A stretch of 64,000 nucleotides of DNA from Phyllobates terribilis (taxonomy: Eukaryota). The notes beneath the pieces are model-generated. The model saw only the letters and a program-made list of their open reading frames with translations, was not told where the DNA came from and ran no database searches. The stretch covers positions 333,064,001 through 333,128,000 of the forward strand of contig NW_027362767.1 in assembly GCF_046119375.1 (NCBI RefSeq), written 5' to 3'. Position numbers and translations under genes: made by a program. Positions 1-64,000 of this stretch are shown here, in pieces; within the stretch, counting starts at the first letter, position 1, and each line of letters starts with the position of its first letter.

Positions 1-422
1 TTAGTTATACTCAATGATTAAGGACAGTTATATGCCCAAAACGCGTCGGTTTTTGCTTAGATGCAATATTTTTAATGTATCTGAAACCTTTTAAGGTGTG
101 CTAATAAATTGATAAAGTTTTATATTCAAATGGCTGGATAACTTAATTTACTTTGTATGCATCTATAGCAAAGCGGAGACTTTTACTTTCCGCGCCGAGT
201 ATATTCACAGCCAATCTACAGGAACTGGTTAACGTTGTGCTCAACACCTTCATGAAATCGGACTACGCAACTAATTTCACACTGTTTCACACCAGAGGTC
301 ATTTTTAACAGTGTTGCGTTTTTATCTTGTGAAGAAAAAAACCTGATCTGTTGTAAAACTGATGCAAACAAATGCATTATAAAATAAGTATGTCAGGGTT
401 TTTTTTTTAATCACATACATTG

Positions 423-1326
423 TGTTAGGAGGGAGGTTGCAAACAACTTTATTGTAATGGAACGCAACCGACCCCGGGGTCCGAGATGCAGCCTGGTGGA
501 CTGCTGCCGAACACTTTCCGGGTGAAAAGGAAAGCAACCAACTTAAATGATAAACCCTTCCGTGTTACTGCACACTGGAACAGGTATAGCAATTCGCACT
601 ATCTCCGTTAGCAGCACGAGAGATATGCGATGAAAAACTATCTGTAGTCCTGTTACAGCACAGGGACTACACTGGCGGCGCTAGGATGAGTGTGTGACTA
701 CACCGACCGGTACACGTGCCTCCAGCTGGCGTGCTACCAGACTGAAGGGTACTACTCCACGTGGCTGACAGGCGATAGCCGTGGATAGGACGTCTGCAGG
801 CTGCTCAGGGTGTTAGGGGACCCCTTTGGCAGAGCCAGACTGCTAGACGAAGATACCTGCCTATTTCCACTAGCCTGCCTATTTCCACTACACCTGCCTA
901 TGGAAACTAAGTGGAACACAGTCGTCCACACAACAGCATCACTTGCTCAATGATCAGAGCGCGCCGCCATGTTTGTGGGTGGGCCTTTTAAAGACTAAGC
1001 CCTGCCCACCGTCGCACCATTGGTGAAGCCACCCGTGGACCAATCAGGCGGTGCCAGGTCACCGGGTCAGGTGGTTGCCAAACCACCAATCATGGTCCGC
1101 CAGGTCACGGGCATGCTCAGTGCGGCGAATCCTGGACTTAGACTCCAAGAGCCCTGTCTCCCTCTGCAACCTATGCTTAACATTGCTAGGCACAAATACC
1201 CAGGAGACAATCTGTACATCTCGTGGACCAGGTAGGCGTTGAGGCTGACGATGATGCTGAGCAGCATCAGCCCTGGCTGGACCGGAATGGGAGACCACAA
1301 ATCCAGCAACAGCCCGACGCCTAACA
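423..1326 (-). repeat. 3' LTR of the degenerate chromovirus
   Basis: 904-bp direct repeat of 3530-4464 with several substitutions and indels; PPT adjacent. Confidence 0.92.
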
Positions 1327-1401
1327 TTATCTCCCCTTCTAACATCCCCCTCCACTTGATGCTCATTTTCCTCAACGAGCAGGGGAGCATGAATGCGGTT
1401 C

Positions 1402-2214
1402 TCAGGGAAGATCCTCAGATCCGTGACCACTCCGGTGTACAGGGTACCCTTTTTTTCCACAAACCATCTTAGACCCCATAATAGCCTGCAGCTCGAGATT
1501 ATCACCTCTGATGTCTGTAGCAGGCTGGGGTTCAGCGAGTTTTGATAGGTGAACGGGTCTAAGGAGCGACAAATGGAAAGTGTCGTGACCCCACAGGTGT
1601 CGTGGTAACTGTAACCGGTACATTACAGGGTTTACCTGGGCCAAAATTTTGAACGGACCAATAAAGCGAGGAGCAAACTTGGCAAATCTCCCGCATAATT
1701 TAGTATTGCGAGCCAAGAGCCACACTCTGTCGCCCAGATAGAATACGGGGGCAGGACGACGAGAAGTGTCAACCGACTCTCTATCTGTGGAGTCCATCCT
1801 GGGTGACGGATGTAGAAGACCAGCCGGACTTTGACGGAATGATTTATCTTTCGCACAGAAGGCACACGTGAGAACAAATTCCTTGACGTCCTGGCGCCAC
1901 CGGGGCCACCAATAGGACAGTTGAAGGGACTTAGTGGTACGTTTGACCCCCAGATGAGCTCCGTTCTTAGGGGCATGAGCCCAGGAGAGCACCACATTTT
2001 GAAAATTAGGGGAAACAAACGTCCTCCCCGACGGAACCTGGTTAGAGGACACTGCAGCCAGCCTCTCTACCTGAGAGTTCTTTTTGACATAGTCTGACAA
2101 GACCCGAGTCCTGGGGACAGACAAAGAATCTGTACCGGAAGCCACAATGGTAGAGGAATCAGAGACTACCCTCCGGGTGACTGTGACCATACACTGAGAC
2201 ATACAATTCTCACT
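1402..2214 (-). pseudogene. pol remnant: integrase zinc-binding region, GPY/F motif and decayed chromodomain; RT, RNase H and IN catalytic core deleted
   Basis: Translation contains HAPKNGAHLG...YWWPRWRQDVKEFVLTCAFC, then jumps to GDRVWL...PRFIGPF...TFHLSLLRP and ELQAIMGSK...GSED. No YxDD or D,D35E motif is present. Confidence 0.88.
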
Positions 2215-3501
2215 CTAGCAAGAAATTCTCCCCGTATTCCAGTCAATGTGTGGAGTGTGACAACGTAACCAGGGGAGACCCAATAACACCTTGTCTAATC
2301 CACCGGGAATAATAAGAAAGGAGATGACCTCCCGGTGGCCCTGAGGAAATGACATGGTGAGGGGAGTCGACTGGTGGGTGATTTGCGTGTCCAGGAGTGA
2401 ACCATTGACTGCTCTAATGTTCATTGGTCTTGGCAGTAACTCTATAGGGATGGCGTGCCTCTGGGCAAACGTAGATGACAAAAAATTGCCATCAGCACCG
2501 GAGTCCACCCACACCTTGGCAGTAACTGCAGATGTACCAAAGGACAATGTCACCTTATAAAATAATTTGTAGGAAGAAGACCCAGAATCTAACACACCTC
2601 CTCCAACGGTGGTAAGACCTACTCTTTCTCCCGACTGCTTGGAGCCCTTATTTACGGGGTACTCCAAGAGATGTGCAGGTCGGGAACGAGAGGGACTAGA
2701 CTCAGTCCGAGATATATCCATAGCCTCAGGCTCCGGGTCGGGAGACGCGGTTTTGGAAACGGGTCTAGAGAAGGACGGTGCCAACCGATACTGAGGTCTG
2801 GGAACCTCCAATTCTAATTTGTGTTCTGCATGTCGCAAATCAATTCGGTTAGAAAGAGAGATTAACTCCTCCAGGGAGGTTGGAATCTCTCTGGTAGATA
2901 GAGCATTTTTAATATGCCCAGCCAGACCCTTCCAGAACACCGGGATAAGCGACCGCTCAGACCAATCCAGTTCAGCCGCTAGGGTTCTAAACTGGATGGC
3001 ATAGTGGCTGGTGGTGGCCGAACCCTGGATCAACGCAAGAAGCTTAAAAGCCGTATCATGCGTGACCTGAGGACCTAGGAATATACTTTTTAGGGTCTTA
3101 AGGAAAAGACCCGCATTTGCTACAACCGGATCATTCCGCTCCCATAGAGGAGTAGCCCACTCCAGAGCCCTGTGGGAGAGTAATGAGATGACATAACCTA
3201 CTTTGGCTCTTTCGGAGGGGAACCGTGCCTCCATCATCTCCAACTGAATGGAGCATAAATTAATAAAACCCCTGCAGGATTTACTGTCTCCAGAAAATTT
3301 TTCAGGGAGAGCAAAATGGGGTAATGGGGCAGTTGCAGCTGTCGCAGCATTCACCGCAGCCGAGTTAACCAGATTGGCGGCTTGAGAAGCAGCCTGGGTA
3401 GCTACTGCAGTGATAAGAGCTACCGGGTCAGCTTGTTCCAGAGTCCTAAGTCTGGTCTCAAGCTGCTGGATATAGCGCTGCAGTTGCTAGTTGTCAGCCA
3501 T
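2215..3501 (-). pseudogene. gag-protease pseudogene (sushi/RTL1-PEG10-like capsid; aspartic protease VDSGA)
   Basis: ATG at 3501 (MADN*QLQRY) has an in-frame TAG at codon 5 and continues in frame into ORF 2215-3354 (PEKFSGD..CRGF..AKVGYVISLL..ALEW; VDSGADGNF). No CCHC knuckle remains. Confidence 0.88.
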
Positions 3502-3529
3502 GTTCGGCAAGACCCTGGCGATCTGATAC

Positions 3530-4464
3530 TGCTAGGAGGGTGGTTGCAAACAACTTTATTATAATGGAACGCAACCGACCCCGGGGTCCACGATGCAGCC
3601 TGGTGGACTGCTGCCGAACACTTTCCGGGTGAAAAGGAAAGCAACCAACTTAAATGATAAACCCTTCCGTGTTATTGCACACTGGAATGGGTATAGCAAT
3701 TTGCACTATCTCCGTTAGCAGCACGAGAGATATGCGATGAAAAACTATCTGTAGTCCTGTTACAGCACAGGGACTACACTGGCGGCGCTAGGATGCGTGT
3801 GTGACTACGCCGACGGGTACACGTGCCTCCAGCCGACGTGCTACCGGACTGAAGGGTACTACTCCACGTGGCTGACAGGCGATAGCCGTGGATAGGACGT
3901 CTGCAGGCTGCTCGGGGTGTTAGGGGACCCCTTTGGCAGAGCCAGACTGCTAGACGAAGATACCTGCCTATTTCCACTAGCCTGCCTATTTCCACTACAC
4001 CTGCCTATGGAAACTAAGTGGAACACAGTCGTCCACACAACAGCATCACTTGCTCAATGATCAGAGTGCGCCGCCATGTTTGTGGGCGGGCCTTTTAAAG
4101 ACTAAGCCCACCGTTGCACCATTGGTGACGCCACCCGTGGACCAATCAGGTGGTGCCAGGTCACCGGGTCAGGTGGGTGCCAAACCACCAATCACGGTCC
4201 GCCAGGTCACGGGCATGCTCAGTGCGGCGAATCCTGGACTTAGACTGTCTCCCTCCGCAACCTATGCTTAACATTGCTAGGCACAAATACCCGGGAGGCA
4301 CAAATACACAGGAGACAATCTGTGCATCTCGTGGACCAGGTGGACCAGGTAGGCGTTGAGGCTGGCGAAGATGCTGAGCAGCATCAGCCCCAGCTGGACC
4401 GGAATGAAAGACTACAGAAGGTTCTGGACCCATTTCGAATCCAGCAATAGCCCGACGCCTAACA
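3530..4464 (-). repeat. 5' LTR of the degenerate chromovirus
   Basis: 935-bp repeat of 423-1326, located upstream of gag on the minus strand. Confidence 0.92.
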
Positions 4465-4989
4465 CGTTGCATCCATTTTTTTTAAACAACATGGAGGGAT
4501 GTCAGTTGATCAGATAACTTGTTTTCTGAAGGAAATACAAGTTTAAAAAGCACATTTAGAAATATGAGGAAATGCATACTGTAGGTCATTTTCCCAATTT
4601 TTCTCATTGCAGGTCATCTTACAGTATCTCTTCATTACCGTGTTTCACTAAAAATAATACAGGGTATTATGTTATCTTTTGTTCTCAAAGATGGGTTAAG
4701 GCTTATTTTCAGGGGATGTCTTATTTTTTTTTTCTTTGAACAACAATTCACATTTATTCTTGAACAAAAAAATCAAGATTTATTCAAATCTAATCATGTT
4801 ACCACACACACACTGCACATACACATATATATACACACAAACACGCACACATGAATATACAGTGGGTACGGAAAGTATTCAGACCCCTTTAAATTTTTCA
4901 CTCTTTGTTTCATTGCAGCCATTTGGTAAATTCTGAAAAGTTCATTTTTTTTTCTCATTAAGGTAGACTCTACCCCATCTTGACTGAAA

Positions 4990-5366
4990 GGGTCCGTGCC
5001 CACGATGCGTTTTTCAAGCGTTTATGCTGCGGAATTTTTGCAGCGTAAACGCTTGGGGAATGCTTGGTAATCCTTCCCCTATGGTCCCCAATGAAATTCC
5101 ACACTTTCAATGCCCATGCTGTGGAATTTTCCGCAGCGTTTTTGATGTGCGGAAAAATCTGCAGCATGTCCATTATTTGTGCATTTACGCTTGCGGAATT
5201 GCCATTTACAATGCATTAGAAAACGCAAGGCAATTCCGCATGTGCAAAACGCTTGAAAAACACGCGAAAAACGCGTGTCAAATTCCGCACGCGTTTTTGC
5301 GGGCAAGGAGATGCTGAAATGAAGCGGAAATTTTCTGCTTCATTTCTGCATCGTGGGCACATAGCC
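4990..5366. mobile_element. MITE (Tourist/PIF-Harbinger-like) inserted into the left TIR of the Tc1 element
   Basis: TIRs GGGTCCGTGCCCACGATGC / GCATCGTGGGCACATAGCC. It interrupts the CTTGACTGAAA|AAAAAACAGAAATGTAG segment that is continuous in the right TIR. Confidence 0.8.
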
Positions 5367-5636
5367 AAAAAAACAGAAATGTAGAATTTTTTGAAAATTC
5401 ATTAAAAAAGAAAAACTGAAATATCACATGGTCATAAGTATTCAGACCCTTTGCTCAGACACTCATATTTAAGTCACATGCTGTCCATTTCCTTGTGATC
5501 CTCCTTGAGATGGTTTTAGTCCTTCATTGGAGTCCAGCTGTGTTTAATTAAACTGATAGGACTTGATTTGGAAAGGCACACACCTGTCTATATAAGACCT
5601 CACAGCTCACAGTTCATGTCAGACCAAATGAGAATC

Positions 5637-6654
5637 ATGAGCGCAAAGGAACTGCCCAAGGAGCTCAGAGACAATTGTGGCAAGGGACAGATCTGGCCAA
5701 GGATACAAAACAATTTCTGCATTACTCAAGATTCCTAAGAGCACAGTGGCCTCCATAAACCTTAAATGGAAGAAGTATGGGACCACCATAAGTCTTCCTA
5801 GGCCTGGCCGTACAGCCAAACTGAGCAATCGTGGGAGAAGAGCTTTGGTAAGAGAGGTAAAGAAGAACCCCAAAATAACTGTGGCTGAGCTCCAGAGATG
5901 CAGTAGGGAGATGGGAGAAAGTTTCACAAAGTCAACTATCACTGCAGCCCTCCACCAGTCAGACCTTTATGGCAGAGTGGCCCGACGGAAGCCTCTCCTC
6001 AGTGCAAGACATATGAAAGCCGGCATACAGTTTGCTCAAAAACACATGAAGGACTCCCAGATTATGAGAAATAAGATTCTCTTGTCTGATGAGACGAAGA
6101 TAGAACTTTATCGTGATAATTCTAAGCAGTATGTGTGGAGAAAAATAGGCACTGCTCATCACCTGCCCAATACAATCCCAAAAGTGAAACATGGTGGTGG
6201 CAGCATCATGCTATGGGGGTGTTTTTCTGCTGCAGGGACAAGACGACTGGTTGCAATTGAAGGAAACATGAATGCGGCCAAGTACAGAGAAATCCTGGAT
6301 GAAAACCTCTTCCAGAGTGCTCTGGACCTCAGACTTGGCCGAAGGTTCACCTCCCAACAAGACAATGACCCTAAGCACACAGCTAAAATAATAAAGGAGT
6401 GGCTTCAGAACAACTCTGTGACCATTCCTGACTGGGCCAGCCAGAGCCCTGACCTAATCCTAATTGAGCATCTCAGGAGAGACCTGAAAATGGCTGTCCA
6501 CCAATGTTCACCATCCAACCTGACGGAACTGGAGAGGATCTGCAAGGAAGAATGGCAGAGGATCCCCAAATTCTGGTGTGAAAAACTTGTTGCATTATTC
6601 CCAAGAAGACTCATGGCCGTACTAGCTCAAAAGGGGGCTTCTACTCATTACTGA
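5637..6654 (+). pseudogene. Tc1 transposase (DD34E) with a frameshift near the N-terminus
   Basis: ATG 5637 (MSAKELPKELRD) is out of frame with ORF 5677-6654. Motifs GRPAKL-like, [25 protein letters not shown]; SPDLILIE replaces SPDLNPIE. Confidence 0.9.
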
Positions 6655-6883
6655 GCAAAGGGTCTGAATACTTATGACCATGTGATATTTCAGTTTTTCT
6701 TTTTTAATGAATTTGCAAAAATTTCTACATTTGTTTTTTTTTCAGTCAAGATGGGGTGGAGAGTGTACTTTAATGAGAAAAAAAATTAACTTTTTAGAAT
6801 TTACCAAATGGCTGCAATGAAACAAAGAGTAAAAAATTTAAAGTGGTCTGAATACTTTCCGTACCCCCTATACACATGTATAT

Positions 6884-7979
6884 TGTAACGGGTCTGGGAG
6901 GCGGAACCTCTGAGCTACTATACAAGGGGGCGGTCCTTGTAAGGGAGCGGGTGGCGACCAGGGTAGACGGGCAGGCAGTCACAGCAGGTGACTGGGACAG
7001 TCTCTGAATGAACGGGCAGGAGGTCACGGCAAGTGACCGGGGCAGTCTCTGGATGAACGGGCAGGAGGTCACGGCAAGTGACCGGGGCAGTCTCTGGATG
7101 AACGGGCAGGAGGTCACGGCAAGTGACCGGGGCAGTCTCTGGATGAGCGGGCAGGAGGTCACGGCAAGTGACCGGGGCAGTCTCTGGGTAAAGGATTGGT
7201 ACGACCTGTGGCGGCAGATGATAGACGTGAGCTCCCAGGTGAGCAGGCGAGAGTCTCTGGATAATTGGGTGGTCACAGCATGTGACGGCGGAGCCTCCAG
7301 GAAGATCAACAGACAGGTAGCAGATGAGCGCTCCCAGGTGAGCGGGCAAGAGTCTCTGGAATAGCAGGTGGTCACAGCACGTGACGGCGGAGCCTCCAGG
7401 TAGGCAAGCAGGCAGGTAGCGGAGGAGCGCTCCCAGGTGAGCGGGCAGGAGTCTCTGGAATAGCAGGTGGTCACAGCACGTGACGGCGGAGCCTCCAGGA
7501 AGGCTAGCAGGCAGGTAGCAGATGTGCGCTCCCAGGTGAGCGGCCAAGCTGGTCCATAGACAGACTGACAGGAGTAGGAAGGCAGACCGTCGGACCTCAG
7601 GCTAGCAAGCAGGTAGCAGGAATATCAGGCAGGAAACAGACAGCAAACTGGCAGGACTCTGGCAGGAATCAGGCAGGTAACTGGCAACGGGACCTGAGGG
7701 CTGAAGCAGAGTAGTGAACAGTGCAACAACATTGCTCGGGCACCTCCATTTTGGAGGAGGTGCCTTATATATGGTGAAGTCCTCCGGCCATTGGCCGGGG
7801 ACTCCTTAGGACGGCGCGCGCGGCCCCTTTAAGAAGGAGGGAGCGCGCGCGCCCTAAGCACAGTGGCCGGGAAGGAGCGCGCGCTGCCAGCAGAGCGGGA
7901 GGAGGACGCCGGGCTCGGAGCAGAGAGGTGAGGGGAACAGCGTCCCTGACTAGCAGAGGGCAGGGACGCCGACGCTACA
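6884..7979 (-). repeat. 3' LTR (1,096 bp) containing 45-bp x4 and 99-bp x3 tandem arrays
   Basis: Direct repeat of 12180-13277. 45-bp unit starts at 7008, 7053 and onward; 99-bp unit has GGTCACAGCA at 7271, 7370 and 7469. Confidence 0.95.
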
Positions 7980-10900
7980 GTACCCCCCCCCTTTAGGCCC
8001 CCCCTTTTTTAGGCCAGACAGAAATTTAGCAAGGATGAGAGGGGCATGGATGTTCTCCCGGGGCTCCCACGTTCTCTCTTCAGGACCAAACCCCTTCCAA
8101 TCTACTAGAAAAAAGGTCTTCCCTCTTACCCTTTTGGTGGCCAGAATGTTCTCTACCTCAAATTCGTTTTCAGCGGAAACCGGAGGAGGCGTGCCTGTAG
8201 ACTTGGAAAAAGAGTTAAGTACCACAGGTTTGAGGAGAGATACATGGAAGGAGTTAGGGTTCCGCAAGTTGGCCGGGAGTTTCAATTTATAGGCCACCGG
8301 GTTGATCTGACTGATGACCTCCAGAGGACCGATGAACCGAGGCCCTAACTTATAGGAAGGAATCTTGAGCCGGACATACTTGGACGAGAGCCAGACCTTA
8401 TCCCCTGGACGGAATTGAGGAGGATCCAGACGTTTTTTGTCAGCATGTCTTTTCATACGCTCGGATGACAGAAGGAGTGCGGACCGGGTACTCTCCCATG
8501 TGGAGGAAAATTTGTTAACAAGAGATTCCGCAGCCGGATTGTCCACCGAGGTGGAGACGGGAAACGGGATCCGAGGATGCTGACCGAAGACTACAAAAAA
8601 CGGGGATTTGGAGGAAGATTCGCTCTCGTGATTGTTGTACGAGAATTCGGCCCATGGCAGGAGATCCACCCAGTCAGAATGGTGAACATTAACGAAGTAC
8701 CGGAGGTAACAGGTCAGGATCTGATTGATCCGCTCCACTTGACCATTAGACTGTGGGTGGTAAGCGGAGGAGAAGTCCAGGGTGACGTCTAGCAATTTAT
8801 AAGTGGCTCTCCAGAAACGAGAAGTGAACTGTACCCCACGATCCGACACGATGTGACGGGGCAGGCCATGAAGACGGAAGATGTGGCGGATAAAGTCTTT
8901 AGCCAGCTTGGGTGCAGACGGGAGGCCTGGCAGGGGAATGAAGTGAGCCATCTTGGAAAAGCGGTCAGCGACCACCCAAATGACCGTACAACCGACAGAG
9001 ACGGGAAGATCAGTTATGAAGTCCATCGCTATATGCTGCCAGGGGGCAGCAGGTACTGGCAGAGGAAGAAGGCGACCGGCTGGCAGGTGTCTCGGAACTT
9101 TGTTGCGGGCACAGGACACACAGGCAGAAACAAAGTCTATTACATCCTTGTGCAGGTTAGGCCACCAGTAGTGCCGGGAAATAAGCTGGAGGGTCTTTTT
9201 CTGACCGGCGTGGCCAGCTAGTTTAGACGAATGACCCCAGTGTAGGATCTTCTCCCGATCAGGTACCGATACGAACGTCTTACCGGGAGGGAGACGATTT
9301 AGACTCACGGGAGCCACCTGCATTACTCTGGCGGGATCGATGATATGTTTAGGTTCTTCCTCAAGATCAGATACCAGAAAGGATCGGGACAAGGCGTCTG
9401 CTTTGATGTTCTTGTCAGCCGGGCGAAAATGTAGATCAAAATCAAAGCGAGCAAAAAACAAGGACCACCGGGCTTGGCGCGGATTAAGTCTCTGGGCATG
9501 CTGGAGATAAGCCAAGTTCTTGTGGTCAGTGTAAATTATTACCGGATGAAGAGCCCCCTCGAGTAGGTAACGCCACTCCTCCAATGCCAGCTTGATGGCC
9601 AATAACTCTCGGTCTCCTATGGAATAATTGCGCTCAGAAGAGGAGAAGAGTTTGGAGAAGAAGCCGCAAGTTACCATCCTCCCGGAAGATGATTTTTGAG
9701 TAAGTACAGCTCCGGCTCCAGAGGAGGAGGCGTCAACCTCCAGAAAGAACTGCTTGTTGCCGTCCGGACGATGCAGCACTGGGGCGGAAGAGAAGGCCTG
9801 TTTTAAGGAAAGAAAGGCCTCCTCTGCTTCGGGCGGCCACTCTTTGGGATTAGTACCCTTACGGGTGAGCGCGGAAATTGGGGCAGTCCGGGAAGAGAAG
9901 TGCGGTATGAAGAGGCGGTAGTAGTTGGCGAAGCCCAGGAACCGCTGAATGGCCTTCAACCCCTCCGGTCGGGGCCATTTCTCGATGGCAGACAGTTTCT
10001 CTGGATCCATTCGTAGGCCAGTCTGAGAAATAATGTAGCCCAAAAACGGAAGCGAGGTCTGCTCAAAGAGGCACTTCTCATATTTAGCGAAGAGGTGGTT
10101 CTGCCTGAGCCTGAGCAGGACCTGACGAACGTCCCTCTGGTGAGTCTGGAGATCCGGAGAGAAGACCAAGATGTCGTCCAGGTACACCACAACGCAGGAG
10201 TAGAGAAGGTCCCGGAAGATGTCATTGACCAACTCTTGAAAGACGGCAGGAGCGTTACAGAGACCAAAGGGCATTACCAGATATTCATAGTGGCCGTCCC
10301 GGGTGTTGAATGCAGTCTTCCATTCATCCCCTTGACGGATACGGACCAGGTTGTACGCCCCACGGAGGTCCAGTTTGGTGAAGACTCTAGCCCCCCTCAG
10401 GCGATCAAATAATTCTGGAATGAGCGGAAGGGGGTACTTATTCTTCACCATGATCTGGTTAAGGCCTCTATAGTCTATACAGGGACGGAGAGAGCCGTCC
10501 TTCTTTTTTACGAAGAAGAAGCCTGCTCCCGCCGGGGAGGTAGATTTCCGGATGAATCCCCTGGCCAAATTCTCCTCAATATATTCGGACATCGACCGGG
10601 TCTCAGCAGCGGACAATGGGTAAATACGCCCACGGGGAGGAGTAGTACCGGGTAACAGGTCGATAGGACAGTCGTATGGTCTATGAGGGGGTAATGTCTC
10701 TGCCTCCTTTTTATTAAAGACATCAGCAAATGACCAATAGGGAATCGGAAGTCCAGGTAGATTAGTTGGGGTAGGAGAAGGACGGACGGGATGAACAGGA
10801 ACCAAACAAGTCTTATGACAGTCCTGTCCCCAGCGAAGGACTTCTCCGGTCTGCCAGTCAAGCACGGGTGCATGTCTCTGGAGCCAAGGTAGACCTAGTA

Positions 10901-11246
10901 AGAGGGCGTGAGAGAGTCCAGGCAGAACATGAAAAGAGATGCTCTCAGAATGCAGCATTCCCACCTGCAGAGTTACGGATTCGGTGATGAGTTGGATGGG
11001 ACGTGGTAAGAGGCCCCCATCCACAGCAGCGACAGATAATGGTACAGCCAGAGGTTTGGTGGGAATGCGGTATTTCTCTACCAGGGACTGTGAGATAAGA
11101 TTCCCGGCCGCTCCAGAGTCAAGTTGGGCTAGTTCGAAATAACGATTCTCCCCGCAGATAATAGAGACTGACAGTAGCAGAGATGGAGAGGATTTATTCT
11201 TGTCTAGGTTGACCTCTCTGAGCGAACCTAGACACAGGCGTTTCCC
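7950..11246 (-). CDS. pol: Pol polyprotein: protease, reverse transcriptase, RNase H, integrase, chromodomain
   Basis: Frame is open from the GGGAAAC site to the stop at 7950. Motifs LDSGA (PR); KLDLRGAY, VVYLDDILV (RT); VDASS, RELLAIK, YTDHKNL (RH); H-x6-H...C-x2-C, AMDF, VSDRG, NGQVER (IN); PRFIGP (GPY/F); FEVENIL...FLVDWKGFGPEERTWEP (chromodomain). Confidence 0.96.
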   Translation of the reverse strand, partial: GKRLCLGSLREVNLDKNKSSPSLLLSVSIICGENRYFELAQLDSGAAGNLISQSLVEKYRIPTKPLAVPLSVAAVDGGLLPRPIQLITESVTLQVGMLHSESISFHVLPGLSHALLLGLPWLQRHAPVLDWQTGEVLRWGQDCHKTCLVPVHPVRPSPTPTNLPGLPIPYWSFADVFNKKEAETLPPHRPYDCPIDLLPGTTPPRGRIYPLSAAETRSMSEYIEENLARGFIRKSTSPAGAGFFFVKKKDGSLRPCIDYRGLNQIMVKNKYPLPLIPELFDRLRGARVFTKLDLRGAYNLVRIRQGDEWKTAFNTRDGHYEYLVMPFGLCNAPAVFQELVNDIFRDLLYSCVVVYLDDILVFSPDLQTHQRDVRQVLLRLRQNHLFAKYEKCLFEQTSLPFLGYIISQTGLRMDPEKLSAIEKWPRPEGLKAIQRFLGFANYYRLFIPHFSSRTAPISALTRKGTNPKEWPPEAEEAFLSLKQAFSSAPVLHRPDGNKQFFLEVDASSSGAGAVLTQKSSSGRMVTCGFFSKLFSSSERNYSIGDRELLAIKLALEEWRYLLEGALHPVIIYTDHKNLAYLQHAQRLNPRQARWSLFFARFDFDLHFRPADKNIKADALSRSFLVSDLEEEPKHIIDPARVMQVAPVSLNRLPPGKTFVSVPDREKILHWGHSSKLAGHAGQKKTLQLISRHYWWPNLHKDVIDFVSACVSCARNKVPRHLPAGRLLPLPVPAAPWQHIAMDFITDLPVSVGCTVIWVVADRFSKMAHFIPLPGLPSAPKLAKDFIRHIFRLHGLPRHIVSDRGVQFTSRFWRATYKLLDVTLDFSSAYHPQSNGQVERINQILTCYLRYFVNVHHSDWVDLLPWAEFSYNNHESESSSKSPFFVVFGQHPRIPFPVSTSVDNPAAESLVNKFSSTWESTRSALLLSSERMKRHADKKRLDPPQFRPGDKVWLSSKYVRLKIPSYKLGPRFIGPLEVISQINPVAYKLKLPANLRNPNSFHVSLLKPVVLNSFSKSTGTPPPVSAENEFEVENILATKRVRGKTFFLVDWKGFGPEERTWEPRENIHAPLILAKFLSGLKKGGPKGGGYCSVGVPALC

Positions 11247-12166
11247 GACCTCTCCGGGCAGGTACGGATCCGGTGCTCCTTACTGCCACAGTAGAAGCAG
11301 CTCCCTTCGGCACGGCGTAAGTCCTGACGGGTTTTGACCATCTTGGTCTGGTCGACCTGCATAGGCTCAGGAGAGTGTACCTGGGGAGAGACGGATTTCT
11401 GAAAAGTAGGAGCTAGACGTGGAAACCTCCTCTCACGGGTGACCTCTTTGGCACGCTCCTGGAACCGTAGGTCAATCCGGGTGGCAAGAGTTATTAGGTC
11501 ATCGAGAGTGGTAGGAATGTCCCGACCGGCAAGTTCATCTTTAATACGGCCGGACAGACCCTCCCAGGAGACGGATACCAGAGCGTCGTTATCCCAGGCC
11601 AGCTCCGAGGCAAGGGTACGGAACCGTATGGCATATTGGCCCACGGTGAGACTTCCCTGACGGAGGCGTAGCAGAGATGATGCGGATGAGGTCTTCCGTC
11701 TGGGTTCGTCGAAGATTTTCCGGAAAGCCATGAGAAAGGCAGGCAAGTCGGACACCAGGGGGTCTCCTCTCTCCCATAGAGGATTTAGCCAGGCCAGGGC
11801 CTCCCCGGTGAGATGGGACATGATGAAGGCAATTTTGGCCCGGTCGGAGTTAAACTGGTGGGACAGGAGTTCAAAGTGCAGGGTGCACTGATTTATGAAG
11901 CCCCGAGCCTGGGCGGAGTCGCCTCCGAAGCGAGGAGGTGCAGAAAGCCGGGGTCCGGGGTAGGATACCATGGTATTGGTGGGCAGCGGAGCTGCCGGGT
12001 TGCGAGTCATGGCACTGGCGGTGGTTGCTGGTGGAGCAGTCAGAGTGTCCAGGCGAGAATTGACATTCCGCAGGTGACCCAGGATGGACTCCTGTTGGGA
12101 CCTCTGATGGGACAGTTCATGACAGAGGTCCGAGAGCGAGGGAGCTTGGGTGCCACCGGGTTCCAT
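11228..12166 (-). CDS. gag: Gag (capsid plus CCHC nucleocapsid)
   Basis: ATG at 12166 (MEPGGTQ). Motifs PPRFGGD..ARGFINQC..AKIAFIMSHLTGEALAW and zinc knuckle CFYCGSKEHRIRTC; TAG at 11228. Confidence 0.95.
   Translation of the reverse strand: MEPGGTQAPSLSDLCHELSHQRSQQESILGHLRNVNSRLDTLTAPPATTASAMTRNPAAPLPTNTMVSYPGPRLSAPPRFGGDSAQARGFINQCTLHFELLSHQFNSDRAKIAFIMSHLTGEALAWLNPLWERGDPLVSDLPAFLMAFRKIFDEPRRKTSSASSLLRLRQGSLTVGQYAIRFRTLASELAWDNDALVSVSWEGLSGRIKDELAGRDIPTTLDDLITLATRIDLRFQERAKEVTRERRFPRLAPTFQKSVSPQVHSPEPMQVDQTKMVKTRQDLRRAEGSCFYCGSKEHRIRTCPERSGNACV
11240..11246 (-). promoter_or_regulatory. -1 ribosomal frameshift slippery heptamer G GGA AAC at the gag/pol junction
   Basis: gag reads TCG GGA AAC (SGN) while pol reads GGG AAA CGC (GKR), i.e. 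the -1 frame. The heptamer fits X XXY YYZ. Confidence 0.85.
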
Positions 12167-12167
12167 G

Positions 12168-12177
12168 GCCCGAGCAA
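12168..12177 (-). promoter_or_regulatory. Self-priming primer-binding site (Tf1-type)
   Basis: Sense PBS TTGCTCGGGC starts 2 nt after the 5' LTR. It is perfectly complementary to GCCCGAGCAA (13037-13028), which begins 30 nt downstream of TATATAA in the LTR. Confidence 0.8.
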
Positions 12178-12179
12178 AC

Positions 12180-13277
12180 TGTAACGGGTCTGGGAGGCGG
12201 AACATCTGAGCTACTATACAAGGGGGCGGTCCTTGTAAGGGAGCGGGTGGCGACCAGGGTAGACGGGCAGGCAGTCACAGCAGGCGACTGGGACAGTCTC
12301 TGAATGAACGGGCAGGAGGTCACGGCAAGTGACCGGGGCAGTCTCTGGATGAACGGGCAGGAGGTCACGGCAAGTGACCGGGGCAGTCTCTGGATGAACG
12401 GGCAGGAGGTCACGGCAAGTGACCGGGGCAGTCTCTGGATGAGCGGGCAGGAGGTCACGGCAAGTGACCGGGGCAGTCTCTGGGTAAAGGATTGGTACGA
12501 CCTGTGGCGGCAGATGATAGACGTGAGCTCCCAGGTGAGCAGGCGAGAGTCTCTGGATAATCGGGTGGTCACAGCATGTGACGGCGGAGCCTCCAGGAAG
12601 ATCAACAGACAGGTAGCAGATGAGCGCTCCCAGGTGAGCGGGCAAGAGTCTCTCAAATAGCAGGTGGTCACAGCACGTGACGGCGGAGCCTCCAGGTAGG
12701 CAAGCAGGCAGGTAGCGGAGGAGCGCTCCCAGGTGAGCGGGCAGGAGTCTCTGGAATAGCAGGTGGTCACAGCACGTGACGGCGGAGCCTCCAGGAAGGC
12801 TAGCAGGCAGGTAGCAGATGTGCGCTCCCAGGTGAGCGGCCAAGCTGGTCCATAGACAGACTGACAGGAGTAGGAAGGCAGACCGTCGGACCTCAGGCTA
12901 GCAAGCAGGTAGCAGGAATATCAGGCAGGAAACAGACAGCAAACTGGCAGGACTCTGGCTGGAATCAGGCAGGTAACTGGCAACGGGACCTGAGGGCTGA
13001 AGCAGAGTAGTGAACAGTGCAACAACATTGCTCGGGCACCTCCATTTTGGAGGAGGTGCCTTATATATGGTGAAGTCCTCCGGCCATTGGCCGGGGACTC
13101 CTTAGGACGGCGCGCGCGGCCCCTTTAAGAGGGAGGGAGCGCGCGCGCGCCCTAAGCACAGTGGCCGGGAAGGAGCGCGCGCTGCCAGCAGAGCGGGAGG
13201 AGGACGCCGGGCTCGGAGCAGAGAGGTGAGAGGAACAGCGTCCCTGCCTAGCAGAGGGCAGGGACGCCGACGCTACA
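12180..13277 (-). repeat. 5' LTR (1,098 bp) with TATA box at 13067-13061
   Basis: Direct repeat of 6884-7979. Confidence 0.95.
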
Positions 13278-13882
13278 TATATACACAATACACATACATA
13301 TGTATATACACACACGAACTGCACATACACATGTATATACACACACTGCACATACATATCAGCCTGTCTCTGGTTAAAGGATATTTGAGGATATAATGGT
13401 CACATGACCGTGATGTCACCAAAATCCTTAAGCAGGCCTCAGTGGAGGCCTTGAGAAATTGCCCAATTTACCCCCATTTCTCCCTAATGCTGGCCCTGCA
13501 TACCAGCAAAATAAAAATGCTGGGGAAACCTAAGTAAGTGAGGACCCAGGACAATTGAATAGTTTGCGCTCCTCCACCCCATATGTCGGTCCTGAATGGG
13601 ACTAGGGCATATTTTTGGAGTGGGGCTTAAATTTTAAGCATACTCCAAAAATCCTGTAAAATCGTACTAGGGCTTATTTTCTGGGTAGGTCTTATTTGCA
13701 AGGAAACACTGTATAATTCAAAGGACTGGGGTTAAAGAGAACCTGCGAATTTATTCAGGCAGCATGGACCACGTGTATGAAAAATCAGATACTGGCAAAC
13801 ATGTATGTTTTACTCTGAAATGCTGCGTTGACTCGCTGGAGTATGATGTGTCCAATTCATTAAGAGGCGCAAGCCCCATCTA

Positions 13883-14089
13883 AGGGGTTGTCCAGGTTTG
13901 GCATGAAAGTCTGCAGTCAGTCAATTGAGCGAGGCCACACATGTCTAGTCGGAAAGTGGCAGGAAGTATACATAGCACATACTTGCGGTCACATGAGGGC
14001 CTGCTCCTGATGCAGGAGAATACTGACAGCAGGCACCGTGAGGATTCACAAGTGACTGCAGATTTTGTGTCAAACCTGGACAATCCCTT
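13883..14089. mobile_element. MITE (T2/Kolobok-like AGGGGTTGTCC ends)
   Basis: AGGGGTTGTCCAGGTTTGG...AAACCTGGACAATCCCTT inverted termini in a (C/T)TAA-like context. Confidence 0.7.
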
Positions 14090-15876
14090 CAACGAATTAG
14101 ACACATCTGTTAACGGGTGTGTCATGCCACCAGAAAAGTACGCCAGTCATACATTTCATGAATTTGATGGGCAAGCTTAGCCCCGCCCTTTATTGCACAT
14201 GTCCTGCCCATGCTATGCCCAATATTAGCATGGCTTGCCAAGATTGGCATGTAACTGCCAAACGACGCAATGTTTTGTGACTTATTAAAGTGTTTTATGA
14301 CAATTCTAGCATAAACATTTTAATGCAAAGGCCCTTATTGGATTAAATTTACCAAAATTACGCAGCACAAAAGTAAAGTATCTGCTATGTAACAAGACTA
14401 CACTTTCTTGAATTTAGAGACCCCTTCGAAAATAAAAGTAGTTAGTTCATTTGTTTTCATGGGCAACCTCTCTAGTTTCCCTTGACACCGGTTTTGATAA
14501 ACCCAATGCTCAGCAATGTGAACAATGAGGACAGAAGTTCAAATTATGGTGGACTTCATAATTTCATTTTGAAGCGTCTACGGAGTTCCAAGTATAGTTT
14601 TTTTTGCAACCAGTAATTTGAAGGACACCAGGGTTATTTGGGACTTAGTTTGGGTTTCCTATGAAAATAGGATATTGGAAGTGTTTCCCTAGAAGACGAA
14701 CCTATTCAGAGGACCCTCAAGTTTAAAAGGTTGTACCTAGGTTATGAAACTGACTATTTCAATGTAAGTCAAAATATTATATTCCTACTGCTATGTTGTA
14801 CGCAAAGCACTCTACAAGTATCTTTGTACTGTATATATAGATGTTGCGTAAAATTCTTAATATACATATGCAAGGTCTTTCATTTTTAAGTAGTTCTACT
14901 AACTTTTCCCAAAATCACATTATTCTTCTTATGTTGTTACCTTTAAGTCTATAAATGACCATAATTTTGCTTGATCATTCTGGCACACAATCATTTATTC
15001 AACAATTGGTTGACTGAGATATTCTTTTGTGGGAAAATACAAAGAGCAAACAATAAGTTAAAATAGCAAATGCCAGAAATTGAAGGATACTTCAATTACA
15101 GGAGGAAGCGCCATCATAAAAAGCCAATGTTTACAGTTGCAGCAATAAAAATTCTAATTTTTTGCTCGGATGAGCACAAAGGATTCCATAGGCACTAGTA
15201 TTAGAACATATAATGAAAATGTAATTGAAAAACTTTTTGCTGCATAGTAAATATGGCAAGAAAGTACCGAATGTAATTCAAACATCCGAAAAACACATCA
15301 GTATTTGCACTGTCTGTTGTTCATGAAAATGTTTCTGAAAAACAAATTGGTCTCTGAAATTTACAAAGTGATTCAGACACATATTGAAACACAATGTGAA
15401 GCTACTTGTGAAACCTTTGGCAAATGTATTAAGTTCAGTTCTGAATTTTTATTTTAGAAAGAGAGGTCAGAGACCCATTTAGTTCTCAATTTCAATCTGC
15501 ATTAAAGTGGTTGTCTCACCATTGATTTCCAGGAGCGCACCTCTCCCCTGCCTATTAATTTTCTGCTTGCTGGGGGCAGTGTGCTTCTGATTAACAGTTT
15601 GGACCAATGACATCACCATAATCCTGGTCAAAACTGTGGGCTCTAAAATGCTGCTAAAGAAGAAGCAGAGTGGAATTATGGCTGTCCGGATCCAGCAATC
15701 TGACGAGCGCCACAGCAGTGCTTACAAGTTCTTTTGAAAAGAGCTTGTAAGCACTGCGCTCATTGCCTTAGAGATCAATAGATTGCTGTGGTGACAAGTA
15801 ACCTAGGCAATGACCAATAAACAATAAAATTAAAGAAAAATCTCCATTCAAGAGAATAGTGTAAATTTTCATGAAT

Positions 15877-16329
15877 AGTACTAGGACAACCCCTTTTTGA
15901 TCTAAATGTTTGGCCCTGATATTTTAAAAAAGCTTTATACTCCCCTCCTGTGCCGACGCCATTCCAACGGTGTCAGCACTCGCGATCTCGGGGCTCTTGT
16001 GCAGTTGTTGTGTCATGTGACCCCAGTGCCCAATCAGCTGGCGTCACTGTCCCCACCTTCTGTCGAATTGAACATGAAGAGGAAGTCCGGGCTGCAGCTG
16101 ATGTCTGACTTCATCTTCATGTTCAATTTGTCCAAAGGCAGGGACAGGGAAGGCAGCGCTGAATGGGCGCTAGGCTCACATGTCACAACAACCGCACGGG
16201 AGCCCCGGGACCGCAGGTGCTGACACCGCTGGAACGGCGCCGGCACGAGAGGGAAGTATAAGCTTTTTTATTTTATCGGGGCCAAACATTTAGACCAAGA
16301 AGGAGTTGTCCTAGTAGTGCACAACCCCT
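15877..16329. mobile_element. Palindromic MITE (T2/Kolobok-like), left tip eroded
   Basis: Long inverted arms CTAGGACAACCCCTT..GATCTAAATGTTTGGCCC / GGGCCAAACATTTAGACC..GTTGTCCTAG; ends ACAACCCCT|TTAA. Confidence 0.75.
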
Positions 16330-18966
16330 TTAACTACTATTAATTAAAAATTACACTGTATAGTTGCATAAGTGGATACAGCAAATGCAGCCATATTGAT
16401 TGACTGCATTGAATTGGCTTCTCAGAAAGTATTTGAGAGGTTATCCAGAATGAAAACTTTGGCTACTTTCTTCCAAAAACAGAGCCGTATATGTATACAG
16501 GTTGTATGTGGAATTGCAGCTTATCGTATCGTATCAGAAAACAGAACAAACTAAGATATAATGCTGTGGATCTTAATCATCTTAGATTTTAATGTGGCTC
16601 CTATGCTTAAAAGAAAATAAAATTGGGAACCATAATGTTTCTTTATGACTAAGACATCGAAAAAAATGAATGAAATTAAATTATAAGGGAGTTGTTTGTA
16701 CAGTAAAAATAAAATGCAGACCTTGTAAGTCTTATTGCCAAATAACAGATATGAAATGTGATTGAGGTGGCTTTAAATTAGTAACTTGCACAATAAAACA
16801 TTTATAATAAAAAATCTGGTACAAAAAAAGCTCAATGGGAAGGAAGTTCTGTAATAATCATAATAATAATAATAATAATAATGATGATGTCCCTCCAACA
16901 CAACACACTTATCACCACTGCTCTGCTTACGTTTATGCCTAAAGTTATATTGCTGGACATGACGAACGTAATTGAAATGCAAAATGATGCATTCCAGGCT
17001 TGATTGCAATCAGGGATTTCTTTTTGTATAATTATGCCTAATCTGACACACGCTTGTTTTAAGCCAAGTAGACGCACTTCATACAAATCCCCAGTCTTGA
17101 CTATTAACCACACTGAAATGTTGCACAAGGTTTACCTGCAATGTCATAGATCAATTTGGCTTTTCCTCTGAAGTAAAAATTGGAGCACTCATCTAGTCAC
17201 TGTAAACACAGATTATGTTCTGTAGATCAGAAGCTCTTCAGGGTAATGAGCGCCTCTGTTGTTTTATTTTATCATTGTCACAGTAGGAGCCGCTAAGGAA
17301 GGATCGACACTTAGGGCTTGAATCATTTTTACATTTGAGCTTGTTTTTTGTTGAGTTTTAGATGTTTAGCGCCTTTTTTTACTCCCACCAAATTCATGTT
17401 TCCATCTTTCTTGAAGCCTATTTTATATTTATATAAAATCCTTTATATATTTGTTCAGAGGAGTTTAGGGTTTCCAGATGTTTTCGTCTGATACATCAAT
17501 TGCAACTTTTCAAAAAGTCACAAAATATGTTGAAAACGTTCTCTAGTCCCAGCCTACAGTGATTTTATGCACACTGGAATTTTTTTTTTTTAAGCAAGTT
17601 TTGCAACATTCTTAAAAATGTGCAACTTTTTGATCTAAAAAGATTCAAAAGTGGTTAAAGACAGAAAAAAAAGACCATTTTGCTCAAAAGTAATGAATCG
17701 TGTCCATCATTTTGATGAATTTGGTGCAAAAAACATCAACGAATAACACAAAACAAAGAAAGAAAAGAGAGTAGTAAAGCTGTAAATGATGAATCGGTCC
17801 TCTAGTCTTTAGGAACAGATACAGGACATACTCTTAAAGACATAAAGTATGCCTGGATAAATATTGAATGGACCTGACAATTTTGATGATTCTTCTGTGG
17901 GAAGATGTCGTGGAGGAGAATAATTGGGCGGTTGGTTTTCTTCGTGAGAATAATCCAATCTTCAATGGCGTGCTCCGAGACTGAATATATAGGTTCAAAT
18001 CCAGACATTATTAATCATATTTTAAAAATCCACAGGTCGGTGCAAATTCCTAAAAAAAAGCTGCATTTTGAATATCTTTTAGATCTGAAACGTATGTGTG
18101 GAGTTTTTTGAAGGTTGGATTTTCCCTCCTAGCTATCTCGGGCCTGGCACAGCGTTCGGCTGCTTTGTGCAAAAAGGGAAACATCAAGGACTTTACCAGG
18201 GATTTTTTATTTATTTAGTGGCGCTTCCTCGTGTAAGTCAGATAACAATCTATATTTTAACGAAAACTGCTGAAGAGTTGAGCTTTAATTTAAACAACTG
18301 TATTATCTTATTATCACATTATCATATTCCATAACACCTGGTATAAGGAGGAGGTGATAAAACAGAGCCTGAGGGAAAGGCGATACATGGCGTGCTGTCA
18401 CAGTGGGGGATATCATTCACAAGTTTTGTAAATATATACTCAACTTCAGCCTATCTGCTGTTCACAAAAGAACTTGTATTCTCTCCATGATATCCGGCAT
18501 AGACAATTTAATCGGCATTGATTGGCAATAATAAATGCTTGGTGAATGTGGCGAGTATACATTGATTGAAACAAACTCAAGCTCTATAATACTACAGCTT
18601 CCTAAAAGTATGGAGTAAATTTCCGTTTATTTTAGGCTTTTCCATTTTAGAAAATATGACTCAATATTGATCTAAAGGTATCACAAACTCAACTCTCTCC
18701 ATACAGCCAATTAGGATACATGGTCATCATGATTAGGCTTGCAAGCTTGGGACCAGCATGTATGAGCCAGGGGGAAGAGCTGTTAAAGAGTAGCTTTTTT
18801 GGGGCAGGTAAAGTCCATTCAAGTACTACATGATCATCCATTTACATAAAAGGCCATCATGCTATACTATATTTCCTCTGCAGAGCCCACCAATATATGC
18901 CAAACCTTTGATGATAAAACTGATGGAAAAGGATGTCTAAAGCAACGTCCACCAGTACAGCTTTAA

Positions 18967-19341
18967 AGAAGCACTCCTCCCATCAAAGTTTTTAGCCTCT
19001 TAATATATTGTAGTCATCATATTATATAGCACTGTGTACTTACAATTGCTCATTTTGCCTTTCTACCTAGTTAATTATTCTCTTTTCTCTGCTCTATGTA
19101 GAAACACGAAGTTTTTTTTCCCTGCATGAGTCACCCCCCTCTTCAACTCCAGACAGTTTATTCCTCCTCCCCTCTGCCAGGTACTTTTGTAGTCATGAGT
19201 CATACAGGGAAAAGAGACCTCCTGTTTCTACATAGAGCTTAGTCAGCTAGTCAGTTTTTAATCATGTGATGTCATAGGCCTAATGGAAAACAGAAGAATT
19301 AGCTGGGTAGAAAGGCAAAATGAGCAATTGTAAGTACACAG
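18967..19341. mobile_element. T2/Kolobok-like MITE with TTAA TSD
   Basis: TTAA|AGAAGCACTCCTCCCATCAAAG...TTTTGATGGGAGTGTTTCT|TTAA with inverted arms over 100 bp. Confidence 0.85.
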
Positions 19342-19635
19342 TGCTATATAATATGATTGCAATATATTAAATAGGATAAACATTTTGATGGGAGTGTTTC
19401 TTTAATTTTAAAATGGGAAGCGTTCAAAAAACAACCCTTTTAAAGCAGTTGTTTAAAGAGTTTGTAAAAACAATCAACTGTGCAATTTACCTACTAAAAA
19501 ATCTCAAGAAAAGGAGGATTTTTAATTCTATAGTTTCCTGCTCTCTGCCTAGGATACTAGCTATTTCTGCAGTCTCAGAGTAGCCAGTTTTTTAGGCAAG
19601 GAATATGTGCCAATTGCAGGCTCTAGGCTTTAGAT

Positions 19636-19799
19636 CAGGGTTCCCCAACTCCAGTCCTCAAGAGCCACCAACAGCTCATGTTTTCAGGATTACATTACAG
19701 TATTGCACATGTGATGGAATGATCACCAAAGCAATGCTAAGAAAATCCTGAAAATATGATCTATTGGTGGTTCTTGAGGACTGGAATTGGGGAACATTG
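19636..19799. mobile_element. hAT-type MITE
   Basis: TIR CAGGGTTCCCCAACTCCAGTCCTCAAGAGCCACC and its complement; 8-bp TSD CTTTAGAT / CTTTAGAG. Confidence 0.85.
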
Positions 19800-21294
19800 C
19801 TTTAGAGCCTGCAAGCTCTGCATCTGAAGCTTGATGAGTCTCTCTATCTGACTTGCGTCCGTGTCCCTGTACAGGGGTACTACTCCCATGCTTCCAAGGC
19901 AAAGCTGCCTGTGTTACCAGCCTGGGAAAGCTGTTCAGAACGGTCAATCCTCAGGAGTACACCAACCCCAGCAAGCAGGAAGCCATGAGGCTGGGGAGCA
20001 GTGAGCTCCTGATGAAAGAAAATGGGAACACTCCTTTGGCAACTAAGAAAGGTCAAAATAAAGGAAAAAAAATAAAAGATAAATAAAAAACAAAGTATCA
20101 TTTTGATCTAGAGTAAATTTACTTTTCCTGTCAAATATGTTTTGATCAGCAGTAAAGGAAAAAAAATGCCACAACAAAACTTGAACCCAGCCTGACTTAT
20201 TCATCCTGTCTTCGTTCTCTTGGGATTCTTCTACGGTAATACCAATGGGATATCAAGCAGCTGTAAAAGAGAAGTTCTACTTCCATACGACCATGTAGAC
20301 AAAATCCTTATTCAATATTTCAAAGATAACATAGTTGATGCCAGACATAGGGGAATACGATTTTCCCTTCATAATAAAATAACAGCATTGTTTTTTCTAT
20401 GCCTGGATAACATATAGACGGTGACCCATGTTATAGCTTGGGTGCTATAACTTTAATATTTGCTAAATGGAGTTTTAATGGCTGGTGCATAATAAAAGAC
20501 TAGAAAGCCATCTGATGGAAAATGCGTTTTCATTATGAAGATGCTGTTCGTCGAGATGGCATGGCTTATTGAAAATTTTGATAAAAAAAAGAGATTAGAT
20601 TTGGAGCAAGGGATCTCATTTCTTTGAATGACAAGAAAACTCAATACATCTAATCACTTCACTGACACCTATTGGGAAGCAAAATGCAGCCTGTTCTCTG
20701 AAACTCAATACTGCTTGTTAAACACTGGTGTACTTAGCAAGGTGCCAGGTAAATTGACTTTAAAAAATCCTCATCACAGCTGCTACAAAAGCATTTCATT
20801 TTTTAGTACTCTTTGCAAAATGAAATGAAATATAGAAACATTTGAGGCAGGTGAATAATGGTGCTTCACTTGAATTATCACAAGGGTTTTTTCTTCTAGG
20901 CATTACCTTTATCACTTTGAATGAAATCCAGATGGATAAACAGATGATTGTGCCAACCATACTGAGCGCTCAAGAAAACCTCAACCATGGCTGTGACCTT
21001 CCTGAACTTAGATAGCAAATGTTCCCAGTATACATATGGTATTGTCTATAATGTCAAAGATGTTTAGTGGCTCATTTTGTAATTTTCAACCTAGACAAGC
21101 CCCAAGGGCTGACTTACATATTAAATACATTGACCACCCAGAAAGATCTAAATTGCCATGAATACAAAGTGCCATGAGCAGGTATCTTATATCCTTGTAT
21201 ATGCCACTTATTGAATGCATTGCTTTTCCCCATTGTGTATGTCATCTCCTATTAAAGTACACCAACATCTTGCACCATTTTTAAAATTCAAGAA

Positions 21295-21544
21295 TAGAGA
21301 TGAGCAAACACGGGGTTCGTACCAGACAATTCTTCTCCTGGAAGTCCGTTGCAATGTTCGGAGTTCCAGGGAGAAGGAGAGATAGAGAGAGTTTTTTCCA
21401 GCTCCATAGTTCGGGTCCAAATACATTTCAATGTGGTTGGGGTTCTTGGTTAAGTTGGTTAAGTTCTGGTACCTGAACCGAACTTTGGACTAAAGTTTGG
21501 GTCGGGCACAAGAACCTGAATTTCCATGGGTCCGCTCATCCCTA
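21295..21544. mobile_element. hAT-type MITE (TAGAGATGAGC family)
   Basis: TAGAGATGAGC...GCTCATCCCTA with a perfect 8-bp TSD TTCAAGAA. Confidence 0.85.
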
Positions 21545-22092
21545 TTCAAGAACAGTTTTCTGAATCAACCCATTAGAAAGAATTGTGCTTCCCTGAATAA
21601 TGAGTACATGGATTGTTTAGGAGATTTCATTGTTTCATAGATTCAGCATATAAAACAGATTGTATGATATCAGATATTTCTCTAGATACAGCGCCATTTT
21701 AGTCCACGGAATGTTTTTGATAGTCCCATTGACATGAATAGAGCCAAGATGCAATATCACACTCTGCCTATAAACTAGAGTGTCACTGCTTGTGGAAGAG
21801 ACCAGACTGTATTTATAATCTCGTGAATAATTACCTAAAATGTTGGAAGGTTGATGGGTTCTTCACTTTTACCCATAGACCATGGTAATGCTCATAAACA
21901 TGGGTTCGGGGATATTTCTATGCAACCCACTAGTGGTTCGATCAATGCTTATATCATTGTCAAAAAGCACTGGAATACTTTGTGTACCTGCTGCAATGTG
22001 AGTCCAGAAAATAAATAGTAAGTGATTTGAAATTAAAGAACAATAAATAATGCAAAATAATCTGTAGGCAAAAGAATTAGAAAGGTCCCAGT

Positions 22093-22638
22093 TAGAGATG
22101 AGCGAATATCTTCAAGTGGAATTGAATCCTACTCGAATTTTACAAAAATACTTATTTGCGACAAAGTGGATTTTGTTTGTATTGTGACCACTAGCTGCCA
22201 TTTTTCTGAACCATGAAGGATCAACAAATGTTAAATGATAAGAAAAAATCCTTGTATTCACCTTACCATTCACCTCTCTGGCCAGTCCGCTCCTCACCAG
22301 GATTCAAAACATGCGCGAGCAATGTCACAGCACACATTGTGACGTCCTGACGCCGTGATCTCTTGCACACTTGCAGAAGTGGCGAGGATCAGAAAATGCG
22401 GCAATGACCCGATGGGTGAGGAACATAGGGGCCGGAGAGGTGAGCATTGAGGAGAGAATAAGGATTTTGTCTTTATTTTTTTACATCTTACTTATATTAT
22501 GGTCTGGGGTCTGAAGAGACCCCAGACTATAATATGGAATATTAAATTCATGGGGAATAACTTATATGCAAATTGAATTTCCAGGGAAAATCCACATGAA
22601 CAGGCAAATTTGAATTTTACCTGATCTGCTCATCTCTA
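22093..22638. mobile_element. hAT-type non-autonomous element (TAGAGATGAGC family)
   Basis: TAGAGATGAGCG...TGCTCATCTCTA with a perfect 8-bp TSD GTCCCAGT. Confidence 0.85.
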
Positions 22639-23046
22639 GTCCCAGTAAATAATTCTATGTAGGTCCGTTCATCTAGGGTACATAATTCTCATGCATTTTA
22701 GTATCTTCATGGTTTAAAGAGGACCTCTCATTTGCCATTATGTAATTGTTCTACCTGGTCGGACTGTTTTCCTGAATCTGGCATTGTTTATTTTTCATTC
22801 CAGCAGCTCGCCATTCCTGAGCTATGGTCACCTATTCCTTGAATGTAAATCTGGTCAGGTTAGCCAGGGAGGAGTTATCCTAAAGAAGATGCCCACAGAG
22901 AGGAGTCGAGGACAGTGCCCTCTGGACTAAGTAGACTAGATTTATATACGAGGAATGGGGGGAGCAGATCTTAGGAACAGTGATGAGTAGGATTAAAAGA
23001 AAAACAACACTTGATTCAATAGAAAAAACTGATAAAACGGCCCCTG

Positions 23047-23197
23047 CTGTATCATGTGAGGCTTGTGTCCGAAGGAGCTGTATCCTGTGAAGCTTGTGTC
23101 CGAGGGAGCTGTACCCTGTGAAGCTTGTGTCTGAGGGAGCTGTACCCTGTGAAGCTTGTGTCTGAGGGTGCTGTACCCTGTGAAGCTTGTGTCTGAA
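23047..23197. repeat. 31-bp minisatellite, about 5 copies
   Basis: Unit CTGTACCCTGTGAAGCTTGTGTCTGAGGGAG at 23109, 23140 and 23171, with diverged copies upstream. Confidence 0.9.
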
Positions 23198-23957
23198 CAT
23201 GTAGAAGAGCTTTGGCTGCTGGTTGTCACGTGCTGCTGGTCTTGACCCCTCAGAAGTAGGGAGGATAAGTGAACATTCTCTTCTGATGGTGGTGGCAGGG
23301 GCTATTCCATACTTGTTATGATACTTCTCCCTGCCGGTCTGAGAACTTTTGAACTCGCCTCCATGTATCACACCAGTCCAGTACAAGGAGCTCAAAGGCC
23401 GAAAATATAAGCTAAAAACCCAACGTATATGCCCGGCTACTAGGCTCATGGTACTGTGCTGGTGTGATTTATTGAGGTGAGTCCATAAGTCCTCAGCTAT
23501 AGCAAATACCATCATGACTTAGATGAAAGGAACAGGCATGGAGGAGTAATGTCATAAATATAGAATAGCCCCTGCCAGTAACATCAGTAGAGAATATTCA
23601 CTTTTCCTCCCTTCTGTGAGATCAATTCAAACAGCATGTGCTGACCAGCAGCTAAATCCCCTCTACGTGGTCGGACACAAGCGTTACATCCAATTGTGAA
23701 AATTAGTAATTTTCCAATATTTATCAATTAAACAGCATCTTTGCTCACAGGACAACCCCTTTAAGGGGCTAAGCTTGGAAGTCAATGTGCCATGAGAATG
23801 AGTTTCTAGGGGACCACTCAGCCTTGGCCAGAGAAAGGCTAGGATGGAATTCTGAATCTTTGCACCTGAATCTAGGTGCGGCTCATATTTTTCCTGCTTT
23901 TTCAATATAGCAATGACAAAGTGTTACTGAAAATTAGACATTATGAACTGCAATATA

Positions 23958-25545
23958 TAGTTGTGATCAAAAGTTTACATACCCCAGGCAGAAATTTTCC
24001 TTTCTTGGCCTTGTTTCAGAGAATAAGAATGATAACAAAAAAACTTTTTCTCCACTCAAGGTTATTGGTTGGTTGAAGCCATTTATTGTCAAACTACTGT
24101 GTTTTCTCTTTTTAAATCTTAATGACAACCAAAAACATCCAAATGACCCTGATCAAAAGTTCACATACCCCAGTTCTTAATACCGTGTATTGCCCCCTCT
24201 AACATCAATGACAGCTTTAAGTCTTTTGTGGTAGTTGTGGATGAGCTTCTTTATTTTCTGAGATGGTAAAGCTGCCCATTCTTCTTGGCAAACAGCCTCC
24301 AGTTTCTGTAAATTCCTGGGCTGTCTAGCATGAACTGCACGCTTGAGATCTCCCCAGAGTGGCTCAATGATACTGAGGTCAGGAGACTGAGATGGCCACT
24401 CCAGAAACTTCACTTTGTTTTGCTGTAGCCAATAACAGGTCAACTTGGCCTTGTGTTTTGGATCGTTGTCATGTTGGAACGTCCAAGTACGTCCCATGCG
24501 CAGCTTCCGGGCTGATGAGTGCAAATTTGCCTCCAGTATTTGCTGCTAACGTGCTGCATTTATCTTTCTTTCAACTTTTACTTTTTCTGTGCTTTTGTAG
24601 CTCACACATCCCCAAAACATCAGCGATCCACCTCTGTGCTTTACTGTAGGAATGGTGTTCCTTTCATCATAGGCCTTGTTGACCTCTCCCCAAATGTAAC
24701 GTTTATGGTTGTGGCCAAAAAGTTAAATTTTGGTCCGATCACTCCAAATTACCTTGTTCCAGAAGTTTTGAAGATTGTCTCTGTGCTATTTGGCCTATTG
24801 TAGGCGAGATACTTTGTGGCATTTGCGCAGTAATGGCTTTCTTCTGGCGACTCGACCATGCAGTCCATTTTTCTTCAAGTGCCTCCTTATTGTACATCTT
24901 GAAACAGACACACCGCTAGTTTTCAGAGAGTCCTGAATTTCAGCTGATGTTATTTGTGTGTTTGTCTTTGCATCCTGAACAATTTTCCTGGCAGTTGTGG
25001 CCGAAATTTTTGTTGGTCTACCTGACCGTGGTTTTGTTTTTACAGAACCCCTGATTTTCCATTTGTTAATCACAGTTTGAACGCTGATGGCTGGCATTAT
25101 CAATTCCTTGGATATTTTTTTGTATCCCTTTCCTGTGTTATACAGTTCAACTACCATTTCCCGTAGATCCATTCACAATTCTTTTGCTTTCCCCATGACT
25201 CACAATCCAGAAACATCAGTGGCTGGGTGAAAGATGCAAGAGTTCCTCTGGATCCCAGAAACTCACTCAGCTTTTATGCACACACACTGATTACAAGCAA
25301 ACAGGTCACAGGTGAGGATGTTACCTTTAGTAGCCATTCAAGCCCATTTGTGTCAAATTCTGAACATGTTATCAGGCCAAAATCACCAGGGTATGTGAAC
25401 TTTTGATCCGGGTCATTTGGATGTGTTTGGTTGTCATTAAGATTTAAAAAGAGAAACCACAGTAGTTTGACAATAAATGGCTTCACCCAACCAATAACCG
25501 TGGAGAAAAAGTTTTTTTGTTATCATTCATATTCTCAGAATTTAG
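23958..25545 (-). mobile_element. Decayed Tc1 transposon (IR/DR type), one outer end lost
   Basis: TIR AGTTGTGATCAAAAGTTTACATACCCC, with inner DRs at 24150 and 25390. Broken transposase on the minus strand (MDLREMVVELYNTGKGYKKIS...; FQHDNDPKH...SPDLSIIE). Confidence 0.88.
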
Positions 25546-27489
25546 CTAAAAATCATTTTTATTAATTGAGTTTCATGAAAAACATTGCCCTTTTTTATCT
25601 TCTCTAGCCTCTGTGTTGTACTGTCTATTGCAAGCTGCAGAATGAGGTACCTGAGAATCCACCAGTGAGCTCATTCTGACAGTCTAGTGGGAGAGTTTCT
25701 AATTCTTTAATTCTTTTTAAAGCTGATTTATGTCCCTAGACCACATCACGGTTAAATGTGCAGAGAAACAAAAAGCCAATCAAAGGAAAACAGTGCAACG
25801 TTTTTAATGAAACTGTAAAGATGATTTTTAGCCAAGATACATAAGTATAAGTTACAAGTAAAATTGTCCCCAGAGGTCGACATTGCTCTTTAATTACTTA
25901 AACTTTACTATACGGCACATTAAAATACAAAAAAGGATGAATAATATGTTTAGTTATCAAAGTTCCGCAATAAGGGTCCAATAAGAAAAGATCAATTCAT
26001 TTGTATTTAGAAATATCGTATTCACCGCAGAAGCATCCATGCTAATAAATATATATTTTTTTATAATTTAGCTCTACATGTTAAATTGTATTTTTATGCT
26101 TGGAAGGGATAGCCAATGCTTGCCAATTACAAGATAAATTAATGTTGTAGTTCAATATTAGACAGCAATAATTATTGTTCCCGTATCATTTAAAGTGAGA
26201 CCATTAACATCTGCATAAGGTCCATTAATTGTATCAGGCAGTCTATTATCTCATCTGTCCGGATAGTCATATGTTCCAATGAATAATGTGTAAAGTTAAA
26301 AAAACTTCTGACCTACGAACAACTAAATTACATGCTCACGGCACCTCATCGGAGATTATTTATTAAAAGCTGTCTCCGTTATCAATTTATCTGTTCTATG
26401 ACATTTATGAGAATTGTTTTTACTGTTTTAAGGACTTCATGTCCAACCACTGAAATATAATGTGCCTTAGTATTTAAAGAAATGACAATTACGCCTGTAG
26501 TCCATTAGATGCCAGGAACTCTGCTTTTTGACATGCCAACATGTATCCTATGACAATACCTACTAATTGTAGGGAGCAATGTTAGTTGTCCAGGCATAGC
26601 TACATAAAAAGGAAAATTTGACTTTCTATTTGAGGTCTTCTTCTACACTAGTGTGACATGCAGAAGGAAGTGTCCTGCTTCAGAAGCATCCAGCAACTAG
26701 AGGGATTAACACAGTCACAGGAGACAGGGAGTGGTTAGCAGAGCCTCAGGAGGATTGTGGGGGAGTTGTTTACTATTCTGGTTGCAGCCAAAGAGAGTCG
26801 TGTGTGTGTGATCTGTTCCTGACAGAAGCACAGGCAAGTGAACAAAATTTAAGTCAAGGGTGAAGCTAGGCAAAGGTCACCTACCCTGCATTGCTAGTTC
26901 AGGAAGTCTGTCATCAGGCAGGAAGATAAGGACTGGAAGGAATTGTGTTACAGGGATCATCTCCCTCATCAAACCCTCCCTCCTCCATATCCATGCAGCA
27001 TAAAGAATGCTGTGTACTATTGTGCCTTTGTGAAGGAAAAAACTGTTGTTGTGGGTGCATAGAAGCAGGGCCGGCATCAGCACCCGGGCAAATGCCGGGG
27101 CCCTGAGCAGGCAGAGGGGCCCACTGGCGGTCGCGCACCCGGCTGGGCTATGGGCGGAGGAGAGCGGTGTCAGCGCCCGCCCTTCTCCGCCGCTTGCTCA
27201 GGGCCCCGGCAGCAGGATACTTACCTCTCCCCGTGCCTCCGCAGATCAGCTGTCTTCCTGCTCTGCGCTCCCTGTGACGTCTCAGGTCAGAGGGCGCGGT
27301 GACGTCTTTACACCGCGCCCTCCCCTGAGCCGTCACAGGGAGCGCTGAGCAGGAAGAAGCCGACAATGCTGGAGTTCGGACCCGAGCAGCGGGCAGCAGG
27401 TAGCAGGTGAGGAGAAGGGAGGTGAGTATTTGATTTTTTTTTTTAATGCATGGAGGCATGGGGCAGTATAAAGAGAAGGGGGGGGGCAT

Positions 27490-28460
27490 CCTGCATGGGG
27501 CATTATAAAGAGAGGGGGGGGACATCCTGCATGGGGCATTATAAATAGGGGGGGTGACATCCTGCATGGGGCATTATAAGGTGGGGAACAGCCTGCATGG
27601 GGCATTATGAAGGGGGGGGCAGCCTGCATAGTGCATTATGTGGGGGGGAACAGCCTGCATGGAGCATTATAAGGGGGGGCAGCCTGTATGGGGCATTATG
27701 TGGGGGGGAACAGCCTGCATGGAGCATTATAAGGGGGGGCAGCCTGTATGGGGCATTATGTGGGGGGTAACAGCCTGCATGGAGCATTAAAAGGGGGGTC
27801 CTGTATGGGGCATTATGTGGGGGGTAACAGCCTGCATGGAGCATTATATGGGGGCCAGTATCCTGTATGGAGCATTATAAGGGGACCGGTATCCTGTATG
27901 GAGCGTTATATGGGGGCCAGTATCCTGTATGGAGTTTTATAAGGGGACCAGTATCCTGTATGGAGAGTTATATGGGGGCCAGTATTCTGTATGGAGCTTT
28001 ATAAGGGGACCAGTATCCTGTATGGAGAGTTATATGGGGGCCAGTATTCTGTATGGAGCCTTATATGGGGGCCAGTATTCCGTATGGAGCCTTATATGGG
28101 GGCCAGTATTTCGTATGGGGCCTTATATGGGGGCCAGTATTCCGTATGGAGCCTTATATGGGGGCCAGTATTCTGTGTGGAGCCTTATATGGGGGCCAGT
28201 ATTCCGTATGGTGCCTTATATGGGGGCCAGTATTCCGTATGGGGCCTTATATGGGGGCCAGTATTCGGTATGGAGCGTTATATGGGGGCCAGTATTCCGT
28301 ATGGAGCCTTATATGGGGGCCAGTATTCCGTATGGAGCCTTATATGGGGGCCAGTATTCCGTATGGAGCCTTATATGGGGGCCAGTATTCCATATGGAGC
28401 CTTATATGGGGGCCAGTATTCTGTATGGAGCCTTATATGGGGGCCAGTATTCTGTGTGGA
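27490..28460. repeat. Compound G-rich minisatellite (about 30-bp CTGCATGGGGCATTAT.. units grading into 31-bp CAGTATTCCGTATGGAGCCTTATATGGGGGC units)
   Basis: Period 31 measured at 28321, 28352, 28383 and 28414. Confidence 0.92.
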
Positions 28461-28545
28461 GCGATTCACCGGTTTCTGAGCTATTGTGGAATTTACAATA
28501 GATATCGCTCATGTAATGTAAGAAGTGAAATCTTTGCATTGTACT

Positions 28546-28576
<31 letters not shown>

Positions 28577-28578
28577 AA

Positions 28579-29790
28579 TGTAGCACCCTGAGGATTCGGC
28601 TGCTACAGGGGTATTGCACCTCAACCCAGAGGTGTGATATTCCACTCCCGGGTAAGGATGGAGTGTGGAACTGAGCTCGGTAGGCTGCATGCACTACACA
28701 CATCCCATTTCCGGGGAACAGGCCGACGGTACTCCCACTTAGAAATGTGCAGGTACGACCGAGTCTGTTCCTGGCTGGAGTGGGAGGGGGGTGGTACATC
28801 CCAAGTAGTGTAGGGGCAGATAGGGGGAGCAGCCTGGGTAAAGATAGGAGCTCATTGGGTGCTGGTCACCTGAGCTCACACATAGAGGGTGTATATAAGG
28901 TGGGCACCATCAAAGAACAGGGTCAGTCAGCCACAGTCAGTCAGGCTGTGAGTCTTTGCAGAGAGAAGTCAGAGGAGCAGAGCAGCCCCAGAGAGAGAGA
29001 GAGGAGAAGAGAGAGAGAGACCCAGAGGGGGAAACTGAAGAAAAGGACTCCAAGAACCTAACTTAAATCCCCGGGTGAAGAGTCGGCACAGGGTACCGGA
29101 ACCCAAGCTGGTGGGGGCAAAAACACTCCCCAGCCAGAGACCGGAGACCGTGGGCAGCGTTTGCCACGGTCACCCACCACATCCACCACGAAGGCATACC
29201 ACGAGGAGGGTCAGGGAACCCAAGGCCAAGGGTCTCCCAACAGAAGGCCCGAGGGAGCTGGACCTGGGTGGATCAATAGTGGGGACGGCCAGAGAAAGGA
29301 CAGAAGGAGAGCTCAGGGTCACGCTCCGGACTTGCTTGGGGGTTGGCTGGATCCAGGACCTGGTGGATGCAGCACGGCTCGGGAGGTCACTTGAAGCTGG
29401 AGTGACCGGAACATCAGCAGTGAGTAAATACCCTTAACTGCATAACCCGACTCTGTCTTCATTACCATCTATGCTGCACCACCACAACCCCCATCCTCTG
29501 CACCTGACCCCCTGAGGCTATACCCCACCCGTTGGGGGTTATATCATCACAAGCTGCACCTACACCATCAGCCTCAGCGGACCCTGCTGCAGCGGCGGCC
29601 ATAGTGACCGCAATACAACGGGTGACGTAGTCGACAAAAAGAACTTAGTAACATCAGTAAGGACTGCCACATACAACTGAGTTTGACACCCTGGGCACGG
29701 ACCGGGTCACAGCCACTCGGAAGACTACAACTCCCATCTGATCCGGCTCCGGATATTCCCCCTAAAGAATATGGCCCAGGGGGCGCGTCA
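28579..29790 (+). repeat. 5' LTR (TATA box GTATATAAGG at about 28891; AGTAAA poly(A)-like signal at about 29425)
   Basis: Direct repeat offset by exactly 3,672 bp from 32251-33462. Confidence 0.95.
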
Positions 29791-31840
29791 ACTTTGGCGT
29801 AGTCGGCAGGATTACGTGCCCGCAACACCCGGGTACTGCGTGCCTGAAGGAAAGTGCAAGTTTACCTCAAGAAGAAGTCTCCTGCCGGTTCCGGAGGGTC
29901 CCCGCCATCGGACCCCATCACCAGTCGATTCCAGCCGGTTGTCCGCCATTAACAACTTTTTCCCGCCATCTGCAGAGTTTCCCGCCACTGGGAAGCGATT
30001 CCCGCCATTTCCAAAGGTTTCCCGCCTTGGAAGAGCGGACGCCATTATGGGCGTGCCAGAGGGTGGCGAGAGGCCGCCTCCCATCGTGGGCCAGGACCGA
30101 AAATGGCGCCAAAAGTGGAAACCGCCCCCACCAACAGAGACTGTGATGCTAGAGGTGTCTGTCAGCGTGAAAGAACCGCCCCTGGAGCTGACAGTCACCC
30201 AGTGGCCCCGGGACCGCCCTCGAAGTGGGAGGAGACGAAAGAAAAGAACGAAGATGGGTGCCGCCTGGAGCAGTCTAGAGCGAGCGCACCCGGAGGCAAG
30301 AAGCCTGGAGAAGAGTAGCAGAGAAGCTCACCCGGAGATGGCGAGAGAGCAGAGCAGCACCGGCCCGCTGGCCAGGAGCCTGCTGGAAGAAGAGCAGAGC
30401 AGCACCGACCCGTTGGTCAGGAGCCTGCTGGAAACCACGACCCCACTAGGCCTAGTGGAGGTCCTTGCACAGCTCCCCCGAGACCGGGAGTGTGCACAGA
30501 CTGCCCTGGAGGGCCTCGCACGGAGGATGGCCCGGGTACAGCGAGAGACATTGGCGGAGTGGAGCCGAGAGATGGCCCAGCAAACCAAGACCCGGAGCAC
30601 GCCAGCCAAGATGAGGAGACAGACCGCCTCTGAGGATGGCGCGGGAGGACCCAAGGCCGGAGACGGCGCCGAGAAGGGAGCCGAACGCATGGAGGCAGGT
30701 AAAGGGGACGTCTATACCCCAAACAAGGACACCGCTTGCCTGCCCCAGCTCCCCGTCGCAGAGCCCGAAAGTCCCCCTGCTGTGCCCGAAAACGCCATGT
30801 CACCGACGCAGACTAGGCCCCAACCGGAAGCCGCCGCCGCGACCCCTGTGACGTCACACGCACCGACCCCGAGCGTGACCAAGCAGGAAGTACCACCAGC
30901 CTGGTCGCAGGGCCTAGAATTCCCGGGCGTCGCATCACCAACAGCGCCCCCTACCTCCGCGGAGCCTCCGGCCTGGCCGCAAGGCCAGGTAGCCCAGGGC
31001 GCCGCCGTCCTAACGGTGCCCTTCACCTTCCAGGTGCCCCAGGCCTGGCCGCAAGGCCTGGGCAACCCGGGCGCCACCACCACCGCGCCCGCACCCGTAA
31101 AACCAAGGGTGCCGCGTCTGGGAGAGGACTTGTTTGCCCAGCACACGTGGCCGGACGGGCAGCCTTTCATCTGGCCCCAGGAATATTATGGACTGGAGCG
31201 CCAGAGGAGGGTTGGGGCCATGTGTGCACCCCTGATTCCGGCTCCGAAGCCCGTGATAAGGATCTCGCCCCCGCTTGGAGAGACCCAATTTGAGTGGGAC
31301 CCCACCGGAGAAGACCTAATGGGGTTCACTCAGGAAACCAGGGCAGCTGCAGCAGAGCGTGCTGAGTGTTGCCGACAGCAGCTCGAGGAGTTTGCGAGGG
31401 AGCGGAGAGAGAGGCGGGTCCGGGAACAACAGGCCCAAATAAGGAGCGCCGAGCAGAAGAGCCGAACCAGGAGGGACCCCCGTGCAGCGCACAGTCCCCG
31501 CACCACCGGGACTGTAGTAAAGTTTAACCTGCAGCACGGGTGGGGCTTCAACAGAGACAACAACACCCCCGGCGACGTCTTTGTCACGCGCAGAGATGTG
31601 GAGTCCCATCTGCCGGAGGGGCACAGAGGTCGTGACCTTTACATCGGGGACGAGGTCACCTTTACCCGGCACAAGTGTGCCAAAGGACCTTACGCCCTCC
31701 ATGTGCATCGCCTGACAGAAGAGGAGCTGCGATGTGAGGAGGAAGAGCAAGAGGATACGGACGGGTCTGAAGCTGAGATCCCCAAAGAAGGAGCAGGAGG
31801 AAGACGTTGTTGGGTACAGCGGAGCAGGTGCTGTAAATAG
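29771..31840 (+). CDS. 689-aa retroelement-encoded protein: low-complexity Pro/Ala-rich and coiled-coil regions plus a C-terminal Y-box-like cold-shock domain (aa 578-647); true start codon uncertain
   Basis: Stop-free over 2,067 nt. TGTVVKFNLQHGWGF...GDVFVTRRDV...LYIGDEVTF...KGPYALHV aligns with the YBX1 CSD GTVKWFNVRNGYGFI...EDVFVHQTAI...VGDGETVEF...KGAEAANV. Confidence 0.8.
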   Translation: MAQGARQLWRSRQDYVPATPGYCVPEGKCKFTSRRSLLPVPEGPRHRTPSPVDSSRLSAINNFFPPSAEFPATGKRFPPFPKVSRLGRADAIMGVPEGGERPPPIVGQDRKWRQKWKPPPPTETVMLEVSVSVKEPPLELTVTQWPRDRPRSGRRRKKRTKMGAAWSSLERAHPEARSLEKSSREAHPEMAREQSSTGPLARSLLEEEQSSTDPLVRSLLETTTPLGLVEVLAQLPRDRECAQTALEGLARRMARVQRETLAEWSREMAQQTKTRSTPAKMRRQTASEDGAGGPKAGDGAEKGAERMEAGKGDVYTPNKDTACLPQLPVAEPESPPAVPENAMSPTQTRPQPEAAAATPVTSHAPTPSVTKQEVPPAWSQGLEFPGVASPTAPPTSAEPPAWPQGQVAQGAAVLTVPFTFQVPQAWPQGLGNPGATTTAPAPVKPRVPRLGEDLFAQHTWPDGQPFIWPQEYYGLERQRRVGAMCAPLIPAPKPVIRISPPLGETQFEWDPTGEDLMGFTQETRAAAAERAECCRQQLEEFARERRERRVREQQAQIRSAEQKSRTRRDPRAAHSPRTTGTVVKFNLQHGWGFNRDNNTPGDVFVTRRDVESHLPEGHRGRDLYIGDEVTFTRHKCAKGPYALHVHRLTEEELRCEEEEQEDTDGSEAEIPKEGAGGRRCWVQRSRCCK
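29795..29813 (+). promoter_or_regulatory. Primer-binding site complementary to tRNA-Ser (AGA/CGA/TGA isoacceptor family)
   Basis: TGGCGTAGTCGGCAGGATT is the reverse complement of the vertebrate tRNA-Ser 3' end AATCCTGCCGACTACG-CCA (19/19). Confidence 0.93.
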
Positions 31841-32241
31841 TTACCCGATCGGGGTATAAAGAAACTGTTACTGCAAATATAGTCCCCGTTGGGACCAGCT
31901 GAGTGAACTGTTTACCCGTTTACCCTTAATCCCACAGGCTGAGGACTGTGAGCAGCCATTCCCTTTCCCTCCTTAACTGGCCGAGGACTGAGAGCGGCCA
32001 TACCCCTGTATATAGTTGCGCGTCCTAAAGCGCCCCCTACCGGTTTTATAGGAAAACCATGTTTTTCTAGAAAGACTGTCGCACTTTGCCCGGTCAACAG
32101 TTGCACAGTGACCGGAGGAGGAGCCAGAGGCGACGAGAAAGTTTTATATATATAATGTTTTATATATTTTATATGTTTATGAAAAATTTTGTATGTTTTT
32201 GGTGTTATGTCTTACAGCCCGAGGACGTGCTGTGATTTACC

Positions 32242-32250
32242 AGGGGGGAA
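32242..32250 (+). promoter_or_regulatory. Polypurine tract
   Basis: AGGGGGGAA immediately before the TG of the 3' LTR. Confidence 0.88.
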
Positions 32251-33462
32251 TGTAGCACCCTGAGGATTCGGCTGCTACAGGGGTATTGCACCTCAACCCA
32301 GAGGTGTGATATTCCACTCCCGGGTAAGGATGGAGTGTGGAACTGAGCTCGGTAGGCTGCATGCACTACACACATCCCATTTCCGGGGAACAGGCCGACG
32401 GTACTCCCACTTAGAAATGTGCAGGTACGACCGAGTCTGTTCCTGGCTGGAGTGGGAGGGGGGTGGTACATCCCAAGTAGTGTAGGGGCAGATAGGGGGA
32501 GCAGCCTGGGTAAAGATAGGAGCTCATTGGGTGCTGGTCACCTGAGCTCACACATAGAGGGTGTATATAAGGTGGGCACCATCAAAGAACAGGGTCAGTC
32601 AGCCACAGTCAGTCAGGCTGTGAGTCTTTGCAGAGAGAAGTCAGAGGAGCAGAGCAGCCCCAGAGAGAGAGAGAGGAGAAGAGAGAGAGAGACCCAGAGG
32701 GGGAAACTGAAGAAAAGGACTCCAAGAACCTAACTTAAATCCCCGGGTGAAGAGTCGGCACAGGGTACCGGAACCCAAGCTGGTGGGGGCAAAAACACTC
32801 CCCAGCCAGAGACCGGAGACCGTGGGCAGCGTTTGCCACGGTCACCCACCACATCCACCACGAAGGCATACCACGAGGAGGGTCAGGGAACCCAAGGCCA
32901 AGGGTCTCCCAACAGAAGGCCCGAGGGAGCTGGACCTGGGTGGATCAATAGTGGGGACGGCCAGAGAAAGGACAGAAGGAGAGCTCAGGGTCACGCTCCG
33001 GACTTGCTTGGGGGTTGGCTGGATCCAGGACCTGGTGGATGCAGCACGGCTCGGGAGGTCACTTGAAGCTGGAGTGACCGGAACATCAGCAGTGAGTAAA
33101 TACCCTTAACTGCATAACCCGACTCTGTCTTCATTACCATCTATGCTGCACCACCACAACCCCCATCCTCTGCACCTGACCCCCTGAGGCTATACCCCAC
33201 CCGTTGGGGGTTATATCATCACAAGCTGCACCTACACCATCAGCCTCAGCGGACCCTGCTGCAGCGGCGGCCATAGTGACCGCAATACAACGGGTGGCGT
33301 AGTCGACAAAAAGAACTTAGTAACATCAGTAAGGACTGCCACATACAACTGAGTTTGACACCCTGGGCACGGACCGGGTCACAGCCACTCGGAAGACTAC
33401 AACTCCCATCTGATCCGGCTCCGGATATTCCCCCTAAAGAATATGGCCCAGGGGGCGCGTCA
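32251..33462 (+). repeat. 3' LTR of the CSD element
   Basis: Direct repeat of 28579-29790. Confidence 0.95.
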
Positions 33463-34307
33463 TATATATATATATTTCTCCGCCGTATCTCTGCATCATG
33501 AATCGTGGTATGTGTTAAAGGGGCCCACTGAAACTCTTTCGCCCGGGGCCCAGAAAAACCTGGAGCCGGCCCTGCATAGAAGTGTGCTGCTAAAGAGACT
33601 TGATCTGTGCTGTACTGTGCTACTAGGAAAGACTTTTTATTAATGTGCCTATGCAAGAAGAAGCTATTACTGTTATTGAAGCCTGTTGCTTTAAGAAATT
33701 AATGTTTTGGATTGTCCGAGCTGTTGCAAGAGTCATGAAGACTCTTGCCAAATGTGTCTGGTCAGCAAGTGAATCCACCTACATGTTTGTCCCTGAGAGA
33801 AGCTGCAGCACATGGTCTATGGTCGCCCTGAGTGACGATTCCCCCAAAATTCATGAAACCTGTCTCTCCCCTATCTAAACCTAGTGGCGTGCGTGTAACA
33901 TTAGTCTTTACCCAATACAGTTCCTTGAAAACCGAGAGTACTGGACACTGGAATCTATTTGGTTAGAGTCTCCATACACTGAATGACAGCAACTCTGAAA
34001 CTAGGGATGGGGCCTTTGTAGGGGTCCCCAGCAGAGTGACACTGGTTCAGGCATTCCCTTATGGTGAAAGCTTTGGGGATTATCGATATAGACCAATTTA
34101 GGTTTTCATTGAAACCCAACAGTTTATTCATGCTGCTCCAACCATGAGCAGAATGAATTAGAGACTAGATATATTATTGCAGCCATGTATGTTTAATGTT
34201 GAAACACTTCTGTATTTCAGACAAAATAGGCTAACTGGGGGCAATGCGACTAGGAAGACTAGTCTAAGGCAGATGCTAGACTGGTTTTCCCTATCTCATC
34301 CCTTTAA

Positions 34308-34732
34308 GGGCTCATTCAGACATCCAATTTTTACGTATGAGTGCTATCCGTGCTTTTAACACACAGCACTCTTACCAGTGATAATCTTTGGGGTCATTCA
34401 CATATCAGATTTTTTCCTCGGACCAAGTGGTCCACTGAAAATATCGGAGACATGCCTGATTTTGATCTGAGGGTCGAATCAAAATAAGCAATGCAAGTTA
34501 TGAAAAGAATCGGACTGCACTCAGATGACACCTGAGTGCGGTCCAATTTTCATGGACTGTCAGAATGGAGAAGGTGGAGATATTTTTTTTTAAATTTCTC
34601 CATGTACCAGAAAAGTGGATAACCCTCTTAGCAAACTGTGATCAAACTCTGATACAACTGTGATCAGAGTCTGATCAGAATAATTGGTCTGATTTTCTCG
34701 TACACAAAAAAATAGGACATCTGAGTGAGCCC
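34308..34732. mobile_element. MITE (Tourist/PIF-Harbinger-like)
   Basis: TAA|GGGCTCATTCAGACATCC...GGACATCTGAGTGAGCCC|TGA. Confidence 0.7.
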
Positions 34733-35291
34733 TGACTGACAGATCTCTCCCTTTTAACTTTGTTGCAATAAAGTTTACTCTTTTTATTCGGAATACGATT
34801 GTAGGATTTCTCGCCTTGATCTTCGTTATGCCACATCGGGCAGGAGTGGCTTATTCCATGCCGAGTGCAACAGCCTCATCGAGGGTGAGCTAGTCTCTAC
34901 ATTATATTTGCTCGACTGGTTTTCCCTGCCCTACTATCCTTAACTGACAGGTCTCTCCCTACACACACATAGGTACAGACCTATCAGTCTATGGGAGATG
35001 CAACATTTCAGACCAAAATTATACATGGCTGCAATAACAGAGTCGATCTCTGGGTCACGTTGGCCATGGTTCAAGCAGCATGTCATGTGCCCTTTAACAA
35101 TTATTTTGTGATGGAAATAAGAAGATAAAGTCCACCAACAGTGATTTAAGGGCAATTGTCCTTCAATGCCACTTTAATGTACACAAATGGGATCCAAACA
35201 ATTCTTGCAGACTTCTTAAAGATATCCAACCATTATGGTAATCCCCACCACCCCCAATGTTATATTCGATCACGAAACATCTTGCCACATG

Positions 35292-35293
<2 letters not shown>

Positions 35294-35333
<40 letters not shown>

Positions 35334-35370
35334 CATATATATATATACATATATATATATATACATATAT
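35294..35370. repeat. (TA)n / (TACA) microsatellite
   Basis: Seen directly in the sequence. Confidence 0.95.
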
Positions 35371-36802
35371 ACAATCAGACAAGTAAGACTATGTTCAAGA
35401 AGTCATTCATAACCACAATGATGCCAACTTCTCTGCACGTTATTCAGTATTGATCAGCAATGTAAAACTATTTCTCAAAATGCAAAAGAACAAAAAGAAA
35501 TCAGCTTTATTTGCATCTTTAATCTGTTACCTGAATTTCAGCAACTGGCTTTAGAAAACATGGATAATACATTGTACCCATGAGATGCAGCCAGGCTTTG
35601 TTTTTAATGAATAATAATTTACTGCCTACACCGCTAACCATTTCAAAAACATCCAAGACTTCAGCTGAAGGTCTGGCATGAAAAGTAGAATTAATCATTT
35701 ACTTTAATGTATGAACAACAGCTATCCACAAGTAGGCATTTGTAGAGCAAAACAAACAGTGATGGGAGCGAGCTTTAAATGTCTTATCGAAAGGTTGTAA
35801 ATGAAGAATTATCTCCGTACGGTCCAAATGAGCCGCTATTTACCTCCTGAACACATGTATCTTTAAATCACATGTATTTACGAGCTTGCGGTTGTGTAGC
35901 TTTGTGCCGACCTCTCCAAGTGAAATCTACAGCTGTATGCTCTTCTTAATAACATCTTCAATACTAATGCCAGAAGGTGCAATTTGATTACTGACCTGTT
36001 ATCCAACTAGTTCTAGAAAACAATTCAAACTAAATTTCCTTAATATGCCTATTTTTCTATCCTGCCAGAAGGGTTGCTAATGAATTTTCTGCTTGAATGC
36101 ACAGACAGATTGAGAACTACGACTGTATTGGCCTGGGTAACGTGGCACTGGCAAACACAGCTTATTTGTACCCATGCACGTTTCCTCTTGAGTATGTTCC
36201 TCATCCAGAGGTAATTTTGCAATAAAATCAGCCACAATTATTGCAAGCGCCTGGAAAGATTCCTTAAGGAATAAGAGTGGTAATTCAATACTAGGAAACT
36301 TTGTACTTGGAAAAATTAACCTTGTAAAGTGTTATTTTCTCTAGCGTTATCTAATTTTTCCCTTTCTCCTTTGTCTATTGATCTTTAATGACAGGAGAGG
36401 TAAAGTTTATGCCTCTTATGTTATTCTCTCATTTGTGCTTAAGTGGTAAAATAGCCATTAGAAGAAGAAATAAAACAAATGTATGTATTTCAAAGTCAAT
36501 ACGAAATTGCCAAATGTATACGGACATTACATAAGTCCCTTATTATGTCATAAAGTTACGTGCTTCTTACTGAAGCACCAATCAATTCTGCAGTGAGAAA
36601 TAGAGAATGTCCGCACAATAGTTTCTGTCCCTGATGGGACTCAAAGTTTAATTTCCTTTTCTAAAATAAGTTCTCACGGCTTTAAAGATAGTCAAAAAGT
36701 AGTCAAATCGACAGCAAGCCATCAGAGCCTCAATTCAAGTTCTTTAACATGAACCCCATTTCCCGTGAGCAGCTTATGGTTCTGCTGTGTACTTATGTTT
36801 AA

Positions 36803-37182
36803 AGCCATGTTCACATGCAAGCGCATTTGCAGCATTTTTTTGCTGCTTTTTTATGCAAATTAAAAGCTGCTTTTTGCAATGACAGCAAAAGCTCTCAGAT
36901 TGCAGAAATATCATGTATATGATTGGGGTTTTTTTACTGAATAGATTTGAGAACTGCAGCGTTTTTGAAATTTGCAGCATGTCAATTTTTTTCCTGAGTT
37001 TTTGCAGCATTTTTTCACCCATAGAAAGCAATGAGAAAGTGAAAAAGACAGCTAAAAAGCTACGAAAAATGCTGCGAAAAATGGCATAAAAAATGCCAAA
37101 AAATGGTGTTTTGAAGGCAGTCTTTTTACTGCCAAGAGAGCAGGTTTTGGTTGTAGCAAAAATGCTGCTTGTGAACATAGCC
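36803..37182. mobile_element. MITE (Tourist/PIF-Harbinger-like), similar in style to 4990-5366
   Basis: TAA|AGCCATGTTCACATG...TTGTGAACATAGCC|TAA with a 3-bp TAA TSD. Confidence 0.78.
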
Positions 37183-37349
37183 TAAGAGGGACTTTTAGAC
37201 CTCTCAGACACCAAGGCTCAACTGCAACTGCTACCTGTGGATCCTTTATAGCTACTTCCCTTTGCTTCCTATATGCAAATTAAAAGAAAGAAAGAGGCCA
37301 TACTTAACAAAACTTGGTCACAATACCAATCAACTCCAGGATGCATTGA

Positions 37350-38408
37350 TGTAAGGTGGAATTAATGTAGCACGGCGCGGGGCAGTAGCCGAGGGTGAGG
37401 CACTTGGTCTCCTTTTACGCCCCAGCACGCTACATGAAAGTGTTAGTTCTGTCTGGATGTGTGCACTTGTGCTGTGAGGGCCTTACGCCCGTGCAGGCCG
37501 CATGTAGCCGATGTTGTCGGCTGGCCAGGACCACGTGTTTCACAGTTCAAAGAGAAAGACTTCCATTTTAAAACAAACTCTTTACTGAATGGTTACTTGG
37601 CACAGGTTATATACAAGGGATAGCCGATGCACAGTCTTATGGACGTTTCCTTTACAGCATGAAGCATTTTTCTACTTTTAATATCCATCCTCCGTAGTTT
37701 ATTCTAGGGCTAATGAGGCATACTGTTTCTCTCTACTCCGCCACAACCCAGCTTTAACACTACAGTCTTGATCTGTAAGTGTCTTGACTTGCTCTTTGGT
37801 TCCGTGACCTATTTCTTCCACTACTCGTGCCCTGGAACCCTTGCACTTGGGACCTCACTAGAGCCACGTCTTGCTTAGGCCCTTTACCTTCTGTGTTACA
37901 AGCTCCGGGGTTTGTGACTTGGTGTCCTATCCAAGGACCCCTCTCCGGAAGGCCACTGTCTTGTCAGTCACTTCTCTTCAGGATCATACTATCACTCCTT
38001 CTTAGTCTCCTCTCACTTAGGGTCACCTGTTCATGCAGCTCTGCCCATTCTACACTACAGGCTCTATCTAACCAACTAACAGGAACACAGTCACTTTCCC
38101 TAACACCAACCCCTCCCACTGTGTGCTAATCCCAACATTAACTCTATCCTAAGTTACCCTATTGTCACTACCTATGCTACAGTCAACTATCTACATCCCT
38201 ATACTACCTGTCCTATAAAACTATACCTTACACTATACAATTTATACTATACATTACTAACATCACACAAGAACATATTACATTTCACAATGTCACATTA
38301 CACAACATATATAAAAGACGCAAGACATTATTTACATTACAATACAACACATAAGAGATTGGTGTCTTCAGGGGTAGGAACGTTACAGCCCAGTTCACCA
38401 TCCTTACA
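37350..38408 (-). mobile_element. Probable solo LTR
   Basis: TGTAAGG...CCTTACA termini, AGTAAA-like signal on the minus strand at about 37580, LTR-like composition. No matching TSD found. Confidence 0.5.
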
Positions 38409-38936
38409 GTAACACAAGTGAATAATTCTGATGCGCTACCACTCACACACCTCTTATTCATAGGGTTGGGTGGTTACTTACCATTATAAATGCATATAGA
38501 CAGGGCTTATATCAGATGCCAGTTATTCCGCTTTACGTCATTGGGACCTACCGGTATTGATAAGTATGGCCTTTCTTTTGCTGTGATGTGTCTGGATTTG
38601 ATGTTCTTTTTAATGAGTTGTTTTTTTTATTTTAGTGTAGGAGATTGCAAGACAATGAGGACCTTTGTTGAGGGCTGTGAACTTGTCCTGTCATGTTGGT
38701 GGGGAAAATAATGTGCTTATTCTTGTGGGATGCACTTACATAGTGCTAGACAGCCTGCCTGATAATAATAATATAGACGTGACCAGTTGGCTGTAAGCCA
38801 GTAAGGTAATAAATGTAGAACAGCAATGATATCTGTCCAGCACTCAATCTCCAATTAAGAAATATTTGTTTTATTATTCCATTAAAAGAATGATATATTA
38901 GTGATATATCAAAAAACACACAAGTAGAAACAGGCC

Positions 38937-39078
38937 ATCCTGAGAAAAAAAAAAACCTACGCGTTTTGAACCTGAAAATTCAGCCATTTCCTAATCATGG
39001 TAATCATTTATCATGGTACCATGATTAAGAACTGGCTATATTTTCAGGTTTCATACATGTAGGAGGTTTTCTCAGGAT
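38937..39078. repeat. Imperfect palindrome (arms about 60 bp)
   Basis: ATCCTGAGAAAA..CCTACGCGTTTTGAACCTGAAAAT..CCTAATCATGGT / ACCATGATTAAG..ATTTTCAGGTTTC..ATGTAGG..TTTTCTCAGGAT. Confidence 0.8.
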
Positions 39079-40190
39079 GTTCTGTTTTTAAATTGTGTAT
39101 TTTTTGGATAGATCACTAATATATCATTCTCTTAATAGAATAATAAAACAAATATTTTGTAATTGGATATTGATTGCTGGAAAGATATCATTGCTATTCC
39201 ACATGTATCACCACTATCATCTCCAACCAACTTTACATGATGTGAGCTGAACAATTCCACCCACCCCCTCCCCATTTTTATTGAGAAAGCCAGTATGGTA
39301 CAATACCTGCAATTGTGTAGCTGGCACATTTTACAAACCTTGTCTGTGTGTAATTGTAATACCAAGGACCCACCATGGTTGGTAGGTGTGTGACTGGTTG
39401 TTCATGAGTATTTTACACCAGTGCTAGCTCTGCCTTATATCATTGGAGTCTGTTGGAATTGTGACCAGGTATTGATAAGTATGGCCTCTTTCTTTCTGTG
39501 ATGTGTTTGCATTTTATGTACTTATTCATTGAGCTGTTTTCAAATTTCTAAATTATCTTCATTAAAACATTTCACAATTTTGTGTCAGCAGAATGCCTTT
39601 AAGTCCTTCTCTTTTGCACACATTTTAAAAATTCACCAGAGCCTCTGCCCCTGGTTCCCTGCTCCATTCACTCAGTGTTAGAGATAGCAGGAGGAAGGTG
39701 GAGGTGATTGTACACAGATCTGCATTGAACAAAGGGGAAAGTATGTAACACTTTATGTAAAACAGACAAAACAGGCTACAGATAAAGAAAACACATAGAG
39801 AGGAGCCAAGTTTAGTATTCATGCTGTGATAATACAACATGGCAAATGAAGACAACAGCAACCTGGATGTGTAGAGATCTCACATCCATACTATATTACT
39901 GGGAGTGACACTCCTGCAAGAGGAAAATCTGAAACTTCGATCAGGCTGCAAACTGCTTATCAGGGGGTCTGAAGATAAATGAAGGAATTGAGATTGCAGA
40001 TTAAAATAAAATGCAATTTTCCTAACTAAAGATAATCACTCACAAATGTAAAAACACCAAGTGCTGTTATGTTTGCTGTACAGTTAGGAAAGTTATAGAC
40101 TTTTTTTCAAAGGTTCAGCCCCCCATGGCAGCAAAGTTGTGAATTATTGATATAGAATATAGGGCAGTTTATGATATCTATTTTGTGTAG

Positions 40191-40237
40191 ACCCTGAAGG
40201 AGGAAATTGGCCAGAAGAACCTCAAGAAAATCAACAG
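40191..40237 (+). other. Candidate 47-nt exon of an unidentified transcript
   Basis: TTTTGTGTAG|ACCCTG...CAACAG|GTAAGC has consensus splice sites; two frames are open (TLKEEIGQKNLKKIN or PEGGNWPEEPQENQQ). No protein recognised. Confidence 0.3.
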
Positions 40238-40951
40238 GTAAGCTGAAAAAATATATATATATTTTGCAGAAACGTAGTTGAGAATGTTAGCCCCATGCTA
40301 CACACAACCCAAAAACATGTTGCAATATCTATACTATCATAAGTAATTCTCCTAATAACTGGGTTTATATCACTTAGCCAAGCAAAGCGAATCATTTAGT
40401 CCTAAAATGTCCCTTTACTTTCTTTATATGTTGAATATTTAAGTATTTTTAATAACCATAAAAGTTGGCAGCATTTTTACAAAGTGTAGCACAGCTCTGC
40501 AATCTGTCATTTGGAGATTATAGTTTAGAATGAAAATTTCTATGTAGCAGATGTGAACATAATAATTTAGCTTGTACTCAGTTTGGCCTACATGGCAGGG
40601 GGCAGTTTGGTCAAATCCTGATAATTTAGGCTGCAGTAAGGGGTTATTTATCCAATACTGGATAATAAAGTTAATAGTTGCTGCAGAACTTCTAAAACCA
40701 AGGTACTTTCTGAAATCCTAAATATCAAAGCAAGCTTTTCACAGATGTCTAAGTACTAATTTGTAGGGCAGTATATCACTAAAAACTTGCCCGAAAACGT
40801 AATATTTAATTTTTGGGAGTTTTTATTCATTTCTGCACTACAATTTTATCCATTAAAAAAAATTTATAAGTAGACGCTATCGTGAGATATGAATACTTAA
40901 AACATACAGTTGAAACCAGAAGTTTGCATACACTATATAAAAAGACACATA

Positions 40952-42521
<1,570 letters not shown>

Positions 42522-44064
42522 TATGCATGTTTTTCTCAATATCTGACATGAATTCAGAATATCTCATGATGCTATCTATTTTGTGAAGTGCACCAGTTCC
42601 TCCTGTAGAAAAACAACCCCACAACATGATGCTGCCACCCCTGTGTTTCACAGTTGGGATGGTGATTTTAGGATTCCAAGCTTCTCCCTTTTTTCTCCAA
42701 AAGTAACGATGGTCATTATGCCCAAAAAGTTTAAGTTTCGTTTCATCAGACCACAGGACATTTCTCCAAAAATTAAGGTCTTTGTTCCTGTGTGCATTTG
42801 AAACCATTAATCTAGCTTTTTTATGTTTATTTTGGATTAATGGCTTCTTCCTGGCAGAGTGGCCTTTCAGCCCATGTTGATATAGTACTTGTTTCACTGT
42901 GGATATTGACACAATCTTATCAGCTTCCGCCATCATCTTCACAAGGTCTTTTGCTTTTGTTCTTGGGTTGATATGCACATGTCGGACCAAAGCACGTTCA
43001 TCTCTGGGACATAGAACCCGTCTCTTTCCTGAGCGGTATGATGGCTGGACATTCCCATCTTTTATGTACTTGTGTATAATTGTTTGTACAGATGAACGAG
43101 GCACCTTCAGGTATCTTGAAATCATACCCAAGGATGAGACAGACTTGTGAAAGTCCACTATTCTCTTCCTGATATCTTGGCTGGTTTCTTTAGACTTTCC
43201 CATGATGCTACACAAACAAGCAGTGTGTTTCAGGTGTGCATTAAAAAACATCCACAGGTGTGTCTCTAATTAACTCAGATGTTGCCAAAAAAATCTATCA
43301 GAAGCTTCCAAACACATGACATCATCATATGGGCAGTCCAGAATTGTTTAAAGGCATAGTAATCTTAGTGTATGTAAACTTTTGACTTTGTATAAGTAAT
43401 AAAAATGCCTTAAAACATTCTCTCTCTCATTATTCTGGCATTTGGCAAATATTAAAAATTATGGTAATCCTAATTGACCTAAAATGTGAAAGGTTTATTC
43501 TGATTTCATGTCAGATATTGAGAAACACATGCATATGTGTCTTTTTATATAGTGTATGTAAACTTCTGGTTTCAACTGTACTCCAGCATAATAAAGACTA
43601 AATTTAACCATCTATTTGACAGAAGGGTTAGCAATGCTTAATAGTCCACATATACAGTTTAGTCCAGATTTATGTGGACAGTAACAAATAGCCTCTGAAC
43701 ACCAGTCTGGAGTGCAATACTTTGTATACGTTGGTGCTTTGCTAGGTCTTTACCGCAATCACTAGTAAAGACTAATGTGGCCTCTTTATTTTTGAGTATT
43801 AAGGATGCATTTACTCTGAAAGATTATAGTGAAATGTGGGTTCCCATGAACACTTGTTTCATGGCAATCCTGCAGTGTAAACAGGCAGCCGATCACCCGA
43901 TGAAAGAGCAAAACACTCATTTGTCGGGTGAAATTATTTTATTTTCTGCTGCACAAAATAGCCTCTTTCTCGGCAGCACATCATTCTGTGTAAACAGAAC
44001 TCATGCTGCTGAGAACACTGACAGCCTGTGCACACTAAATCTATGACAGGCTGTTTAGTGCACA

Positions 44065-44400
44065 CTAGAAGTGCGGTCTCAATCGACATTTAGTGCCATC
44101 GGTCATTAGGTGTAAACGCACTTTTACCAGTTGTTTGCATCTTGAGATAATACCTCTGAATTTACATTTATGAAAGTATCTCTTGATTATAGTCTTTGAC
44201 AATGATACGTTCACCTCTTTCAAAATGTAAGTAACTCTAGATGTTGTAAAGGGATATTTCTTAACCAAGGTAAAAATTCTGCTATCATCCACTTTAGTGG
44301 TCTTCCCTGCTTTTCTAGACCTTTTGGTGTTGCTGAGTTCATCAATGCTCTTGAACAAACTTTTAAGAATTTATTATTAAGTTGTTGATTTGGATACTCT
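44065..44400 (-). pseudogene. Short decayed Tc1 transposase fragment
   Basis: KRSRKAGKTTKVDDSRIFTLVKKYPFTT...SLSKTIIKRYFHKCKFRG resembles the N-terminal region of the 45772 transposase. Confidence 0.7.
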
Positions 44401-44442
44401 TAAATTTTCTATTAACTCTGTTACAGACATAACAAAGTTTAA

Positions 44443-44822
44443 AGGAGTTGTCTCTTTAATAACATCTATACTCATCTCTGATGCCTGCACCATTGCAGCG
44501 GTGTTGGCACTGGCCCTCCTTCGGATCGTGTGACATTGGTATGGACAATCAGTGCTGGCTTCACTCTCCCCACCCTCAGACGTATCACATACATCCGGAG
44601 GAAGTGAGAGCTGCTGCTGTCTCATCTCCTCTGGATGTATGTGAGACGTTCGAAGACAGAGAGAGTGAATTTGATGCTGATTCACTGTAGGGATTGCGTG
44701 ACATAATAACGTCAATGACACGCTATTCCTGGGAGAGCCAGTGCCGGCATCGGAGATGATTATAGATGTTATTATTTTACAAGGGGAATACAATGTGGTT
44801 GTCTGAGTAATGGACAACCCCT
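44443..44822. mobile_element. T2/Kolobok-like MITE with TTAA TSD
   Basis: TTAA|AGGAGTTGTC...GGACAACCCCT|TTAA. Confidence 0.8.
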
Positions 44823-45157
44823 TTAAAATAATATTTCTAGTATAGTATGTCTCAGGGATTGGTAGGATGACCCCAGCTACATTTGTAGGTTTCTTTAAGT
44901 CTACTGATGCCTTATTCTCTTAACCACATATTGAAATTTCCCATAAACATCTATCAAATGTAAATTCAACACTTAGAATCAACTCCAATTTATCGTCTTA
45001 ATTTGTTATGAAATAATGGAATTAAAGGTCACACCAGATCAAAAAATGGATTTTTAGACAATTGTGCAGGTACTTTAGAACCTGTTAAAATGGAATGACT
45101 AATGGCTGTATTTCCAAAAGGGTAAAAGCAATATGTTTTTAAAGCTCCTTGAATTTA

Positions 45158-45378
45158 GGCTTAAGACCACTGCCCCACTATCAGTATCTGGTCAGTATTC
45201 GGTCAGTATTTTTTCTCAGGAGTGGGAGCCAAAACCAGCAGTGGGTGATAAATGCAGAATTGGTGACTTGTTTCTATTATACCTTTTCTCTGATTGTTCC
45301 TCGCCTGCTTTTGGCTCCCACTCCTGAGAAAAAATACTGACCGAACACTGACCAAATACTGATAGTGGGGCCGTAGCC
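45158..45378. mobile_element. Palindromic MITE (Tourist-like)
   Basis: Arms CCCACTATCAGTATCTGGTCAGTATTCGGTCAGTATTTTTTCTCAGGAGTGGGAGCCAAAA and their complement; TTA/TAA flanks. Confidence 0.8.
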
Positions 45379-45414
45379 TAAAGTGTACATTCATATCCTG
45401 ATGATTTTGTTATA

Positions 45415-47062
45415 CAGTTAGGTCCATATATATTTGGACAGAGACAACATTTTTCTAATTTTGGTTCTAGACATTACCACAATGAATTTTAAACAAAACA
45501 ATTCAGATGCAGTTGAAGTTCAGACTTTCAGCTTTCATTTGAGGGTATCCACACTAAAATTGGATGAACGGTTTAGGAGTTTCAGCTCCTTAACATGTGC
45601 CACCCTGTTTTTAAAGGGACCAAAAGTAATTGGACAATTGACTCCAAGGCTATTTCATAGACAGGTGTGGGCAATCCCTTCGTTATGTCATGCTCAATTA
45701 AGCATATAAAAGGCCTGGAGTTGATTTGAGGTGTGGTGCTTGCATTTGGAAGGTTTTGCTGTGAAGTAAACATGCGGTCAAAGGAATTCTCCATGCAGGT
45801 GAAACAAGCCATCCTTAAGCTGCAAAAACAGAAAAAACCCATCCGAGAAATTGCTACAATATTAGGAGCGGCAAAATCTACAGTTTGGTACATCCTGAGA
45901 AAGAAAGAAAGCACTGGTGAACTCATCAATGCAAAAAGACCTGGGCGCCCACGGAAGACAACAGTGGCGGATGATCGCAGAATAATCTCCATGGTGAAGA
46001 GAAACCCCTTCACAACAGCCAACCAAGTGAACAACACTCTCCAGGAGGTAGGCGTATCAATATCCAAATCTACCATTAAGAGAAGACTGCATGAAAGTAA
46101 ATACAGAGGGTTCACTGCACGGTGCAAGCCACTCATAAGCATCAAGAAGAAAAAGGCTAGACTGGACTTTGCTAAAAAACATCTAAAAAAGCCAGCACAG
46201 TTCTGGAAGAACATTCTTTGGACAGATGAAACCAAGATCAACCTCTACCAGAATGATGGAAAGAGAAAAGTATGGCGAAGGCGTGGTACAGCTCATGATC
46301 CAAAGCATACCACATCATCTGTAAAACACGGCGGAGGCAGTGTGATGGCTTGGGCATGCATGGCTGCCAGTGGCACTGGGTCACTAGTGTTTATTGATGA
46401 TGTGACACAGGACAGAAGCAGCCGAATGAATTCTGATGCATTCAGAGCCATACTGTGTGCTCAGATCCAGCCAAATGCAGCCAAACTGATTGGTCATCGT
46501 TTCATACTACAGATGGACAATGACCCAAAGCATAAAGCCAAAGCAACCCAGGAGTTTATTAAAGCAAAGAAGTGGAATATTCTTGAATGGCCAAGTCAGT
46601 CACCTGATCTCAACCCAATTGAGCATGCATTTCACTTGTTAAAGACTAAACTTCAGACAGAAAGGCCCACAAACAAACAGCAACTGAAAACCACCGCAGT
46701 GAAGGCCTGTCAGAGCATCAAAAAGGAGGAAACACAGCGTCTGGTGATGTCCATGAGTTCAAGACTTCAGGCAGTCATTGCCAACAAAGGGTTTTCAACC
46801 AAGTACTAGAAACGAACATTTTATTTACAATTATTTAATCTGTCCAATTACTTTTGGTCCCTTTAAAAACAGGGTGGCACATGTTAAGGAGCTGAAACTC
46901 CTAAACCCTTCATCCAATTTTAATGTGGATCCCCTCAAATGAAAGCTGAAAGTCTGAATTTCAACTGCATCTGAATTGTTTTGTTTAAAATTCATTGTGG
47001 TAATGTCTAGAACCAAAATTAGAAAAATGTTGTCTCTGTCCAAATATATATGGACCTAACTG
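45415..47062 (+). mobile_element. Full-length Tc1 transposon with TIRs of about 220 bp
   Basis: TA|CAGTTAGGTCCATATATATTTGGACAGAGAC...GTCTCTGTCCAAATATATATGGACCTAACTG|TA. Confidence 0.96.
45772..46809 (+). CDS. Tc1 transposase, uninterrupted ORF (345 aa, DD34E)
   Basis: MRSKEFSMQVKQ..., RPGRPRKT, WTDETK, KHGGGSVMAW, MDNDPKH...SPDLNPIEH, ends KGFSTKY*. Confidence 0.88.
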   Translation: MRSKEFSMQVKQAILKLQKQKKPIREIATILGAAKSTVWYILRKKESTGELINAKRPGRPRKTTVADDRRIISMVKRNPFTTANQVNNTLQEVGVSISKSTIKRRLHESKYRGFTARCKPLISIKKKKARLDFAKKHLKKPAQFWKNILWTDETKINLYQNDGKRKVWRRRGTAHDPKHTTSSVKHGGGSVMAWACMAASGTGSLVFIDDVTQDRSSRMNSDAFRAILCAQIQPNAAKLIGHRFILQMDNDPKHKAKATQEFIKAKKWNILEWPSQSPDLNPIEHAFHLLKTKLQTERPTNKQQLKTTAVKACQSIKKEETQRLVMSMSSRLQAVIANKGFSTKY

Positions 47063-47178
47063 TAAATCTATGTACTGGTGTACAGAGGCAAAATTAAGGA
47101 AATTCTGTCCAAATGTTTCTGGACTCAATAGTATGTGCAATAAACATATGTGATGAAAATGAGCATGAGAGAACGTGG

Positions 47179-47437
47179 TTACTTTGGTCATGTGATGTGA
47201 CATCATTAGGAGTTGCTTTGGTCATGTGATGTGACATCATTAGGAGTTGCTTTGGTCATGTGATGTGACATCATTAGGAGTTGCTTTGGTCATGTGATGT
47301 GACATCATTAGGAGTTGCTTTGGTCATGTGATGTGACATCATTAGGAGTTCCTTTGGTCATGTGATGTGACATCATTAGGAGTTGCTTTGGTCATGTGAT
47401 GTGACATCATTAGGAGTTGCTTTGGTCATGTGATGTA
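47179..47437. repeat. 34-bp minisatellite, about 7.5 near-identical copies
   Basis: Unit GTTGCTTTGGTCATGTGATGTGACATCATTAGGA; GGTCATG at 47186, 47220, 47254 and onward. Confidence 0.95.
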
Positions 47438-48658
47438 ATGACATTATGAAAGTTTCATCATAATGTCAAGATCACAATACAGCTGCAGGGACTGATTGGG
47501 ACCAATGGAGGCTGATCAGGCAAGAATTTTCTTAGTTGTGTTTGTTATTTGGCACATCACATTGTAAGATCTGGTAGATAAACCTACTACTCTTTTCTTT
47601 ACTTAGGAAGTTGAGCATTAACCTGAATACATACAAGAAAAAGACAAATACACAAGTACAATAGCACAAATGTACAAACGTTGCATAAGTTCAGAATTAG
47701 CAATAAAGCCCCGAATTCAGTCCGTAAAGAGTTTTTCTGTGCAGGGCAAGTAAGACAAAGAAAAGAAGGCAGTAAATGGACGCTTCAATTAAGTGTAAAA
47801 TGTATATCTAAATGCAGGCTGGAACATTTTAACAGTAATGACATCTACGCCTTCTCCCCAACCGAAACAGCTGTCAGCGGCACTTACATTCAGTGCAACG
47901 TATTAGCACGTGGCTGTTTGCCAAAACCATTTGCATTTAGAGAATTACACTTTTACACTTGTTAAAATTGAAAATGACTAAACAAATGGCATGTGATGAG
48001 CTGCCTAACCTGTAATCTGAGCATTTAATTCCTAGTAACTACACAGACTAATATAATACACAGTGTGAGCATTTTCCTCTCTACGTATGAATATGTATAC
48101 AGTCTGCAGTTTTGTAAATCGGTCGTATGAATATTCCTGCAGTTGCGGTAATGCTAATATTGACTTAGCACTGTTCACCATAAGCTGGTAATGATGTGAT
48201 AATTAAGAAGCCGCCTATGGCTTCCTATAAGATGTACTTTTTATTACATGCTTTCTATATACAGATTGTGTTATATATATTAAAAGACCTGGAACCAAAC
48301 TATAAAGGGTCTTGATTGTGTGTAATACAGACAGATAAAAAGTAAATAAATTAGGGAGGTAGAATACAGTGATTGCTAGAACAGAAGTTACATGAGTCTC
48401 CAAGAGTATGATGGAAGCTTCTAATAGAAAGAGACAGGAGATCTTTTGAGAAACCAAAGTTGAAGGGATATTTCAAGGTTATAAAATGCAGAAAACATGG
48501 CCATATGTGCCACAATGATGCCACCATAGCTTGGTGGTAGTTATTTTACATGCACAGCTCTGTGCAGATCAGTTGTTTGTATGCCACCAGAACTTGCTGT
48601 GGGCAGGATTACCATGTAAAGGATTATAGGTCTGATGGGTCTTTTCCTTTTCTCGCAG

Positions 48659-48705
48659 ACATTGCCTCCATTTACAGTTGTCTGCATGCCCCTGTATAAC
48701 AAGGT
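48659..48705 (+). other. Candidate 47-nt exon of an unidentified transcript
   Basis: Strong acceptor CTTTTCCTTTTCTCGCAG| and donor AAGGT|GTAAGT; frame TLPPFTVVCMPLYNK is open. No protein recognised. Confidence 0.3.
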
Positions 48706-49358
48706 GTAAGTTAGTGCTAAACATACTCCCTGCTTTAATACAAAACAGATCTACTACTCGCTGACACTACATAATCTGCAGTCTGCTGTCCAATATTTAT
48801 CTGGCCTCTCCAAAGAGAGGAAGGGAGAGGGTAGAGCTCAGGAGGAGTGGAGATAACCGATGAAGAGCCATGTGTGACATTCAATAGTTGATGTCTTCTG
48901 CTGGCTTGAAGAAGGAGACCTAGATCCCTGAAACGTATTGCCTATTTTGTACGTTTTTTTGCGCTCATTCTTTTAGTCTACTTTTTTTTTTTATCATATT
49001 TTATGAATTTTCACTTTTATATACATTTGTAATAAACATATTTATTTAGTACATTAAGAATCAATGGATTAATTTGAGCTCTTCCACCTTCATTTTCCTT
49101 TTTGGATTTTTCTGATCCTCTCGGTTTTGAATACACATATTCCAGGCTAGGTTGGCTACTACTGCTTAGAGACTCTGGAAAAATCAGCTTAATTTTCCAT
49201 ATCAATCTTATATTTGTTACATCCTAAGCAAGTAGCGTTTCTTGTATAAATTTGGACATCACACCGGTGGAAGAGTACTGTCATGTGACTACATGTTGTC
49301 CACGCTAGGTTTTAAAATAAATAACATTTCCTGCTGATTACGCCTATGTTCCCACAAC

Positions 49359-49440
49359 TTGGTCGTGATGGAGAGGTTAAGGCGATGAACTAGATATCCA
49401 TTAGGGTCTTCCCGTGCAGGTTGACACCCTGCCGACTATG
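49359..49440 (+). pseudogene. tRNA-Ser(AGA)-derived pseudogene, unit 1
   Basis: 82 nt, 66/82 identical to the canonical vertebrate tRNA-Ser-AGA as recalled. Anticodon AGA is kept; box B is altered to GGTTGACACCC. Confidence 0.85.
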
Positions 49441-49456
49441 TCTATGTTCCCACAAC

Positions 49457-49538
49457 TTGGTTGTGGCCGTGCTGTTAAGGCGATGGACTAAAAATCCATT
49501 AAGTTCTCTCTGCCCAGGTTGACATCCTGCCGACTACG
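49457..49538 (+). pseudogene. tRNA-Ser-derived pseudogene, unit 2
   Basis: 82 nt, 98 bp downstream of unit 1. TTAAGGCGATGGACTA(A)AAATCCATT...CAGGTTGACATCCTGCCGACTACG; anticodon mutated to AAA. Confidence 0.85.
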
Positions 49539-50812
49539 TCTCTGTTCCCACAACTTATTAGTGGCCGACAGGTTTTAAAATACATAGCATTTCAAGGAAA
49601 CATGCACACTAACCATTTTAAAGAATGTTTTTTGGTTACTATAAGTGTTTCACTTTGTCATCTGTCCCAATGGAATGAAAAGAATCCACAGACTGATTTG
49701 CTATTATCGGATTTCATAAAACATAGTAGTTTTGGTTTAAATTGGTTTAATGTTTTAATTTTTAAGGAAATTTGTGAGGTAGAAAGTTTTGAGAAAATTT
49801 TTTATCTAGATATGGCAACCATGACAAAAAAAAGACAGATTCATGATCTGTTCTTGGTCTTTCCAGACAATTTTAAACAATCCACATTAGGGTCTCGTGC
49901 ACACAACCATTTAAATTGGATGAGTGCTATCCGTGGTTTTGATGGATAATACTAGTACCCATGTTATGCTAAGGGGCTGTGCACATGTCCAATTTTTTCC
50001 TTGACCCGAACGGTCTGAGTGATAAAAGGGTGACATGTCTGATTTTAATCTGAGTGTCGGATCAAAATCGGCAATGCAAGTCTATGGGTTCATGGAGAAC
50101 ATCGGACAGCAGTTGTATAAAATCTGAGTGTGGTCCGATTTTAACAAACTGACTGAATAGAGAAGGTGGAGAAACTTTTCTCTTTCTCAGCACCTAAGAG
50201 AAAAATGGGTTATGCTAATCAGAGTCTGATTAGCATAATTGGACCATTTTCTTGGATGAAGAGAAAACAGTTGTGTGACCCTAACCTTCAGATGTGATAC
50301 ATCCTGTTGTGTTGCGATAAGATTTGAGTTTATTTTCCTTCTCTTAACTTTCTTTATTTTTTTATTTTGTAAAGTAAAATAATGTGATATGTTCACATTT
50401 GAATGTAAAACTTAAAATCACAAATGAAGAAAATAAAAAAGTGGAATATAAATGCCTTTCTGTAACTTTCTATGAAAACTTTATCATGTTTTGGTCTTAC
50501 TTTCAAATATTAAAAAATGGCAAAGACTCATGAGGCAACCTTGACATTGCTTTTTCCCAATAGCTGTAGCCCCAGAAGTTGAGGGTCTACTTTTCAATAC
50601 ATGAAGGCATTAGAGTAACATGGAATGAATATCTCAATGTCCTATCGTGTCATCTCTCCGACAGAGGGTGTCTGAAGAGTGAATGATTTTCAACACCCAA
50701 TCCTTTGATTCTATGGCATATTGCCTCCCAATGTCTTACTCCTTTCTGTTCATTCAGAACACTTGCATGCTTGGTCAAAATGAGTGTGCATGTGAATAGG
50801 GAAGGTGGGCAG

Positions 50813-51196
50813 TAGTGATGGGCAGTCCGGCTCTTTTCGGTGATCTGGCTCTTCTGGCTCCGAGCACCTAGAAAGTTGGCTCTTTTGGATCCTAAATGGA
50901 TCCCTATTAAATATTTGTTCATCATAGGTGAACACATATTTAAGATGACGTTGATGCCGCTGAAACTCCACCCACCCATGGGTTAAACTCCACCCACTCA
51001 CAATTAGCCAATTAAATTGAAGAGTGCCCAGAGTTTGGTTTGGGTGGGTAGAGTTACGACCGCCGAACACTGCAATTTTATGCCCAGTAAGAGCCATTCA
51101 GAGAAGTTAGTGGCTCTCACTGGGGTGACGACTCCCACTATTCACAGCAGGGAGCCAGCTCTTTGTGTCGGATCCTACGAGACCGACACATCACTA
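50813..51196. mobile_element. hAT-type MITE (TAGTGATG family)
   Basis: TAGTGATG...CATCACTA; 8-bp TSD GTGGGCAG / GTTGGCAG. Confidence 0.8.
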
Positions 51197-53602
51197 GTTG
51201 GCAGAGATAGCTTTCAGCTGATGTGCATGGGCAGTTTCTTGTTGAGTCATCATTATACATGCAAGATGATAAATACCAGAGGTAAACTATATAATAATAT
51301 AAGTAGGAGGGCAGTGGTACAACTCTCAGGCAATAAAATAATGTTTTATACCATAGTTTACACTTGAATGAAAAATTAGCTACATATTGATGGTTCCAAC
51401 AGCCGATCAACAGCTACTTTATTCCCAGTTTTCTTTGGTGGCCTTTATTGTACAAGCTTTCTCATTTATGTGAATTGTATGGTTTGAGAAATGTAAAATA
51501 TTTTCTTACTTTACAGGATTACTTCTCAGCTTGTTTTTTTCACTGGCCTGTAAAAAAATAAAATTTAAATTATTAATTTGTTGAATAAAATAGTCTTTAA
51601 AACATCATGGGATGTGGACCAACCAGCAGACCGGGCATACAAAGGCTATATTCACCCAGATAAGAAATAGCTTATACTATCCAACACAGAGTCTAGGGGT
51701 CAGTAAATAACATGAATATCTTATGTGTAATAATGATGCTGTATAATTTATCAAGATGTCAAAAGCAGCAAAAATAGAGCAGATTAAAAAAATAATAATA
51801 GGACATGTGATTAGGTACCAATTTGGTGCAAGTCAAAAGACACATTAGGGACTGTTCACATCACAATTCTTTTTATATATATTTTGCACTTACACCAGAA
51901 AGGCTTCCAACAAACAGACTAACTATGTCCATAGAGCTCCATCCCACTGGATGGGAGATGTCAGTAAAATGCAATAGAAAACGTATGGAATAGTATAGAA
52001 GTCTATGACACTCCATCCTGCATAGTCCAGTATAAAAAGCCATATTTAAGTTCAGATTCAATATTGCATTTACGCCTGTTTTTTGTCAAGTATTTAGTAT
52101 ATTGTGTCTTTTTTTTTTTTTTTTGCACCAAATGTATCTTTCCATTTGCAGCTTATTTTAAGGCCATTTTATATGAGTTTTGCCTGTTTTTTTTTTTTGT
52201 TTGTTTTTGTTTGCTACTGTAGCAATGATTTAGGGTTTCCATATGTTTTTGCCGCATTCATCATTTACAAACTTTTCAAAAAATTACAAAACCTGTTGTA
52301 AATGTACTGGAGTGATTTATGTACACAACTTTTTTTTTAGCATTTTTTGTGATTTTTTTTGCTGTAAAAAGTTGCAAACAATGGTTAGAGAGAAAAAAGA
52401 CAATTTCTGACTTCGCACAAAATTCATGACCATGTGCAACATTTTGATGAATTTGGTGTAAAAAAATGTAAAGACTATCGCAAGAGAACCAAAAAGAAAA
52501 GGGACTTAAAAAAACGCATGAATCGGGGGGTGTAATATATGGCTTTTTTAACATTGAAGACTAGAGTGGCAGGGACCATTAAACTATATGTAATGAGCCT
52601 CTCAATAGCTTTTATTATGAATGTGTAAAACAGATGCAACTACATCCTATGGGTGATAAATAGATAACAGTGGCATCCGTTTTCCAATATGTCTTCAAAA
52701 TCTATATCAAAGCTCATGACATATTTAATGGATAACATTATACAGATGTTAGGCATCCGTCACCATCTATTTAATGTATATGTCTGGAGTTCTTCCTGGC
52801 TGAGACAAAGAAAATGTGAAAACGTGATATTAACCGGGTCCTAGGCACCTTTCACTTCCATATGTGTCCTCATGTCTAGCATATCTACACCAATAAATCC
52901 CCTTTCATTGTGTTATTAGCCAAAATATCTCAAATGAATTAACTCTGCAAATAGACTTTATGAAACTAAATTCTTTAAATGAGATAAAAGGAAGTTAGAG
53001 CAACATATGATGTTGATATCCGACTACACAAAGTGATTGTAGTCAATAACTATGGGGAAACATACGTTTCTATATAAGGTACTCGACATAAAGCAAGGTA
53101 TTTTAATCAAGACTGTTTGAAAAGTTGCTTCATTTCTGCTTCAATGTAAAGCATACTTTTCCTTTCAGGTGACTATTCAGAGTAAGCTGTCGTTTTTGTG
53201 AACATGAAGAATAAAAAAAAATTCTGTCCATTGTATGACTTGTATCCTGCATCTGCATCAGTATTTCCCTCTGCATTCTCCAATTTTCAGTTGTCTCTGA
53301 GCAAGTGGGTAGAAACAACCTGCTATTATGTCCGCCATACATAGAACACAGAGACTTGAGGGATTCCTGTTCTCCAGGTCTCTTTGTACCATGTGTATAA
53401 GCAGCAGCATGGAGGACATCATATGGGCGTACTGAGCAGTGCAGCTGTGAATCCAGCATGGGGGTGAAAAAAAACACTATCTCCAATATTGCAGCCCCAT
53501 TTCTCTGCCTCTTTCATTTACTCCACTTCTCACTCAACCTACCCTTCAATAAGCATTTGTAACCTGATCCTTTAATGACCTGGCATGTCTTGTCTTGATT
53601 AA

Positions 53603-53798
53603 GGACTCATGCAGACATCTGTGGATCTCGATCCAAACATGGACCGCAATGCACTGTCTATCCGCAGATCTCTTGATCCAAACTCGACAACCTCATAGGC
53701 ATTTATGGCAATGTCGACTACAGATCTTGAGACCCTTAGACAGTCCGTGCCTTACGATCCACGCTCGGACCAAGATCCATGGACATCTGCATGAGCCC
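53603..53798. mobile_element. MITE (Tourist-like)
   Basis: TAA|GGACTCATGCAGACATC...GGACATCTGCATGAGCCC|TAA. Confidence 0.72.
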
Positions 53799-53954
53799 TA
53801 AGATGGATAATTAGTTTTTTAGTGAATAATGAGTTCTGGAATTAAGAGTGAGAATAAGTGGCTCATAAGTGGAGAAAGAAATATATTTCTCTGATAAGAT
53901 ATATGGTAAAGTTTTATATGTTTTTGCACTATTGAACCAACCATGACCATTTAA

Positions 53955-54364
53955 AGAGGACCTTTTACTAGATTATTTCATTTAAACTGAGTAGCTCCTC
54001 CAATTGTTGCTGCTCCATTGATTCTAAAACAGGTTTTCTTTTCCTTCTGTGCCCCTCCATTCCATGGCTTTCCCTTTGGGTATTTTGGTAAATGTCTCTT
54101 CTACCAACTGGGCATACACAGCAGATCATTTCTGTGGGCGTTTGATTTTTCTCCTCTAATGTTGGCCAATCAAAACACAGCCGCGCTCACAAAAAAAGTT
54201 CTGTGGTACACGCCTAGTTGGTTTAAAGGCAAATTTGCACCTTTATTTCCCAGGTGCGTAACTTTGGAATGGAGAGGCCCAGAAAAAAAAAACTGTCAGT
54301 GGAACAATAGCAATTGGAACCAGTACTCAGTTTAAGTAAAATAAAATTAATTGAAAAGTCTTCC
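53955..54364. mobile_element. T2/Kolobok-like MITE
   Basis: TTAA flanks; inverted arms TTTAAACTGAGTA..CTCCAATTGTTGCTG..CCATTGA / ACTGTCAGTGGAACAATAGCAATTGG..TACTCAGTTTAA. Confidence 0.65.
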
Positions 54365-55718
54365 TTAAGAAACATCAGTATGAACAGTGTGTAAAACCTT
54401 TGACTGTGGATGGTATTTTGCTAAAGAATGTATAGGAAAAAGCAGGAATTCTAGGGGCAATACATTTACATAAGAGCATTGAGATCCCTCTTCTTCTTTC
54501 AGTTGTGGAACATGCTGTGTATTTAGTTTTTTAACTATGTACAATGTAAATGTATTGTAATAGTGGGACAGTTCCACAAAAAAAGCAATTTGAGAGCCCA
54601 TTTTTTTAATTCAGTTAAAAAAAAAATTCACGTTCCGTTCTATGAAATTATTATCTGTTACCAGCTTCGGTGAAATCCCCTTTTACAAACACTTATTATT
54701 AAAATTCATATTTATGGATAAGACTACAATTATTTTTTATTGCACTCCAAAATGGTGAAAAGGCAAAAAACAGCAATATAAATTCCCTTACACTTATAGT
54801 TTATTGGCACTTCAATGCAAAGTAATTTTCTTGTAAAGTACTTAAAAGCAGAAACTGACAGTGTTAAAACACTAAAACACTCAGTTATATAAATTGCCTT
54901 GTGGATGTGGCTGGTGGTCGGCCCAGCTCCCATTGAGACGTGTCATAAAATTACCATGGCTATTAGCATACTGATGTCTTCCTCATGACAAGTGATCCTA
55001 CACCACAATAAATGAATTGTAGAGGTTAATGCTAAAAAATGCAGCTCTTCTCTTTCAAAGCAAAAAAAAAAATCTTATAAAGAAAACCAACTACACTATT
55101 ATCTTGGGAGATAATGCAATGTGAACAGACTTATTGATTGAAAAAGACCATATTACTCGTACATAACGGTAATAAAGCTGAACAGATCTGGTGGGAGATA
55201 TAATTCATAATCTATGACTTCAAAACAAATCAATTCTGATCAATGGAAATCTGATTAGTTGAATATTCTGTTATTCAAAATTTATTGCAGATTTAACAAT
55301 TAGCCAAATGTATTTGCCATTATTTCTACGGCTACCAGGGTAACTTACGACTACTTGTCTACTTCCATGCAAAGAGACCCGTCTCTATGGGACATCTTTT
55401 TTAAATTAAAGGTTTCGCCCATTTGATTGAATAATTCACAAAAAATATGAACAAGACACAATCTGTGTTTTGTTCATATTTTTTGTGGATTATTCAATAA
55501 AGAAATCTATTATTTTAATTGGATCTCGGGAGCTGGATTTTTCTTCATTTTCCTCTTACTAAACACAGACTGTGTGATCCGTGCACCTAGTGGTGAGTTA
55601 GTTGGACTTTTATTTTTCATCGCCCATTAGATTTTTATAAAAAAATCGCTAAAAGGGCTGTCCATTCTTTTCTTCTTTAAATGGGCCCATGGAGGACTGG
55701 GTAAAAAAAGTATATATA

Positions 55719-57346
55719 CAGTACAGACAAAAAGTTTGGACACACCTTCTCATTTAAAGACTTTTCTGTATTTTCATGACTATGAAAATTGTACATTCAC
55801 ACTGATGGCATCAAAACTATAAATTAACACATGTGGAATTATATACTTAACAAAAAAGTGTGAAACAACTGAAAATATGTCTTATATTCTAGGTTCTTCA
55901 AAGTAACCACCTTTTGCTTTGATGACTGCTTTGCACACTCTTGGCATTCTCTTGATGAGCTTCAAGAGGTAGTCACCGGAAATGGTCTTGCAACCATCTT
56001 GAAGGAGTTCCCAGAGATGCTTAGCACTTGCTGGCCCTTTTGCCTTCACTCTGCGGTCCAGCTCACCCCAAACCATCTCGATTGGGTTCAGGTCTGGTGA
56101 CTGTGGAGGCCAGGTCATCTAGCGTAGCACCCCATCACTCTCCTTCTTGGTCAAATAGCTCTTACACAGCCTGGAGGTGTGTTTGGGGTCATTGTCCTGT
56201 TGAAAAATAAATGATGGTCCAACTAAACGCAAACCGGATGGAATAGCATGCCGCTGCAAGATGCTGTGGTAGCCTTGCTGGTTCCGTATGCCTTCAATTT
56301 TGAATAAATCCCCAACAGTGTCATCAGCAAAGCACCCACACACATCACACCTCCTCCTCCATGCTTCACGGTGGGAACCAGGCATGTAGAGTCCATTCGT
56401 TCACCTTTTCTATGATGCACAAAGACACGGTGGTTGGAACCAAAGATCTCAAATTTGGACTCATCAGACCAAAGCACAGATTTCCACTGGTCTAATGTCC
56501 ATTCCTTGTGTTCTTTAGCCCAAACAAGTATCTTCTGCTTGTTGCCTGTCCTTAGCAGTGGTTTCCTAGCAGCTAATTTACCATGAAGGCCTGCTGCACA
56601 ATGTCTCCTCTTAACAGTTGTTGAAGAGATGTGTCTGCTGCTAGAACTCTGTGTGGCATTGACCTGGTCTCTAATCTGAGCTGCTGTTAACCTGCGATTT
56701 CTGAGGCTGGTGACTCAGATAAACTTATCCTCAGAAGCAGAGGTGACTCTTGGTCTTCCTTTCCTGGGGCGGTCCTCATGTGAGCCAGTTTCTTTGTAGC
56801 ACTTGATGGTTTTTGCAACTGCACTTGGGGACACTTTCAAAGTTTTCCCAATTTTTCGCACTGACTGACCTTCATTTCTTAAAGTAATGATGGCCACTCG
56901 TTTTTCTTTACTTAGCTGCGTTTTTCTTGCCATAATACAAATTCTAACAGTCTATTCAGTAGCACTATCAGCTGTGTATCCACCAGACTTCTGCACAACA
57001 CAACTGATGGTCCCAACCCCATTTATAAGGCAAGAAATCCACTTATTAAACCTGACAGGGCACACCTATGAAGAGAAAAACATTTCTGGTGACTACCTCT
57101 TGAAGCTCATCAAGAGAATGCCAAGAGAGTGCAAAGCAGTCATCAAAGCAAAAGGTGGCTACTTTGAAGAACCTAGAATATAAGACATATTTTCAGTTGT
57201 TTCACACTTTTTTGTTACCTATATAATCCCACATGTGTTAATTCAAAGTTTTGATGCCTTCAGTGTGAATGTACAATTTTCATAGTCATGAAAATACAGA
57301 AAAATCTTTAAATGAGAAGGTGTGTCCAAACTTTTGGTCTGTACTG
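55719..57346 (-). mobile_element. Tc1 transposon (full length, transposase disrupted), TIRs of about 267 bp
   Basis: TA|CAGTACAGACAAAAAGTTTGGACACACC...GGTGTGTCCAAACTTTTGGTCTGTACTG|TA. Transposase 56933 to 55882 (MARKTQLSKEKR...) has stops and frameshifts. Confidence 0.94.
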
Positions 57347-57887
57347 TATATGTACATACACAAGTGTGGATTATTTATTTAGGATTATGTAAAGCATGCA
57401 GCAGAGGAGAAAGCAACTTAGGCTAAACGCAGATTGGGCACCTGTGGAGGACCTCATACACATTATGGGTAAGCAATAGACATCCCCTTCAAATATCTAC
57501 TACCATTAATTACTTTGGCCTTTTGGAAACACTGGCAACTTATTCGGATATATATGGGAGCAAATTATATCTTTAGTACATATATTTGAGGATAAATGCG
57601 CTGTTAATGTGATCTATCTCTTACTGGATCCTCATTAAATAATGTCTATATATAATTTTTAATAATGATTACTAAAAAATAACATTTGATTTTTAATAAT
57701 GGTAGGTGGTTTGTGAATACTCTTTGGTCTTCATGTGCAGGCAATAATTATATTAAAGTAATCCACTTCACAATCTTGGCATATTGAATGGGGAATTTAT
57801 ACTCTTATGTCCCCAACTGAAGAAAAAATATATATGTGCTATATGAATATTTTTGTAGTTTTATATGTGTATATATATACATATATA

Positions 57888-61113
<3,226 letters not shown>

Positions 61114-61123
61114 CATATACATA

Positions 61124-62582
61124 CAGCGGGTGAAATAATATATTTCTAAAGGTGACATGAAATTCTCACCAGATGTCAATAACAACCCATCCAATCCCCA
61201 CAGGCAAAGAAATCAAACCATAGATGTCCATAAATTAAGTTATGTGTAATAATGAGAAATGACACAGAGAAAAAGTATTTAACACATGAAAAAAGAGAGG
61301 CACAAAAAGCCATGGAAAGTCATGACACCAGCTGAAATCTATCAATAATTAGAAAGCAATCATGCTACTTAGGGAAAAATAATATCAGCTGCTTCAACTG
61401 ATGGCCTATAAATAGGTATCCAATTACCAGGGTGCCACACAAACATTTCATGATGGGTAAAACCAGTGATACTGATGGCATTAGTTACAGAAGGATTTCT
61501 AAACTAGTGAAGGTTCTAGTGAGCACTGTTGGGGCCATAATCCCGAAGTGGAAAGAACATTATTTGTGCTGCCCACAAGATTTCAGACAGAGGAGTGAAA
61601 AGAATTATCAGAAGAGTTGTCCAAAAGCCAAGGATCACCTGTGGAGAGCTACAGAAAGACCTGGAATCAGCAGGTACAATTGTTTCAAAGAAAACTATAA
61701 GTAATATATTCACTCTCCATGGCCAGTATGTACACTCACACGCAAGACTCCATTGCTGAACAAAAAGCATGTTCAAGCGTGTTTAAAGTTTGCTCAACAA
61801 CATATAGACAGGTCTGTGAAGTACTGGGAGAATATAGTCTGGTCAGATGAGACAAAAATGTAACTCTTTGGATGCCATAATACACACCATGTTTGGAGGC
61901 CAAGAGGCACTGCATATCACCCCACAAACGCCATACCAACAGTGAAGTTTGAAAGTGGGAAAATCATGGTGCTAGACTGTTTATAGAAAATGGCACTGGC
62001 AAATTTCAGAAATTTGAAGGAAGGATGAATGGACAAATGTACAGAGACATTCTTGATAAAAATCTGCTGCCATCTACTAGGATGATGAAGATGAAACGAG
62101 GGTGGACATTTCAGCAAGACAATGATCTCAAACAGACAGCCAAGGAAACTCTCAACTGGTTTCGGTGAAAGAAAATAAAGCTGCTAGAATGGCCCAGCCA
62201 ATCACCTGACCTAAATCCAAGAGAAAATTTATTGAAGGAACTAAAGTTCAGAGTTCATAGAAGGAGCTTATAAAACCTTCAGGATTTGAAGAGTGTTTAT
62301 GTGGAAAAATGGGCCAAAATCACACCTGAGCAATGCCTGCGACTAGTTTCTCCACAGGAGGAGTCTTGAAGATGTCATCACCAACAAAGGCTTTTGTGCG
62401 ATGTATTAATTAAATTTCAGTAAGCGTGTTCAATACTTTTTCTCTGTGTCATTTCTCAATGTTACACATAACTTAATTTATGGATATCTATGGTTTGATA
62501 TCTTTCCTATGTCGATTGGATGGGTTGTTACTGACATCTGGTGAGAATTTCATGTCAATAGCACCTTTAGAAATATATTTAT
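61124..62582 (+). mobile_element. Decayed Tc1 transposon with eroded ends
   Basis: TA|CAGCGGGTGAAATAA start. Inverted arms AAAGGTGACATGAAATTCTCACCAGATGTCA / TGACATCTGGTGAGAATTTCATGTC. Fragmented WSDETK, QQDND and SPDLNP motifs. Confidence 0.85.
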
Positions 62583-64000
62583 TAATTAAAGCTGAATGGT
62601 CTCTTTTTCAAAATTACTATAGGGGTAGACAATACCTTTAAGACAATCTCACCAGCACACTAGCTCTCCTAATTTGGCAAGGTAAAAATAACACAGGCTG
62701 TGATAAACCATCAATATTCTGCTGATGGCATCAGAACAGTCAGTGACAGGGATTTCCATTGCTCCATTGAAAAGCCCTTTTGTGATAATAGCATTTTATT
62801 TGAGATTCACCCATGATGCAATTCCAAGATCGCTCTTATCATCAATGCAATACAATTTATGGACATGACACATTTCCTCACATGAGATTTCATTATGTAT
62901 TACATTATGTATTTCCGAGAGGGAAATGGTTGACTTAACCTTACATTAGATAGAGCTGTATTACATTTTGTACCATCTTTCTCTCATCAACGCTATAAAA
63001 CTACCATGAATCACGGCTGTAAATAAAGCAACAAAAAAAGAATGATGAGAGCCTAAACACATAGTAGCCATAAAACAAATTCCAAATCTGTGTATGGCTT
63101 CTCCGCTCCTCCTCCCTTCCTCATAGCTGCAGGCTTTAACCTGGGATCCCTAGTGGGTAATCACTATCTGGATATGAATGAGCTGGCGTCTTAATCCGCA
63201 CTCTTTAATCACATTTTTTTTTGCAGTTCTAGGGCTGACGAAAATCCTTAGCGTCTTTCTTCCCAAAAATTCTGGTTTATTAGCTGATTGAACATGCAGT
63301 TTAATGACACGGTCTGCTTTTCGAAGGTTACGGTGGCACGAGGAAGGAGCCGCGAGGGTTTACACGGCTCCATGTGGGAGACTATTAATATTTACTAACG
63401 GTAAAAAAGGCCAAGTTATCGCCAAATGTTTGGATCAATTTCATCTCGTGAAACTGTTGAAAAATAACAAAAAAAAAACAAACACCAAATCATCCAAATG
63501 AGTAAATTCCAGGGCCCTTCAGCTTGCCTTAGACATAGAGGCTAGGTCAAGTTTATTGCTGAACCCATTGATCTGTGTACAGTCCATTTATCATTCATGA
63601 AAAGAGCCAGTGATCTTCACAGTATATTAGAAGAAACAACTGAGATCATCTGTCAACGGGCCTCTTATTTCTGTTTCCCTCTCCACAGGGACCGCATCTC
63701 CTTCGATTCTTCTTGAATTAAAATGTTGCTAAGCAACACAGCTGGGGGCACCGGCGGTAGAATAGCTTCAGTCTATCAAACTGTTTAAGCAGCTGGAGTT
63801 TTCACTGGTGAATTTTTTTTTTTTCCCCCTGAACAATCATGCATAATTATGGAACACAAGCCATACTCCAATACCCCAGAATATCACATATGTTTAATGT
63901 AAAGTGGGACAAAAACCTTTTTTCTCATGCAAATGCGAGGTGAAATTTGCTATTATCATTGCTGGACGCTCTCCAATGGCTTATTTGGAGCTGTCATTTT

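What the first reader, a model, noticed from the sequence alone, without database searches (positions are those of the whole stretch)
28579..33462. Young LTR retroelement with no gag/pol that carries an intact cold-shock-domain (Y-box-like) gene
Seen in sequence: 5' LTR (1,212 bp), 19-nt tRNA-Ser PBS, one stop-free 689-codon ORF filling most of the internal region, PPT, 3' LTR (1,212 bp, one mismatch found by eye). I find no capsid, CCHC, DSG protease, YxDD or DDE motif; the only recognisable domain is a C-terminal CSD. Established: LTRs are identical at insertion, so near-identity means recent retrotransposition; non-autonomous LTR elements (TRIM/LARD types) rely on helper enzymes and usually lack long coding sequence; CSDs bind ssRNA/ssDNA, and Y-box proteins (YBX1, frog oocyte FRGY2) package and mask mRNA. 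Inference: this is a trans-mobilised retroelement family keeping its own RNA-binding accessory protein. It could replace nucleocapsid as an RNA chaperone, store element RNA in oocyte mRNPs, or interfere with host silencing. I am not aware of a described LTR family with this cargo.
Basis: partly seen in the sequence, partly recalled or inferred. Interest (0 to 1): 0.92.

Follow-up and report, generated by a model that had tools for sequence, protein, structure and literature searches.

The report
Gag/pol-less frog LTR element encoding cold-shock-domain protein
A very recently inserted, non-autonomous LTR retrotransposon of poison-frog type carries no gag or pol, and its single gene encodes a mostly disordered protein ending in an arginine-rich helix and a cold-shock domain that is kept by purifying selection, so the parasite appears to need its own RNA-binding protein.

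Summary
There are two 1,212-nt LTRs (28579-29790 and 32251-33462) with one mismatch. A 19/19 tRNA-Ser primer-binding site lies at 29795-29813, a PPT at 32242-32250, and a stop-free 689-codon ORF at 29771-31840.

The only recognisable domain in the ORF is a C-terminal cold-shock domain. This is supported by Pfam PF00313, by a family profile that matches YB-1 best, and by AlphaFold2/Foldseek (TM 0.9). No Gag, PR, RT or IN was detected by sequence or fold.

A full-length homologous element with 100% identical LTRs and an intact 710-codon ORF sits at a non-orthologous locus in Phyllobates terribilis. Between the two copies dN/dS is 0.28 overall and 0.12 over the conserved helix+CSD module. The gene has therefore been selected along lineages that kept transposing.

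Distant single-exon relatives are annotated in Ranitomeya, Anomaloglossus and, more remotely, Bufo.

Caveats:
- The ORF's ATG lies inside U5 and the ORF reads through the PBS.
- Codons 1-120 show no coding signature.
- Copy number and the helper element could not be determined.
- Bird ERVs carrying CSDs were described in 2025, so the cargo is not wholly unprecedented.

Verdict: real and interesting, a new variant of a known kind.

The parts
28575..28578 (+). 5' target-site duplication candidate (TAAA), at the end of a (TA)16 microsatellite
   Evidence: It matches the 3' copy TATA at 3 of 4 positions. The P. terribilis copy has a perfect 4-bp TSD, ACAA.
28579..29790 (+). 5' LTR, 1,212 nt, TG...CA. 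TATATAA box at 28892-28898. AGTAAA (poly(A)-signal variant, overlapping a GTGAGT donor-like motif) at 29420-29428.
   Evidence: Both motifs are conserved in the L001 LTR (TATATAA at 8254, GTAAGTAAA at 8807). The U3/R/U5 borders are inferred, not mapped.
29795..29813 (+). Primer-binding site, 19/19 complementary to the 3' end of tRNA-Ser(AGA/TGA); 4-nt spacer after the LTR
   Evidence: Identical in the P. terribilis copy (L001:9188-9206).
29771..31840 (+). Single long ORF, 689 codons plus stop. The ATG is in U5 (good Kozak context, A at -3 and G at +4) and the ORF reads through the PBS.
   Evidence: The homologous 710-codon ORF is intact in L001. dN/dS is 0.28.
29791..30130 (+). Leader / first ~120 codons. 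Highly conserved at the nucleotide level (87-95%) but without a coding signature; a candidate cis-acting (packaging/dimerisation) RNA region overlapping the open frame.
   Evidence: dS 0.11 and dN/dS 0.85. Differences by codon position are 11/11/11 and there is no GC3 periodicity. Identity profile. The RNA function is inference.
30346..30433 (+). In-frame 45-nt tandem repeat (EQSSTGPLARSLLEE-type), 2 copies here and 3 in L001
30527..30529 (+). Internal Met253, the alternative start. It corresponds to the start NCBI annotated for the P. terribilis protein P0001.
   Evidence: context GAGGATGG.
31091..31720 (+). Conserved module (codons 441-650) under strong purifying selection
   Evidence: dN/dS is 0.07-0.13. 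Third-position excess is 56 vs 20/24 and 30 vs 7/6. Fisher p=1.5e-31.
31331..31471 (+). Long Arg/Glu/Ala/Gln-rich alpha-helix (residues 521-567; R 25%)
   Evidence: AlphaFold2 pLDDT is 85-92. Composition. A charged helical segment precedes the CSD in all family members.
31499..31711 (+). Cold-shock domain (residues 577-647), a five-stranded beta-barrel
   Evidence: Pfam PF00313. PDB profile hits to YB-1 at 4e-8. Foldseek against CspA gives TM 0.9, plus YBX1/2, CRHSP-24 and Lin28.
31841..32241 (+). 3' untranslated internal region
   Evidence: 76-88% identical to L001, with indels that are not multiples of 3.
32242..32250 (+). Polypurine tract AGGGGGGAA abutting the 3' LTR
   Evidence: Same sequence in L001.
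32251..33462 (+). 3' LTR, 1,212 nt, 1 mismatch to the 5' LTR
33463..33466 (+). 3' target-site duplication candidate (TATA), start of the remaining (TA)n

Best explanation
This is a non-autonomous LTR retrotransposon of a family found in dendrobatoid (poison) frogs.

Shown:
- It has all the cis parts needed for reverse transcription and integration: LTRs, a tRNA-Ser PBS, a PPT and a 4-bp TSD.
- It has none of the enzymes or a capsid.
- It inserted very recently.
- A homologous full-length copy, equally young, exists at another locus in Phyllobates terribilis.
- Its only gene has been kept intact and under purifying selection while the two lineages diverged by about 18% in nucleotide sequence.
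- The protein has a long Pro/Ala-rich disordered N-terminal part, an arginine-rich helix, a cold-shock domain closest to the Y-box type, and an acidic tail.

Inferred:
- RNA made from the LTR promoter is reverse-transcribed and integrated by RT/IN, and probably packaged in particles, supplied in trans by an unidentified autonomous element of the same genome. The 4-bp TSD and the GGGGGGAA|TG PPT junction would fit an ERV1/gamma-like or a Ty3-type helper.
- Both sampled copies are fresh insertions, so the substitutions separating them accumulated in lineages that were still transposing. The low dN/dS therefore reflects selection for the element's own propagation, not for a host function.
- The most likely role of the protein is to bind the element's single-stranded RNA or cDNA. 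It would act as a chaperone or protective/packaging adaptor, substituting for the nucleocapsid and analogous in logic to LINE-1 ORF1p. This would give a gag-less parasite preferential access to a helper's machinery.
- The nucleotide-conserved leader just after the PBS is the likely cis target or packaging region.
For: Anatomy.

No gag/pol by sequence or fold.

The profile search of 1.84 billion representatives found nothing matching profile positions below 525, apart from P0001, which matches from position 280.

Second full-length copy: L001:7941-13029, LTRs 1,245/1,245 identical over the aligned repeats, TSD ACAA, identical PBS, ORF intact, flanks unrelated to the window.

Selection:
- NG86 dN/dS is 0.28 for the whole ORF (p=2e-27) and 0.12 for codons 441-689 (p=1.5e-31).
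- There is a third-position excess of substitutions.
- All 6 ORF indels are multiples of 3, whereas LTR/UTR indels are not.

CSD.

Family relatives:
- They share the same helix+CSD module but have unrelated N-termini. They occur in Ranitomeya variabilis, R. imitator and Anomaloglossus baeobatrachus (two divergent paralogues).
- CSD identity to the window protein is 47-57%.
- Three of them are single-exon genes.
- A remoter relative is annotated in Bufo bufo.

Precedent: repeated CSD capture by bird ERVs (PMC12287698).
Against: - No helper element was identified. The intact chromovirus in the same window has a different PBS and a 5-bp TSD.
- Only two full-length copies could be examined, so copy number, the fraction of intact ORFs and family-wide dN/dS are unknown.
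- LTR context could not be checked for the Ranitomeya, Anomaloglossus or Bufo relatives because no DNA was available. Some of them could be host genes.
- RNA binding is not shown. Of the four base-stacking residues of YB-1 (numbering from memory), the equivalents of F74 and F85 are invariant, but W65 and H87 are replaced (alignment; family alignment).
- The helix is Arg/Glu-rich with few hydrophobic heptad positions. A coiled-coil oligomer like ORF1p is therefore not supported.
- Codons 1-120 evolve like non-coding sequence, so the true start codon and product size are uncertain.
- Divergence is strongly uneven along the element (dS 0.11 to above 1). This may mean recombination between subfamilies, which complicates the dN/dS reading.
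Confidence: 0.6

Rival explanations
1. It is a deletion derivative of a complete CSD-bearing retrovirus or ERV. The parental, still autonomous provirus would carry the CSD gene as an accessory gene or Gag-fusion, as reported for bird ERVs. Selection on the CSD gene would be exerted in that parent. The gag/pol-less form seen here would be a defective by-product mobilised by its own parent.
For: - Bird ERVs of two major groups encode PF00313 CSDs.
- The 4-bp TSD, the TG...CA LTRs and the GGGGGGAA|TG junction are compatible with an ERV1-like origin. The resemblance to MLV is from memory.
- ERV1 elements are the youngest LTR class in another dendrobatid (PMC11152451).
- Uneven divergence suggests recombination with other lineages.
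Against: - Two copies, about 18% diverged and at unrelated loci, share the same gag/pol-less structure and boundaries. The defective form has therefore been propagating as such for a long time.
- No protein among 1.84 billion representatives joins this ORF's N-terminal 520 residues, or its CSD module, to Gag/Pol domains.
- This rival overlaps with the main explanation. It differs only in where selection acts.
Confidence: 0.2
2. The CSD ORF is a passenger. A host gene or retrogene was transduced by an LTR element (as in maize Bs1 or acutely transforming retroviruses) and plays no part in transposition. The low dN/dS would be inherited from, or refreshed by, a functional host gene.
For: - Related single-exon CSD genes are annotated as ordinary genes in several frogs.
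- Gene-fragment capture seems to occur in these genomes. An intronless chimeric LONP1-like/FMRP-KH-like ORF lies 6 kb from the P. terribilis copy.
Against: - Both copies are too young (0 and 1 LTR differences) for selection at their present loci. Yet 99 synonymous against 69 nonsynonymous changes separate their conserved modules.
- No close host counterpart was found. The nearest named vertebrate protein is a 39%-identical Bufo protein, and true YBX CSDs are about 30% identical.
- The family members' CSDs are 45-60% identical to each other even within one genome. That is the pattern of diversified TE lineages rather than a conserved host gene.
Confidence: 0.1
3. The ORF is a highly divergent Gag. 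It would be a structural protein that still builds particles, with the zinc-knuckle nucleocapsid replaced by a CSD, so the element lacks pol only.
For: - The ORF occupies the Gag position, starting at the U5/PBS boundary as Ty1 Gag does (Ty1 from memory).
- An RNA-binding domain at the C-terminus mirrors the position of NC.
- The shallow alignment (6 sequences) limits AlphaFold2 sensitivity.
Against: - No capsid-like fold or sequence match was found. 462 of 689 residues have pLDDT below 50 in Pro/Ala-rich low-complexity sequence, and the only confident elements outside the helix+CSD module are short helices at 214-273.
- There are no Gag hits in Pfam, the PDB profile search, Foldseek PDB or BFVD.
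- The N-terminal regions are not conserved among family members.
Confidence: 0.07

Closest known systems
Bird endogenous retroviruses carrying captured cold-shock domains (Mol Biol Evol 2025, PMC12287698)
   Same: LTR-bounded retroelements of vertebrates that encode a Pfam PF00313 CSD. Capture is reported as recurrent and is interpreted as possibly adaptive for the retroelement.
   Different: Those ERVs were found through their RT and belong to the ERV-A/B and ERV-G groups, so they have pol. The CSD there is an extra domain at varying positions. Here there is no gag/pol at all, the host is a frog, and purifying selection on the CSD gene is measured between two young copies. The sequence relationship to the bird CSDs could not be tested because no sequences were available.
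Non-autonomous LTR retrotransposons: TRIM, LARD, mouse ETn and VL30 (from general knowledge)
   Same: LTRs, PBS and PPT without RT/IN. They must be mobilised in trans by an autonomous partner, and can be recently active.
   Different: Those families are defined by non-coding internal regions. Here 84% of the internal region is one ORF, whose C-terminal module is under strong purifying selection.
Maize Bs1 and replication-defective, gene-transducing retroviruses (from general knowledge)
   Same: Pol-less LTR elements that carry cell-derived coding sequence and depend on a helper.
   Different: In those cases the cargo is a recent, recognisable copy of host gene fragments and is a passenger for transposition. 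Here the cargo is an old, highly diverged domain family with several lineages across frog genera, and appears to be selected in the transposing lineage.
LINE-1 ORF1p (works-like comparison only)
   Same: A retroelement-encoded, non-enzymatic nucleic-acid-binding protein with a long helix followed by a small RNA-binding domain. Proposed here to act on the element's own RNA.
   Different: ORF1p has a trimeric coiled coil plus RRM plus CTD and belongs to non-LTR elements. Here the helix is Arg/Glu-rich without a clear heptad pattern, the domain is a CSD, and the element is LTR-type. There is no homology.
Vertebrate Y-box proteins (YBX1, YBX2/FRGY2)
   Same: Best-scoring solved relatives of the family profile (36.5 bits, E 4e-8). 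A long beta3-beta4 loop, an Ala/Pro-rich region N-terminal to the CSD, and charged sequence around it.
   Different: Only about 30% identical in the CSD. The RNP2 His and the Trp65 equivalent are replaced. The family has its own invariant loop motif RRDVExHLPxGHxxRD. There is no alternating basic/acidic C-terminal domain. It is not an orthologue.

Membership tests
LTR retrotransposon (structural definition) | Two long terminal direct repeats bounded by TG...CA | tested here: met
   28579-29790 and 32251-33462, 1,211/1,212 identical.
LTR retrotransposon (structural definition) | Primer-binding site complementary to a tRNA 3' end just downstream of the 5' LTR | tested here: met
   19/19 match to tRNA-Ser-AGA/TGA, 4 nt after the LTR.
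LTR retrotransposon (structural definition) | Polypurine tract just upstream of the 3' LTR | tested here: met
   AGGGGGGAA at 32242-32250.
LTR retrotransposon (structural definition) | Target-site duplication | tested here: inconclusive
   In the window it is TAAA vs TATA (3 of 4) inside a (TA)n tract. The homologous P. terribilis copy has a perfect ACAA/ACAA.
Autonomous LTR element / retrovirus | Encodes Gag capsid, protease, reverse transcriptase/RNase H and integrase | tested here: not met
   No hits in Pfam, the PDB profile search, Foldseek or tblastn with the local Gypsy proteins.
TRIM/LARD-type non-autonomous LTR elements | Lacks RT/IN and depends on a helper | tested here: met
   Absence of RT/IN is shown. 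Helper dependence follows by necessity but was not observed.
TRIM/LARD-type non-autonomous LTR elements | Internal region without protein-coding capacity | tested here: not met
   689-codon ORF with dN/dS 0.28, and 0.12 in the C-terminal module.
Cold-shock domain (Pfam PF00313) | Score at or above the Pfam gathering threshold | tested here: met
   27.3 bits vs 27 for the window protein, which is marginal. All 6 family members match, with best E 6.9e-9. The family profile against YB-1 gives E 4e-8.
Cold-shock domain (Pfam PF00313) | Five-stranded antiparallel beta-barrel (OB-like) fold | tested here: met
   AlphaFold2 predicts strands at 577-586, 591-596, 602-606, 628-636 and 639-647 with pLDDT 72-89. 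Foldseek against CspA gives TM 0.89-0.90, E 8.5e-8.
Cold-shock domain (Pfam PF00313) | RNP1 (K/N-G-F/Y-G-F-I) and RNP2 (V-F-V-H) nucleic-acid-binding motifs | tested here: inconclusive
   The RNP1-like motif G(W/Y)GF(I/N) is conserved. RNP2 is VFV(T/A/N), so the His is lost. The Trp65 equivalent is not conserved. Binding itself was not tested.
Y-box protein family (YBX1/2/3) | Highly conserved CSD plus a C-terminal domain of alternating basic/acidic clusters; orthology to YBX genes | tested here: not met
   About 30-32% identity to YB-1/YBX2 CSDs. A short acidic tail only. It is closest to this type but not a member.
Class I (gamma/epsilon-like) ERV-derived element | RT/Pol phylogeny placing it in the class | not testable with these tools
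   There is no pol in the element. The 4-bp TSD and PPT junction are compatible with the class but not diagnostic.

The most novel reading that the evidence does not exclude
A lineage of LTR retroelements has dispensed with Gag altogether and replaced it by a captured, Y-box-type cold-shock-domain protein. This protein would coat or chaperone the element's own RNA and deliver it to a helper's reverse-transcription machinery. That would be an ORF1p-like RNP strategy evolved inside an LTR element. Together with the independent CSD captures by bird retroviruses, it would mean that CSDs give retroelements a general replication advantage.
Probability: 0.3. Interest if true: 0.8.

Novelty: new variant of a known kind. 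Interest (0 to 1): 0.62.

Why it matters
Non-autonomous LTR elements are normally thought of as non-coding hitch-hikers. A family whose only gene is a non-Gag RNA-binding protein, kept by purifying selection while the element stays active in more than one frog genome, implies that a 'parasite of a parasite' can invest in its own RNA-handling factor.

It offers a tractable system for asking three questions:
- What is the minimum an LTR element needs in cis?
- How are helper particles or enzymes hijacked?
- Why have cold-shock domains been recruited repeatedly by vertebrate retroelements (birds, and now frogs)?

It also bears on annotation. Several 'uncharacterized' or 'Y-box-binding protein 2-like' frog gene models may be transposon genes.

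Tried and rejected
- Word-indexed protein searches. These were swamped by low-complexity words or restricted by length. They yielded only P0001, P0003-P0005 and no further members, so paralogues could not be counted.
- Fetching DNA around the Ranitomeya, Anomaloglossus and Bufo relatives. No DNA was available, so their LTR context is unknown.
- Exact look-up of the window protein: not on record.
- Scans of metagenome and viral contigs with the family profile, and of metagenomes with the U5-PBS string: nothing found. No frog genome collection is searchable here, so neither the copy number nor the autonomous partner could be found.
- The chromovirus at 6884-13277 as helper: rejected. It has a different PBS, a 5-bp TSD, and no LTR or protein similarity.
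- Weaker profile hits (P0006-P0033): rejected as family members. They are dinoflagellate multi-CSD proteins, bacterial Csp-like proteins or marine metagenome proteins.
- Rfam scan of the element: nothing significant.
- The bacterial promoter/terminator scan is irrelevant for a eukaryotic LTR.
- PTAP at residues 391-394 was considered as a late domain and dropped because it is not conserved in L001.
- The 3-mismatch second PBS-like match at 49523-49541 is a degraded tRNA-Ser-like sequence on the + strand, not a PBS.
- The bird-ERV paper's supplements are not held, so the positions and sequences of bird CSDs could not be compared.

Full report
**1. Observation**

An ungapped direct repeat with offset 3,672 runs from 28577 to 29790 and from 32249 to 33462. 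It has a single difference, 29625 A versus G. Trimmed to the canonical TG...CA ends, the LTRs are 28579-29790 and 32251-33462, 1,212 nt each.

Four nucleotides after the 5' LTR lies TGGCGTAGTCGGCAGGATT (29795-29813). This is the exact complement of the last 19 nt of tRNA-Ser-AGA/TGA as printed in PMC10359600. The string has no chance match in shuffles. The purine run AGGGGGGAA (32242-32250) abuts the 3' LTR.

The element sits in a (TA)n microsatellite beside a 31-bp minisatellite. The flanking tetranucleotides are TAAA and TATA, which match at 3 of 4 positions.

The internal region is 2,460 nt. Of this, 2,050 nt belong to one ORF (29771-31840, 689 codons). That frame has no stop, while the other five frames have 8-22 stops. 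None of 5,000 composition-preserving shuffles was stop-free.

The ATG lies within the last 20 nt of the LTR, so it is present in both LTRs. The ORF also reads through the PBS.

**2. What the ORF encodes**

Pfam finds only a cold-shock domain, at residues 579-646. The score is marginal for this sequence (27.3 bits against a cutoff of 27). The domain is found in all six family members, with best E 6.9e-9.

A profile of the family matches solved structures only through this domain. The ranking is YB-1/YBX2 (36.5 bits, E 4e-8), then CspA (31 bits), then Lin28 (19) and CRHSP-24 (18). Nothing else matches at E<=1.

An AlphaFold2 model built on the six-sequence alignment is mostly disordered: 462 of 689 residues have pLDDT below 50. 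It predicts with confidence:
- a helix at 239-273
- a long helix at 521-567 (pLDDT 85-92)
- a five-stranded barrel at 577-647
- a short helix at 650-661

Foldseek places the barrel on CspA (TM 0.9), YBX1/2, CRHSP-24 and Lin28. The viral structure library returns only CSD/OB-fold proteins and no retroviral fold.

Further negative results for gag/pol:
- The other internal and LTR ORFs have no Pfam match.
- BLASTP and tblastn with the gag and pol of the Gypsy elements in the same window find nothing.

Composition along the protein:
- The N-terminal 520 residues are Pro/Ala/Arg/Ser-rich.
- The helix is 25% Arg, with Glu, Ala and Gln, and has few hydrophobic heptad positions. I therefore do not call it a coiled coil.
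- The tail is acidic.

**3. It is a family, and the gene is under selection**

The one close database relative is P0001, an 'uncharacterized protein' of Phyllobates terribilis. Its locus L001 holds a complete homologous element at 7941-13029. That element has:
- LTRs identical over 1,245 aligned nt
- a perfect 4-bp duplication, ACAA
- the same PBS and PPT
- an intact 710-codon ORF starting at the same LTR-embedded ATG

The flanks of L001 and of the window do not align, apart from unrelated transposon fragments. These are therefore independent insertions.

The two elements are 82% identical overall. Nei-Gojobori dN/dS is 0.28 for the whole ORF (Fisher p=2e-27). By segment:
- codons 120-252: 0.29 (p=8e-5)
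- codons 253-440: 0.52 (p=0.004)
- codons 441-689: 0.12 (p=1.5e-31)

Substitutions pile up at third positions in codons 441-650: 56 versus 20/24, and 30 versus 7/6. All six indels inside the ORF are multiples of three, whereas indels in the LTRs and 3' UTR are not.

Each copy is only 0-1 LTR substitutions old. Assuming 1-2.5e-9 substitutions per site per year, that is under about 0.4 My; this figure is inference. The differences between the copies therefore arose in lineages that were still transposing. The constraint is best read as selection for the element's own propagation.

**4. Where the coding signal starts**

Codons 1-120 are 87-95% identical in nucleotide sequence. They have dS 0.11, dN/dS 0.85 (p=0.83), an 11/11/11 split of differences over codon positions, and no GC3 periodicity. 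This stretch follows the PBS directly and behaves like a conserved cis-acting RNA or DNA region that happens to be open.

The real product may start at Met1, which has a good Kozak context, or at a conserved internal Met. NCBI's P. terribilis model starts at the equivalent of Met253. This does not affect the conclusion about the C-terminal module.

**5. Wider distribution**

An exhaustive profile search of 1.84 billion representative proteins found five clear family members:
- P0001 (Phyllobates terribilis)
- P0002 (Ranitomeya variabilis, XP_077147014)
- P0003 and P0005 (Anomaloglossus baeobatrachus)
- P0004 (R. imitator)

After these come only generic CSD proteins from dinoflagellates, bacteria and metagenomes.

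The members share the charged helix plus the CSD. The CSD carries a family-specific invariant loop, RRDVExHLPxGHxxRD. Their N-terminal regions are unrelated and low-complexity. CSD identity is 45-60% between members, even for the two paralogues within Anomaloglossus.

Three of the gene models are exactly one exon long.

Two remoter relatives carry the same loop signature. One is a Bufo bufo protein named 'Y-box-binding protein 2-A-like', 39% identical in the CSD with pairwise E 3e-14. The other is a protein from an unidentified sequencing run.

No protein anywhere matches the N-terminal 520 profile positions except P0001, and no hit joins the module to Gag/Pol domains.

**6. Mechanism**

Shown: complete cis signals, no enzymes, recent mobility in two lineages, and a selected CSD gene.

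Inferred: mobilisation in trans by an unidentified autonomous element.
- The chromovirus in the window (6884-13277, minus strand, LTRs 99.0% identical) begins its LTR with the same TGTAGC hexamer. However, it has another PBS, a 5-bp duplication and no other similarity, so it is not the helper.
- The 4-bp duplication and the GGGGGGAA|TG junction resemble gamma-type retroviruses (from memory). ERV1 elements are the youngest LTR class in Dendrobates tinctorius (PMC11152451). This is a lead, not a test.

I commit to the following reading. The protein binds the element's single-stranded RNA or cDNA as a chaperone or packaging/protection factor that takes the place of the nucleocapsid, and the nucleotide-conserved leader is its likely cis partner. 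Confidence is about 0.6 that the protein serves the element's propagation, and lower (about 0.35) for this specific role.

Three points count against certainty:
- Two of four canonical stacking residues of Y-box CSDs are replaced.
- Binding is untested.
- Only two copies were compared.

**7. An unexplained feature**

The module under the strongest protein constraint is more diverged in nucleotides (74-77% identity, dS about 1.1) than the non-coding LTRs and 3' UTR (83-94%). An island at 30979-31128 is 95% identical. Either recombination between subfamilies or nucleotide-level constraint on the LTR and leader could explain this. Two copies cannot decide between them.

**8. Comparison with what is known, and novelty**

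The literature held here contains one precedent. A 2025 survey of bird ERVs reported 46 proviruses with PF00313 CSDs, captured several times (PMC12287698). Three further text searches found no description of a CSD in an LTR retrotransposon or of this frog family.

The present element differs from the bird cases in four ways:
- It has no gag/pol at all.
- The CSD protein is its only gene.
- It shows measurable purifying selection.
- It is in amphibians.

It fails the 'non-coding interior' criterion of TRIM/LARD-type elements. It is not a YBX orthologue. It resembles Bs1-type or transducing elements only in being pol-less with cell-derived cargo.

I rate it a new variant of a known kind, with interest about 0.6. 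It would be publishable if the genome-wide survey and a helper are added.

Noticed in passing
window 6884-13277 (minus strand): A near-intact chromovirus-type Ty3/Gypsy element. LTRs are at 6884-7979 and 12180-13277 (99.0% identical), with a 5-bp TSD ATATA. The gag ORF is at 11228-12205 (Retrotrans_gag, CCHC). The pol ORF is at 7950-11024 (RT, RNase H, integrase, chromodomain). Its LTR starts with the same TGTAGC as the CSD element, but its PBS differs.
   Followed up: partly
window 423-4464 (minus strand): An older, internally deleted Gypsy-like element. LTRs are ~90% identical (423-1326 and 3530-4464). It retains a gag-protease ORF (2215-3354) and an integrase fragment (1402-2202).
   Followed up: partly
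window 5677-6654, 41285-42316, 42460-43251, 45733-46809, 59118-60162: Five Tc1/mariner (Sleeping-Beauty-like HTH + DDE_3) transposase ORFs or fragments. There are also inverted and direct repeats of a ~1.6-kb unit at 55717-57349 / 58701-60327.
   Followed up: partly
window 27476-28462 and 28545-28576: A 31-bp minisatellite of about 33 copies whose units create spurious 160-190-aa ORFs. It is followed by (TA)16, and the CSD element is inserted into the (TA)n tract.
   Followed up: yes
window 29420-29428 (and 33092-33100); L001 8807-8815: GTGAGTAAA in the LTR (GTAAGTAAA in P. terribilis) keeps both a GTRAGT splice-donor consensus and an AGTAAA poly(A)-signal variant. Neither LTR has AATAAA or ATTAAA. 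Whether it serves as a poly(A) signal, a splice donor or both is unknown.
   Followed up: partly
window 30224-30253 (ORF residues 152-161): Polybasic stretch SGRRRKKRTK, conserved as SGRRRKRRAK in L001. It looks like a nuclear-localisation signal or a furin-type site and lies in a region predicted to be disordered.
   Followed up: no
window 30979-31128 versus 31129-31720: A sharp switch between the two family copies, from 95% to 74% nucleotide identity. Synonymous divergence is about 10-fold higher in the CSD module than in the first 120 codons. This suggests a mosaic or recombinant history, or local nucleotide-level constraint.
   Followed up: partly
window 49460-49545 (+): A degraded tRNA-Ser-like sequence (GTGGCCG...GGACTAAAAATCC...ATCCTGCCGACTACG), not called by ARAGORN. 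It is probably a tRNA pseudogene or a tRNA-derived SINE head. It shows the tRNA-Ser 3' arm sequence in this genome.
   Followed up: partly
L001 18005-21181 (Phyllobates terribilis, ~5-8 kb downstream of its CSD element): Intronless ORFs rich in coiled-coil-like sequence. One is a 566-codon ORF that combines a mitochondrial Lon-protease-like segment (residues 45-168) with FMRP KH0/KH-like segments (residues 189-364) and a 39-nt tandem repeat. It looks like a chimeric retro-copied or transposon-captured gene, again of an RNA-binding type. The locus ends before its 3' side.
   Followed up: partly
P0034 (Bufo bufo XP_040278526) and P0036 / L004 384-1436: A protein annotated 'Y-box-binding protein 2-A-like' in Bufo bufo, and an unnamed protein from run ERR14218477, carry the family's loop signature (FVxRRSVKRxYLP) rather than a true YBX CSD. 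The name is probably misleading, and the family may extend beyond poison frogs.
   Followed up: partly

What the first reader, a model, noticed from the sequence alone, without database searches (positions are those of the whole stretch)
31502..31711. The cold-shock domain looks eukaryotic Y-box type but has altered RNP motifs
Seen: TTGTVVKFNLQHGWGFNRDNNTPGDVFVTRRDVESHLPEGHRGRDLYIGDEVTFTRHKCAKGPYALHVHR. RNP1 reads HGWGFN (YBX1 NGYGFI) and RNP2 reads DVFVT (YBX1 DVFVH). The loop before the fourth strand (ESHLPEGHRGRD) is long, as in YBX1 (KKNNPRKYLRS), not short as in bacterial CspA. The domain follows a basic/acidic coiled-coil (EEFARERRERRVREQQAQIR) and precedes an acidic tail (EEELRCEEEEQED), recalling the charged blocks of Y-box proteins. 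Inference: an ancient capture of a host YBX/Lin28-like domain that diverged, perhaps with changed specificity. The Asn at the RNP1 Ile position may be a mutation private to this copy.
Basis: partly seen in the sequence, partly recalled or inferred. Interest (0 to 1): 0.7.

Follow-up and report, generated by a model that had tools for sequence, protein, structure and literature searches.

The report
Remodelled cold-shock domain in frog retrotransposon
A frog jumping gene present in thousands of copies has no copying enzymes of its own but keeps, under strong selection, a cold-shock domain whose predicted RNA-binding face has been rebuilt across the whole family; the domain likely came from a host Y-box protein and likely binds the element's own RNA.

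Summary
The domain is real: Pfam CSD above cut-off, five-strand barrel predicted at pLDDT 89. It ends the single ORF of a young 4,884-bp LTR element with no gag or pol; 3,025 exact copies of a 23-mer from it lie in the genome. The Asn is private: 45 of 46 near copies read Ile. Two other changes are family-wide: Lys/Arg at YBX1 Trp65 (117 of 118) and no His at His87 (Thr/Asn dominate), while Phe74 and Phe85 are kept. dN/dS is 0.08-0.16, so the domain is remodelled, not decaying. Y-box origin is favoured by loop length and PDB profile ranking but not shown: the tree leaves the donor open and a reverse profile test prefers bacterial Csp. LIN28 hallmarks are absent; the charged-block likeness to YBX is superficial. 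A young gag-pol Gypsy family shares the primer site and leader but lacks the CSD. Binding and function are untested. The scan met this element family before on other DNA (e1-9364210, e1-9315796, e1-9153317). CSD capture is published for bird ERVs.

The parts
28579..29790 (+). 5' LTR, 1,212 bp, TG...CA
   Evidence: One difference from the 3' LTR; flanks TAAA/TATA in a TA run, an imperfect 4-bp duplication
29795..29812 (+). Primer-binding site, complementary to a tRNA 3' end (Ser type; the name is partly recalled)
   Evidence: a decayed tRNA with a long variable arm at window 49457-49538 ends in the complementary letters; same site in 16 of 16 gag-pol copies
29813..30337 (+). Leader; open in frame but likely mostly non-coding, its first part shared with the gag-pol family
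   Evidence: dN/dS 0.44-0.74 with low dS; alignment with the partner's 5' UTR
30338..31840 (+). Likely coding part, 500 aa from the Met conserved across families (frame open from 29687)
   Evidence: Same Met context found in 14 of 19 family ORFs examined; 30 of 30 indels are multiples of three in 6 pairs (partly circular); no Gag similarity (hhalign prob 0.1)
30485..30595 (+). Predicted amphipathic helix in the N-terminal part
   Evidence: AlphaFold helix 50-86, pLDDT 72-85; dN/dS 0.10-0.77
31295..31474 (+). Conserved W...LMGF motif followed by a 45-residue charged helix
   Evidence: dN/dS 0.08-0.21 for the 84 codons before the CSD; helix pLDDT 83-96, motif under 50
31502..31711 (+). Cold-shock domain with remodelled RNP face
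   Evidence: residue tallies; dN/dS
31550..31552 (+). Asn codon private to this copy (siblings read Ile)
31712..31780 (+). Short acidic tail in place of the YBX C-terminal extension
31841..32250 (+). 3' UTR with three GAGGAC-core repeats and a polypurine tract at 32242-32250
32251..33462 (+). 3' LTR

Best explanation
The domain is a conserved, selected cold-shock domain at the end of the only protein of an enzyme-less Ty3/Gypsy-type LTR element; it likely descends from a host Y-box protein and is predicted to bind single-stranded RNA, most likely the element's own transcript, which would help that RNA survive and be picked up by the particles of a related gag-pol family. Shown: element anatomy, copy number, purifying selection, residue pattern, shared primer site and leader with a gag-pol family. 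Predicted: five-strand barrel. Inferred: RNA binding (about 0.8), Y-box origin (about 0.6), use of that gag-pol family as helper (about 0.7), action on its own RNA (about 0.5). With Trp65 and His87 replaced, Phe74/Phe85 kept, Tyr72 changed to Trp and new conserved Arg/His residues after RNP2 and in the long loop, it would bind more by charge and would not read CAUC or m5C as YBX1 does.
For: Fold: Pfam, AlphaFold strands E12-21, 26-31, 37-41, 63-71, 74-82, Z 12.4 / rmsd 1.7 / 69 aligned to CspA and Z 11.4 / 2.5 / 75 to YB-1. Selection: dN/dS 0.08-0.16 in 8 of 11 pairs, 3 saturated; bootstrap upper bound <=0.33 in 6 of 6; Pro-rich linker 0.41-0.72. Surface: F74 eq. 118 of 118, F85 eq. 117, K118 eq. 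Lys/Arg 112, Trp at Y72 eq. 114, Arg at T89 eq. 113; domain pI 9.0. YBX contact residues from PMC7498358 (passages) and PMC7825780 (passages and section 17). Origin: loop 20-21 in all 27 element-type CSDs and 20 in 5 of 6 YBX-type domains; element profile ranks eight YBX1/2 chains first among PDB chains, 48-50 bits against 44.5 for CspA; the profile of the 7 most distant relatives scores the frog YBX best, 59.0 against 51.0 for the best Csp. Passenger status: no pol between the LTRs in 40 loci of 10 kb; 4-bp duplications in 15 of 17 copies and in 10 of 12 gag-pol copies; 16 of 16 gag-pol copies share primer site, leader and U5 at about 70-79% and carry no CSD; both groups have LTR pairs at >=99%; a repeated chimera joins the partner's gag start to a CSD-ORF tail and returns to the partner's 3' UTR, as expected if the RNAs met during reverse transcription.
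Against: No binding, expression or protein evidence. Two of the four base-stacking residues of YBX1 are gone family-wide. The donor is unresolved: no AU test rejects YBX, LIN28, Csp, CSDE1 or dinoflagellate CSP, the larger tree leaves the element clade in a polytomy, structure searches rank bacterial Csps level with or above YBX, group profiles prefer Csp for 26 of 27 (the Csp set was found with the element as query and is broader than the YBX set), and the dendrobatid-core profile scores eight non-YBX domains above YBX. The gag-pol family replicates without a CSD, so the domain is not needed for the basic cycle. U3/R are not shared, and a second gag-pol family has the same LTR end with another primer site, so the helper is not pinned down. 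The chimera could have formed at the DNA level. The dN/dS pairs all include the window copy and are not independent; the 118 copies are best hits, not a random sample.
Confidence: 0.5

Rival explanations
1. The protein acts in trans as a mimic or antagonist of host RNA control (competing with Y-box masking proteins or shielding Gypsy RNAs from silencing), helping both passenger and gag-pol elements.
For: Selection on the CSD and the motif before it; the gag-pol family lacks the domain yet co-amplifies; host YB-1 supports HIV RNA metabolism (PMC6040738, abstract); repeated CSD capture by bird ERVs (PMC12287698, passages).
Against: A purely trans benefit should be lost to cheating deletion copies (inference); the ORF has been kept in many families. 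The YBX m5C-reading Trp is gone, which makes close mimicry less likely.
Confidence: 0.22
2. The CSD did not come from a vertebrate YBX gene but from another source (an older element-borne CSD, a protist or a bacterial-type Csp); the long loop arose separately. This concerns origin only.
For: Csp ranks first or tied; 26 of 27; not rejected; Lys at the Trp site also occurs in two bacterial proteins in the alignment.
Against: Loop length matches YBX and no Csp, LIN28, CSDE1 or dinoflagellate domain sampled; PDB profile ranking; capture of a host mRNA is the usual route for animal retroelements (own knowledge).
Confidence: 0.35
3. The barrel has become a protein-binding module (for Gag or a host factor) and no longer binds nucleic acid.
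For: Trp65 and His87 equivalents lost family-wide; new conserved loop residues.
Against: Both central Phe, the loop-45 basic residue and a net basic charge are kept; CSDE1 domains lack the Trp and bind RNA (PMC7825780).
Confidence: 0.1
4. LIN28-like regulator of let-7 or other stem-loop RNAs.
For: AU test does not reject (p 0.31).
Against: No CCHC knuckles; no L2 insertion; loop 21 against 16; 22-24 bits; LIN28 scores lowest or second lowest of five groups for all 27.
Confidence: 0.03
5. Neutral cargo: a decaying captured fragment.
For: This copy carries a private polar change in RNP1; many older copies have stops.
Against: dN/dS about 0.1 between families with dS up to 2; 30 of 30 indels keep the frame; relatives in four frog genera.
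Confidence: 0.03

Closest known systems
CSD-carrying endogenous retroviruses of birds (He et al. 2025, PMC12287698; abstract, passages, two rows of supplementary table 6 seen)
   Same: LTR retroelements that captured a cold-shock domain, read as convergent and possibly adaptive; 46 ERVs reported.
   Different: Those are retroviruses with RT; the two rows seen have near-canonical scores (1e-24 to 1e-26). Here the element is Gypsy-associated, has no gag/pol, and the CSD is deeply diverged, selected and present in thousands of copies.
Y-box proteins YBX1-3 (PMC7498358 passages; PMC7825780 passages and section 17)
   Same: CSD fold, long loop between strands 3 and 4, Phe74/Phe85/Lys118 positions, best PDB profile hits.
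   Different: About 30% identity; no Trp65, no His87, no C-terminal extension with Tyr138, no long C-terminal charged domain; CSD is last, not near the N-terminus.
[quoted passage not shown]
   Same: Frog LTR elements without pol; 1a11 and xretpos carry an ORF; embryonic expression reported.
   Different: 1a11 is described as Gag-like and low in copy number; no CSD is mentioned in the passages seen; sequences were not compared here.
Ty3/Gypsy gag-pol family in the same genome with PNMA-like Gag (L182-L197)
   Same: Primer site, first ~55 nt of leader, U5 end, polypurine tract style, 4-bp duplication, recent age.
   Different: Has gag, PR, RT, RH, IN; no CSD; different U3/R; its clade was not placed on a tree.
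LINE-1 ORF1p (recalled, no call)
   Same: Works-like comparison: helical segment plus RNA-binding domain acting on its own RNA.
   Different: Different fold and element class; oligomer formation not shown here.

Membership tests
Cold-shock domain (PF00313) | Profile score above curated cut-off | tested here: met
   33.7 bits against 27; an Ile-bearing sibling 39.3
Cold-shock domain (PF00313) | Five-stranded antiparallel barrel | tested here: met
   Predicted, pLDDT 89; Z 12.4, rmsd 1.7, 69 aligned
Cold-shock domain (PF00313) | RNP1 [YF]GFI and RNP2 ending in His (as given in PMC7825780) | tested here: not met
   Family reads WGFI and [VL]FV[TN]; this copy WGFN; Phe of both motifs kept
Cold-shock domain (PF00313) | Binds single-stranded nucleic acid | not testable with these tools
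   Needs a binding assay
Y-box protein (YBX1-3) | CSD nearly identical to YBX | tested here: not met
   29-32% identity
Y-box protein (YBX1-3) | Long loop between strands 3 and 4 | tested here: met
   21 against 20 residues
Y-box protein (YBX1-3) | Trp65 and His87 stacking residues | tested here: not met
   Lys/Arg in 117 of 118; His not among the five commonest residues at the His87 site, Thr 71, Asn 42
Y-box protein (YBX1-3) | C-terminal extension (G130-A140) and long charged C-terminal domain | tested here: not met
   Acidic tail of about 40 residues then stop; host exon for the extension differs; no match outside the CSD
Y-box-derived CSD (origin) | Groups with YBX in a tree | tested here: inconclusive
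   p-AU 0.29
LIN28 | Tandem CCHC zinc knuckles | tested here: not met
   Only CSD found in the ORF
LIN28 | Seven-residue insertion in loop L2 | tested here: not met
   Alignment
Non-autonomous LTR retrotransposon | LTR pair, primer site, polypurine tract, target duplication | tested here: met
Non-autonomous LTR retrotransposon | No gag/pol | tested here: met
Non-autonomous LTR retrotransposon | Shares cis signals with an autonomous family | tested here: met
   16 of 16 copies; alignment
Non-autonomous LTR retrotransposon | Actually mobilised by that family | not testable with these tools
   Indirect only: chimera, matching ages
Endogenous retrovirus | Retroviral gag/pol/env in the element or its partner | tested here: inconclusive
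   None in the element; partner has PNMA/Retrotrans_gag and Gypsy-type pol families and no room for env; no RT tree was built

The most novel reading that the evidence does not exclude
A lineage of gag-less, pol-less Gypsy passengers has kept a Y-box-derived cold-shock domain since before poison frogs and toads split, and has rebuilt it into a private RNA adaptor that loads the passenger's own RNA into a helper's particles, a satellite-like strategy that helps explain how enzyme-less elements reach thousands of copies in giant frog genomes.
Probability: 0.3. Interest if true: 0.75.

Novelty: new variant of a known kind. Interest (0 to 1): 0.52.

Why it matters
Enzyme-less LTR elements are usually treated as passive deletion products. 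Here one keeps a non-Gag protein under selection as strong as a working gene, with a host-type RNA-binding fold whose contact face has been changed consistently. It gives a small, soluble, testable domain for the open questions of how non-autonomous elements win packaging and why retroelements repeatedly capture cold-shock domains. It also warns that several frog gene models named YBX2-like or fused to host genes are likely pieces of these elements.

Tried and rejected
Sequencing runs: no RNA holder listed; 9 runs of 3 studies hold 0.39-0.48 of the words, RNA status only guessed. Contigs of 4 runs cover all 30 bins of 28579-32100 and show the Ile codon where they cover it, but cannot show transcription; not used as evidence. 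Two-copy fold of the C-terminal 173 residues: no answer, score 0.00. Atlas search gave only generic Csp clusters under 0.9. Viral fold library: phage and giant-virus Csps only. Gag similarity: none. Search for relatives of the YBX-like unnamed protein P0164 found only itself. The first pol family tried as helper (L141-L156) has another primer site. The tRNA pattern search found fragments, not whole genes; ARAGORN called one Ala, Rfam none. The two His-retaining copies L071/L202 could not be shown to lie in an LTR element, so they are not used as 'ancestral element' evidence; L198 looks like a decayed YBX copy and L200 is unplaced. Trees: one search left out 29 of 61 rows (long branches and near-copies) and used LG+G4; CARHSP1, DIS3 and plant CSPs were not in the trees. 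Literature: five searches for a CSD in Gypsy, frog or non-autonomous elements and one on poison-frog repeats listed no description; PMC12208295 has 0 hits for 'cold shock' or 'CSD' in its main text. Repbase, Dfam and subscription papers were not searchable. The YB-1 mutagenesis paper was not held, so effects of losing Trp65 or His87 on affinity are not quoted.

Full report
Observation. The 70 residues quoted are at 31502-31711 (+), at the end of a 717-codon open frame. Pfam gives CSD at 33.7 bits, cut-off 27, and nothing else in the ORF. An AlphaFold model from 25 sequences has five strands and pLDDT 89; it matches CspA (Z 12.4, rmsd 1.7, 69 aligned) and YB-1 (Z 11.4, rmsd 2.5, 75 aligned), too close to tell apart by fold.

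The element. The ORF lies between two 1,212-bp LTRs (28579-29790, 32251-33462) that differ at one base, with a primer site at 29795 and a polypurine tract before the 3' LTR. A decayed tRNA with a long variable arm elsewhere in the window ends in the complementary letters; the name Ser is partly recalled. All 150 scored hits in G000 are 96-100% identical and a 23-mer from RNP2 occurs 3,025 times exactly, control 0. Of 20 near copies taken at 10 kb, 15 of the 17 that could be scored have exact 4-bp duplications and the 15 LTR pairs displayed are 99-100% identical. No pol lies between the LTRs in these or in 20 loci of other families; pol hits lie outside the element or on the other strand. Named relatives come from Phyllobates, Ranitomeya, Anomaloglossus and Bufo; the context of the Bufo and Logan proteins could not be read.

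Which changes matter. The Asn is private: 29 of 29 other top hits, 45 of 46 near copies and 115 of 118 copies overall read Ile (best hits, not a random sample; 36 duplicate or unplaced loci were dropped first). Using YBX1 numbering and contacts from PMC7498358 (passages): Phe74 is kept in 118 of 118, Phe85 in 117, Lys118 as Lys/Arg in 112, Tyr72 is Trp in 114, but Trp65 is Lys/Arg in 117 and His87 is Thr (71) or Asn (42). New near-invariant residues follow RNP2 (Arg, Arg, Asp) and fill the long loop (His, His, Arg). The YBX C-terminal extension is replaced by an acidic tail. The Trp is the m5C-reading residue of YBX1 (PMC7825780, section 17), so that function is predicted to be lost. Trp-less CSDs are not unique: CSDE1 domains and two bacterial proteins in the alignment lack it.

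Selection. Between the window copy and 11 copies of other families, dN/dS in the CSD is 0.08-0.16 in 8 pairs and saturated in 3; bootstrap upper bounds are <=0.33 in 6 of 6; the 84 codons before the CSD give 0.08-0.21, the Pro-rich linker 0.41-0.72, the 5' part 0.44-0.74. All 30 indels in 6 pairs are multiples of three (ORFs were chosen as open). A Met in a shared context (window 30338) was found in 14 of 19 family ORFs, near where the partner's gag starts, so the protein is likely 500 aa: helix, disordered linker, conserved motif, 45-residue charged helix, CSD, acidic tail. It shows no Gag similarity.

Origin. For YBX: loop length 20-21 in all 27 element-type domains, 20 in 5 of 6 YBX-type domains, 12-18 in all LIN28, CSDE1, Csp and protist domains sampled; PDB ranking YBX 48-50 bits, CspA 44.5, LIN28 22-24, CARHSP1 19; the 7 most distant relatives point to frog YBX (59.0 against 51.0). 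Against: the frog element domains form one side of a branch (86/96 with 61 rows; 90/88 with 32 rows) but their sister is unresolved, and AU tests reject none of five donors (p 0.29-0.41); group profiles prefer Csp for 26 of 27, and the dendrobatid-core profile ranks eight non-YBX domains above YBX, though those sets were found with the element as query. I put YBX origin at about 0.6. LIN28 is unlikely. The charged blocks are not homologous to YBX as far as tested.

Partner. A young gag-pol family (16 copies, 14 with LTR pairs >=99%) has the same primer site, a similar leader and U5 at 70-79%, and no CSD in 16 of 16; Pfam shows PNMA/Retrotrans_gag, RT, RNase H and integrase; 10 of 12 scored copies have 4-bp duplications. 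A repeated short element (40 of 40 scored hits at >=99%) has 322 bases of that gag at 98%, then about 300 bases like a CSD-family ORF tail and 3' UTR at 70%, then the partner's 3' UTR and LTR at 95-97%. That fits template switching between co-packaged RNAs but does not prove it. A second gag-pol family shares the LTR end with another primer site.

Mechanism. Best reading (0.5): the passenger is copied by the partner's enzymes; its own protein binds its RNA through the remodelled CSD, protecting it or favouring its packaging. Rivals: trans-acting mimic of host RNA control (0.22), protein-binding module (0.1), LIN28-like (0.03), neutral cargo (0.03); non-YBX donor 0.35 as a separate question.

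Known and new. CSD capture is published for 46 bird ERVs (PMC12287698, passages and two supplement rows), a lead from note e1-9364210. Pol-less frog LTR elements are known (PMC4585706, passages). Searches listed no description of a CSD in a Gypsy passenger; Repbase and subscription journals were out of reach. The scan noted this family three times before in this genome and CSDs in other retroelements elsewhere (unchecked AI notes). Verdict: real, a new variant of a known kind, interest 0.52.

Noticed in passing
L116:156-3645 (-); G000:C4 about 810.59 Mb: Short LTR element joining the gag start of the gag-pol family in frame to a CSD-ORF tail, then returning to the gag-pol family's 3' UTR; at least 40 copies at >=99%, many on C19 and one region of C4.
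   Followed up: partly
window about 6800-13300 (-): Chromodomain-bearing Ty3/Gypsy element with gag (11228-12274) and 1,109-aa pol frame (7950-11279), LTRs with internal tandem repeats.
   Followed up: no
window about 420-4420 (-): Internally deleted Gypsy element: gag-protease frame followed directly by integrase H2C2 and SH3 pieces, no RT.
   Followed up: no
window 49330-49574: Three 98-bp tandem units of a decayed tRNA with long variable arm; its 3' end complements the element's primer site.
   Followed up: partly
window 27469-28567: 31-bp minisatellite array ending in the TA run into which the element inserted.
   Followed up: no
window 5367-6742, 40905-43580, 45413-47064, 55710-60327: Several Tc1/mariner-type transposons with inverted repeats, some nested; large nested inverted repeats at 55.7-60.3 kb.
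   Followed up: no
L061-L066; G000:C1 about 734.44 Mb: Intron-less, duplicated CSDE1-like copies with long open frames, apparently retrocopies.
   Followed up: no
P0003, P0150, P0155, P0158, P0145, P0156: Frog gene models in which an element-type CSD is fused to R3H, transposase, MIF4G or protease domains, or is named YBX2-like; likely annotation chimeras or element ORFs.
   Followed up: partly
L219:5148-5228 (-): An element-type CSD lies about 5 kb upstream of a YBX exon, probably inside an intron of that YBX gene.
   Followed up: no
L228, L229 (G000:C4 about 791.5 Mb): Two related divergent CSD ORFs that keep the RNP2 His; LTR context not found, could be another element or a duplicated host-side gene.
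   Followed up: partly
L230:2947-7044 (-): Decayed LTR element with unrelated LTRs carrying another divergent CSD.
   Followed up: partly
P0164: Unnamed protein with a clearly YBX-like CSD and extension, a Pro-rich linker and a tail that I recall as macro-domain-like (Pfam showed only CSD); possibly another element-borne CSD.
   Followed up: partly
L105, L109, L110, L118: Tandem and multi-LTR arrangements of the CSD element are common among fetched copies.
   Followed up: no
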